This document shows positions 1-64,000 of a stretch of DNA of 64,000 nt, in pieces. The notes below the pieces were generated by a model. The model was not told the DNA's origin. It searched no databases and was given only the letters and a program-made list of their open reading frames with translations. The stretch's first letter is position 1. Every line of letters begins with the position of its first letter. This DNA comes from Haliotis rufescens (lineage: Eukaryota): NCBI RefSeq assembly GCF_023055435.1, contig NW_025963813.1, positions 12,710,001-12,774,000 of the forward strand, given 5' to 3'. A program made the position numbers and the translations under genes.

Positions 1-244
1 ACTGTTAAAAGCGGCGTTAAACCTAACTCACTCACTCACTCATGTTAAAAAACACTCATAATTATCAGCTCAAAGAACTATAGGCTGAAGTTAATCAGTG
101 TGACCCATGTGCCCCTGTCATCTTTGTACTTAATGCATCTGCTGCATGTGACAATAGTCTGGTTCTGGTGTCGCCCGCCATGATATTGCTGAAATATTGC
201 CAAAAGCGGGATAAAACCATACACATTCCCTCAGTAGTGTGAGA

Positions 245-397
245 GGGGCGGTTGGGTAGCCTTGTGGTTGAAGCGTTTTCTCATTGCGCCAAAGGCCCAG
301 GTTTGATTTTCCACAAGTGTACAATGTGTGAAGCCCATTTGTGGTGTCTCTCGCCATGATATTGCTGGAATATTGCATAAAACCATACTCAATCACT
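245..397 (+). mobile_element. tRNA-derived SINE family A (~150 bp)
   Basis: ggggcggttgggtagccttgtggtt A box, B-box-like segment, shared tail and actca repeats. Confidence 0.8.
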
Positions 398-2144
398 CAA
401 TAGTGTCACGTATGTTTTGTCAGCCAACAGCTAATTAAGTTGGTGTTTGTGGTCCGAATGTGTACAGCTTTGCAATCAATAACCAACCAGACTATCATGT
501 GGCTTGTGGATCTGCCATACTGCATAAAAACCATACTCAGTCAGTCACTATGATTCATGGAATGCAAGTGTCCGACCTGCACATTAAACATGAATCTCCA
601 GAACTACTGAGTCAGTGTGAACAGGGCCTTAATTCTTACCAATCTCTTGAGGTTACATTGACCCCATGGTGTAATGCACCACGACCCACCCAGCTGCCAG
701 GATCTGATAGGCATGGGTTTGAATCCAACATTTACCCTTGGTGTGTCAGCACCAAGATGCTTGTGAGCTGCCCTCCAATGTTACAACCTCCCCACCATGA
801 AAAGATACGACTTGGCATTAATCCCTTGACAGTGGTTGGAAGTAATAGTGATACAAGGGCCTTGGAGGTGTTTCTTAATAGATCCTCAGGAACCGGTCAT
901 TTATTATAGGTGGGCTGGGTCAGAGGGAATCAGGGGAGGGTCAACAAAAACTATGACAAGCATAAAAAGTAATACACATTTGGGGAGGGTCTATGATACA
1001 ATATTTTTGCTTTTGCATTGTCTTTTCAGGCAGGTTATCAGGATGAAGGGAGGGTCATCTAAAAATAAGACAAGCATCAGGGGAGGATCTATGTTTTCAG
1101 TACATTAGTCCATCAGAAACGTCTGAAATACACACACCCTCACATCCAACCAACCCCTGTAATAAATGGCCGGTCCAAAAATCTTTCATTTTGATCATGA
1201 GGATGATTACAAGGACTCCTCAACATCCATGCTTCACAAGTGTACTGCAATCATGTTGCAAGAGATAATGTGTATAACTGTATGTGATATAGATAAGGTA
1301 TTCCCGGTGGTCCTTTGGAACTATCTAGACCTGTGCTTCTCTCCTTTGTAAAAATGCTTCAGAACGTTTTTGCTTGAGCTTCTCCAGGCACCTGTTTTAA
1401 CAAGAGTGTTTGGACCAAGTTTAATCAAACTTGCAAGCATTGGGTGAAGACATACTGTTGCTGTCATGTTAAGAATATGCATCCACGTACTTCCCTTTTC
1501 AAGATGACCTGCAAGAGAATAAAACACACAGTCCCTGTAGTCATAATCAGTTTCAATGAGAAATATGTCTATTTATGTTTGAGTCTTACTTTATCAGTTG
1601 GATCAGTGGACTCACAATGCTATGGGAACACTGACATGGGTGTGCTAAATGTCTTCAGTACTGAACTCTGTTGGCTGTGTGCTACTGGTACATGGGCTTT
1701 GTGTGTGAATCATGTGTGTAACTCAGTGTGTATGGCTACATTGTCTCAGGGCAGGTCTATGGTGTGTTACGGTTACAATTTGTAAGAGAGTGTGTGTCTG
1801 TATTGTCAGGCCAGTTAGCCTACAATGTATCAGTGTGTCTTGTGCCAGGGCTGCAAGTGTGTATGGCTGTATTATATCAGGGCTATATGGTTATATTGTG
1901 GTAGGGCAGGGCTAAGATAGGACATTGTGTATGGCTGTGCTTTGTCAAGCTACAATGTTTAAGCGTGTTTGCTGTATTGTGTTGGCACAATGTATCAATA
2001 TAACTATATTGCATCAGTGCTGCAATGTATCATTATGTATGGCAATAATGTTTCAGTGCTATCATATGTCAGTATTTGTGGCTTTGATGTGTAAGAATGA
2101 TTGACTGTATTGTGTCATGGCTGCTGTATGTGTATGTATGACTG

Positions 2145-2714
2145 CAATCTCATTAAAATCAGATCTTAGTTCTCGCTGGGTGCTGAACAAAGATCTGAGG
2201 ACATCCCATTACGGGTCACGTCAGAACGACCTTTCGCGAACCTTGACCAGTCACTGAAATGACTAACAAGAAGTCGACATCAGCCAATTAGAAAGCAGCT
2301 TGGTCGAGCTTTACGGTATTTGTTTCAACCTGACGACTTCCATTTTGACTACGCTTGAAAAATATGTTGACACAGTTCTTTTGAAAACTGAACAAACGGA
2401 CATTCCGCATGTCTAATATATGGTTGCGATTGTATAGCAGTGCTTCCTACTTACTGTGCAACGCCTCCTCTGTTCAAATGTTTATCCCATGAAAGCGAGA
2501 GATAGACGATAATTTTGACAGAATCAGTCATAAGGGCCGTAACTGTCGTTCAGAATAACCCGTTTTAACGTTTTCGAGATTGCATGATTAGAAAACACAT
2601 TCCGACTGTCACTTTCATGATCTAGTAAGCAACGCTTTGATTGACCCGTAATGGGATGTCCTCAGATCTTTGTTTATCGGCAGAGACAACTAAGATCTGA
2701 TTTTAAGGAGATTG
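2145..2714. mobile_element. MITE with ~75-bp TIRs and 9-bp TSD (Mutator-like)
   Basis: caatctcattaaaatcagatcttagtt...cccattacgggtca versus tgacccgtaatgggatg...aagatctgattttaaggagattg; flanks gtatgactg / gtatgacta. Confidence 0.85.
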
Positions 2715-2945
2715 GTATGACTATATTATGTATTATTTTTTGTTTTAAACCGCACTCAGCAATATTCTAGCTACATGACGGCGGTCGGTAAATAATTGAG
2801 GATGGACCAGACAATCTAAAGACTCCATGTGTATGATGTGAGATGAAGGTATGGGTTGAAAGTATGACATCACAGAAGGTATGGATGTTCCTTATTCAAC
2901 TGCTGTGTGTTCTGGTACTAACCAGGTGTGGGGGTGTTATTTCAG

Positions 2946-3055
2946 AGGAGGAGGAGGAGGAAGATGAGGAACAATATAATGATGACAATGTAGATAAGTA
3001 TGAGTTGGATGACACGGCAGACAAGGACACACAGCAGGAGCAACTGGACGTCTGA
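2946..3055 (+). CDS. Probable terminal coding exon of an unidentified upstream gene (acidic tail EEEEEDEEQYNDDNVDKYELDDTADKDTQQEQLDV*)
   Basis: TACTAAC branch point at 2916-2922, tttcag acceptor at 2945, coding-like purine-rich sequence, TGA at 3053-3055, then AT/T-rich UTR-like sequence. Confidence 0.5.
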
Positions 3056-4897
3056 TGTCAGTCGTCTCCCTGCAACAGGTGCTCCCACGCTCACAAGGGA
3101 CACTCTCTCTAGTCTTGCTCTCTCTCTTGTGCATACTCACACTGTCTCAAAAGATTTTTTGATATTTGTGTTACCTTGTGTCTGATTTATTTTGTGTTGT
3201 AAATGATGAGCTTAGGTCTTGATTAAGGTCTTGTCTGATGTATGTTTGGGAAATTCAGTTAGTTTGATTTCAACTGTGTAGTATCCTTTTGAAAATACAG
3301 AATTTATATATCATTTGCAGTTCCCATCCATCTGAAAAAGATAAAAAAAACTTTAGATATTTATGAGTATATTTACCAGTGGATATATTCTTAGTTGATC
3401 GTAAGAATCTTAAAAAATAGTACATATTTAATACAAAAAACTTTTAACCCCGGGAATGTCGGAATTTAGAACAGCTGCGCATTTCAGTGATACTAAATGA
3501 TACTTACATCATTTACATGAACATTCTACATTGATCAGGTCCAGTCATTCTTAGATTCAGGATCTGGATCAGAATTAAGTCTGTTAATATATTAATAATA
3601 TATCATCTTAAGTCATCAGAGGTAACATGGAATTCATGAAGAGAGTGGGTGTCCCAGGTGCAGAGTTACGTCCCTTCATGTGCCAGTATCCTATTCATCC
3701 TGGTTAAGGTCCTTGGTCTGTCGGCACTGTACTCAGGCTTGTGTGTTTCAAGTGACCTGTGCTACGTTGAGCTTTCCTCCCACATGAAGATAACTGAACT
3801 AAACGCCCATAAAGACTCAACCAAAATACATTCAAAGATGTTTTAAACCTAACTCAATTTAGTGGTAACTAATCTCATTCGTGTATTGTCATCTAAACAT
3901 CAGACAAGTCTTAATGAAAACTACTTTTCATTGAAATAGATAAATCAAACACCTTGCAGTGCACATCTTTTTTCCAAAAATGTCACATCTTTTGCTGAGT
4001 GCACAAGAAGCAGTGAGCAGGACAAGAAAGAGAGTGACTTCCTGTTCTCTGACGCATGTTGTAAACATATTGTGCTCTCGCCATGTCTTACTGTTGTCTT
4101 GCAAATAACAGCGTCTCTCTGAGTACTTAACATCTCTACTAACACTGACTAGTTTGTGCTGCTGGGAGCTCCCAACTGTGTAACGGCCATTACTCAAGGG
4201 ACTGTCTCAACAGTTCAGTCAACTGCAAGATTAAGCAGAATTAAATGCATTTTTACCACCCACCTCATAAATGTGGTGAATAGCGAGATAGTCATTCACT
4301 GTTTAAGAACTATACAGTTCACCATTTTGACAGAAATATAACTGTACATTTCATCACAAAGAGCTCCTTTACTTGTATCCACAGTTTGGCCTCATTGTCA
4401 TTCATAAACATTTCATATTTAATTTTAGTATTTAACTGGTTTTGCTGCAAACCCAAGATGTGTAGTATCACATTATTGTCTAAGCATATACTGTCACCGT
4501 GATATATATTCAAGGAACTTAGAAATGGTTATGTTAATCAAGAAACCTCATTCAATAGGGAAGTGCTGGGATAACATTAAAGTATTATTTAAAGACCTAA
4601 ACAAATAAGATTCACAGTAAAAGAGACTCATTCATTAATGAATATATGTCTGGCTGTTGACTGTGGACTTTTGGGACGATCCCCATGTATAACTTGGTTA
4701 AGCTTTTGGACCATAGTGTTGTGAGTTATTTGTGCTGTCCATAATTATTTTTTGAGTTCATATGTTTTTATTGTAGATGCTGCTAGGCATGTATGTTGTG
4801 TTTCGTCGCAATTCACGGATCATTTACAAACCATAATTCATTGGTTTAAATAGCCTGATGAATCTGATAAGATTTCAAGGTGTTGATGTACTTTTGA

Positions 4898-5148
4898 TTG
4901 GTTGGTTGGTTTGTTGTTTAACGCCGCACTCAGCAATATTCCAGCTAAATGACGGCGGTCTGTAAATAATCGAATCTGGACCAGACAATCCAGTGATTAA
5001 TATCATGAACATCGATCCACGCAATTGGGATCGATGACCTTGCATCAACCAAGTCAGCGAGCCTGACCACCCGATCCCGTTAGTCGCCTTTTACGACAAG
5101 CATAGTCGCCTTTTACGGCAAGCATTCTACCCCGGATCTTCGCGGTTC
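4898..5148 (-). mobile_element. SINE-like family C (non-tRNA head)
   Basis: TSD tgatgtacttttga; (aacc/aaac)n tail. Confidence 0.88.
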
Positions 5149-5214
5149 TGATGTACTTTTGAAGCCTTCAAGCAATATCAAATCGCCACTTCAGCTGTTT
5201 TCATTGGCAAAATG

Positions 5215-5483
5215 GACTCGTGAAGATCCGGTGTAGAACAGGTCTTCAGCAACCCATGCTTGCCGTAAAAGGCGACAATGCTTGTCGTAAGAGGTGACTA
5301 ATGGGATCGGGTGGTCAGGCTCGCTGACTTGTTTGATGCATGTCATCGGGTCCGCATTACGTGGATCTATGCTCATGATGACAATCACTGGATTGTCTGG
5401 TCCAGATTCGATTATTTACAGACCGCCATCATATAGCTGGAATATTGCTGAGTGCGGCGTTAAACAACAAACAAACAAACAAA
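5215..5483 (+). mobile_element. SINE-like family C
   Basis: TSD cattggcaaaatg; (aaac)n tail. Confidence 0.9.
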
Positions 5484-5717
5484 CATTGGCAAAATGAGCA
5501 TTGGTGTACCTGCAGTTAGCAGAACAGTTGTTTTCCCTAGCTCACAGGATCCACGAGGTGTTGGTTCAAATCCTAGATTTGCTTCAGTTTTCATCTTTGA
5601 GGTAAAACACCTGTGTCACTTTGAGCAGAAGTCCCACATTAAGCAAACCTGCAGTGATACAACTGAAATACCCTCAAGAGGGATGTTCTATGCACCACTT
5701 AAGGCGGTCTTGTCATA

Positions 5718-5997
5718 GGGGTCACGGGTGGCCCAGTCGTCAAAGGCGCTGCAATTCTCTGTGCAGAGTTACGTCCCTTGTGCACACCAACCACCTATGA
5801 TAGTGGGTTTGAATCCCAGTTAGCCTGATTATGTTTCTAGCTTTGTCAGCACCATATCTGTGCTCGTGGGTTTCACCGAAGTGGTAAACGTCTTAGACCT
5901 GCATCACTTCGGACTTTCATCCCACATTAAGCTGGCACGCTGTGATATAACTGGAATAATGTTAAAAGCATCGTAAAACCAAACTCAAACACACACA
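5718..5997 (+). mobile_element. tRNA-derived SINE family B (~280 bp)
   Basis: gggtcacgggtggcccagtcgtc head, gggtttgaatccc B box, TSD cggtcttgtcata. Confidence 0.88.
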
Positions 5998-6350
5998 CGG
6001 TCTTGTCATACCCTGTCACCATACCAAGTCAGGGGGCACAGTTGGCCAAGTCTCTAAGGCACTGCATTCCTTGCTCATCTGTTTCTAGGTTTGTCAGCAC
6101 CATACACAAGCTCATGGGTTTCACCAAGGCAGCAGTTGCCAAAGAGTCTTAGGCTAAGACCTTCATCACTTGTATTTTTCTGACAAACCGTGATATTACT
6201 AAAAGCAGGGTTTTGCAAAACTCACTCATTCACTCCCTGTCATCATATCATACCCGAGAAGTATGTTAAGTCTTTACATGCCCATGTGATGTAGCCATTA
6301 TATACTTCAACTTTGACCTTATGGATAAAGCATTTTCTCATCATGCCTAA

Positions 6351-6504
6351 GGGGCGGTCGGGTAGCCTAGTGGCTCATCACGCTGACGACCTGGGTTAGA
6401 TTCCCGACATGGGTACAATGTGTGAAGCCCATTTCCGGTGTCCCCCGCCGTGATATTGCTGGAATATTGCTAAAAGCGGCGTAAAACCATACTCACTCAC
6501 TCAC
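6351..6504 (+). mobile_element. SINE family A with TSD ctcatcatgcctaa
   Basis: Family consensus; 14-bp direct repeats flank it. Confidence 0.9.
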
Positions 6505-7028
6505 TCATCATGCCTAAGATCTAGAGTCAGTTCCCCTGATGGTTACAGAACAGTGTGTGGAACCTATTTGTGGTGCACTCTTTCATGACTTGGCTAGAAT
6601 GTAGTTGAAAACATCACAGAATTAACCCAACACACTGATACATGAAAGTTATCCCAAGCACCAGTTCCACTGATGAACAATAGATACCAAGAGGAGACAT
6701 GACATGTTTTTGTCAACATGTTTTCTACCATTAAATTCATCTATACCAGATCCAAGGAAGACATGAAATATGGTTACTTTCTGTGTGAAATGGAAAACGC
6801 CAGTCCTGTGAAGTCATACCACAATAAAGCATGGGTTGCCTGGTGGTCTGAGGGTGTGCAGAGAGCAGAGTTGCTTCCCTCAGTTAGCTGCCTAGATTTA
6901 TGATGTATGATGGTCATTTGGTTTGTCAACACCAACCATGCTTGTGGGTTTCTAAGAACTGCATCCGTTTTGGCTTCATCATACACCTAAATGCTTTGAT
7001 TGGACCAACATCCTTTCCAAAGTATGCT

Positions 7029-7305
7029 GGGGGCACGGGTGGCCCAGTTGTCTAAGGCGCTGCGATTCGCTGTGCAGAATTGCGTCCCTTGGCCACGCCA
7101 GAAACCTATGATTGTGGGTTCGAATCCCGGTTCGCTCCGATTATGTTTCTAGGTTTGTCAGCACCATACCCGTGCTCGTGGCTTTTGCCGAAGTGGTAAA
7201 CGTCTGAGACCTGCATCACTTCGGGCTTTCCTCCCACATTAAGCTGACACGACGCGATATAACTGGAATAGTGTTAAAAGCGCCGTTAAACCCAACTCAC
7301 TCACT
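7029..7305 (+). mobile_element. SINE family B
   Basis: Near-consensus; TSD tccaaagtatgct. Confidence 0.9.
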
Positions 7306-9195
7306 CCTCCAAAGTATGCTCAACCAAACCCATGATAAAACAATGAAACCCAAACCCACCATCAACTTGGTGCAGTGCTGCAAGCTAAGATGCATGTCAT
7401 GTGACTTCACTCTTCTTGTGGAAGAAGACCTCTTAACTCGGGTGCATTGTGTTAATAAAGAAATTGTTTTAATCATTCCAAAATGACCTTCTTAGCACAG
7501 AGAAATACACCTATGACAAGACAGACAATGATCTATTTCTCACACGTGGGGGACCAGTTCAAAGGATTGATGTCGGATAAAACGTTTTCGGGTTAATGGC
7601 GCTGCAAGTTTTCAATCCAATAAAATCAACTCACCTGATTTGTAGAGAAAGTAATTGTTTCCTCTGATCCTATTTTTGTCACGAGATTGTTATCAGAATT
7701 TGTTCTCTCCAGCATATGTTTGTCATTCTTCATGACAGTGTGTTTTGGAGTATTACAAGGAATTCAACATTTTCAAAATTAACATTTTTAGAGGGTTGGG
7801 GTTATTTATCAAAACATAAGGAAATAACTTTTTTAGCCTACATTGAACTTTTGAAATGGTCCCAAGCTCTGTGTAGATTCCAGTTTGGAATAAGCATAAG
7901 TCCAAAGCAACACTATTGTCATAAGAGGCTGACAGTCTTGACTCGGTGACAAAAGGGGTTGTAAATTGTCATATCATCCCCGTTGGATATCGCTAATAAT
8001 ATTAGGCACAGGTCTCTTTCGCTCAACTTACCCATGGGATTCTGTGGATATAAATACCCATCTTTCTCGCAGCATTTTACCAAGGAAGCATTGAACTTCA
8101 TTATACACAAAGGAACAGAAAGTGGTATTTTAATGACATATATTTAACTTTGGGATATATATAGCATCAATGTATTTATTGCATGTGCAGCCCTGGAGAC
8201 AATATACTCTGTCGATATATCTTCATTTATCACCTGCATTTTTTCTTCGTCGACTGGATCAATGTTATTTCCTTTTTAACTGAGGACAATATTAAAATGA
8301 AATTAAGCTTTTAGGACTGATGGATTTTTGATATTCTGAGCAAAAAGCTTTTGTCAACAAATAACAAAATCCATAGCTTTTCTGCTCTGTCTAAGGTTCC
8401 CTGAGTTTGTTATCAAACAAATAATAATTATTTTATTTTTTAAACAATCACATAATGCAGAAAACAGTTGGGAAGAGTCTTGATCCAGTCTACCGCAAGA
8501 TAAAACGCAGCAATGCCTACCTTGTAATCATTGTCACTTGCTGCAGTTTAGTTCCGTGTCACTGTTTGTTAGTTGTTAGGAACATGTTAAGTTTATAGAA
8601 TTAGATGTTTTGATTGGTTTGAGATTTAGTTGTGATAGATGAGAACATATGATGTTGCTGTGTGTTTGTGAATCGTACATACTCACAACTGATCATGCAC
8701 CCGACCCCTGTACCCTATTGACTGGTATTTACTCTTGTGCCAAGTACACCGTCTACACCAGCTTTCACATTTAACACATTGGTTTTAATTTGATTTGTGT
8801 CAAAGTAGTGTCAGTATGTATTTTTTTATAGTTCTTTTTTTCTAATATGATTGCTGTTTAAAGTTTTATAAATAGTGTATAAATGTGTATTTTTTATATG
8901 TAAAAATATTATTTTTTTGGTGTAGATAGCATTTTGAGTATTGTAAGTATATGTTGTTTTTTATCATTTAAAAACAATTGGATTTCTGTTGAAAGTTTTA
9001 TAAATTGTGTAAATATGTACCTCCTTTATAGTATTTTTCACTTAGAATTTATCTTTTTATTTATTTGGGGGATTTCATGACCTCTTGCTTGTTGTAACAA
9101 CCAACTAAAACAGGGATCTGTGGTCAGATTCTGTGACTGATAACATGACATTGTACCATGTTGGTGTGGCGCTCAGTGCTTTTCTTTAATGACAA

Positions 9196-9367
9196 GGGGC
9201 GCAGTCGGGTAGCCTTGTGGTTAAAGCGTTGGCTCGTCACGCTGAGGACCCGGGTTCGATTCCCGACATGGGTACAATGTGTGAAGCCCATTTCTTGTGT
9301 CCCCCACCGTGATATTGCTGGAATATTGCTTAAAGCAGCGTAAAACCATACTCACTCACTCACTCAC
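9196..9367 (+). mobile_element. SINE family A
   Basis: A/B boxes (ggttcgattccc), (actc)n tail, TSD ttt(a/c)atgacaa. Confidence 0.9.
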
Positions 9368-9714
9368 TTTCATGACAAGTTGTCCTGGTCCTGACTCGAT
9401 TATTGGCAGTGATATGGCTGGAATATTGCTGACTGCAGTGTAAACACTCTTAGTAGCATTTGCTCTTCCTCTGGTAAAGCAAAGAAATAAAAAATAAATA
9501 TCTTTACATTAACAACTGTCTCAAATACACCAGTCACAGTTCTGGCAGATTTTAGCGTGCTACTTTGTCCTAATTTTGTCACGATCTTCTTAGCAAAATT
9601 ATAATTTCACAATTTCAAATTTGATTTTCAGGAAGAAGAAAAGAGGCTCCAATGCCCCACGCCGATATGTAAATCCATTGGCAGCCTTGTGGAATCTGTT
9701 GACAGACATATTGG

Positions 9715-9790
9715 ATTTGGAGGCGGACATTTTGGTCTTGGAGGCGGACATTTTGGTCTTGGAGGCGGACATTTTGGTCTTGGAGGCAGC
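9715..9790. repeat. 21-bp tandem repeat x3
   Basis: ttggaggcggacattttggtc. Confidence 0.9.
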
Positions 9791-11957
9791 CATTTTAGAT
9801 ATGCTGGTAGATATCGTGGATGTTTGTTGGCCATTTCATAGCTGGGGAGATGTGGTGGCGTGTTGACAGAGGTTGATTCCATTTTCTCAGGTTGTTTTGA
9901 AGAGATTTGTTACATTACTGACTTGTACGCTGCCACGTTTAGAAGATCTGTCAACACCTATGAGTGTGCATTGTTGATGTACAAATGCCCATGTTAATAT
10001 GCACTGTATTATCTCAGTGGGAAAATGGTTTATCATGTTGGAAGCTTTGACCAAAAGCATATTGGGAATTAATAGACCCATATGAGTATCTAATTGTGAT
10101 TAACTGTTTGGGAAATAGTTTTTTGTGGGATTGGTGTTTCAGGTGATAATAGATGATTAAGATAAAATGGTGGGTTTTGTTGCTGGAGTATGTAGTCAAC
10201 CTTTTGTAAGATATGTTTTGATGTACACAATGTGGTGAAAGTAACATTCTCTGAGGCTTTTATCAATTTAGTTACCATGGTTACAACTTATTTTCCCAAA
10301 CCGTCCAATCATTAGTTCAGAAAATAAGTACAGATGTAATGCTGCCTTTCTGTTTTCTTAACATGATTAAAATATGTTAGTAGGGGTGAAGTGAATCAAT
10401 TGGTTAACAGACCTCTTGTTAAAATAAAACTCTTTGCCTTTCAAGATAATTAATCATTGTTAATGAATCTCAGAACTTGGAATGAATTATGAGGTATGTG
10501 ACAATTGTGTAAATATACTTACATCCAGGAAATAATACTTATCTAATTGGTCACAGATGTTTGACATTCCTTTGACATTAATTGTACGTTGGTAAAAGCT
10601 GAAGTGTCAAATATATTTGCATTTCCAGAACGATTCATTTATATTAGTTTGTTCCAAGTTTGGAAACATCATTAATGTGAAACATGTGAGGAGGTATCCA
10701 ATTGTAAGAGGATTAATAAGCGAGTCTTTCATCTCATACATGTTGCCAATTGTTATATATCTTTTTGAGACAAATGACATCAATGTGATGCATGCAAATC
10801 TGTACACTACTTAATTCATCAACGTGCTTGGTTCTTGTCAGTGTATTGCTTCGGTATATGCTGATCATTATCAGTTAATATAACCAACTATTTCACTTTT
10901 TGCACCTGGAATCGTGGAAGACAAACTGGGTACCAGCCAATTATTACTGGGCGGATGGGTCTTCAGTACAAAAATGTATTGATATCTCCAATATATTGTC
11001 TTTTTTTCTGAACCTTCCTGAAATTCTAGTTTCTTTTTCCTGTTCCTCTCTAAAAGTTCAATGGTCTGTCTGTCTTACTTCAGAGTTTGTGAGTGAACAA
11101 AGAACAATGAAGAAGCTCAGTAAAGAAATAACTGTCCATTTTATTGTGAAAACAATTCAATTTTATTTTGATGACCTTCATCTTACAGAGACCTTACAGA
11201 ATAAATTAAAAAATTAATCCAGGTGAGGTCTTGAATGATTTGGCAAGTCTAGATTTCTTCAGCTTTGAAATTATACTTTGTTCTGGGATTTTATTTTGTA
11301 ATTTGTTGATATATAAGTTTAAATAACTTTATTTCTAGAACTAAGGTTTTTTGTTCATTTGACATCAAGGTCTTGAATTTTTATCAGTAATCTTTGGGAA
11401 ACGGAAACATTTGTCTGTGTAATTAAGGTACACCTGGTGTCGTCACTGAATTTCAGCGAAACAATTATATAAGTTTCACCTCTATTTTGTCTGTTATGCC
11501 CAGTGGCATCTGTTTTGGTGGATATTCTCTGTTTTTTAGTGCCCCTCCTCTGCCGGGTGCAAAAACGTGAAATGGTAACATTACAGGTCACCAGTTAATA
11601 ATTCTGACTTTTATCTATGTGTTCAAATAAAACCATGTCAACTGCATATGTGAGGACTAATGCTTGTCATTAATCAGAATAACTTTGCACCACATGGCGT
11701 ACATAAACACAGGATGACTGAGATATTTGCTGTAATTTATTTGTTTTGGAGTATTTGACAAGCACCCTGAAGCACTTTTGTACAGATTTTACATGAGCAC
11801 CTGAGGTCCTTTTGGAAAATTGATTTTTCTATCGTACATCAGCATGATTTGGATGATCGTCATGAATTTCTGTTAACCTCAGTCATATATTCATTTCTTC
11901 TACAGACAGACTTATGAAGTGGAAATACTTTGAAATAACATTGTTATTCGATATGTA

Positions 11958-12290
11958 CCGTATTCAACGTTACAAGCGCCCAGGGCGATCTCAAAATTAG
12001 AAATAGGGGGCGCTTATTAGAATATTATTTTGAGTTGAAAGATCGTAAATTTCGTGGTTTAAGCTAACAGCCTGAAATGTTTACATACGACAGATATATC
12101 TTTCAAGAATTTAATTACCCATAATTAAGGGTGATATAACACACAAGTGCGTATTATACACGAATAAATAAGTATTGTGTACATTGATCAATCAGAAGGG
12201 GTGCTGATTGGGATTGTTCACTAGCCAATACATTAGCAAATATCGCCGTGGGCGCTTATTAGAGCGGGGCGCTTATTACGTCGAATACGG
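11958..12290. mobile_element. Tc1/mariner-pogo-type MITE (TA TSD); related copies at 37015-37370, 51587-51962 and 16712-17015
   Basis: ta|ccgtattcaacgttacaagcgccc ... gggcgcttattacgtcgaatacgg|ta. Confidence 0.85.
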
Positions 12291-12967
12291 TAATTATAAA
12301 ATTCCTCTCCTCTCTCAATCTAAAAATTCTTTCCATGTTTTCTGTGATCAGTGCTTGAGACCTGCATCAGTTTTGGGCTTTACTCTCATACTAAGCTGAC
12401 AGCTGAAAAGTGGAATACTGTTCAAAGAAGCTAATCTCTGTTTTGCCTCATGCTTGTCTGTTCTCAAATCATTATTAATAGATTATTACTCAGGCTAACA
12501 ATCAAAATAATATTTGTTTTATCTTATTTTTAAAAGTACATGTATATAATAGGTTTTCATGTCAGTTTGCAGTTATGTAGTAAATTAGACATTTATTTTT
12601 CCTGTTTCAAATATAAAAACTTGTTCTTTCATGAGCGTCTTAAGCACTGGATACTGCTGATAATGTAGCTTGAGATGTTGTTCATCACGTACTACTTTCA
12701 TTGGGCTCTTGTTATTGTACTTGTATACCAAAAGCAATGGTAGAAATCAATCAAAAATGTTTACAATTGATACTGGCATGTACAGTCCAACCAAGAACAC
12801 CTGATCAAAGTGAGATGTTATAATAGCACTATCAAAAAGAAGATAAGTCAAGACAAACTGACTCAAGCTTGTGTGCTACCTGAAAAGTGATATCATTGAG
12901 GACACCCCTTAAAAGTAAAGGGCCTGAAAAACTCAGGTTAGCTTGGGTTAGTACCTATAGTTTCTAT

Positions 12968-13128
12968 GGGCGGTCGGGTAGCCTAGTGGTTAAAGCGTTC
13001 GGTCGTCACGCCAAAGACCCGGGTTCGATTCCCGACATGGGTACAATGTGTGAAGCCCATTTCTGGTGTCCCCCGCCGTGATATTGCTGGAATATTGCTA
13101 AAAGCGGCGTAAAACCATACTCACTCAC
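12968..13128 (+). mobile_element. SINE family A with TSD ctatagtttctat
   Basis: Near-consensus copy flanked by direct repeats. Confidence 0.9.
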
Positions 13129-14721
13129 TATAGTTTCTATAGATTTGTGTTGATTGTCATTTGTTCTGTCTTTGCTTAATCTGTTCCCTCTCTTTTCCCA
13201 CAGTTGTAAAAGTTACAAAATTAAATATTTTATCATTGTTGGCTGTTGGCACTAATTGGTGAGACTAAACAAAATTGGTTCTGCAAAGATGTTTTTTAAA
13301 TTGATGGGCATGCTGTGTTTTCATGTTCCGTTACTACAAAGGCAGGCCATGCGGGGGTGTAACTAATGAAGCAGCCTGTGAACTAAAGAACTCACGGAAA
13401 TGAAAAAAAACTGTTTTTTCGACCTCAGATCTTAAATAAATGCAGTTAATATACAAAATATGTAAATATTCAAACAACTCAATTAGTACTAATTGGGCCT
13501 TGGCACAAATGCAGCATATCAAAGGTTTTTATGACTTTTTACAAGTAAAAGTGTGTAAAAATGTGAATAAAACAGACTATTGTGAAACAGGGCATAACCA
13601 GGTGTAAGTAGATCAAGGTGAATGTCCATGACCTATGACACCTTGACGATAGGTGAGAACAGGTGCATAATGCCTATAGTCTGTTTCTGCTATGTCAATT
13701 TGGACTTTTTTTAATGTTGAAAGTGACGACAAATTACCTCCTGTAAAGTACATTTTGTATTGTTCACTGAGATCAAACTAGCAAATCCAGACTAGTACTT
13801 TTCGAGTTGTTTTGTTATTTCGTATATACAGCGACGTAACACTTTGTGTCGATTTTTAAATTGAGAAAAACAGTTTTTTTTCATTTCCGTGAGTACTTTA
13901 ATACCTTGTTTTAGCCTTGATACACCTTGTATTATTTGTACAGCAATTGTTTCCGAATGAGGTGCTGCTTGACAAGTGGTTGGTTGCTTTGTAATTGTTT
14001 TTGTTTCATTTTTACATTTCTGTATTTTCATATGCATTGTAAATAAGCACATAATATATTAGTTGTATATCTTGATATCAAGGGTGTCGTTTTGTTACGG
14101 ATACTGAGACCAGTTGTGTTGTAATGTTGTTCAAATGCATTGACGTTTGATTCTCTTTATTCATGAATTGCCATGTGTTGATTCAGACTTACTTAATGAT
14201 TTGAGGAAATTGTACAAACGTGCTAAAGAGGGGCTTGTTTGCCTTAAAAAATATTCTGCTTATTGGTTTGTACTGACAGTTTATGTGTTGCCATGACTAC
14301 TCAGATATTGGTTTGTTTTCAAACATTCAAGGAAGATTGGCATGATCCCTACATTAAGAACATGACAAACAGAAAGCTAATCATTTTGCGACAGCCGAGT
14401 CCTGTTCAGCAAAACAACTGTGACAACTGTGAGTGTCGGCAGTATTCAAGCTATTCATAACTTCCCCGAAAATAGTTGGGTTTGGTCAAAACAAACCAGT
14501 GGCAGATCTCATACATGCCGTTGGGCATAATGACACATCGGTCAGAGGTCATTGTGACCATCGCCTAATCCCCAGTTATTCATAAATACTCCTTTAACCT
14601 ACATTGTGTCATTTCAACAGATCCTAGTTCCACAAAGTTATGTTGGCACTAAGACAAGAGAATCATGCATACTTAACTAATAACAGGTGTTGTGTTAAGA
14701 CTGTTCTTATCATGGAGCCCC

Positions 14722-15263
14722 GGGCCTTTTTCCACAAAGCGATATGAGTGCTACGTTGATCGTAATCCTATGATAAAGTGTGGGAGTTACGACCAACTTA
14801 GCACTACGATCGCTTTGTGGAACAGGTTCCAGGGCCTTATTCCACAAAGCGATATGAGTGCTACGTTGATCGTAATCCTATGATAAAGTGTGGGAGTTAC
14901 GACCAACTTGGCACTACGATCGCTTTGTGGAACAGGTTCCAGGGCCTTATTCCACAAAGCGATATGAGTGCTATGTTGATCGTAATCCTATGATAAAGTG
15001 TGGGAGTTACGACCAACTTGGCACTACGATCGCTTTGTGGAACAGGTTCCAGGGCCTTATTCCACAAAGCGATATGAGTGCTATGTTGATCGTAATCCTA
15101 TGATAAAGTGTGGGAGTTACGACCAACTTAGCACTACGATCGCTTTGTGGAACAGGTTCCAGGGCCTTATTCCACAAAGTGATATGAGTGCTACGACAAC
15201 CTTAAGCCTGTTAAAGTATGGGAGTTAAGATCATATGAGCACTAAGATCACTTTGTGGGCCCA
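14722..15263. repeat. 110-bp tandem array (~5 units) of a MITE-like monomer
   Basis: gggcctt at 14722, 14832, 14942, 15052, 15162; internal IR ccacaaagcgat/atcgctttgtgg. Confidence 0.92.
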
Positions 15264-18200
15264 GCGCTGTTGACATTAAAATTTTGTGTTAAAGTGACCT
15301 GTATCCAACTAACTGACACTGCGACTTGGCAGGAGTCAAGCACTCGTTAAGACTTCTAATTGTGAATGTGCTGCAGACATCAAGTGCATTCTAAATTATT
15401 GTATGTTATTCTTTTGAGGAGGAATCTATTATGAAGTCGTTTGAGTTTTAGAATTAACCAGTAGGTGCCTTATCTTAGTACAAGCCAGTGACTCGGTCAT
15501 CTAGACTACTGTGATAATCTTCCCAGTAATAATTCGTAAATAATACTTTGTCATCAGTTTCATTATTTCCTATTTTGGTGATTATTGTTTTTTCACAGTT
15601 CCTGATTTGTTTCTTGAGTTTATTTCACCTCTTTGGATTTGAAGTGTCATGTCAATTGATAATTTTGTAAACTTTCTTTTACTTAAGCATGTAAAGATTT
15701 TAGAGAAGGCATTTTGAACCTTATTGTTGTTGAAACATTGCTGTAATTAAATGTATATATTGTAGATAAATTCCCTGTGTTCTGTCAGGGTTGTGATGCA
15801 GTGTGCATGTATTCTTACTGAAGCCAGACGAATCTGCTCTCCTGTTTCACAGGCAAGCCTTCCTCATCTGGCCCAAAATTGAAATAAATAGTGACATTTT
15901 GTTTGATTGAATTTTGATTACAAATTTCTTATTTTGGTTCTTAAATGTATTTCTTGTCAGGAGGAGAAGAAGAAAGTAAACTTTGATCTGACATAGTGTA
16001 ACAGCATCCCTTGAAAGAAACATCTTCTGGATTGAACACCTTATAATTGGGACTATCTTTCTGTATATTGAAAATAATCATGTGAAGTTATAAAATAACT
16101 TATGTGTGTGGTTTATTCAAACATGTCAAACTACAAATTGGATTAACTTTTTGCCAAGATTTATTGTTGAAGTTTGGGCTTGGAAAATCCTTGATAAATC
16201 CATGATGCAAGCCTGTATGTGGTACCATGGAGATGTTTGTTTCTTCTTTCCACAGCTTTGTGACCCACTGATTTAGCACTTAACGTGTTGAGCAGAGTTC
16301 AGTCCCTTGGACAGACCAGAATCTGCTGGTCGTGGGGTTCAATCAGATTTGCCCTAATTCTTCAGTTGTTACACAAAGCCGAGTGGCAACAAGACACATG
16401 ACACTTTACCTTTCCTCCATCTTGTAGCTGACATGCAATCATATAACTGGAATATGTCCAAGCGGCACTAAACACAACTCATTTCGTGCCAAAGGGATTT
16501 TGACTGCATTACGACTTGTTTGCAACCATCAGTATGTGTTCTTTATTTTGATTGGCTGCTTTGGTCACAAGAAAAATGAAAGCTGTCATTTCATTGGCTG
16601 TATGACCTCTTAAAAGCTCTTCTCATTACATAAATCTCATTTACCATTTCAAATGTAACATTCCAAGTATGTTCCAATGCTTTTATTAATGTAAAACTGA
16701 ACTTTCTGGTACCGTATTCACTGTAATACGTGCCTGAGGCTCTTAGAAAATTGTGATTGGTGCGCTTGTTCAAACCAGAAAAAAACTTTCAATTTATTTG
16801 CAGAGATTGAGCGATAGTGGACAAGCAGTTCAAACGTCGATGGAATTAAAATATTTTCGAGGATATTCACTTAGCAGTTAAAATATATACTCCATCTTTA
16901 CAACTGTCTCATGTAAAAGAAATCTGTAATATTGATGCTTAAATGTTTGGTCCGAGTAGGGGTGAAGATAACTTGGTCTTGAAGTTGGTCGGGGGGCTTA
17001 ATAAGGCAAATATGGTAGGTGTGAATTTAACAGACAGAAATCCATTACTTTGGAATGCAAGAAATGTATCTTACATAACATCATAATGTAATATATACTT
17101 CATATACTTCATGTTATTGAGAGTTGTCAAGGAGATCATACCTTTGGTGTAGGCTGCAAAATATGGCATCAAGTTTCTTTGCATCCATGGTGAACCTTGT
17201 TTGGTTCATTCAGTTTTTGACACCCTAAACACACAGTTACTTATAAAAGTATTCATTACCGGTAGTTAAATACTGAAGAACTTGTCCCAGTTCCACTGAT
17301 GCAAACTCAACACTCAACAAGTGAAGTTTTTTAATTCATACAGCTGTACAGAGCTGCTAACACACAGATTGAGGAAATTATGTCGGATAATTGGGATCCA
17401 AAATTAATAATTTTAATAAAATATTATGCAAGTTATTATGATTCAGATATTGTCTTGATTTTTTTATGCACGTTCGTCACCTAATTTAGATTCTGGTATA
17501 TATATATTCAATAAATATTGAGCTACTCAGGGCTTCTTTACATATTTTATTTGCAGAAATTCAATGTAGTAGCTTTGTTTGATAAAAATGAATGAAACTG
17601 ATGGATTTGCAGTGTCAATAACTGACAAAGCTTTTTGACAACTTTTTAAAATAGATTTCAAACGTTTCATGGAATTTGGTAATGATATGGCAATGATTCC
17701 GCTATCTTTGGTTGTAGCGCTGAGAATATTTCGTGAAGTTGGACCCCTGGTTTCTGCACACAAATGCACTATGTATTCCCTCTCTGAAACCCCATTGATA
17801 TGGACTTTATTAGTAAAAAAATAATATTTTTTGACACGAAGTATTATGGATAGAAACATGATTATTGTGTATTTACGTCCATGTTTCTGCTGAGTGGACA
17901 GATTTACAAATCTTTACTGCTAGTTGTACCTGTATGTTTGTATATGAAGCTTGTGGCATATCTGAACTGTGTATAAAGGTTTATTCATGTCGTAAGGCCG
18001 CCTTGCTTGAATCTGTAGTTTAGGACAATGTTATGGTTTTACCATTGTATTCAAATAACTTGTATTTGATGACATGTCTTTATTAATATCAGAATACATT
18101 TGAGGGTTATTTGAATAGCTACAACTCTTTGTGGATGTCCTTCATTCTTTTATTCCTTTTGAAGAATAATAAACATCAAGAAATACACAAATTTCTGCGA

Positions 18201-19287
18201 AAAGCTCAACACAATGCATGTTTTCATGACTCCTCCAGTCGTGGGGGCGGTCGTAGTTAAGCGTTCGCTCGTCATGCTGAAGACCCGTGTTCGATTCCCG
18301 ACATGGGTACAATGTGTGAAGCCCATTTGAAAAAAAATAATTTTTTGGTACCAGGTCAACATAAAACCTTTTGGTTTGTTTTCATATTTTACTTTTATGT
18401 TGTCAGTATTGTATTGTATTGATAAGTTTCTCCAATAATACCAAAAATCAGATGAATATAGAGATGAATAGTTACAGTTGGTAACTTTGAGAATAACTTA
18501 TGTATGTGAGGTTTACATGTTTGACCTCATGGAATCCTTTTTGTTAGTTTTAAGTGCTCAGCCTTGGCAATGGGTAAAATCTTATAAATTAGAACCATAA
18601 CATCAATGAAGATGACATGAAAAATGTGTATTTCTTGCATGTTGTACGAGGTTCTTGTTACTTGATGTGTGTCTTCGGGAACTGAAACTCCCATCAACTA
18701 ATGTCTTTATATTCGGTTGTATCAAATTTTCATGCCACCATCCTAACATTAACAAGTCATTAATGGAGGTTTAGGGGTTTCGTTAACCCATTATTAAGCC
18801 AAACAAGCCTGATAACATCTTCCAAGTACGTTGTTGAAATGCAGGGTCCATGTTTTCATCGAGACTGCCATAACATGTAAACTTCATTAATGATAGCTTA
18901 ATGACCGCTTTGTACATTCAGAATATGAAAACATCTGTGAATGAAGATTTGATACAACCGGTTCCAGAAGCCTGATCAAGGAGTATAAGATAAGAGTATA
19001 CCACAGATGTTGAGTTATCTAAATCAAAGACTGTCCAGGATGGCAAAGAACTTTCAGCTCAACAGTGGTATAACATTCAGAACAAAGATCCAAGCAAGTT
19101 TGCAGATCCACGGAAGAATGAGAATGTCTTGACTGTGCTTGTGTTCTTCACCAACAGTTTGTATGCTCACTGCTGGTCTTGACTGCAAGGTTATGACTGG
19201 CCTTCCTGTACTGTATAGTATCTCATTGTCCTGGAGGAAACCAGGTGTGGAATAAATCATTTTCAGTATGCATGAGCTTGTTCTTTG

Positions 19288-19640
19288 TTATCCCCCGCCG
19301 CGCGAAAGCGCGAAGCGGGGGATATAGTATTCACGACCGTCCGTACGTACGTCCGTACGTCCGTCCGTACGTCCCACCTGTTTGTTGCCGCGATATCTCA
19401 AGAACTAAACACTGGATTGTCTTCATATTTGGAACTATGGTGTATATACAGACTCCGCAGACACCAGTCGGTTTTGGTGACCTTGATCCCATTTTCAAGG
19501 TCACAGCAGGCAAATCTGCTTTTGGAGTTGGAAAACGGTGTTGCCACAATATCTCAAGAACTAATCGCTGGATTGTCTTCATATTTGGTACTATGGTGTA
19601 CAGGCGGGGGATATTTCGTCACCCTGTGACAAATACTTGT
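19288..19640 (+). mobile_element. Non-autonomous Helentron/DINE-1-like element (HINE); degenerate relative at ~40213-40700
   Basis: Subterminal IR atcccccgc/gcgggggat, (gtcc/gtac)n microsatellite, two internal tandem units, 3' gcgggggatat plus small hairpin gtcaccctgtgac; TT context. Confidence 0.8.
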
Positions 19641-19883
19641 TTGGTTTGGTTTGTTGCTTAACGCCGCACTCAGCAATATTCCAGCTATATGACGGCGGTC
19701 TGTAAATAATCGAGTCTGGACCAGACAATCCAGTGATATATATCATGAGCATCGATCCTCGCAATTGGGATCGATGACATGCATCAACCAAGTCAGCAAG
19801 CCTGACCACCCGATCCCGTTAGTCGCTTTTACGGCAAGCATGGGTTGCTGAAGACCTATTCTACCCCGGAATCTTCACGGGTC
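19641..19883 (-). mobile_element. SINE-like family C
   Basis: Reverse-complement consensus. Confidence 0.88.
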
Positions 19884-20306
19884 TCTTTGTTCTGGGACAA
19901 AGGTTGCCCAGTTGCTGCAATTTACAATGCAGAGTTGTATCCCTTTAAGTTTGCCTTGAATGAATTTGCAAAACTCACAGTATGAAGCAAAGTTGTGCTT
20001 AGTGCCGAAATTTTCCCCCAAAGGCACTAAGTTTGGAATCGGTCATAAATCTCTGTGTATGTCAGGTTCCTCTGTTCTCATGAATTTGGGGTGCAGTCGA
20101 ATGTGTGAAGCCCATTTCTGGTGTCCCTCGCTGTGATATTGCTTGAATATTGCTAAAAGCAGTGTAAAACCACTCACCCACTCTTATGGGTTTGGCCCAA
20201 GTGGCAAACTGCCTTGGTGGTTCGATCCCCTGATCGCATCACACCTGGAATATTCCTACATGAGATTCAAAACACATTCTAGACAAACAGGATTTCTCTT
20301 ATAATT

Positions 20307-20312
20307 TTTATT
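20307..20312 (-). promoter_or_regulatory. Candidate MRPL20 polyadenylation signal (AATAAA)
   Basis: tttatt on the plus strand, ~1.4 kb past the stop, where minus-strand T-richness ends. Confidence 0.35.
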
Positions 20313-21693
20313 TCAAGTTATACAAACAACATTTGGCAGAGACTAAATAAACCAAGGGTAACGCTGCTCTAACACGCTCTCTTGACACAATGTACACACA
20401 CACACACACGCACTTTCTGGTGTCCTGACCTTAAGAACCTCTATAGACTTCTAATGTCATCAAACACACACCCAGTAGCCTGGCTCAATCGCTGCCTTTG
20501 TTATTGGATTTTGGACATCACTGAAAAACCTATTGCTTTAAATATCCAAATGTTTGTCATATTGTACTCATTGTTATTTATCTTCATAATGCAAAATCAT
20601 TTGCATCAGATCTTTCACTCCGGTATCATGCCAATCTGCATCCAAATCCTTTGGTCACGTCAGGTGAACTGTCTGATCAACCAATCATGTTCAGACGTAT
20701 AAATTTTCAGTACGAAAAAGCATTCAGATAGGTATAATTGACTACTGTATTGAGAAAAAAAATAGTTCAGACAATAACCCCAGCCCACCCCTCGTGTGTG
20801 TGTGTGAGAGAGAAATGTTTGTGGGTTTCAATTTGTACAAATTAAGACGTTTTACATCAAGGTGGTACAGAAATGAAGCCAAATGGTTTAAGGAAGCTGA
20901 CATTTGATTTGCTCAAGAACAAACACATCCTTCCTTTTAATCGTGTGGTTCTTCCGATCTTCACACAGAGAGGCATTGTATCCGATTCCAATGAGAGTGA
21001 TACCAAATTTGAGACTGTAGTCTTTTACTTGTGAAAGGGCAGGATTCTTGGGATGGTTAACCCAGTGTACCATAACATGAACCTATGTCTATCATCACAT
21101 TCAATATTTTCTCGATGTCGAGGCTGGTTCACCTAAAAGGTGCATTCATTCCAATAACCCTTCCAAAATATGCTTCATTGACTAAGGTCCCACAATGCAT
21201 CAATGAACAAAACATCAAACAATTGTCATGTTATACAAGGTGGTATAAATATTATATAGCATAGAGCAATCACATATTACGAACAGTTCACATTGTAGAA
21301 AACTCTTAAGTAAAATCAACTTGTATTCATGGCATAAATACAAAGCAAAGAGCCCTTGCACAAGAAGTGTTCACACAAGCTCAGAAAGCTTGATTTTAGA
21401 CAGATCTTAACATGCTTCAGGTGGTCTTGAACACACCAGGAATGATACTTTACAGTATACAGGTTGTACAATGGTGGAAAATACTGAATGGCATAGACAA
21501 GCACTTGCACAAATGACAGTTGAACATAAGGTTCACACAGCGTCCTCAGACTGATGTTTATGTGATCTTGAACATAATCAACAATAATTTAAAGCAATTC
21601 TGTGTCCATCACTCGTTTTGTTAGTTACTCTGTCCATGTGCTCAGCACCTGTCATACATTGAGACCAGTCATCATGGTCATACAGTCACACTG

Positions 21694-21792
21694 CTAGAGC
21701 ATGCCTCTTGTAATGACACCACTCGGCGCCGATAGCGTAGCGGCGCCAAGACCCATTTCACTTGATCTCTGTTTGCAGAATTCGCACAAGCT
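21694..21792 (-). CDS. MRPL20: MRPL20 exon 5 (terminal)
   Basis: ctccacag|AGC...TAG; SL...PSGVITRGML* resembles the metazoan C-terminus. Confidence 0.88.
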   Translation of the reverse strand, partial: SLCEFCKQRSSEMGLGAATLSAPSGVITRGML

Positions 21793-24700
21793 CTGTGGAG
21801 AAATAAATATATTGAAATATGTCCGTGATGATATAAAAAGCAGAATATGGTGTCTTGACACAGTAACAACTTTGGAAATTAGATGCCAAAAGGCAGTTTA
21901 AATATTTTTCATACCTTACACTAAGCAGCTAAATATTTATCATCAACATTTATCACCACAACAAAGGGCAAGAAAAGACATTGACAGGCAGGTTTTTCTG
22001 AATATTTAGTATATTTTTGAAGAATTTGGTGTTCTCAGAATCCCCGCGGCATTGGGCACATTAGAATTTTGTTCGTATTGTAGTGACGATAAACTATTTT
22101 AAAAAAAGCGTTTGATAAAGCCTGAAGAAGAGATGGACACTTGGGCCACATTCATGTCATCAGAAAAAATGATTATATGTGAAATAAATACACACAAAAG
22201 GGTCCTTCTCTGAAAAATATAAGTATCTCTTTGATAAGCTAACTTCAGTAGTTTCTGAGAAAACTTGTCCCCATTTCATGCAGTATGCATTGAATTTAAA
22301 AGCACGGAACAAGGGCCATAACTCTGTAAAAAATGAAAATATGACACCAATAATGGAGATGAACTGAGGATCACCCTCGGTCGTGAGACAATTACAGAGA
22401 GAGAATAACCGTCACATCACTACAGTATAACTATCATAACTGAATAAACAGCAGAGGTGTTCCGTGTGGACGAGGTATCTTTTTGATTTGCAGAAGGACA
22501 CAATATGAACAGAGAAATGTACCAACAATAGTTGATAATAATGAACATTTCAAGTATTTAGATTGAGCTGTATCCATGCCGTAAAGCATGCTCACTGTGC
22601 TAAACAATTATTACCCCTTATAGCAGATCTGTGTTCATTCAAAGTGAATTTTCAGCAACAACACAAGTTATCTGTTAGCAAAGGAGGTTGGCATTCACAG
22701 TACCGCCAAATCCTACCAGGTACCCATTAACTGCTGGAGGGCACCATTTTAACAAAGCAACCAGCCTAAGGAGACACTAATTTCAACGTGTGTTTCCTGT
22801 TTGAGTTCAGAGAAACTCCTTCACTGACCCCAAGCAACCAGTGTTCTCCACCATGCACAGGACCCCATGCCTTCCCCCCAGTTGGGGAGGAAAGTATACC
22901 ATCTTCTAGTATCACCATGATTATCTTACTGAAATGCATTTATCTGTGACTATTATTGACATATTTACCTGAAACGTCCTCGGCTCATAAATGGCAATAT
23001 CAGCCAACACCTTCCTGTTGAGGGCAATGTTGGACTGAAATGCAGGGAAACAGTATACAGGAAACGAAATCTTGTTACAAGGGATTGCATATATATTTCG
23101 AATATAATTTGTATTTAAGTCCACAAGTCATGTACATGATGCAGACCAGGCCAAATTATTTTCTTCTGTTTCAACGTTCATGGTCAATATGGCAACCGGC
23201 AGGAAGGAATGCACTACAAATGTTGTCAGATTTGATTTGGAGTTAATTAATTAAAAAAACAACCATGAAATAAATATTTGAACAATAAATACAAACATAC
23301 AGATATTAAAAAACTTACTGTTTGACTACTATTAATCAAATACAGCATTTTACAATGTTTTGTAAACAAGATACATGGATAGACTTGTCAGTAAAATTAA
23401 AATAAACGAAATGTGGTATCCTATCAAACAAGGTACTGTGTGGCCTAGACTGAGATAAAGTCTCCGAAACAAAGTTATGTGTAAGGTAAAATATAAATAA
23501 TTCCATAAACATGATAAAGGAACCATTAGGAACACTCAACTCTCTTAATTTCAGAGAGCTGAGAATGGGATGATTTGGCTGCTTGAGCTGAGAAGGGGAT
23601 GAGAGTGACATGAGGGTGATTGTATATTACATACATGTATATGCTCTTAGGACTGTAAAGTTCTGTACTGAGGAAATGATGAAGGCTTACATTAGAACAT
23701 GATCATTATGATACAGTGTGATTACACTTGTCTTATCCCTACACAAATTAACATGTCACCACCTTCCTTACCTCTGCCAGAGACGTCATGAACTTGGACA
23801 GACCGATGCCATGTTCCCCACATGCTGCTGAGATCCTCGTCTCCCACAGCTAGAATTACAGTTAAATACAAAATACATTTGATACTGCAAATTCACAGTG
23901 CACCAAGATGAGGTAATTTGTGGCATGGCATACAGATATTTGAAAGTTGTTAAAATTCCCAGATCATACATGTAACCTGTAACAGACATTGGATTGCCTT
24001 GTTTAGGCTGTTACAGTTGGTTTAAACACCATTATCTATAGACAGTATTTCAGCAAGTAAACTAAACGTGGGATGAACGTGATGAAAGCCCAAATGACAC
24101 ACAGATCATAGATATTTTAGCATGTTAAGTTGGAACTTTCTTGCATCACATGATTCAGATTTTAATTTCAACTGACAGAAATTATCAGAATACCAGTATT
24201 TCTAACATACCTGTTTCATGCTCTTCTTTTTCTGAGAGCGTGCTCTGTTGGAGTGTTGGAGAGCCCGTCTCACTGAGCGAATAGAGATACCATAACAGTT
24301 CCGTTTCCGGCCCAGGAAATTCTGTAAACATATAATATATACTGGAATGTCTAATTAAGAATTAGTTTCATATATTAATATAACCTGTTCATGGAGAGTA
24401 CTGCATTTCACTGGGTGCTTTTTTGCTACTGCCAATTAGCATGAATAGCACTGTGTGAATAGAGGATCAGACTCTCACTCCCAGCAAGGCAGAACTTGTG
24501 AATTAGTCAACACCTTACAACTGCTATAACAAATAACTATGGTGCTCATTTATATTGTGGTCACACTTGAGTTTTAACATTTGTGTGCATGCGCAGAAGC
24601 CACATATTTCTGTGAACTTTTAACTCCAAAATGACAAGAACTTGCAGAATACATTGGACTTATTCATTAAAATAATTGCAATAACGGGTCCTAACTCACA

Positions 24701-25693
24701 AACAACCCACAGGACAAAGAATACCAAACCCTAAGGATTGTAAAGGAGTGTTTGATCAACAACAGGTGTGCAACCCTAAAAATTGAAAAGGGGTGCTTGC
24801 TAATGCTTGGAAAGGGGATACAAGGGCTAAGTAAGGATAGAGTTGATAGAAACCTACCTACCCTATCCACAATCATAACACAGCATACTACAATCTGTTG
24901 GGCTCCAAATGAGATCAATGAATTCCCAAATTACTCAAAATTTGAATAGTCTATTAAATGTCAATATGGTACACAGTAATGAATACCCTGTACTCAACAA
25001 TATCTGTAGTGTGTTATTTTATTCCCATCACTGGAATAAGTTGTTTCTGTATACGTTTTTGTTTGGAGCCAAACGGACTGAAGACGATCTCTACCAACGG
25101 AGCTTTGACCCAACGAATATGGCTAACCTGAAACTAAAATTCTCATCAAATTTGTTCCAGTTTTGGAGCCTTTATACTTTATTTGGCTGACCCATACCCA
25201 AATTTGGAGAACCTGTACCCAAATGTGGAGGACCAATACTCAAATTTGGAGAACCGGAACCCCAAATGTTAATGTTTGGGGAAATATTGGAAATTGGGTC
25301 CTTAGAAATAACTAAAAGTTTGAGCTTTGCCATTGTATTTGACAGATGTCCTTGGGCTTTGGACATTTTGGACTAAAGATCGACATAAGTAAAGTCAGTG
25401 AAGATAACTTCCGTTGATGTTTCATACATCCCTGCTACACATGATACAAAACGCATATAACAGAAAGCATTCAAATCCATTTTAATGTCATGCAAAAATC
25501 ATTTTGATTTTCTTCAGGATTTTCTTCATGCTATTTGTATGACGCAAGATATTGATCTTGAACTTGCAGAGAACTCAAGCAACTAATACGCCGTCAAACG
25601 AAATATTACCCATGACATCCTTCTAAGCATAGCCCTCTTAAAGTAGCGTTGGGGGCCCCTAGACCTCGCCATACAGCAGACAGTCAAATACAT
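21694..25693 (-). CDS. MRPL20: Mitochondrial ribosomal protein L20 (bL20m); 5 coding exons: 25693-25610, 24321-24211, 23849-23772, 23034-22969, 21792-21694 (438 nt, 145 aa)
   Basis: Spliced: MYLTVCCMARSRGPQRYFKRAMLRRMSW NFLGRKRNCYGISIRSVRRALQHSNRARSQKKKSMKQ LWETRISAACGEHGIGLSKFMTSLAE SNIALNRKVLADIAIYEPRTFQ SLCEFCKQRSSEMGLGAATLSAPSGVITRGML*. Shows bL20 motifs GRKxxCY, LWxxRI and LNRKVLADxAIYEPxTF; all introns are phase-0 GT-AG. Confidence 0.95.
22969..23034 (-). CDS. MRPL20: MRPL20 exon 4
   Basis: tttcag|TCC...CAG|gtaaat; LNRKVLADIAIYEPRTF. Confidence 0.95.
23772..23849 (-). CDS. MRPL20: MRPL20 exon 3
   Basis: ttctag|CTG...GAG|gtaagg; LWETRISAACGEHG. Confidence 0.94.
24211..24321 (-). CDS. 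MRPL20: MRPL20 exon 2
   Basis: tttacag|AAT...CAG|gtatgt; FLGRKRNCY. Confidence 0.94.
25610..25693 (-). CDS. MRPL20: MRPL20 coding exon 1
   Basis: ATG at 25693; TGG|gtaata donor. Confidence 0.88.
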
Positions 25694-26608
25694 GATGTCA
25701 CTATGATGTCAACAACAGGTATTCCAGGATATCCTTCTTATATTTCACAAGCGGACCCGGTAGATCCGTTAACATGTGTTTTCCGACTTATCTTCCCTTG
25801 GCAGGTGCCCGTTTCCGGAATTCATTGCAGCATATTCAATACAACTGTTTACAATTACAAAACTTAATTGCGACTTCAATCGAAAAATAGTCGAACTTTG
25901 AGTTTTCATTTATCTGTCGGTGAAAAGGTTTTTGAATAATTAACATGAGTAACATATTAAATCCTATGTTTGGTCTTTCAAATGTATTAAATGACAGCTG
26001 ACTGACAAAAAATACAATCATAGTTATAAACTGAAAACAGAACTTTTCCATTGCTGTTCCATCATTCATGGTTATTGTTGTTGTTTTTTCGAGTAAGAAC
26101 GCACTCGCAGTGGGAACCTTAAAAGTAATGCTTTGCCAGTTGACCAATAAACTAATGTAAATTTCAAAACCGGTTTCGAACAAAAATACATGGTTTCTTT
26201 GCAAGGGTCACCAATCACGATCTCTCAACACCCAGATCAGTTGATCCTTTTGTACCATGCGATTCTCAGTCTAAAGCTGAAATAAAATTGTAGTTAAGTA
26301 TTCATTTATTCAACAAGGCATTCCCTTGTCCCGTCATTCATTTTAGTAACATTGACATTCCCTTGTCCCGTCATTCATTTTAGTAACATTGACATTGATT
26401 GCGCACTCGTTTTGAATTGTTTGATTTTACAATGAGTAGTCGTCGTGCAAGTTGTATATTGTAATTTCACGACCCAGCCAACCTTCACCTTGAATGTCAC
26501 GTCGGTCAGTCAAAGCCGTAAGCTTTCCGGATCACACCATTCTCAGGACGTGTGGCGTGGACGACAGTTGACAGATATTTTATCACTTAACCAAAATCAA
26601 CCGACACG
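25694..26608. promoter_or_regulatory. Bidirectional promoter region shared by MRPL20 and PGD
   Basis: Divergent start codons ~915 bp apart; higher CpG density; ETS-like TTCCGG near 25813 and 26525; CCAAT near 26144 and 26210. Confidence 0.7.
26319..26396. repeat. 37-bp perfect tandem duplication in the promoter
   Basis: cattcccttgtcccgtcattcattttagtaacattga x2. Confidence 0.92.
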
Positions 26609-26622
26609 ATGGCTGAAGCAAA
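26609..26622 (+). CDS. PGD: PGD coding exon 1 (MAEA+AA)
   Basis: ATGGCTGAAGCAAA|gtaagt; phase 2 matches exon 2; lies in a CpG-richer promoter region. Confidence 0.85.
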
Positions 26623-29600
26623 GTAAGTATACATATCATATTCACAAGACGTGGTACCGTTTCAGCTGCCTGTTAGTGCCTCCTAAGAGGAAATTTAGTT
26701 CAACTGTTCACGACTTTCAAGGCTGCAACCGGCGGCTGAATGTGCACTGTCATCCTGTTGTATGACGTTTTGCATGGATTGTTTGCCAAACAAATTCACC
26801 ACAACTTCCAAAAATGTTTATCCGTTATAAGATATCATTTTGCAAACCGACAACTGTGCAACACGTTATGACATAATGTTTTTAGTTAGTTAACAATAAC
26901 CATGATAACAGCTAGATCTAGCTCAATAAACAGCTGATGATGAGACCCGACGATCAACAGGTCGATTTCTTCACGTTAAATCAAGAGGTGACCTTCAAAA
27001 TGAGAATTTTGATTTTAATTGGCAAATTTGACATCAACAACAGAATTTAACACCTGATTCTTTGATAAAAAGTGTCCATGAAGATTCTAGTTAGGCCCAG
27101 CTCACAGGCCCAAGAAGTAGGATAGTGATATTACTGAAAAGCCAGACCCATATATATAAATAGACTAAGCTGAAGTTGAAATGGGTCCGTTGTGTCAGTT
27201 ATATCACTATCCTGCTTCAAGATCTTAATAGACTTTTTTCTTTTTAATTGAGAACGTGCACACCCACGATCAAATAACATTTGTTCACTTGAGAATTTAC
27301 TTCTTTTTATGTTTTTTGAGGTATAAAGCTAAAACAGGGATGGTCATTTATAAAAGAAAAAGTCTGATTGACTAAAAAGTTATACCACATAGCAATGGGC
27401 ACTATTCTCCCTTTGGATACCTTTAACATTAACAAAACTTGTCAGGGCTAGTGCTTATTTCCATCCATGAAAAATATTGTGCGCATACTATGTGTAAAGT
27501 ATTACAAAACTAATGAATGTTCCAAGACTGCTCCTCAGTGATTGGTCAACAGATCATGTGACGCCCATGTGATATGGCATGATACTCAATATGTCACATT
27601 TCCCTTACCTGAGTTCTTTTCCCCTGATATGGGAAACATGATATTTCTCTCGACACATGAAATACAGTTAACTACGGTTATAACAAACACGCTTATAACG
27701 AACTGACGGATATAACGAACTGACTTTTTTGTCCCGACTATTTGCTGTAGTTATGATGTATATATGCATATAACGAACCACGGCTACAACGAACTAAAAT
27801 TAGTGGTCCCTTTGAGTTCGTTATAACCGTAGTTTACTGTATCCCATTTATTATATACTTTTTGTGTAGTTGTCTCCCGGAAAATTAGATTATTTCATTA
27901 CAAATGTAAAACTTTGAAATGTAAATTCTCCCTACCTAATACACAGTGAGGGTTCGCCACCCCTTGTAATTGCAACTTAAAAAGTAGTTTCATGTTTGCA
28001 AAATCTTTAAAAAATAAATAAATAAAAGTAACAAAAAATATTTGAGGTCACAGAAATTCTTTATCAAACATTTGGATATGATAATATACAAAATCAACTT
28101 CAACAAAAAATATTCTTGAAGCGGAAGAAGACAAGTTTGTTCAAGTAACAAAATGGCAATTTGCCATTTGCAAAACGAACAGTCTCGACAAAACATTTTC
28201 AATTAGAATAACAAACGTCAAGAAGCGATATTAACTCCATAAATGACCGTCTGTCATTACTCTGCCTTGTCAATGTGGAACAAACATTAATAGGAAGTCA
28301 ACAGTTTGTGTATGGACTAGAATTTGCAGAAGGTAACTCTTGTATGAAAATAGTGTTATATTTACTGCAGTGAAATATCAAGTGTTATGTTTACTGCAAT
28401 GAAAATATCACTTTTCCCAACTTCAGAAAACTCAGTCTTTCACACTGAAGTATATAATAAATAGAGGTTATCACGCGAGTGTGTTTGGGGATGGTAAATA
28501 TCCTGCATTAGGAATAAACATTGTATTTAGCGAGCCTTGGCGAGCTAAATACATAGTGTTTATTCCTAATACAGGATATTTACCATCTCCAAACACACAA
28601 GCGTGATAACCTCTTTATCATATAATGTCATGCTTTAATTCTGTGCTTTAAAATCGCTATCCCTCTCTTACAAACATTACCGAAACATTGCGAGTTTTCC
28701 AGGAATGCGCGCATTAATATTTATTACGTCACAGGGTAGGTGATGTGTCAGTCGGACAGTGACAGTAGCCAATATAGTTCCAACTGAAATCTCTTTCTTA
28801 TACAGTGGCGAAGCAACATATACACAAAACAACAGTTGTTTTTAATTGCCTTTCGCGGCAATTCATCGGTCTGTCCGCTAGAGTAACTGCCCTTTGTCAA
28901 AGGGAAGCTACTCTAACCCTAGTCTATGAGACGTCACGGGCACGGTCAGACGTTGTTGACAGTCGGTCTGTCCTGTCATAAGGTTAAGAAGTGTAGTCAG
29001 ATGTACACACAGCGACAAAACCAAACAAGGTAACAATTCAAACATATTTCGGCCAAATCCAACTATTTTAATTTGTGGAGAAGGTTTCAAATCGCAGAGG
29101 TCTACAAGCACAGATATTGCTACTGATCCCGCTTGGCTAGGCCTCGCGCCCTCGCAAAATTGTTTCGAAATTTATGCCTCCAAAGTAGCCAAAACTTATA
29201 AATTGCCTTAGCTACGTCACAGTTAGACACTGATTTTCAGTATATTAGACTGTTCTTTTGATAATGGTAGCAATTATCCCTGTTGTTTATCCAGATTCCC
29301 GATGGTTAATTTTGACTCGATCGCCGAATGACGAGGACGACGCCATGTTTGTTTATAAACAGTGAAAAGTAGTCCTACTTGACCTTTGATATTTGCATCT
29401 CTATCCGCATATGACCCCAACGGATATCGTTTTTATCCGTTGGCTTTATCCTGCCGAGAAACCTGCCCATTATATGATAAATAGTTATATACTGTTCCTA
29501 GACAGTATCGATGAGTGGCATGTTGGTGTTGTTAATAAAAGTTCTGGTTGGTGTACTTGTCACTTCCAGGTCCCACTGCTCAAAGAGTTCAGTTTTTGTC

Positions 29601-32600
29601 AAAGTGAAACACTTCACTGGCCAAAGTGATCTCAGGTGGCATCAGCTTTGTGGCAGTATCCTCTGGACTAGGTATCTTAAAATGCCCCTGTTTTATGGCC
29701 TGGCTTAGGTCTTTTGAGTTAGACCCTTGAGAATAAATTAAGAAATGAACCCAACTCAAGTCTTGAATGATTGTCTCAGCTCTATGAAATTAGCATTGTT
29801 CTGGGCTCCATTTAGATTTTATGTTATGTTTTGCAGATGTATTTTTTTAAATAATTTAACTTATTTCGGGCACTAAATGTTAGTCTTTTGGGGTGAGGTG
29901 TTGTCAAGGGGATGAGTCAGCCTTCTCTTCAATGACTAGGCTGTTTTCCTAGTCAGGGGCTTGTTCAACCTTGGCAGTTCTGATGCGTTCTTTATGACAC
30001 CTTGTGGAGGGTGAATGACAGATTTTACATTTGGGTCCAAGTTGATGTGGGATGTCCTTAAAAACGTCCTGGCCTTGTGAAAATATCCTCATGCACTTCC
30101 ATTTGTCCTTGCTTTGTGATTTGATCTGGGTTAACATTTCTCTTAATAAGTCACAAGTCAGCCATCTTCCCAAGGCAAGGGAGTTCACTGACTATAAAAG
30201 TCCAGTTTCCACCCTTGCTGAAATAAGGCTGGAACTCTGGAGTTTTTGCCTTGACTAATGAGAATATGCATACTCCAATTACATGCTAGACGTCCAGGTC
30301 GTAGCAACATGGATTTCAACGTGCAGATTTAGGTCGACAACAGGATATGCAAAGCATGTGTACCCCCAACTGGGTGTCTACGGATATTTTGCAAATCTTT
30401 TAGTGTTTTTAATCAAGGTGCTCAAGTGATTTGATGCACTTTGCGGGATAAGACCTGTTTTATTACAATATAGATCTTGATTATCTATGAGATCGTTTTG
30501 ACTGGGCGCGCCATTTTGTTTGAAGCAGATGCAAGTGATATGAGAGTTGGAATCTGATTGGTGAATGGGAGGGACATTCTGTAGTGCGTGAAGAGGTTCC
30601 TTCCTTTGATTATGTTGCTTCAGTGTGATTTGAGCAGCATCAGGAAAGTGGGTCAGGTATCTTGAACCGATCTGAAAAATAATTCGCTTATCTGACCCCA
30701 TTAACATATGACAATACTCATGGATATTCTGAGACTGCATGCTTTATACATGCTCCTCAGTGATTGGTTAACTGATTATGTGACACACACATGATATAGC
30801 ATGATACACTATATGTCACACCGTGAATCTCTGTGTAGCCTTGTGGATTTCCACAAAGTGTGCACACCATTTTTAGTTCTCCATGCCTGAGGGGCCGGAA
30901 TCATTTTAAAAACAACCGCAACATCTGCAGCCCACAAAAATCCCAATGCCATCGGATCAAGGACTAACATGACTAAGGGCAGATAACTCAAAGTTTATTT
31001 TGAAAAAAGCGGCAATTATCTTTGAAACTAATTGTCCAATGAATTCCAAATTTGGCATGTGGCAGCGGAATCAGATGCCCATCAATTTCACAAGGACGAC
31101 TAGGGAGGGGAGTTTGTCATCCTCAGAAAAGACAATTATGCTTCCTCCTCCCACTGGTCAGCCTGTGAGACACAGCATTTAGCCTAACGCCCATTACGTC
31201 GTCTCCACACTCTGATGTGGCCATCGGTGTAAGAAAGGTTGAACCTTGATTCGCCCGAGAAGACAACTTGTTGCCACTGTTGATGTCGGCAATATAGGTG
31301 CTGTTGAGCCCACTGTGCACGATGTTGGCGGTGACGTTGAGTCAGTATGGACCCGGCGACATCTGATTCCCGCTGCTCTGAGATGACGACAAACTGAGTC
31401 GGCTGACACGGAATTTTGTGAACCTTATGTATCGTGCTGTCTTGGACCCCGATGGATACAGTATTTTGAGGAACCACTGTATTTTGAAATTCAAATGATG
31501 CTGAACTCTTGTTCAGAAGAGTCATTTAATTGGTTGTTGATTTCAAGCTCACGAGCGAGAGTTTTTCTTTGCTATGTTGGTGATAAGAAGATTGTGAAGA
31601 CACTTCTGAAGGGAAGTTTTTCTTGTGAATGGGTCCTGGGTTTTTATCACAGTGGAATGGTGATATGGTGCATTAGATGGTTGCCTTTTCAGCAAGCACA
31701 CAATGAACCTTTTTGCTTGTTTTCTTATGAACAGTGCTATCACTTTGATATCAGCTTTTTATCAGTACATTTGCATCCAGCCATGCAACTGAAGCGATTT
31801 TTAATAGTACTATCTGTAGCCAAGCAATTATATCAACATTAAATATTGTAATGTGCTTGTAAAAGGAGCAACCCATCATCTCTGTAATATATGAAAGTCC
31901 TCGGTGTCAATCATTCAACATCCACAGATTATCATTCTTTGTATCCCTGTTCTGGAGGTCGGTGCACAACTCATACCTGATCAAAACATCCCCAGACTCG
32001 CTTCACACCACTGAAACTTGTCTGAAGGACTTTTTGAGGCATCCTGATTAATACTTTGTGGAATCCATGGTCTGCTTCACATGTGTTCAGTTTGATGGAA
32101 AGCTGTGATTTATGACCAGCTGATTACCTTATTTTGAGATGGGAACTGTTATGCACCAGTTGGTAGAGTGCATGGATGTATTGGGGCATACGGATGGCCC
32201 ACATCCTGAGGCATCTACTGATCCAGGGATTTAACCAGGATTCCTAACTAAGTGCCCTTGCGAGGCAATTTGGGAAAGAATAATTTTGCTCCAATTGGTT
32301 AGTGACATACGAGTCACCCATGTAATATAGTGGGCATCAAAATTATCTAAACAGAATTGCATACCAAAGCTATGTTAGAACCACTGGATCCATGAAGATC
32401 CGGGGTAGAATAGGTCTTCAGCAACCCATGCTTGCCGTAAAAGGCAACTATGCTTGTCATTGGAGGTGACTAAATGGATCGGGTGGTCAGGCTCGCCAAC
32501 TTGGTTTATTCCCATTTGCATGGATTGATGCTCAGGATGTCAATCACTGGATTGTCTGGTCCAGACTCGAATATTTACAGACCGCCTTCATGCCGCTGGA

Positions 32601-35600
32601 ATATTGCCGAGTGCGGCGTTGAACAACAAACAAACAAACAAACAATATGTGCAAAGTAGGGCTGTATTGAATAGGAATTTAAGTATTCAGATATCGACTC
32701 AGAGGTATTACGAGATATCGATTAACGATGAGATTAATTATTCTTTATGTGTATAGATGAAAATTACCTATGTAGACCTGCAAATAATCAACTTAATGCT
32801 AAATATGAACAAGGATGTTTAAAATTTTCTGTTTTCATTGTCTGTCTTAACTTTGGTAACCTTAATAAATGTTTCTTGACAGTGAATTATTAATTATGTA
32901 TGCCATAACTATAGTAATTATGAAAGAATCATTTCAGAATTTGAACCTGCAACCTACCCTATTTACACATAAAACATGTCGCTGTTTCACATTACATGTT
33001 TAGACATCAGTAATTTGATATTTAGACCAAGAGACCGCCTCTGTGGTCTAGTGGTAGAGCGTCCGCCCGGAGGGCGGAAGGTCCGGGGTTCGATCCCCGG
33101 CCGCGTCATACCAAAAGACGTTAAAAAACGGTACTTGTTGTTACCCTGTCTGGCTCTCAGCATTAAGGGGCTAAAATAAAGACTGGTTAGCTCGGAGTCA
33201 GTATACTGTGTCTGGGTGGGGTATTCATGTTAAAATACGGCATGTTATCTCAGTGAACGAGCACTATAAATCAGCATTAGTCCGGACAAGTACAAGCAGC
33301 CACACACACACATTAATGCACGTCGCTATCTAAGTGCGATGATCTTGGACGCAATGTTAAACCCCATGACACCTCACCTCAATTTAGACCAAGACTAGAT
33401 ATGGCCATTCACTGACTAAAGACACTGTAGATGGATGAAGTGCCTTAAAACAAATAGATGTTGAGAAGCACTCCTAACATGGGTAGTAAAGCAGGTTTCT
33501 CCACTCCCCACAATGTGCACAAACAACATGCAAGTCATTATGACTTCAATATTGATAAAGCGATTGCGTCTGTGGTCAGGGTGACCTCTTGTTTTAGCGG
33601 CTTTTCAATTCCCATCACTCTGTGTAGGAATTCAATTCGGACTGTATTTGAATATTTTGTCGCATTTTGTTGTCAAAGAAGTATAAACTCTCATGAAAAA
33701 AACATAAATGGTTCAGAGCTCCGGATAACTTTTTGAGCAATTGAGTTTTTACTCTAGGGTTTCTATTTTAATTGGGTTATAACATTTTTCATTGGGTAAC
33801 CAATATTATTTCACTCATCCATTCATCACTCTATTGGGTTTTTCCCCAATTTAGTGAACATTTTAAGATTTTGAAAAAAAAATGAAATTATGTTTTTGTA
33901 TATAACTGTTCTAAATATATAGGCTTGACTCAGAAAGTAAATCAACTTGTAATTGTGTTTCGGAAATTAGCTCCTTTGTACGCATGATACAAAAGCTTCA
34001 TTGAGTTCAAGGACGATTCTGAATGATAAATGACAACTGGAAATAAAGGAGAAAAACCTTACATAGGTGACAAATATATACATCTGTTGTGTAGACATCA
34101 ATGTTAAAAATAGGCGAAAGGCTATGTTGATCACTGCACAAACAAAAATATAAAATTATCATTTTAAGCAAATTATCATGGAACTGTTCTCGGTGAACAA
34201 TACCTTCCAAATGGCGTGCTGGTTTTCTTTGGGAATTAGTCAGCAAAGAGCCGGAGTCACAGGAGACTAATCACAATTTTATTTACAAGAACAATTAACA
34301 ATTTACAATATCTTAGAAAATAACTGAGGGTGCCACAGAGAGTCGGTACAACACTCTGGGCTGTGGGAGAGAGGTCTGCTTGGTAAGAGAGTCAAACCCC
34401 TTCTCTCCTCTCTCAATCTCTCTGGACCAAGGCTTATATAGCCAAGGTCACCTGACATTTAGTAAGTAATAAATCTATTTGCACATCCTGTTCAGGATGG
34501 CAGACGGTCGATGTACACAAAAATGGGGATTAACAAATAGGATTAGCATCTAATAAATAACAGCAATTAAGTGTTTCAAGGCATATAGATGTCATGGCTC
34601 CAGGGTAATGAGCCTTTGCAATCAAATGTCCTTCAGACAATGGATGTCGTAAATCAGTCGCTATGACAATATCCTCACAACTATTGAATTTATGATAAAA
34701 TGTAAGCATCTAAGACTCTTTTACTCTGGTTTTCTTCTTTGGGCCATGGTAGGGTGTTTGTTTCCATGAGGTATTTGTAACTGGTCACTTGAGCCCCAAC
34801 GTAAAGTAGAGTAACCATAACACTCAAGTGTCTAACTTGGGGAAAAAGGACAGCCCATGGTCAGGAGTACTAAAATGGAGACTTTATTGGTGCTGTGAAA
34901 GGATCTGCAACAAATTGAAAGCCCTAATTTAATCATGTCAATTAGCTCCAGCCTTGTCTGATGGCTTGATCAATACCTTCCTGTGGAAACTGCCATGATG
35001 TGTGTACAAATGAAGCAATCTCAGTTACATGGGTATTGACACTCACTGTGTCCATCATTTCTGTGACAGCTTGTGAAGTCGGCAGACATATTGGAATTGT
35101 TCTGTAATTTGAAACCTAGTTTTGTATTTTATGAAATAATTTTGCGGACATGCTTCTAGTTGAAATGTGACTGTATTCATTAGAGCTTCACTTTCAGTGA
35201 TAGACACAGCCGCTGGTCCACTGTCCAAGACTAGTGAAAATCTAAAGGGACCAGTTGGTTCAGCCTATAATCTTGTTATTTTACATTACTGGCTAGTCCG
35301 ATCTATGAATACATGTAGATGAATGGGAGCAGCACAGCAATGTTCTGCATTGAAAATTAATTTGGTGACATCGAAGCACTGTATGATGTCATCCATGGAA
35401 TGTCACTGAATATTAGAAACTGGGCGAAATAACGACATGCGAACATAATTCGTAAGCTCGATACAAGCTAAATAAGCACACTAACAGATAGATGTTATGT
35501 TTTCATACATATGAACTTTTATCCACATGTGGTTTAAGTATTTTAAGATTTTAGATGTTACAATTTGCATTTTTTTGCAAAAGTGTTGATGTTGAGTGCT

Positions 35601-38600
35601 TTTCCTATATCCCTTTTTGGTAAACATGGTGAGATTTGAATATGGCGCAGCAGTTAGTAAATGCGCCTTGCTCCTGAGAATGCACGCAAACTCCCTTTGG
35701 TTATTCAAGGATATGGGTGGCCCAGTCGTCTAAGGCACTGCGATTCGCTGTGCAGACTTACGTCCCTTGGGCACAGCAGAAACCTATGATTGCTCTATAC
35801 AATAGATGGGCAGTTCATTTGAGCATTGTATTCCAATGTTATTTCTGAAGTTTACTTCAGTCCATGAAAAGTCAAACACCATTGTCACATCGTGTGCTCT
35901 TTTATCATTACTTTTGGGGATGTATTTTGGTAGGGGTAGATGTCATCCTTAATACTGGAACAGGATGCCCAAACACACCATTTTGACATGCGTTTGACAT
36001 GTGAAAAGCATGCGTTTTGTCTCTGACTTGATTATATAAAGCCATGTCTTAGCAGTGTTAAGACACAGTTGATCTTTCACTGTCGTAAGACCTGGCCAGA
36101 AAGGCTTTTGTGAATATAATATTGTGTTATTTCAAGGATAAATGTGTGGAATAGTTACTTCGTGTTTAATTATAAATAAAGTTTGCTTTGCCAAAAGGAT
36201 TGCCCATCATGGAAATATAGCTTGTTATATATGTTATTTTCAATGTTCTTAACTTCTGGTAATGAAAATACATGATAGTTGTCACCTAGTAGTTAGGCAT
36301 TTTTCATGTTTTCAGGCCTTAGTGTGATTGCTCCTACTTGCGATCCCTAAATTGGTACATCCATCACCGACCTTTGAATGGGACACCTGATTTTGTGAAC
36401 TATGCTGACTTAACCTGATGTTGTAAACTATGCTGACTTAACCTGATGTTGTGAACTATGCTGACTTAACCTGATGTTGTGAACTATGCTGACTTAACCT
36501 GATTTTTGTGAACTATGCTGACTTAACCTGATGTTGTGAACTATGCTGACTTAACCTGATGTTGTGAACTATGTTGACTTAACCGGATGTGAATATTGTT
36601 GACTGTAATAAATGTAATCAACCTAAAGTATTTTTCTTTTTCGTTTGTAATAATGTGTGCTGTATATCCTTAGTTCTACTTTTGATTTGTGACAACCATT
36701 GTGTCAAACTTTGATGTGTCAAACTTATGGTTGTTTCGAAGTTTAAAGAATGGGTATTCCTTCATTATTCTTCATTTTCGATTGTGTCAAACTTCGGATA
36801 ACTCGAAGTATTTACGTTGGTCCCTTCAACTTCAAAGACTCATCAAAGACTTGCATAATACAATCTTAATTGGTAATATATGATATTTACTATAAAAAAT
36901 AGTCTCCATTTTTGTTTGTGTCATGTTGTTTGTTCTTCAGTTACAACATTGTCATCTAAAAAATATCAACCATGAGGAACAGGCAAATATACAATAATCT
37001 CGATCATTGATGTACCTTATTCTATGTAATAAGCACCCCGCTTTAATAAGCGCACACGGCGATATTTGCTCATATATTGGCTAGTGAACGATCCCAATTA
37101 GCACTCCTGATCAATGTGCATTTATTTATTCTTGTATAATACACACTCGTGTGTTACATGCACCCTTAATTCTGGGCAATTAAATTCTGGAAAACATATG
37201 TCGTGTGTGATACGCGCAGACTTTTCTTTTGTATCATTTCAGGCTGTCAGCATAAACTACGAAATTTACAATCTTTCCACTTTTTTTTTTCTCACCAAAA
37301 TTATATTCTTATAAGCGTCCCTTATTTCTAATTTTGAGAGCGCCCTGGGCGCTTATTAAGTCAAATATGGTAGTGTAACAATGTGTTTCAGTAATGACGA
37401 GTATTTGTGTTTCAGTAATGATGAATATTTGTGTTTCAGAGGAGACTTGGCCCTGATTGGGTTGGCCGTGATGGGTCAGAATCTCGTCCTCAACATGAAT
37501 GACCATGGATTCACAGTAAGTATGTCTGTGTGGTCAACCCCACGGGGATTCCAGAGTAGAGTTGGCTTTCGGTGCCCTTGCTTGTCTTCCTCATAATTGT
37601 CTCCCCTGGTTTTGTGCCCAGTGCCCCATGGTTGTCTCCCCTGGTTTCGTCCCCAGTCCACCATGCAGTTCTACTGTTGTTTTGGGGCAGCACAAGTACC
37701 CGATGCCCCATGCTGATCTCCACATTGGACTTTGGTGAATTGTTTTTTCATAGGGGGAGTCTTGAGGTAGACTGGGTCCCGAGCAGCCTGTGATAGAAGC
37801 AATTTAAATGACAGTCAGATGGTTTCAAGGTGTGACCTGGTTGATTGTGTGTCATTGTCACCTGACGGGCTGGGTAATGGATGCTGCTGCCACCATGTTT
37901 AACAACCTGTTGGTATTTTACCCTGCAGTTTGATTTTGATTGGATATCCACAATTTTTAGAGGGTATTCAAATGTATTTTACCAACCTGTTTCTTGACCT
38001 TTTGGTATTTTAACCTGTTTTGTAACAATCCCTGTAAGTCATTTAAAACTAAATAAATAGAAGTTTACTCATCTGTGTCTGCTTTCAGCTCCCTCTCCGG
38101 GAAGCCTTATTTGTTTGCAAAACTTAGGATTGTAAGAAAGGAGCTATTTATTAAAACACCAATCAGCGACTGTTATGATAAATTGACTAGGCTCGATGTG
38201 CTTTTCAATTGGAATCTATCGGTATTTAGTTAGTTTGTCACATAAGAAGAATGTAACTGTTGGTTAATTAAATTTGTGATCGGCTGATACAAATTTATTT
38301 TATCAAAAAGTTCTAATATACACATTAGTTTTATTTCAATAGCATCTTTAAAGTTTTTGTTGCATAATTGATACATTAGGATTTGAATTTTCTGCGTATT
38401 TCAGTTCAGTTAATCTCAAGTTCTGGCGTCACACAATATTTATTCACCCTTTCACTCTAGTTTCCCATCGTTGAGTTACATTCTAAGTCGTGTCATGTAG
38501 GGTAGTAGTATTACTGTCAGGTGGGTATGTTGCCGGTCATTCCAGTTTGACAGGACCAGAAGTGATTGTTTATAATCAGACATAAAAATCTTGAATATTA

Positions 38601-41600
38601 CTCACTGTATCATCAAACATTGATTTATTAATTCTCGTATCTCATCAGTGAGTCACATTCTAAGTCTGGTCATGTGGGGAAGTATTGTTACTGCTGGTAA
38701 AATGGGCACGTACACAGTGATAGACACATACACGAGCCCATAAGTACGAGACTACTGAAAGTTTAAAGGGATAAGGTTTTTTCAACGAAAATCGTTTATT
38801 TTCATGAACACTTGTCCAAAATAAGCTGCAGATTGTTGTTGGATGTGACCCATGGTGTCTACCCTGCAACATTCACAACACTGTTGTCATTCAGAACACC
38901 AGAATTGGCCTCAACATGTTGAAATCACTCGTGAAGATCCGGGTTAGAATAGTTCTTCTGTTATACAGAACACCAGAATTGGCCTCAACATGTTGAAATC
39001 ACTCGTGAAGATCCGGGTTAGAATAGTTCTTCTGTTATACAGAACACCAGAATTGGCCTCAACATGTTGAAATCACTCGTGAAGATCCGGGTTAGAATAG
39101 TTCTTCTGTTATACAGAACACCAGAATTGGCCTCAACATGTTGAAATCACTCGTGAAGATCCGGGTTAGAATAGTTCTTCTGTTATACAGAACACCAGAA
39201 TTGGCCTCAACATGTTGAAATCACTCGTGAAGATCCGGGTTAGAATAGTTCTTCTGTTATACAGAACACCAGAATTGGCCTCAACATGTTGAAATCACTC
39301 GTGAAGATCCGGGTTAGAATAGTTCTTCAGCAATCCATGCGACTAACGGGATCGGGTCGTCAAGCTCGCTGACTTGGTTGACGCATGTCATCGTTTCCCA
39401 AATGCATGGATCGATGCTCATGATGTCAATAAATGGGTCGTCTGGTCCAGACTCGATTATTTACAGACCGCCATCATATAGCTGGAATATTGCCGAGTGC
39501 TGCATTAAACAACAAACAAACAAAAGCATATTGAAATGATGGAGGTCAATGACAAGTTGATATCCCCATCATGGCTGACATGTGAATTTAAGTATGACCC
39601 AGTCCTTCTGCTTCATCAGTGTCACAGGGAGTTGAGTACAAATCAGTTGCAATATTTATGAGTCATTAACCTGTGAAAATAATGGGCCCAGGGTCAGAAA
39701 TATATGGCCAGGAACCTTATGTTGGTCAGAAATTTAGTCGTTTGTTTTGTTGAAGGGTCAATGATCCTGGCTGGACGTCCAAGCAGACAGAATCAATGAA
39801 TTAGAACTTGATTTTGGTCACTATTGCATTGAAAGTTTGTTTATGGCTATGGTTGTCATGGTTACAGGAGGTAAAAGATATAAATATGAAACAACATTGT
39901 CAGAGTCTGTTCCTAATGGATATGATACAAAACTCATTTTCAAAATAAATGTTAAACAAAACTTAAGTCAAAAGAAGATTATTAAACAATAAAGCATGTT
40001 GTTGATCAAACATTGTATTACCAGTACATGTATTTAAGATTACCAGGATTTTATAAACTGCAATTCATGATCGAATGAAATATTGTCAAATTTGAGTTGT
40101 CGGACATATATCAACACATGTGGTACATTTAACTTGTTATGTCTCGTATGGACATATATTGGATGATATTAAACATTAAATACTAAAAATATGCAATTGA
40201 TTTAATTCGTGTTCTAATACCACGACCTAAAAGGGCGGGGATATATAGCTAGCTATACCAAGGAATTCCGTCTGTCAGTCCATCCGTCCATCCAAGGACA
40301 TTTTTGTGTGCGACCTACAGCTTGAAAACTACTAAATAGATTCTTCTTCTTTTTATTTCTATATTTTGATTTTCTGAAAATATAAAGGGTTTTTTTTTCA
40401 GTTTTTTTACTCAGAATTTATTTAATTAGTCATTTTTTAGACCTACTACTTGAAAACTACTGCATGGATTCTTTTTCAAATTTTTGGAACAAATTTCATA
40501 CTAATCAGCTAATATAATGGGTGCAGTGCAAAAATTGATTTTGATATATGTATTTTTTTGATAATATTTTTTTTTATCTTGTGAACTTCAACATTTGTGT
40601 GACCTATAACATGTAACTTGAAAACTGCTAAATGGATTCTTATCAACATAACTTAATAAGACAAAAAGTGAGCAGGGCTGGCTAATACTTTGACATATTT
40701 CTAAGTTCAAAACATGAAAATAGCAATATTTTCTCAGCAAATCCATTTGTTGAAATAAAACTTTGCCTGCAGCTCTCCTATTGGTATAAAAACTGTCCCC
40801 AAAATTGGATAAGAATCCATTTAGCAGTTTTCAAGTTACATGTTATAGGTCACATCAACCAATTCAGCGAGCTTGACCACCCGATCCCGTTAGTCGCCTC
40901 TTACGACACAAGCATAGTCACCTTTTACAGCAAGCATGGGTTGCTGAAGACCTATTCTACATGTTCTACCCCGGATCTTCGCTGGGGGTCGGTGATGTGT
41001 GCAGGCAGCATGGGGGAAGTAAATTAACGTTGTTGACAAGGCTGTTGAGATTATGTATCAGGCTATATCTACACACCTACACAATATGCAGAGGAAGTGT
41101 ACATAGTACACCCTTGTCCAATATCACTTCCTGGTCTCTTTGTCACCATGGTTACTTGTTTTCATAAGCACTGGACGATGAATTGAGGGAGAAGTGACTG
41201 ATTAAAAAAATGATAGATTGATATTGCAAAAAATGTATCTTTGTTTGGTTAATGTGAGCATGTGTATTGTTTTCAAGGATTATCATGTCAATATGCAACT
41301 GTATTTTTATATTTCAGGGCTTGAAATTGGAAAAAAAATCAGGTGTTCCCCTGGGCAAGGGACCTGTATTTAAAGTTCACATTTTGCATTTAGGTGTGTC
41401 GTGTCTATATTACCCAATAATTACAGCAAAAGGCAGCTTATCCATGAGATCCAATGTTTAATGACATTAATGTTATGTGGTATAGTATAGTATAGTATAG
41501 TATAGAGAGGTCTTCACATGTGTAATATGCTTACTTATATAGGTCTTCTAGGTTTTTCACATCAGTCAGCAAGACATAACCATTTCCATTTGAGATGCAA

Positions 41601-44600
41601 GACCTTCTTGATATTACATCAAAATACAGAAAGACGACATTACATTCAAACACAAAGCAAACATTATATTCGGGATATTCTGTCAAAATACAGAAAGACG
41701 ACATTACATTCAAACACAAAGCAAAGATTATATTCGGGATATTCTGTCAAAATACAGAAAGACGACATTACATTCAAACCCAAAGCAAACATTATATTCG
41801 GGATAGTCTGTCAAAATACAGAAAGATGACATTACATTCAAACACAAAGCAAACATTATATTCGGGATATTCTGTCAAAAAACAGAAAGACGACATTACA
41901 TTCAAACACAAAGCAAACATTATATTCGGGATATTCCGTCAAAATACAGAAAGACGACATTACATTCAAACACAAAGCAAACATTATATTCGGGATATTC
42001 TGTCAAAATACAGAAAGGAGCAAATTTATTCAAATGTAAGATCCAGTTGATGGAAATCACTGATTATGCAGATTGATTTTATCACAGGAAGTTGTTTAGC
42101 GATAGTGGAACATGCGACTAATTTGCAAAACTCTTTCATTTCTCACTTTGATTTTGTCAAGACGTAAAGTAAACATTAACGTAAGTACTTTTAATGAAAA
42201 TGACCATGTCCACGAGGCACTGTACATAAAAGTTTTATGTACCATTTCCTATTTTATGTGTGCACTTGTAATTTTGAGCCCTGTAATTACAAGTATTTCT
42301 TTAGGAGTGAGCAGTAATTTCTTGGATAAAGTCATGTGTAGACAGAAGATATATATACAACCATATTCAATTGATTGGGTTTAGAGTTTCGGCTATGGTA
42401 TTGTTGTGTATTATGAAATGCATCGTGTTGTGGGACAGATATGGTGCATATCATGTTTGTGTTGAGTCCCTTATCCCAGGCCTATTGATTGTGGAGTCGT
42501 TGGTTCTGATGTTGGTCAGCAATGTTCCAGCAATGTGACTGCAGTCTGTAAATAATCGAGTCTGGAGCAGACAATCCAGTGATTAACTTCATGAGCATCA
42601 ATCTCTGCAATTTGGATACGATGACATGCATCAACCAAGTCAACAAGCCTGACCACCTGATCCTGTTAGTCTTCTCTTAAGACAAGTATAGTTGCTTTTT
42701 ACGGCAAGCATGGGTTGCTGAAGACCCATTCTACCGCGGATCTTCATGGGTCGTTGATTCTAATGATTCCTCAACACAGATAACATATTTATCTATATGT
42801 GCTCAGAGGCCAATAGACAGCCCCAAGTCAGCATCAAATGTCAGTCAAAATTCCTAAATTGGAATTAAGCCATTCCCAGTACATGCTGTTATCAGTTATA
42901 GTTGTTATAATATTAAAATTCAATGTTAAAATGTATGTGAATTTAAGAAAATAAATACTTTATACATATCTGAATCTTGAAAAAAATAATTATTTCTTTT
43001 CCCAATGTACCTGCTAGGGTCAGTTAGTGTTAAGTCCTGGGGACTCCCAGTAATACATTTTGAGGGTTCCAGGTTTTAAGCTGGGGACCTCTATTTTACC
43101 TATGGAATCTGGAAAAGGTTAAGATACGAACTGCCGCCATGCACTTATACTGTTCAAGATTTGAGGAACACTCAGTCACTCTATTATCCCGTAGCGGCAG
43201 CAAACTGACAACAATGAAACCCTGTTCGTACAAAAGTTTTGACATTTCTTGTTTAACAGAGTTTCATTGAATATATGATTTGGAAGTTATTTGCCCAGAC
43301 AATCTTCCTTCTCAATATTCTAACAAAAGGAGTGGTCGTTTATTGTGACACGCAGGTTACAATATATGAATAAGGTCCACGGTCCAAATTCTAAGAGTGG
43401 CGCTACGACCTCATGGCTGACAAGCCCTGTCTGCAGAAGCAAACTTCTGACAAAAATGTTGTCATCATGCAGACGAGTGGTGCTGACTTTTCACAACTGT
43501 CTCTGTACATCAACATCAAACAGTAAAAACCCCTGGCTGGTATATTTTCAAGAAATTGAGAACATTTTAATCAGTGAGGATGACAACTTATTGGCATTTT
43601 ATGTTTACGAGATGCACGTGTGAGAAATGGCCTTGAAACACTGTGATGTGATCCCTCTTCAAATGAAGTGGACCTTGTGTAGCTATGTGTTGATGTGTCC
43701 AAGGTGGAGCTAGTGTAATATTGTAGTGGCTGTGAAGATGTGTTGTAGGTGGAGCTAGTGTAATATTGTAGTGGCTGTGTTGATGTGTCCAAGGTGGAGC
43801 TAGTGTAATATTGTAGTGGCTGTGTTGATGTGTCCAGGGTGGAGCTAGTGTAATATTGTAGTGGCTGTGATGATGTGTTGTAGGTGGAGCTAGTGTAATA
43901 TTGTAGTGGTTGTGTTGATGTGTTGTAGGTGGAGCTAGTGTAATATTGTAGTGGCTGTGATGATGTGTTGTAGGTGGAGCTAGTGTAATATTGTAGTGGC
44001 TGTGTTGCTGTGTTGTAGGTGGACCTAGTGTTATACTGCAGTGGCTGTGTTGATGTGTTGTAGGTGGAGCTAGTGTAATATTGTAGTGGCTGTGTTGCTG
44101 TGTTGTAGGTGGAGCTAGTGTAATATTGTAGTGGCTGTGATGATGTGTTGTAGGTGGAGCTAGTGTAATATTGTAGTGGCTGTGTTGCTGTGTTGTAGGT
44201 GGAGCTAGTGTAATATTGTAGTGGCTGTGTTGATGTGTTGTAGGTGGAGCTAGTGTAATATTGTAGTGGCTGTGTTGATGTGTTGTAGGTGGAGCTAGTG
44301 TAATATTGTAGTGGCTGTGTTGCTGTGTTGTAGGTGGAGCTAGTGTAATATTGTAGTGGCTGTGATGATGTGTTGTAGGTGGAGCTAGTGTAATATTGTA
44401 GTGGCTGTGTTGCTGTGTTGTAGGTGGAGCTAGTGTAATATTGTAGTGGCTGTGTTGCTGTGTTGTAGGTGGAGCTAGTGTAATATTGTAGTGGCTGTGT
44501 TGATGTGTTGTAGGTGGAGCTAGTGTTATATTGTAGTGGCTGTGTTGCTGTGTTGTAGGTGGAGCTAGTGTAATATTGTAGTGGCTGTGTTGATGTGTTG

Positions 44601-47600
44601 TAGGTGGACCTAGTGTTATACTGCAGTGGCTGTGTTGATGTGTTGTAGGTGGAGCTAGTGTAATATTGTAGTGGCTGTGTTGCTGTGTTGTAGGTGGAGC
44701 TAGTGTAATATTGTAGTGGCTGTGTTGATGTGTTGTAGGTGGAGCTAGTGTAATATTGTAGTGGCTGTGTTGATGTGTTGTAGGTGGAGCTAGTGTAATA
44801 TTGTAGTGGCTGTGTTGCTGTGTTGTAGGTGGAGCTAGTGTAATATTGTAGTGGCTGTGTTGATGTGTTGTAGGTGGAGCTAGTGTAATATTGTAGTGGC
44901 TGTGTTGATGTGTTGTAGGTGGAGCTAGTGTAATATTGTAGTGGCTGTGTTGCTGTGTTGTAGGTGGAGCTAGTGTAATATTGTAGTGGCTGTGTTGCTG
45001 TGTTGTAGGTGGAGCTAGTGTAATATTGTAGTGGCTGTGTTGATGTGTTGTAGGTGGAGCTAGTGTAATATTGTAGTGGCTGTGTTGGTGTGTTGTAGGT
45101 GGAGCTAGTGTAATATTGTAGTGGCTGTGTTGATGTGTTGTAGGTGGAGCTAGTGTAATATTGTAGTGGCTGTGATGATGTGTTGTAGGTGGACCTAGTG
45201 TAATATTGTAGTGGCTGTGATGATGTGTTGTAGGTGGAGCTAGTGTAATATTGTAGTGGCTGTGTTGATGTGTTGTAGGTGGAGCTAGTGTAATATTGTA
45301 GTGGCTGTGTTGATGTGTTGTAGGTGGAGCTAGTGTAATATTGTAGTGGCTGTGATGATGTGTTGTAGGTGGAGCTAGTGTAATATTGTAGTGGCTGTGA
45401 TGATGTGTCCAAGGTGGAGCTAGTGTAATATTGTAGTGGCTGTGTTGATGTGTTGTAGGTGGAGCTAGTGTAATATTGTAGTGGCTGTGTTGATGTGTCC
45501 AAGGTGGAGCTAGTGTAGTATTGTAGTGGCTGTGTTGATGTGTCCAGGGTGGAGCTAGTGTAATATTGTAGTGGCTGTGATGATGTGTTGTAGGTGGAGC
45601 TAGTGTAATATTGTAGTGGCTGTGTTGCTGTGTTGTAGGTGGTTCCTTCAACCGGACTGTGTCCAGGGTGGACCTTGTGTAATATTGTAGTGGCTGTGTT
45701 GATGTGTTGTAGGTGGAGCTAGTGTAATATTGTAGTGGCTGTGATGATGTGTTGTAGGTGGAGCTAGTGTAATATTGTAGTGGCTGTGATGATGTGTTGT
45801 AGGTGGAGCTAGTGTAATATTGTAGTGGCTGTGTTGATGTGTCCAAGGTGGAGCTAGTGTAGTATTGTAGTGGCTGTGTTGATGTGTCCAGGGTGGAGCT
45901 AGTGTAATATTGTAGTGGCTGTGATGATGTGTTGTAGGTGGAGCTAGTGTAATATTGTAGTGGCTGTGTTGATGTGTTGTAGGTGGTTCCTTCAACCGGA
46001 CTGTGTCCAGGGTGGACCTTGTGTAATATTGTAGTGGCTGTGTTGATGTGTTGTAGGTGGTTGCCTTCAACCGGACTGTGTCCAAAGTGGAGGACTTCTT
46101 GGCAAAGGAAGCCAAGGGCACGAAGGTGATCGGCGCCAAGTCACTGGAGGAGATGGTGAAGTTGCTGAAGAAGCCACGGCGGGTTATGATGCTGGTCAAG
46201 GCTGGACAGGCAGTCGACGCCTTCATCGACAAACTGGTCAGATTTCAGGATAGCTTTCTACATTATTAAAACACACCCCTTTTGTTAGCAACATATAAAG
46301 ACAGATCATAATTACATCACATTCCTGGCACCAGAGTGAGTGAGTGAGTGAGTTATGTGTTTCCCTTCATTGTGTTTCAGTCGTGTCATTTCATTTTACG
46401 ACTGTTGTTAGCAATGCAGAACACTTCAAATGCTTTATACATACATGGAACCACCTCCGTGGTCTTGTGGTAGAGCGTCCGCCCGGAGAGCAGAAGGTCC
46501 GGGGTTCGATCCCCGGCCGCGTCATACCAAAAGACGTTAAAAGACGGTACTTGTTGTTATCCTGTCTGGCGCTCGGCATTAAGGGGCTAAAACAAGGACT
46601 GGTTAGCTCGGAGTCAGTATACTGTGTCTGAGTGGGGTATTCATGTTAAACTGCGGCATGGTATCTCGGTGAGCTAGCACTATAAATCGGCATCAGTCCA
46701 TACTAGTACAAGCAGCCACACAAACACACACACGTACATGCACGTCGCTATATAAGTGCAATAATCTTGGACGCGACGTTAAACCCAATTTCACCTCACC
46801 TTATACATACATAGAACACCATGGCATCCTCTTGGTTTTAGTCAAATATTTTGAAGATTTGACTTGGTAAATATTCTGTACTTGCCATTATAAGCACACA
46901 AGACATTTGATAACCTAAAATTGTTTTCAGAGATCGGAAGTAGTGCAGAAACTTAGTTCAAATGTTAATCAAATGTTAATGAAAATGAAACTTTTTCATA
47001 ATAGTTACTGGGCGATAGCATACTCCTTCAGCACTAATATTCACAAAACAATATGGACTGTGATGTAAACTTTCTTAGTAGGACATACTTATTAATATTA
47101 CTTACAGATTGCTTTAGGAGTTGGTCAGGGGTCTCTTATTGGAGAGGGGTTCTTAATACGGCAAATACTGCATGTCATACAAAAAGTTGAGATTGTGATT
47201 GTAACCTCCCTAAAGTAAGCATGGACAGTTACATTTCAGCGTGAAAAGGCAAACATCTTTAAAGAGCAACCTTCCGATGAAGATGTGTCACACCACATTT
47301 AAATCAGTCTTCATACTTGACGATGTGGATGGGTGGTCAAGCTGTTGCATATGGTTAATTGTCCCTGACCAGATAGAAATCAGCAGGAGCCCTCATTAAT
47401 GTCAACCATTATCACTGAAGTTTATCTTTCCATTTCTAAGTGAAGCTATGTGATCAGTGTAGTATACATGGCATAGGAGTCATTTGTCATTCATTGCCCA
47501 AATCATGCTGCTTGAATCTTTCCATTAGTGGAATGGAGACTGAGGAAACAAGCCATGCAGTGCTTTTGTTCATGGCCCAATGGAGATTATTACCTTAATG

Positions 47601-50600
47601 GCAGGCTAAGATATCAGTGGATGCCATCGATACCACACCTGAGTTTCACTTATATAGTCTGATAGACATGATATTTGCTGTATTCGCTGTAATAATCACC
47701 TTGTTCCATTTTGGCTCCCCTAACCAAATTCCAGACCAGGGCCCACTTGCACAAAGTGATCTTAGCGCTAAGATGATCGTAACTCCCATACTTTAACATA
47801 GGCTTACAATAGTCTTTGTGCTAAGATCGCTTTGTGCACGTGGGCCGAGTCTGTTAGTCATCATTGTAAGTGCAACCAATAAGAACAAATATTTACCGTC
47901 CATTTAAAAACTATATTAAAAAAATGTTAACAAATTTACCGTCCATATTGTATTGGTTTGTTTTTTTACAGAAAACGGAAGAGGTATATAATTGCATTGT
48001 AACTATTGGTGAAACATTCTGTTTGTTCACTACCGCAAAGTATCTAAAGACATTTCTAAGTGCATGGAGCTAATTACAGTGAATACAGTAAATGAAAGCA
48101 CTCCTTGTACGATCAACATGATCAGCAGCATTTTGGTTTTTTTTCAAAATCAACTTTGCTTGATGAAATGTGATATCCACTGAGAATGACTCTAACTAAT
48201 ATCAAAGTTACTCTTACAAATAGCTTCTCTAGTAACCAAGTGAATCCTTGGGGGTGTGGGTAACCTAGTCATCTAAGTAAGGTGCCGAAATTCACAGTGC
48301 GGAGTTGTGGCCCTTAGGCACACCAGATTCCTATGATTGTGGGTTCGAATCCTGGATTGCCCCGATTATGTTTCTAGGTTTGTCAGCACCATGGTAACGC
48401 TGTTTTCTTCATTGTTTTTAAGAGGGGGCACGGTCGGCCCAGTCGTCTAAGGCGCCGCGATTCGCTGTGCAGAGTTGTCCCTTGGGCACGCCAAAAACCT
48501 ATGATTGTGGGTTCGAATCCCGGTTCGCCCCAATTATGTTTCTAGGTTTGTCAGCACCATACCCATGCTCGTGGGTTTCACCGAAGTGGTAAACGTCTGA
48601 GACCTGCATCACTTCAGGTTTCCTCCCACATCAAGCTGACACACCGCGATATAACTGGAATACTGTTAAAAGCGGTGTTTAACCCAACTCACTCACTCAC
48701 TCACTCATTGTTCTTAATACAAGATACAAGTGCATAATGTATCCAATATGTGTTTTTCGTGAAATTTCCTGTATCCATTATGTGTTTTTCGTGAAATTTC
48801 CTGTTGGTAGAGACAATTATAACAATAGTCATGTGGTATGCGACACACTGTTTATAATTGCAAATATCAGACGGTTGTTATCATGTGTTGAATGTAATCA
48901 GTTTCATATTCATATTGAAGTGGACATATTAACTTGTCAAGTATAGTGACACACTGAGAGACTGAAGTCACACTTCAGTAATTTTTGGTACAATGTGTTA
49001 AGCCCATTTCTGGTGTTCCCCGCTGGATATAGCTGAACTATTGCTAAAAGCAGCAAAAAACCATACTCACTCACTACTAAAACTGAAAGTTAAATCTTCA
49101 GAAGACTGTGGATTATATAAAAACAAGGAAAGAAAAAAATCAATATCGGTTGGCCCTTCAATATTGAACAAAAAATAATTATAACTTGGGACAGATATAT
49201 CATTATGAGTTGACATGTATCAAAAGTGGTCGTGTGGTATACAACAAGCCAATTAAAAATCCAAATCAGGCTAGTGAGAGTGTTATGACTCATAACACCA
49301 AGATACTGTGGAATGGTTCCATAAACAGAATAGAGTGAACCTTACCAATGTTATTATCCCCTGCCACGTCATTCCATGGTGTATACCATGTTGTTCCATG
49401 CCATATACCATGTTATTCCAAGCTGTATCTTGTGTTATTCCAAGCCGTATACCACTTGATTCCAAGCTGTAGACCATGTTATTCCAAGCTGTAGACCATG
49501 TTATTCCAAGCCGTATACCACTTGATTCCAAGCTGCAGACCATGTTATTCCCTGCTGTAGATCATGTTATTCCAAGCCGAAGACCATGTTATTCCAAACT
49601 GTATAGCATGTTATTCCTAGCTGTATAGCATGTTATTCCAAGCTGTAGGCCATGTTTTTCCAAGCTGTAGACCATGTTATTCCCAGCTGTAAACCATGTT
49701 ATTCCAAGCTGTAGGCCATGTTATTCCAAGCTGTATAGCATGTTATTCCAAACTGTAGGCCATGTTATTCCAAGCTGTATAGCATGTTATTCCAAGCTGT
49801 AGACCTTGTTATTCCAAGCTGAATACCATGTTATTCCAAGCTGAAGACCATGTTATTCCAAGCTGTAGACCATGTTATTCCAAGCTGAATACCATGTTAT
49901 TCCCAGCTGAAGACCATGTTATTCCAAGCTGTAGACCTTGTTATTCCAAGCTGAATACCATGTTATTCCCAGCTGTGGACCATGTTATTCCCAGCTGTGG
50001 ACCATGTTATTCCAAGCTGTAGACCATGTTATTCCAAGCTGTATACCACTTTCTCTGTGTTGTCAGGTTCCTCTGTTGGAGAAAGGGGACATAATCATTG
50101 ATGGTGGCAACTCCGAATACCGAGACTCCAATGTAAGTAAACACTTGAATGTCCTGCCATCTAGATAGACGAAAACTGCCATAGTTTTCCCATCATGAGT
50201 TCCAGCAACACTCGATGCATCAGCACCAAGTCTGCAACAAATGTCAATAAGTAACAAATGGGAAGAAAACAAATTTAATGTCATATACTGAATGTGATAC
50301 TCCGTTAATGTCACTTGTATTGCACTGATAACAGGAGGAAGAGGAAAAGGTTCACGTTTACATTATCGCATTGAATGCAATATTAAAATACAGGTATCTC
50401 TAAATTAAGAAAATAAGTTTAGAAAATACCAATTTTGATCTTAATGACAATTTTTCCCAGTTTGCCTGCCAAGGGCACTTAGTTTGGAATCCTATATACT
50501 CCCTGTGTAAAGCCTATCTATAGCTGACTTGTAATGATATGCACGAACTCCTTTCTGCTGTGCTGGATATTTATTCAGGTAGAGACATTCATAATGATTT

Positions 50601-53600
50601 GATATTGTCAAGCTCTTCAATTTCTCATTACAGAGGAGAGCCAAATCCCTGGAAGAAAAGGGGCTACTTTTTGTTGGCAGTGGTGTTAGCGGTGGTGAAG
50701 ATGGTGCACGCTACGGCCCATCCCTCATGCCGGGAGGGTCGCCAGCAGCGTGGTGTGTGAATGTCTCCTTTCTACCATTAAGTTTACCTCACAGCAATTT
50801 TTTAATTTAGAAGTTACATCTTGTGTGCTTTGAATGTAGATCTTGATTACCTAGAGATTTAACTGTGCTAAATTGAATTTGGTACTGAATGTGCGAAATT
50901 TAAAGTTCTCTTCAAAGCTTGAAATTTATTCTCTTTGACGATTTGCCAAACATACTTTAAATATTGTAGAAACGGCAACTCTGCATTTTGTAATGTATAA
51001 TTTAGTCTACAATTATTTAAAAATGCCCCTCCATGATGACTGAGAAAGAAGAACTTTTCTTTATGAATATTAGCTTCTGCAGTGATGTTATCATATCGTC
51101 CAGTTAGAGGTGGTTATTATGATTTGATACCCCCAATTAACCAATCAGATTCATAAGAGGCGACTAACGGGATCGGGTGGTCAGGCTCACTGATTTTGTT
51201 GATGAATTTCACCGTATCCTAATTGCATGGATCAATGTTTCAGATGTCAATCACTGGATTGTCTCATCTAGACTCGATTATTTACAGACCGCCATCATAT
51301 CGCTGGAATATTGCCAAGTGCAGCGTTAAACAACAAACAAATAAACAAACATGGTAGAATCACTTCTGAAAAATATGTAGTACCATCATTGAGACAGAAA
51401 ATGATCTTCTCACTGAATCCTTTGACCTGTGTTTGCAGGCCGCACATCAAGGATATCTTCCAGGGTATATCAGCCAAGGTCGGCAAGGAGCCATGTTGTG
51501 ACTGGGTAGGTGAAACACAGATGGAACCATGCCTTGATCCAGAGACATCACTTCACCTTAAACTGTCATTTAATATACCAAACATACAGTATTCAACGTA
51601 ATAAGCACCCAGGGCGCTCTCAAAAATAGAAAAAGGGGCCTCTTATTAGAATATAGTTTTGGTAAGAAAAAAAGACAGAGTTGAAAGATTGTTAATATTG
51701 TGGTTTATGCGGACCGTCTAATATGATACAAAAGAAAAGTCTGTGCGTATTGTACACAACAGATATATTTTCCAGAATTTAAATGCCCATAATTAATGGT
51801 GCATTTAAGACACGAGTGCGTACTATGCACAAATAAATAAGTCTTGTGTACACTGATCAATTGGAAGGGGTGCTAATTGGGATGTTACACTGGCCAATAT
51901 ATTTATAGCAAATATCGTTGTGGGCGCTTATTAGAGTGGGGCGCTTATTACGTCGAATATAGTATGCAGTTGTACTTTAATTGATCATCAATAGGCAAGC
52001 ATTTCATTTTCACTTGTGAGATAGGATTGCCAAAAGGCAAGCTTGTTAATTTATGAATGTTTTATTAAAATTTAATTAATTTATAATGTTAAAAAGAATC
52101 AGTTCATTTCATAAAATGTGTTTTGGTGTGTTCAGATTTCCAACCTTTGAAGAACTTTGAAATTACAGCTTTGGCAGAAACAATGTCCTGTTTCTCTTCT
52201 GCCTCATTTCAGTCTTGGAAACAAGTTTGTATTGATGATGTATTGGTCCCAACTCCAGGACCCACTTGCAAAAAGCGTTCTTAGTGCTACAACTATTGTA
52301 AGCCTGTGTTAAAGTATGGTAGTTATGATCATCTTAGCGCTAAGATTCCTTTGTGCAAGTGGGCCCAGGAGTATTCGGGGCGTATGTCTTGTTTGTTTGT
52401 GGTGTTGATTTGTGTCTTCTCCGGTGTGCAGGTGGGCCCTGATGGAGCTGGTCACTTCGTGAAGATGGTGCACAACGGGATTGAGTACGGCGACATGCAG
52501 CTCATCTGTGAGGCCTACCACCTCATGAAGTCTGCTCTCGGCCTGTCACACCCGGAAATGGCAGATGTATGTAGTGTTTGACTTTCTTTCATTCAAATAA
52601 GGATGGACAGAAGATGCATATAACTGAAATAGGATTAGGCTTAAAAAAATAAAAGAATTGGTTCTGAGGCAATGACTTTTGAGAATATAGTGCATTTGGA
52701 CGGTGATTTAAAAAAAAAAAAAATTAAGTTTTTCAAACTTGTATGTAACCAAATAAACATTGTGTACCATCAACCTGGGAAAGAACCTCACTACATACAC
52801 AAGCATACAAATCCCAATTCCCAGCATGACCATAACGTGAGATGCATAGTCAAGCAGTGCGCATGTAAAGGGAAGTAACTGAGTACTATATTGGCTCTCA
52901 TTGATTTAAGATGTTACGATTTTTTTGTGTCTGTGAAAATGGAAATAAAAATGTGCGGCAGACTTTATGATGATGAGGGCGGTGCCTGAGAACCAAGATT
53001 TATTGTTTTTAGCCTTAGTTTAGTATTAGGACAGACTTCATTATTCTCTACTTCGGTTTTAAAGTTGACGATGATCAGAATTCTGCATGTAATGGATCAG
53101 TGGTCAGTGGTCCTGCTTTGTGAGGATAAGATTGATGATGGTTTGAGCTCAACACTTCCACCATATTCCAGCTATATACTGGTAGCTTATAAATAGCTAC
53201 GTCTTGAAAAAATAACCAGATAAATCCAGTGATTGAAAAGAGCAACACTGTATTTTATTGGTATTAATTTTCCACCTTTTTATTTTNNNNNNNNNNNNNN
53301 NNNNNNNNNNNNNNNNNNNNNNNNNNNNNNNNNNNNNNNNNNNNNNNNNNNNNNNNNNNNNNNNNNNNNNNNNNNNNNNNNNNNNNNNNNNNNNNNNNNN
53401 NNNNNNNNNNNNNNNNNNNNTCTCCCTCTGCCTCTCTCCCTCTCTCTGCCTCTCTCTCTCTCTCTGCCTCTCACTCTCTGCCTCTCACTCTCTGCCTCTC
53501 TCCCTCTGCCTCTCTGCCTCTCTCTGCCTCTCTCTCTCTCTATGCCTCTCACTCTCTGCCTCTCACTCTCTGCCTCTCTCCCTCTGCCTCTCTCTCTCTC

Positions 53601-56600
53601 TCTGCCTCTCTCTCTCTCTCTGCCTCTCACTCTCTGCCTCTCTGCCTCTCTCTGCCTCTCTCTCTCTCTATGCCTCTCACTCTCTGCCTCTCACTCTCTG
53701 CCTCTCTCCCTCTGCCTCTCTCTCTCTCTCTGCCTCTCTCTCTCTCTGCCTCTCACTCTCTGCCTCTCACTCTCTGCCTCTCTCCCTCTGCCTCTCTCCC
53801 TCTCTGCCTCTCTCTCTCCCTCTGCCTCTCACTCTCTGCCTCTCTCCCTCTGCCTCTCTCCCTCTCTCTGCCTCTCTCTCTCTCTCTGCCTCTCACTCTC
53901 TGCCTCTCACTCTCTGCCTCTCTCCCTCTGCCTCTCTCTCTCTCTCTGCTTCTCTCTCTCTCTGCCTCTCACTCTCTGCCTCTCACTCTCTGCCTCTCTC
54001 CCTCTGCCTCTCTCCCTCTCTCTCTCTCTGCCTATGTTAATCTTTAAACATTACATATAATTTATAAGAATTTTGCTAATTAGTCTGACTGTTTTCCTTG
54101 GAATATCAGGTACTTGATGACTGGAACAAGGGAGAGCTAAAATCCTTCTTAATTGAGATCACGAGGGACATCATGAAGTTCAAGGACGACAAGGGAGACT
54201 ACCTTGTAGAGAAAATAAGAGACTCAGCAGGCCAGGTAAGCAGCAGTGTAGAATTAATTACTCATAAAAAAAAATGGTCAGCTAAACATGACAACTTCCT
54301 TCCAAGGGGAAGTAAAGTGGTTGCCAGTCATTGGCAGGATCTGGGTTCTATTCTCCAAATGGTACAGTGTGTGGCGCCATTTGTGTATGTTTAATAGGCA
54401 TCCCCCTTTGTCAATTCTATTAGTGCCTTGGGCACTTTTTACAGTGATTAGGGGCGGTCGGGTAGCCTTGTTGTTAAAGCCTTCGGTCGTCACGTCGAAG
54501 ACCCGGGTTCGATTCCCGACGTAGGGTACAATATGTGAAGTCCATTTCTGGTGTCCTCCGCTGTGATATTGCTAAAAGTTTGCTAAAAGCGGCGTAAAAT
54601 CATACTCACTGACTATTACAGTGTTTACGGTACATTCTATTTGAATATTTTCTTTCAAGTTGTTGATAGTTTCCAATTTCGTCAATTTCAGAAAGGCACA
54701 GGGAAATGGACGGCCATTTCATCTCTGGAGTATGGAGTTCCTGTCACACTTATAGGTAGTGGAATCTTGCCAATGCGTAGTTAGAAGAGTGTTAACTTTC
54801 CATGCCTGTTCCCACAAATGATGATTCCTTAATTTATTCAAGAGGTTAGAGGTGGCACGGGTGGCCCAGTCGTCAAAGGCGCCACAATTTGCTGTACAGA
54901 GATGAGAGCCACATTATATCAACCATTCATCTCACTCATTCATTCATTCATTCACTAAGGGGTTAGAAGCTGATATTCAATATGGACGACTTGGCAGCCA
55001 TGTTGAAAATTCTATTTCTGGAGATTAATCAGCCATTTTTGAACAAATTTGGTATATGTTTAGTTTCTAGTGGGATTCAAACACATGTTCATATTTGCTT
55101 TTGCATATAAATATTAAATTTGACCTTGTTTTGACACTGATGGTGAGCATTCTAATATCAAGCATGACTTTTATGATATGACACAGCTGGAATATTGTTG
55201 ACTGCAGTGTAAAACAAGATTCACTCACAATACATTTCCTGTTTGTAGAAAAAATTAATTGTAATAAAAAAGCATTACTTTGGCACCCAGGTGAGGCTGT
55301 GTTCGCGCGCTGCCTGTCATCGCTAAAAGCGGAGCGCGAGCAGGCCAGCAAGCAGATCTCAGGCCCCAAGAGCAGCACCTACACTGGGGACAAGAAGAAG
55401 TTCATCGATGACATCAAACAGGTAATGTAGCTAGAAGCTGCAGACAAACCCTCGTATGGTTTATATGACAGATGCAAGTCGGTTCTTCAAAGGTATCCCA
55501 AGGGCATGTAGATTTTCAGGCTTTGTAAGTGTGTCCTTGTGTTATCACAATTCACATGGGGCGGTTGGGGAGCCTAGTGGTTAAAGCGTTCGGTCGTCAC
55601 GCCGAAGACCCGGGTTCGATTCCCGACATTGGTACAATGTGTGAAGCCCATTTCTGGTGTCCCCCGCTGTGATATTGCTGGAATATTGCAAAAAGTGGCG
55701 TAAAACCATACTCACTCACTCACTCACTATCACCATTCACCCTAAAAACTTCACATTATTAACATTTCTGGAAAAAAATTGAATTGGGGGTTTTCGTTTT
55801 CACTGCTTAATAGTTCTTTCTTAACTTGGTATGGCCCTCATTAAAGGTTGGATAAATACACTACTATGGAATACCTGATTTTTTAATATCCCTTGACAGA
55901 TTAACTCATGTAAAATGAAAAAAATCAGATCGTCCTCAGCTTTTTTAGTTGTATATGAATGGAGTGTATTGGAATTTTAGGGGTGGTTGGGTAGCCGAGT
56001 GGTATAAGCATTGGCTTGTCACGCAGAAGACCCTGGTTCGATTCCCCACATGGGTGCAATGTGTGAAGCCCATTGTCCCGTGTCCCCCGCCGTGATATTG
56101 CTGGAATATTGCTAAAAGCGGAATAAAATCATATTCACTCATTCGCTATTGGTATGTAGCTACACCATTGTTACATGTAGTCAAAGAATTTTGTGTACTG
56201 ATAACAGAGTGAAAGTTAGCCAGTTGTTGTTGCCGTGTTTGTTGCTTATTCAACAATAAGTAAACAGTTCTTTGGATGAAAAATGTACCAATCAATCATT
56301 GATGAAATCAATTTATGTAATTGATAACACTAACAATAAGTGACAGATTTGTTATTTCTCTAGTGGGTCAATCACTGTGGTGGGTCAGTCCCTGTGGGGA
56401 GTCGGTCCCTGTGGGGAGTCGGTCCCTGTGGGGAGTCAGTCCCTGTGGTGGGTCGGTCCCTGTGGGGAGTCAGTCCCTGTGGTGGGTCGGTCCCTGTGGT
56501 GGGTCAGTCCCTGTGGGGAGTCAGTCCCTGTGGTGGGTCAGTCCCTGTGGGGAGTCGGTCCCTGTGGTGGGTCAGCTCCTGTGGGGAGTCGGTCCCTGTG

Positions 56601-59600
56601 TATTCTGACCATGTTGCTGTGTGTCCCCAGGCGCTGTACGCCAGCAAGATCGTGTCCTACGCCCAGGGATTTATGTTGATGCGGGAGACAGCCAAGGAAC
56701 TGAATTGGAAACTTAACTTTGGTGCAGTGGCACTAATGTGGAGAGGAGGCTGCATTATCAGAAGGTAATATGTCTGCACAGAACCTCACTTGTGTTCCTG
56801 TTTGTCCTTCTATCAGATACGATTCCATCAGATCTCTATGGACAGAGTGTACAGAGAGAGAGTGGAAGGTCAGTGGTTTGGCAGTTAATGATAGTACTTG
56901 TCACTGTGCCTGGTGCTTGGCATTAGGGAATAAAACAAGGATTTTTTGGCTTGGTGTCATTATTCTGTGGTTGAGTGGGGTATCCTTGTAAACTGTTGCA
57001 TGGTATCTGAGTGGACTAGCACTATGAAACTGGCTTTAGTTTGTACTAGTACAGGTAGCCAAATACACATAATTGCATATTGTTATGTTAGTGAAACAAT
57101 CTTGAACACAATGTTTAACAGCATTTAACATCACTTTCTGTTTTCATTATCTTTGAATGATTGAGGCCTCTGCTGTTGAATCAGTGTCACTGTTAAATGT
57201 TGAGGAATTTGTCACTGTTAAACTGAGGAATTTGCCACTGTTAAACTAAGGGATTTGCCACTGTTAAACTAAGGGAATTGACACTATTAAACTTTGAAAA
57301 TTTGTCATTGTTAAACGTTGAGGGATTTGTCACTGTTAAACGTTGAGGGATTTGTCACGATTAAACCCTGTGTTTCAGCGTGTTCCTTGGCAACATCAAA
57401 CAGGCATTTGACAAGAACCCAGAGCTGAGTAATCTCCTCTTGGACGACTTCTTCAAGAAAGCGATTCAGAATTGTCAGGTGAGAGATACAATTTACCTCG
57501 GAAACTGCTGTACCTTAGAGCTGCTTTATGTATGGGATACAGACATTTTTATGCTTTTGATGTGGACCAAAAGTGGCATTAATCTTGAATTTGAATGAAT
57601 TGTAAGCTCTTGTTCTTGGTCCAATTCTAAACACTTTGATTGTCTTAAGTTTGTGTCGAAGAATGGAAATTGATTGGCTTAGCATTTAGATCTGTATGGA
57701 ATGCAATGATTGTCTTAAATCTCTCAGGGAATTAGGCTCTAGCCTAAGCAGTAAGATGTCTTTGTGGAATGCTAATATTTACATAGATCTATGTTAAAGC
57801 ATGAGCGTTACCATGGTAACTATCGTTTTATCACTATGATTCATCATAAGTGTGTGTGTTAAAGTACACTGAACAAAATAGTGATTTCAAATTATCTTAG
57901 CATTAAGGTTGCTGTCTCCATGATTGTCATAAGTGTATGGTAAGTAGTGGACTTCATACCACTAATATTACTCTGTTATCTCATTGATTATGTCAAATAT
58001 ATTATGAAGTATGGGAGTTACGATCATCACATTCTGGGTCATACATGCACCAGCTGGAGAGTTACCTCAGCTGTCACATCCCATGTTTCATCCCATGTTT
58101 CATCCCATGTTTCATCCCATATTTCATCCAATATTTCATCCCATATTTCATCCCAATAAGACTGTAATAATGTACAGGGGCGGTCGGGTAGCCTAGTGGT
58201 TAAAGCGTTCGCTCATCACGCCAAAGACCCGGGTTCGATTCCCGACATGGGTACAACGTGTGAAGCCCATTTCTGGTGTCCCCCGCCGTGATATTGCTGG
58301 AATATTGCTAAAAGCGGCGAAAAAACATACTCACTCATTACTAAAACTGAAAGTTAAACCTTCAGAAAACTGTGGATTATATAAAAACAAGGAAAGAAAA
58401 AAATATCTGTTGGCCCTTCAATATTGAACAAAAAATAATTATAACTTGGGACAGATATATCATCATGAGTTCACATGTATCAAAAGTGGTCGTTTGGTAT
58501 ACAAGCCAATTAAAAATCCAAATCAGGCAAGTGAGAGTGTTATAAGTGAGCGGTGTTTAACCCAACTCACTCACTCACTCACTCACTCATTGTTCTTAAT
58601 ACAAGATACAAGTGCATAATGTATCCATCATGTGTTTTTCGTGAAATTTCCTGTTGGTAGAGACAATTATAACAATAGTCATGTGGTATGCGACACACTG
58701 TTTATAATTGCAAATATCAGACGGTTGTTATCATGTGTTGAATGTAATCAGTTTCATATTCATATTGAAGTGGACATATTAACTTGTCAAGTATAGTGAC
58801 ACGCTGAGAGACTGAAATCACACTTTAGTAATTTTGGGTACAATGTGTTAAGCCCATTTCTGGTGTTCCCAGCTGGATATAGCTGAACTATTGCTAAAAG
58901 CAGCGAAAAACCATACTCACTCACTACTAAAACTGAAAGGTAAACCTTCAGAAGACTGTGGATTATATAAAAACAAGGAAAGAAAAAAATATCGGTTGGC
59001 CCTTCAATATTGAACAAAAAATAATTATAACTTGGGACAGATATATCATCATGAGTTCACATGTATCAAAAGTGGTCGTGTGGTATACAAGCCAATTAAA
59101 AATCCAAATCAGGCTAGTGAGAGTGTTATCTCACTCACTCACTCACTCACTCACTCACTCACTCACTCACTCACTCACTCACTGTAATGATGTACAGGAT
59201 GCCTGGAGACGAGTGGTGTCGACAGCAGTGTTGCTCGGAATCCCGACACCGGCCTTCAGCACAGCTCTAGCGTTCTTCGATGGGTACCGCAGTGCCAGAC
59301 TGCCAGCCAACCTCATCCAGGTATGTTCAGGATCGCGTTGACTTGATATTCTTAGAGGCCACACAGCAGTGGACCAGTTCCTTGCGTTTGTAATTATCTC
59401 CCCTTGGGTGTGCAGGATCAGAGAAGGTTCCCAGTATCCAGTATTTGTTATAAGATCAGACTAAAGAGGATCTGAGACGTGTTCAGGAGGAGGGCGATAT
59501 CTTGCATGTGGGTGCTGTTGAACACGGCCAACCGCATGATCACATCCGTAGTTTGCCTAGTAATCCAAGATGGCGTCACATATTGTTCAAATGGTTGCCT

Positions 59601-60657
59601 TTGACCGGATTGAACCAATGTCTAAAGGTTAATCTTTTAGACCAGTCACTACCATTGAAAAGCTTCATTACATCTCATTATTAAATGTGTAAACCTATAA
59701 CACTTGTGGACAAGGCTGTTTTGATCCCCGGCGACGCCATTTTTTATGCTGTGCCTTGAGAACGACTATATTTCTTTGGAAACAGCTTTTGGGCTAAGGT
59801 AAGATAGAGGGGCATGGGTGACCCTGTCATCTGAGGTGCCACAGTTTGCTGTGCAGAGTTGCCTCCCTTGGGAACACCAGAAACCTGTGAGTGTAGGTTG
59901 GAATTCTGGTTCGCTCTGATTATGTTTCTTGGTTTGTCAGCATTATACTCTTGATAGTGGGTTTCACCATTGTGGTAAGTGTTTGAGACCTGGGCTTTAC
60001 TCCCACATAAAACTGTTCAAAGTATCTTTAAACCCAACTCACTGACTGAGTTATCACTAAACCAGCATTAAACAGATCAGATGCCAGCCTCTAATTGACA
60101 CTGGGTCAACGGCTTGCACAAAATTAATAGACACCCAAGCATCTAATAGAGGAGAGGTTCGTTGAAGTAACCCTTGTGTAAATTAAACAGGTTCAGAGGT
60201 CCAAACTGCCAGAAATGGAGGGGTACCCAGGTTCGATTTCCGACATGTGTACAATGTGTGAAGCCCATTTCTGGTGTCCCCCGCCCTGATATTGCTGGAA
60301 TATTGCTAAAAGCAGCTAAAAACCATACTCACTCACTCACTCACTCTCATGTCAACTCTGAAATGTCTTTATATATTTTTGTTCACACTTAAAAACCAGG
60401 ATTTCAAGAAAACCCATTCGCCACATAATGCCAAATGTCTGTCCTTGGAAACACAAGCTTTGACACCCTGTAATGTATTTGCAACAAATCTGATCCTAAT
60501 GCTTATTTATTTTAAAGAAATTATACTATTCTTTCAGGCACAGAGAGATTATTTCGGAGCCCACACGTACGAGCTTCTGGACAAGCCCGGCACCTTTGTT
60601 CACACCAACTGGACTGGCCATGGAGGGAGTGTTTCTTCATCCACATACGACGCTTGA
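26609..60657 (+). CDS. PGD: 6-phosphogluconate dehydrogenase, decarboxylating; 14 coding exons: 26609-26622, 37440-37515, 46057-46236, 50067-50132, 50634-50752, 51439-51505, 52432-52566, 54110-54235, 54692-54755, 55291-55421, 56631-56764, 57379-57478, 59198-59320, 60538-60657 (1455 nt, 484 aa)
   Basis: Manual splicing gives a continuous ORF: [41 protein letters not shown]...[14 protein letters not shown]...[19 protein letters not shown]...[25 protein letters not shown]...[10 protein letters not shown]...[10 protein letters not shown]...[19 protein letters not shown]...[18 protein letters not shown]. These are hallmark 6PGD motifs; all introns are GT-AG with consistent phases. Confidence 0.98.
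27665..27839. mobile_element. Short MITE with TA TSD
   Basis: ta|cagttaactacggttataac ... gttataaccgtagtttactg|ta. Confidence 0.82.
28462..28617. repeat. ~155-bp near-perfect palindrome (hairpin)
   Basis: agaggttatcacgcg...tttagc[gagccttggcga]gctaaa...gcgtgataacctct. Confidence 0.9.
31184..31450 (-). pseudogene. Decayed Tc1-like transposase fragment
   Basis: Frameshifted [12 protein letters not shown] / [17 protein letters not shown] / [23 protein letters not shown], matching the Tc1 WxxVxFSDESxF..DG.xxVWRR motif. Confidence 0.8.
32387..32645 (+). mobile_element. SINE-like family C (further copies at ~39297-39525, 40855-40990 minus, 42516-42752 minus, 51153-51350, 63597-63813)
   Basis: Consensus match. 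Confidence 0.88.
33032..33380 (+). mobile_element. tRNA-derived SINE family D (~350 bp)
   Basis: gaccgcctctgtggtctagtggtagagcg...ggttcgatccccgg; (cacct)n tail; TSD atttagaccaaga. Confidence 0.9.
34184..34679 (-). mobile_element. Possible solo LTR
   Basis: TG...CA-like ends, TATA (ctatataag) and AATAAA in order on the minus strand; no clear TSD. Confidence 0.3.
36385..36592. repeat. 28-bp minisatellite, ~7 copies
   Basis: acctgatgttgtgaactatgctgactta. Confidence 0.93.
37015..37370. mobile_element. Same pogo-type MITE, opposite orientation
   Basis: Reverse-complement homology to 11958-12290; TA flanks. Confidence 0.8.
37440..37515 (+). CDS. PGD: PGD exon 2 ([25 protein letters not shown])
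   Basis: tttcag|A...ACA|gtaagt; NADP-binding GxAxMG motif. Confidence 0.97.
38882..39328. repeat. 74-bp tandem repeat x6 (flank plus family C head)
   Basis: cagaacacc at 38892, 38966, 39040, 39114, 39188, 39262. Confidence 0.95.
41620..42017. repeat. 64-bp tandem repeat, ~6 copies
   Basis: caaaatacagaaagacgacattacattc... at period 64. Confidence 0.95.
43686..46056. repeat. 45-bp minisatellite, ~50 copies, abutting PGD exon 3
   Basis: Unit gtggagctagtgtaatattgtagtggctgtgttgatgtgttgtag. Confidence 0.97.
46057..46236 (+). CDS. PGD: PGD exon 3 ([10 protein letters not shown]...AFIDKL)
   Basis: tgtag|GTG...CTG|gtcaga. Confidence 0.97.
46449..46800 (+). mobile_element. SINE family D
   Basis: Matches the 33032 copy; TSD ttatacatacat. 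Confidence 0.9.
47738..47846. mobile_element. ~110-bp MITE monomer (second copy at 52256-52368)
   Basis: ggcccacttgcacaaag ... ctttgtgcacgtgggcc TIRs; the 52256 copy has cag on both sides (PIF/Harbinger-like CWG). Confidence 0.75.
48424..48705 (+). mobile_element. SINE family B (source of the transduced segment); other copies at ~6031-6235, 35715-35792, 48250-48392, 59808-60045, 61130-61380
   Basis: Consensus match; TSD tcattgtt(t/c)ttaa. Confidence 0.9.
49365..50049. repeat. 22-bp minisatellite, ~30 copies
   Basis: accatgttattccaagctgtag. Confidence 0.95.
50067..50132 (+). CDS. PGD: PGD exon 4 ([22 protein letters not shown])
   Basis: gtcag|GTT...AAT|gtaagt. Confidence 0.97.
50634..50752 (+). 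CDS. PGD: PGD exon 5 ([39 protein letters not shown])
   Basis: ttacag|AGG...TG|gtgtgt. Confidence 0.97.
51439..51505 (+). CDS. PGD: PGD exon 6 ([22 protein letters not shown])
   Basis: ttgcag|G...TGG|gtaggt. Confidence 0.97.
51587..51962. mobile_element. Same pogo-type MITE
   Basis: Homology to 11958-12290; TA flanks. Confidence 0.82.
52432..52566 (+). CDS. PGD: PGD exon 7 ([23 protein letters not shown]...EMAD)
   Basis: gtgcag|GTG...GAT|gtatgt; contains the catalytic K and E motif. Confidence 0.97.
53287..53420. other. Assembly gap (N run)
   Basis: Run of n. Confidence 0.99.
53421..54032. repeat. (CT)n / ctctgcct compound microsatellite following the assembly gap
   Basis: Direct reading. 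Confidence 0.97.
54110..54235 (+). CDS. PGD: PGD exon 8 ([18 protein letters not shown]...IRDSAGQ)
   Basis: atcag|GTA...CAG|gtaagc. Confidence 0.97.
54451..54612 (+). mobile_element. SINE family A (PGD intron 8)
   Basis: Consensus match; TSD ttacagtg(a/t)tta. Confidence 0.88.
54692..54755 (+). CDS. PGD: PGD exon 9 ([21 protein letters not shown])
   Basis: tttcag|AAA...G|gtagtg. Confidence 0.97.
55291..55421 (+). CDS. PGD: PGD exon 10 ([12 protein letters not shown]...FIDDIKQ)
   Basis: cccag|GT...CAG|gtaatg. Confidence 0.97.
55557..55727 (+). mobile_element. SINE family A (another copy at ~55980-56145)
   Basis: Consensus match; TSD tatcac(a/c)attcac. Confidence 0.88.
56362..56599. repeat. 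17-bp G-rich minisatellite
   Basis: ctgtggggagtcggtcc variants. Confidence 0.93.
56631..56764 (+). CDS. PGD: PGD exon 11 ([14 protein letters not shown]...MWRGGCIIR)
   Basis: cccag|GCG...AG|gtaata. Confidence 0.97.
57185..57368. repeat. 23-25-bp degenerate minisatellite
   Basis: atttgtcactgttaaac(gt)tgagg. Confidence 0.88.
57379..57478 (+). CDS. PGD: PGD exon 12 ([25 protein letters not shown]...NCQ)
   Basis: tttcag|C...CAG|gtgaga. Confidence 0.97.
58077..58155. repeat. 12-bp tandem repeat
   Basis: catcccatgttt / catcccatattt. Confidence 0.88.
58177..58340 (+). mobile_element. SINE family A heading a composite insertion
   Basis: Consensus match. Confidence 0.9.
58549..59128 (+). repeat. 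~580-bp intragenic duplicate of 48671-49285; 58340-58543 is a further copy of its last ~200 bp
   Basis: Near-identical sequence from agcggtgtttaacccaactc to gtgagagtgttat. Confidence 0.93.
59129..59183. repeat. (CTCA)n microsatellite, interpreted as a retro-insertion tail
   Basis: Direct reading. Confidence 0.95.
59198..59320 (+). CDS. PGD: PGD exon 13 (DAWRRVV...LPANLIQ)
   Basis: gtacag|GAT...CAG|gtatgt. Confidence 0.96.
60538..60657 (+). CDS. PGD: PGD exon 14 ([12 protein letters not shown]...SSSTYDA*)
   Basis: tttcag|GCA...TGA. Confidence 0.97.
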   Translation, partial: AQRDYFGAHTYELLDKPGTFVHTNWTGHGGSVSSSTYDA

Positions 60658-61619
60658 TACGACAAAACCACAGACCGCTCAACATTTGCAACCCAATCAC
60701 ACTTTTCTGTATATTATTTTTACCTGATGAAGAACAACTGATCGTATTTCCAGAAATCATTCTTCTTTAGGCTTATTATAAATGGCATTGGATGCGAAAA
60801 ACATACACTGAACTGTTTTCTGAGTGATATTGTTTAATATTGACTAATATTATTAAAATATTATGAATGATGTGTTGATCTTGTAGGTGTAAATTTTGTT
60901 CTCAGATGCAACATGTATAATAAGCCATCCCTTCATATTTTGTAAATTTTTCAAATTTTTATTTCAAGAAGTTGGCTTTGAAAATTCCAGAATTTGTTAA
61001 GGGAAAATGTTGTTCATTACAACATTACATGAAGCATTGTTTGTTCTGCAACTAACCATACGATTTACGCTTCCGGACTTACATTGACATTGTTATGTTT
61101 ATTTAATCAACACTTGTTTTGTGCTTGTCAGTTAGGCGCCGCGATTTGCTATGCAGAGTGGCGTCCCTTGGGAACATCAGAAACCCATGATTGTGGGTTC
61201 GAATCTCCAATCACCCTGATTATGTTTCTAGGTTTGTCAGCACCATACCCGTGCTCGTGGGTTGCACCGAAGTGGTAAACGTCTGAGACCTGCATCACTT
61301 CGGGCTTTCCTCCCACATTAAGCTGACACGCCGTGATATAACTGGAATACTGTTCACAGCAGCGTTAACCCAACTCAATCACCACTATGACCCAGTTATA
61401 CTATTTACAGGAACTGTTGGAGGAAGATCGGATAAACAAGAGCTTGTTTGTATGTCTCTTGATGCATTCATGTATTCTGTATCTCACTATGACCAATATA
61501 TATAGGTAGGTGTCTGAGCGGACGGTGTGGTTACTCCTCACTCAATCTCCTTGATCATCCAGTGTGTGTCCATCTTAGTAAGATATATGCTCTGGACCTG
61601 TTCAGCACCATAGCTTTGT

Positions 61620-61930
61620 GACCACCTCCGTGGTCTTGTGGTAGAGCGTCCTCTCGGAGAGCGGGAGGTCCGGAGTTCAATATCCAGCCGCTTCAGTGAG
61701 TGAGTGAGTGAGTGGTTTTACGCCGCTTTTAGCAGTATTCCAGCAATAACACGGCGGGGGACACCGGAAAATGGGCTTCACATATTGTACCCATGTGGGG
61801 AATCGAACCCGGGTCTTCGGCGTGACGAGCGAACACTTTAACCACCAGGCTACCCCACTGCCCCTCAGCCGCTTCAGACCAAAATATGTTAAAAGTTGGT
61901 ACTTGTTGTTACCCTGTCACCTCACCTCAC
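61620..61930 (+). mobile_element. Internally deleted SINE family D interrupted by family A
   Basis: Head and tail present; TSD caccatagcttt. Confidence 0.8.
61697..61865 (-). mobile_element. SINE family A nested in a family D copy
   Basis: Reverse-complement consensus; TSD cagccgcttcag. Confidence 0.9.
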
Positions 61931-62738
61931 CATAGCTTTTGTGTTGGAATAACGACATCAGACCCATCTCTCACGTTTCTCTTGATCATCAGCTTGAAAT
62001 CAACAACCAATCAAAATGCCTCTTCAGAACGTCAGTTTCGATAGATCTACATTCAAAATTGCAAACGTTTTTGAAAAAAATAACAGGTATTAAGCCGGGA
62101 AGGGGAGTGCTATCTGGACTTGAGACAGCACGCAGGGCGAGACAGCACACAGGACGAGACAGCACACGGGACGAACCATGTCCTTGCCACAAACAGCTGC
62201 TGGTTTCAGTCACAAAAGAACGGTGGAATTTAATGGAACATTAAGTATTTGCATTATGCCATTCAAAACAAAGCTATGGTGATGAATTGGTCCAGGGTAT
62301 TTATTGTTATAGAATGTACATGTAATACCCTGGATTGTCGGGGATGATCACACAAAGAACCAGGTTGACTCGACTCACGTAGTTTTTGGTCCATTTACAC
62401 AATTGTTTGTACATTGCTGCATCATTACATTTCATGATCAAACTGATGATATTTGTTTGGAAATCCCCCCGTTTGTAATGTGCCTTTTCTGGTTGGTAAG
62501 AAATATAGATCATATGTTTACGTAAAGTGTTACTTGGGAATGTAAATTTGAAAGTTAATATCACATGGTATTTGTGAATTGTAGGGATATTAAGACTTGG
62601 TGCAGTACTCCTGTAGAAGTTGCTGTGTGGCTTATGCTTAAATAGATCAGAAGAGAAATTAATTGCATTGTGGGTGAAACTAGAATATGAAGGCTGAATA
62701 TTTTTAACATTCATTGTTCGTCTGTATTGTTAGAGAGT

Positions 62739-62744
62739 AATAAA
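62739..62744 (+). promoter_or_regulatory. Candidate distal PGD polyadenylation signal
   Basis: AATAAA followed by GT/T-rich sequence. Confidence 0.3.
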
Positions 62745-63332
62745 ATGTGTTTTTGACTGGAAAATTGATTGTTGCATTTTTGAATTGTGAACAAATGACT
62801 TTTAGAATTCTACATGCTTTGATTATTTACACAAGCAGATTTGAAAGTAAATTATGAACTATAACATTAGAAATATTTTTATATTTGGAGATACTGTTAC
62901 ATTAGTGTTCAAATAGTTTTAGATCTGATTCTTTATAAGTTTGTATTTTTCAGGTTTTACTTGTCATCAATATGTTCTTTGTGGCACTCAAGCAAGTAAA
63001 CATTCAATTTTGTATTCTGAAATAATTTTTTATAAATGCAGATGCCTGCAAGACAAAGTGACAGCTGGCATCATTTCACAGTCGTTAGTTTACCATGTCA
63101 GGTGTATGTCATGTGTGTTTGCAAATATCAAAACATATTCTTCCTCATTGTTAATATTTTACAATATTTGAAAAGCTTTTCAATTATGTCTATCATTTGT
63201 ATGTTTCTTTTCTGCATAATGACGAAGTGCAATTCTGCTTTTTATTTTTCTACAGCCATACATGTAGATAATAGGGGGAAATAAAGAAAATTATTGTTAC
63301 CTGATTATTATTTTATGTATAATAAGGCCCTG

Positions 63333-63595
63333 GCTGGCTGATATTGGACACATTTTACCAGTTGATCATGGATAATTATTATGCTGGTTGAACTTTGGAA
63401 ATTTGTACCAGTTGATATTGGACAGTTTGTACCAACTCATCATGGACAATGTATGCCAACTGATAATGGCCAGATTGTGCCAGCTGATGATGGAAAATTT
63501 GCCCCAGTCCATCTAGAAAATTTTGTTTCAACGGATCTTAGACAATTTATATCAGCTGATCTTGGACAATTTATATCAGCTGATCTTCGACAAGT
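63333..63595. repeat. Degenerate 24-bp tandem repeat
   Basis: ttgtaccagctgatcttggacaat-like units. Confidence 0.8.
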
Positions 63596-64000
63596 GTAAA
63601 AGGCGACTATGCTTGTTGTAAAAGGCGACTAACGGGATCGGGTGGTCAGGCTCGCTGACTTGGTTGATGCATGTCATCGATCTCAATTGCGCGGATCGAT
63701 GCTCATGATATCAATCACTGGATTGTCTGGTCCAGACTCGATTATTTACAGACCGCCGTCATTTAGCTGGAATATTGCTGAGTGCGGCGTTAAACAACAA
63801 ACCAACCAACCAACATGATGCATGTTAGTTTCAGTGAGACTTCACTGGACATTGGCAATCCTAGCAACTGTGATTAAAGTCACTCAATTACAATGAATCG
63901 CTACGCGGATTAACAGTATACACACTGGCTTTTTCGTTTATACCTCCATAATCGCAAAAAAAAATATTTTAGTAAAATATTAAATGAATTAAATACATTT

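Follow-up and report, generated by a model that had tools for sequence, protein, structure and literature searches.

Insert at the exon-13 acceptor

Here, we describe a composite insert at a splice acceptor of the 6-phosphogluconate dehydrogenase (6PGD) gene of the abalone Haliotis rufescens. The window, i.e., the whole stretch of DNA that was analysed, comprises 64,000 nucleotides (contig NW_025963813.1, positions 12,710,001 to 12,774,000 of the forward strand), and all coordinates refer to it. Exon 1 of 6PGD lies at 26609 and the remaining 13 exons were placed by tblastn, so that 59198 opens exon 13, in agreement with the exon numbering of a first-pass annotation of this DNA. The exons agree with the annotated H. 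rufescens protein at three sites that distinguish the H. cracherodii protein. Intron 3, which is central to the origin of the insert, extends over 46240-50066. The gene and the parts of the insert are as follows.

26609..60657, + strand: 6PGD gene, Haliotis, 14 exons, host of the insert
57379..57478, + strand: exon 12, 100 nt
58077..58155, + strand: 12-bp minisatellite that forms the displaced region upstream; relative to the decoy AG, TTCAT stands at -28 and -40
58161..58177, + strand: left copy of the target-site duplication (TSD), decoy acceptor
58177..58340, + strand: full-length SINE A, with its tRNA head at 58182-58253, turning source-type within about 58318-58340
58336..58543, + strand: copy 1, derived from 49072-49286; it differs from the source by 8 substitutions and 2 indels and has 5 private substitutions
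58544..58548, + strand: 5-nt linker AAGTG, which repeats copy 1 sequence 15 nt upstream, including the private A of copy 1
58549..59129, + strand: copy 2, derived from 48671-49286; it differs from the source by 11 substitutions and 4 indels and is probably a later, polymorphic layer
59130..59180, + strand: (CTCA)n tail, 51 nt, 13.5 copies; candidate branch region; probably 11 nt in organism B
59181..59197, + strand: right copy of the TSD, the acceptor used in the mRNA contig
59198..59320, + strand: exon 13, first base 59198

The anatomy of the insert is real, as its TSD, its parts, its donor in intron 3 and the spliced junction can each be observed. The TSD is the exon-13 acceptor itself, as had been proposed. 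Its two copies match at 16 of 17 positions, or at 17 of 18 if the next G is included, and the 17-mer has no further copy within three mismatches on either strand of the whole window. The full SINE A reported for the insert is likewise present, and its head matches tRNA (RF00005) with 31.1 bits against a gathering score of 29. The decoy AG at 58177 exists, but its G doubles as the first G of the SINE; several other SINE A copies also show an A directly 5' of the GGGG head. Alignment of 58549-59129 with 48671-49286 confirms that the second piece of the insert is the 3' end of SINE B plus its downstream flank. The preceding copy of about 200 bp from intron 3 is there as well, but does not simply start at 49075. 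It runs in register from a 5'-truncated SINE A in the source, and the insert changes from young-type SINE A to the donor flank within roughly the final 20 bases of the element. The 5-nt linker between the two copies had been overlooked, and the clean join of the tail at a source gactca has to be given up, since the source reads GTTAT-GA-CTCA and the insert GTTAT-CTCA. Judged by its sequence, the insert may most simply be described as an ordinary SINE with intron-3 DNA placed in its tail.

An Rfam match to snoZ178 was rejected, as it equals the CTCA repeat and lies far under the gathering score. The TSD and the tRNA head spoke against a Helitron-like rolling circle, which was not retained as an explanation. 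A metagenome scan for the start of exon 13 gave no matches, and a scan with the SINE A pattern gave one contig (L001).

SINE families

SINE A is about 160 bp long and ends in (ACTC)n. It shows the features of a tRNA-derived SINE, namely a tRNA-related head, a TSD, a 3' simple-repeat tail and a high copy number. TSDs of 12-15 bp were found around five of eight other full-length SINE A copies and around three of four SINE B copies tested, and most of them overlap the tail by one to four bases. The ACT overlap at exon 13 is thus a normal signature of the SINE family. As far as the available portions of their descriptions go, the Haliotis SINE families MESC-Hdi, HalSINE1 and LP-SINE resemble SINE A as abalone SINEs with tandem-repeat ends (PMC4758252, PMC4824008). 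The same descriptions set SINE A, with its (ACTC)n end, apart from the MESC SINEs, which have a (CACCT)n end and an internal (CA)n, and on this basis SINE A was matched to none of the named families.

In the window, matches to SINE A or SINE B lie on the plus strand in 23 cases and on the minus strand in one, and each of the 12 within the gene is sense, a count that includes one duplicate and short partial matches. Read in antisense, the SINE tail forms a donor-like GTGAGT array, which could be a cause of selection against antisense copies. Mammalian SINEs are depleted within 100 bp of exons and human SINEs are sense-biased at 20-200 bp, according to the accessible text of one study (PMC3088655).

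Donor segment in intron 3

The features of the donor region are as follows.

48423..48708, + strand: complete SINE B with a 13-bp TSD and the 3' stem ACACCGC/GCGGTGT
48671..49286, + strand: donor segment, comprising the SINE B 3' end, its flank, a truncated SINE A and a 210-bp flank
about 48985..49075, + strand: 5'-truncated SINE A remnant, homology for the in-register joining with the insert
49280..49298, no strand: perfect palindrome with 9-bp arms and a 1-nt loop, the left arm containing the common end point of both copies (49286)

The SINE B at 48423 has its own TSD (matching at 12 of 13 positions), and the segment is low-copy in four sequencing runs, with a summed depth near that of its flanks (tens); the summed depth of the SINE is in the millions. 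Intron 3 is therefore the donor, as the first-pass annotation had argued, and the same depth near that of the flanks makes a repeat-family donor unlikely. For the truncated source SINE A, no TSD could be identified, the best candidate being 6 bp. The start of copy 2 coincides with the 3' arm of the terminal stem of SINE B. The palindrome at its other end was noticed post hoc and is one of four with arms of at least 9 bp in the 64 kb; its folding energy is unremarkable (z -0.01).

A classical 3' transduction, in which transcription of a SINE in intron 3 would have read through into its flank, was one of the two routes originally suggested for the insert and is very unlikely. The sense orientation, the flank following a SINE tail and the lack of a T4 run in 49076-49286 all agree with it, but neither a promoter-bearing source upstream nor a read-through path free of Pol III terminators was found. 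The source SINE A is headless, the SINE of the insert is of the young consensus type at diagnostic sites to about 58317, and the body of SINE B is absent from the insert; read-through from SINE B would meet T5 runs at 48753, 48785 and 48982, i.e., three before 49286. Two copies would not be expected either.

Copies 1 and 2 differ from each other by 2.9% and each from the source by 1.9-3.8%, and they have five states in common against the source in the window. Copy 2 has one private substitution in its last 208 bp versus five in copy 1, an asymmetry of 5:1 that is non-significant (p 0.22; Fisher 0.12-0.30). The SINE body diverges from its nearest copy at 6/162 positions, and copy 1 from its source at 8/208.

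Probable short and long forms in sequencing runs

Four of 24 public runs (X2, X7, X12 and X15) were compared over 56610-60750. X7 is labelled as this species, and X12 represents organism B, a related species. Contig ends and depths were interpreted via simulated k=31 graphs, and contig depth is not equal to copy number. The SINE saturates the joints, so that 1528 joints and 235531 pieces lie outside the listing, and all results on joints refer to those listed. The simulation predicts a repeat node at 58077-58106, and contigs of X2 and X7 do end at 58106, which supports this reading of the graphs.

Contig 4 of X12 stops seven letters beyond 59122, at 59129, which is the end of the copied segment, and the exon-13 contig 5 of that run has 53 unplaced letters 5' of 59193. 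In the simulation, 53 letters result from an 11-nt tail, 82 from an empty allele and 39 from a long tail; in X12, 53 letters could equally come from an empty allele whose minisatellite differs. The 11-nt tail is in phase with the 51-nt tail. Relative to the flanks, the depth of the 5' part of copy 2 is 0.90 in X12, 0.99 in X7 and 2.26 in X2, the expected values being 1.73 if copy 2 is present and 1.00 if it is not; by depth, copy 2 is absent in X7 and X12 and present in X2. Contig 16 of X2 begins at 58955, a merge point that needs the copy 1 variant, and passes through branch points predicted by the simulation. Depth in X2 is zero over 58417-58555, where the long-form junction is expected. Both this gap and the passage through the branch points are explicable solely by graph simplification, and X2 is possibly not independent of the assembly. 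A 196-nt contig of X15 is identical to copy 2 across a 32-bp deletion, and two shallow contigs of this run (depth 2.9 and 3.9) match copy 2, hinting at the long allele.

On this indirect evidence, the short form, composed of the SINE, 210 bp and an 11-nt tail, is likely present in organism B. The long form, with a further 586 bp, is likely polymorphic in this species and found in only some runs. The four runs are compatible with both a gain and a later collapse of the 586 bp. None of the joints listed corresponds to an empty allele or to splicing at 58178, which is uninformative either way. That the long form is an assembly artefact is very improbable. Its junction is indeed found in none of the contigs listed, but the mutual divergence of the copies and their divergence from the source, the merge point specific for copy 1 together with the 2.26-fold depth in X2, and the X15 contig across the 32-bp deletion all speak against it.

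The 32-bp deletion corresponds to a tandem duplication in the donor (48738-48804) that is missing from copy 2 and apparently present in source-type contigs of X7 and organism B, which implies a loss in copy 2 or in its donor allele. X7 and organism B also have many intronic variants in common (56776-57970, 59542), which suggests shared polymorphism or introgression. Around 59863-59896, contig 6 of organism B has about 5 kb of unplaced letters 5' of 59896, which suggests that intron 13 of that organism bears a large insertion.

Splicing of exon 13

Contig 8 of X15, presumably of RNA type, has a depth of 171 and no differences from the window in the three listed exon pieces. Position 56762 lies at its letter 1126 and 59195 at letter 1226, which places the last 2 nt of exon 11 and the 100-nt exon 12 before 59198. 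The contig also spans exon 14, with a spacing consistent with exon 12 being joined to 59198. In this one presumptive RNA contig, of unassigned allele, the exon-proximal AG is the acceptor that is spliced. Use of the decoy acceptor would hit a stop at codon 38.

Since the insert makes up all of -18 to -1020 in the long allele, any branch point at the normal distance has to fall within the tail, where seven CTCAC stand at -17 to -41. By position, the branch point is likely in the CTCA tail. The first-pass annotation had gone further and held that the tail works as a branch and pyrimidine element and that the insert is tolerated for this reason. The tail does occupy the usual branch zone, but the motif match is weak, since YTNAY precedes 43% of random YAGs across the gene span (302 of 708), and YTRAY is absent before the used AG. 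The tail is not the immediate pyrimidine tract, because the 17 nt adjoining the AG are unchanged. As the cause of tolerance it is unproven: besides YTNAY being common, four of the 12 other acceptors of the gene do without it, and the displaced region also had TTCAT. The context of the used acceptor is richer in pyrimidines than that of the decoy (0.53 vs 0.35) and has a longer AG-free zone (72 vs 15 nt), while the decoy context may have decayed after the insertion.

Exon definition is an established principle of splicing, and decoys are nothing unusual in 6PGD. Upstream of exon 3, the final 10 nt of intron 2 occur in 43 exact copies, and exon 3 is intact in the annotated H. rufescens protein despite these 43 exact decoy acceptors. 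Splicing of exon 3 past the decoys points to exon definition, which could be a sufficient reason for tolerance at exon 13. There, the duplication would have preserved the last 17 nt of the acceptor, and the CAG|GTATGT donor would define exon 13, with no strong donor following the decoy. The approach through the tail, with its longer AG-free stretch and more pyrimidines than the displaced sequence, may have contributed. At 58523-58535, the private A of copy 1 creates CAG|GCAAGT, a GC-type donor consensus; together with the decoy AG, it could delimit a stop-containing cryptic exon at 58178-58526.

Origin of the insert

The explanation that we prefer, and to which we give an even chance, is a layered history, in which target-primed reverse transcription (TPRT) with a detour onto pre-mRNA was followed by a DNA template switch that added 586 bp, plus slippage of the tail. 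We infer the order of the layers, the type of template and the branch site. In the first step, TPRT would have been primed at the target ACT, which matches the (ACTC)n tail; TSD, head and tail are observed, and the route between them is a putative one. The enzyme would then likely have moved to pre-mRNA of the same gene at 49286 and copied 210 nt of it before going back to the SINE RNA where the remnant in intron 3 offers the same SINE 3' end. The product would have been the short form, i.e., the SINE, 210 bp and a short tail. Template switching, the other route suggested originally, is thus still plausible for the first layer, and we slightly favour this RNA detour over a later DNA-repair switch with the same product.

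In the second step, which would have taken place in some lineages of this species, DNA synthesis may have stalled at the boundary of segment and tail and slipped back 15 nt, which would account for the linker. A switch to 48671 in intron 3 and a homology-guided return would then have added 586 bp without a new TSD or tail. Extension of the tail would be due to slippage. Layer 2 has a local template and a templated linker with microhomology and lacks a TSD and tail of its own, as is characteristic of templated insertion at the DNA level (MMBIR/SDSA-like). The donor lies 9 kb away, and AAGTG(AG) repeats nearby copy-1 sequence and ends in the AG common to 48671.

The first-pass annotation had assumed a single event, which run depths and contig ends render doubtful. 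In such a scenario, one TPRT event would have proceeded by end-to-end jumps on intron-3 RNA (48671-49286, read 1.4 times) and then on SINE RNA, and the short forms would be due to collapse between direct repeats. We regard this as possible, with a probability clearly below that of the layered history. Both copies end exactly at 49286, as a fixed RNA 3' end would, every part is sense, and copy 2 extends from the 3' stem arm of SINE B into a palindrome arm. The five states that copies 1 and 2 have in common against the source in the window would also fit, and L1 insertions from multiple templates in the same orientation appear in the available text of a previous report (PMC11702581). However, three or four jumps and an independent collapse in organism B and X7 would be needed, and the linker repeats the private A of copy 1, albeit a single base. 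In addition, the source-type contig of X7 has the T of copy 2 at 58826 and organism B has C, which suggests an allele of this species as the origin of copy 2, although bubble popping could mimic this pattern.

A plain SINE A could also have been inserted first, with both intron-3 pieces added later by DNA repair as breaks in the tail invaded the nearest SINE 3' end. This proposal coincides with the layered history apart from step 1. It needs no RNA template of the gene and reuses the existing TSD and tail, and the switch within the last 20-odd bases of the SINE, with a donor 9 kb off in cis, is in keeping with it. We nevertheless consider it rather unlikely, since the similar divergence of SINE body (6/162) and copy 1 (8/208) would fit one moment of origin and a plain-SINE allele was not seen at the site in the four runs.

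Relation to known insertions

The closest precedent, as far as the accessible part of its description goes, is the canine merle SINE-Cf, a tRNA-derived element at an intron/exon boundary of dog PMEL with a 15-bp TSD that holds the original acceptor (PMC7349775). The abalone insert shares with it the tRNA-derived SINE at an exon boundary, the acceptor held in the TSD and a slippage-prone tail in the zone of the splice signals. While merle is antisense and its poly(T) serves as pyrimidine tract, the abalone insert is sense and its (CTCA)n tail may supply the branch A. Merle shows length-dependent cryptic splicing, whereas no mis-splicing was seen among the contigs listed here, and the intron-3 copies distinguish the abalone insert from what is described of merle (PMC7349775).

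Chimeric non-LTR insertions are likewise flanked by TSDs and composed of several pieces in the same orientation, and are ascribed to template switching (PMC13174262, PMC11702581). In the portions of these reports available, they involve mammalian L1 with small RNAs or mRNAs, whereas here a SINE is combined with an intron of the gene that it entered, via homology at the SINE 3' end. Templated insertions of the MMBIR type, which occur as germline variants, are similar in their nearby template, their multi-switch junctions and the return to the original template (PMC8421209). The available text of that study describes short insertions with templates within about 100 bp, compared with 586 bp, a distance of 9 kb and a return via long homology at the 6PGD locus. 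Among the titles listed in a literature search, none concerned the locus or a sense microsatellite SINE tail as branch point.

Gene-wide patterns

Tandem arrays end at most 35 nt upstream of, or overlap, six of the 13 acceptors of the gene (plus the decoy), and none of the 13 donors has the start of an array nearby.

37382-37439, 43686-46091, 49364-50048, 56363-56600, 57185-57366, 58077-58155, 59130-59183: tandem arrays near acceptors

With random YAGs as null, the mean was 0.36 and none of 100000 draws reached 5, a threshold that was chosen after looking and applies to one gene.

It is intriguing to speculate, though we think it unlikely, that the (ACTC)n SINE family is a portable branch-point cassette, that reverse transcriptase captures nascent host pre-mRNA in cis and that the zone before acceptors is a hotspot of repeat replacement. 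A target preference for ACT...AG|G would suit acceptors, the sense tail would provide CTCAC, and antisense GTGAGT arrays would be purged.

If our interpretation of exon 13 is right, the locus would represent a natural wholesale swap of a branch region for a transposon-derived repeat in a housekeeping gene that is still spliced, and also repeated copying from intron to intron via shared SINE ends. Short, long and tail-length alleles would allow the effects of tail length and decoy AG on splicing to be compared in a mollusc. Being one locus, without a phenotype and closely preceded by the dog case, it is an anecdote, and the gene-wide patterns (arrays at acceptors, sense-only SINEs) may matter more.

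Further observations concern other acceptors of 6PGD. A 45-bp minisatellite at 43686-46091 multiplies the acceptor junction of exon 3, with a partial copy of exon 3 at 45644, and the acceptor of exon 2 has two such copies upstream. At 53287-54033, a 134-base gap of N is followed by a CT-rich tract of 600 bp that stops 76 nt short of the acceptor of exon 8.
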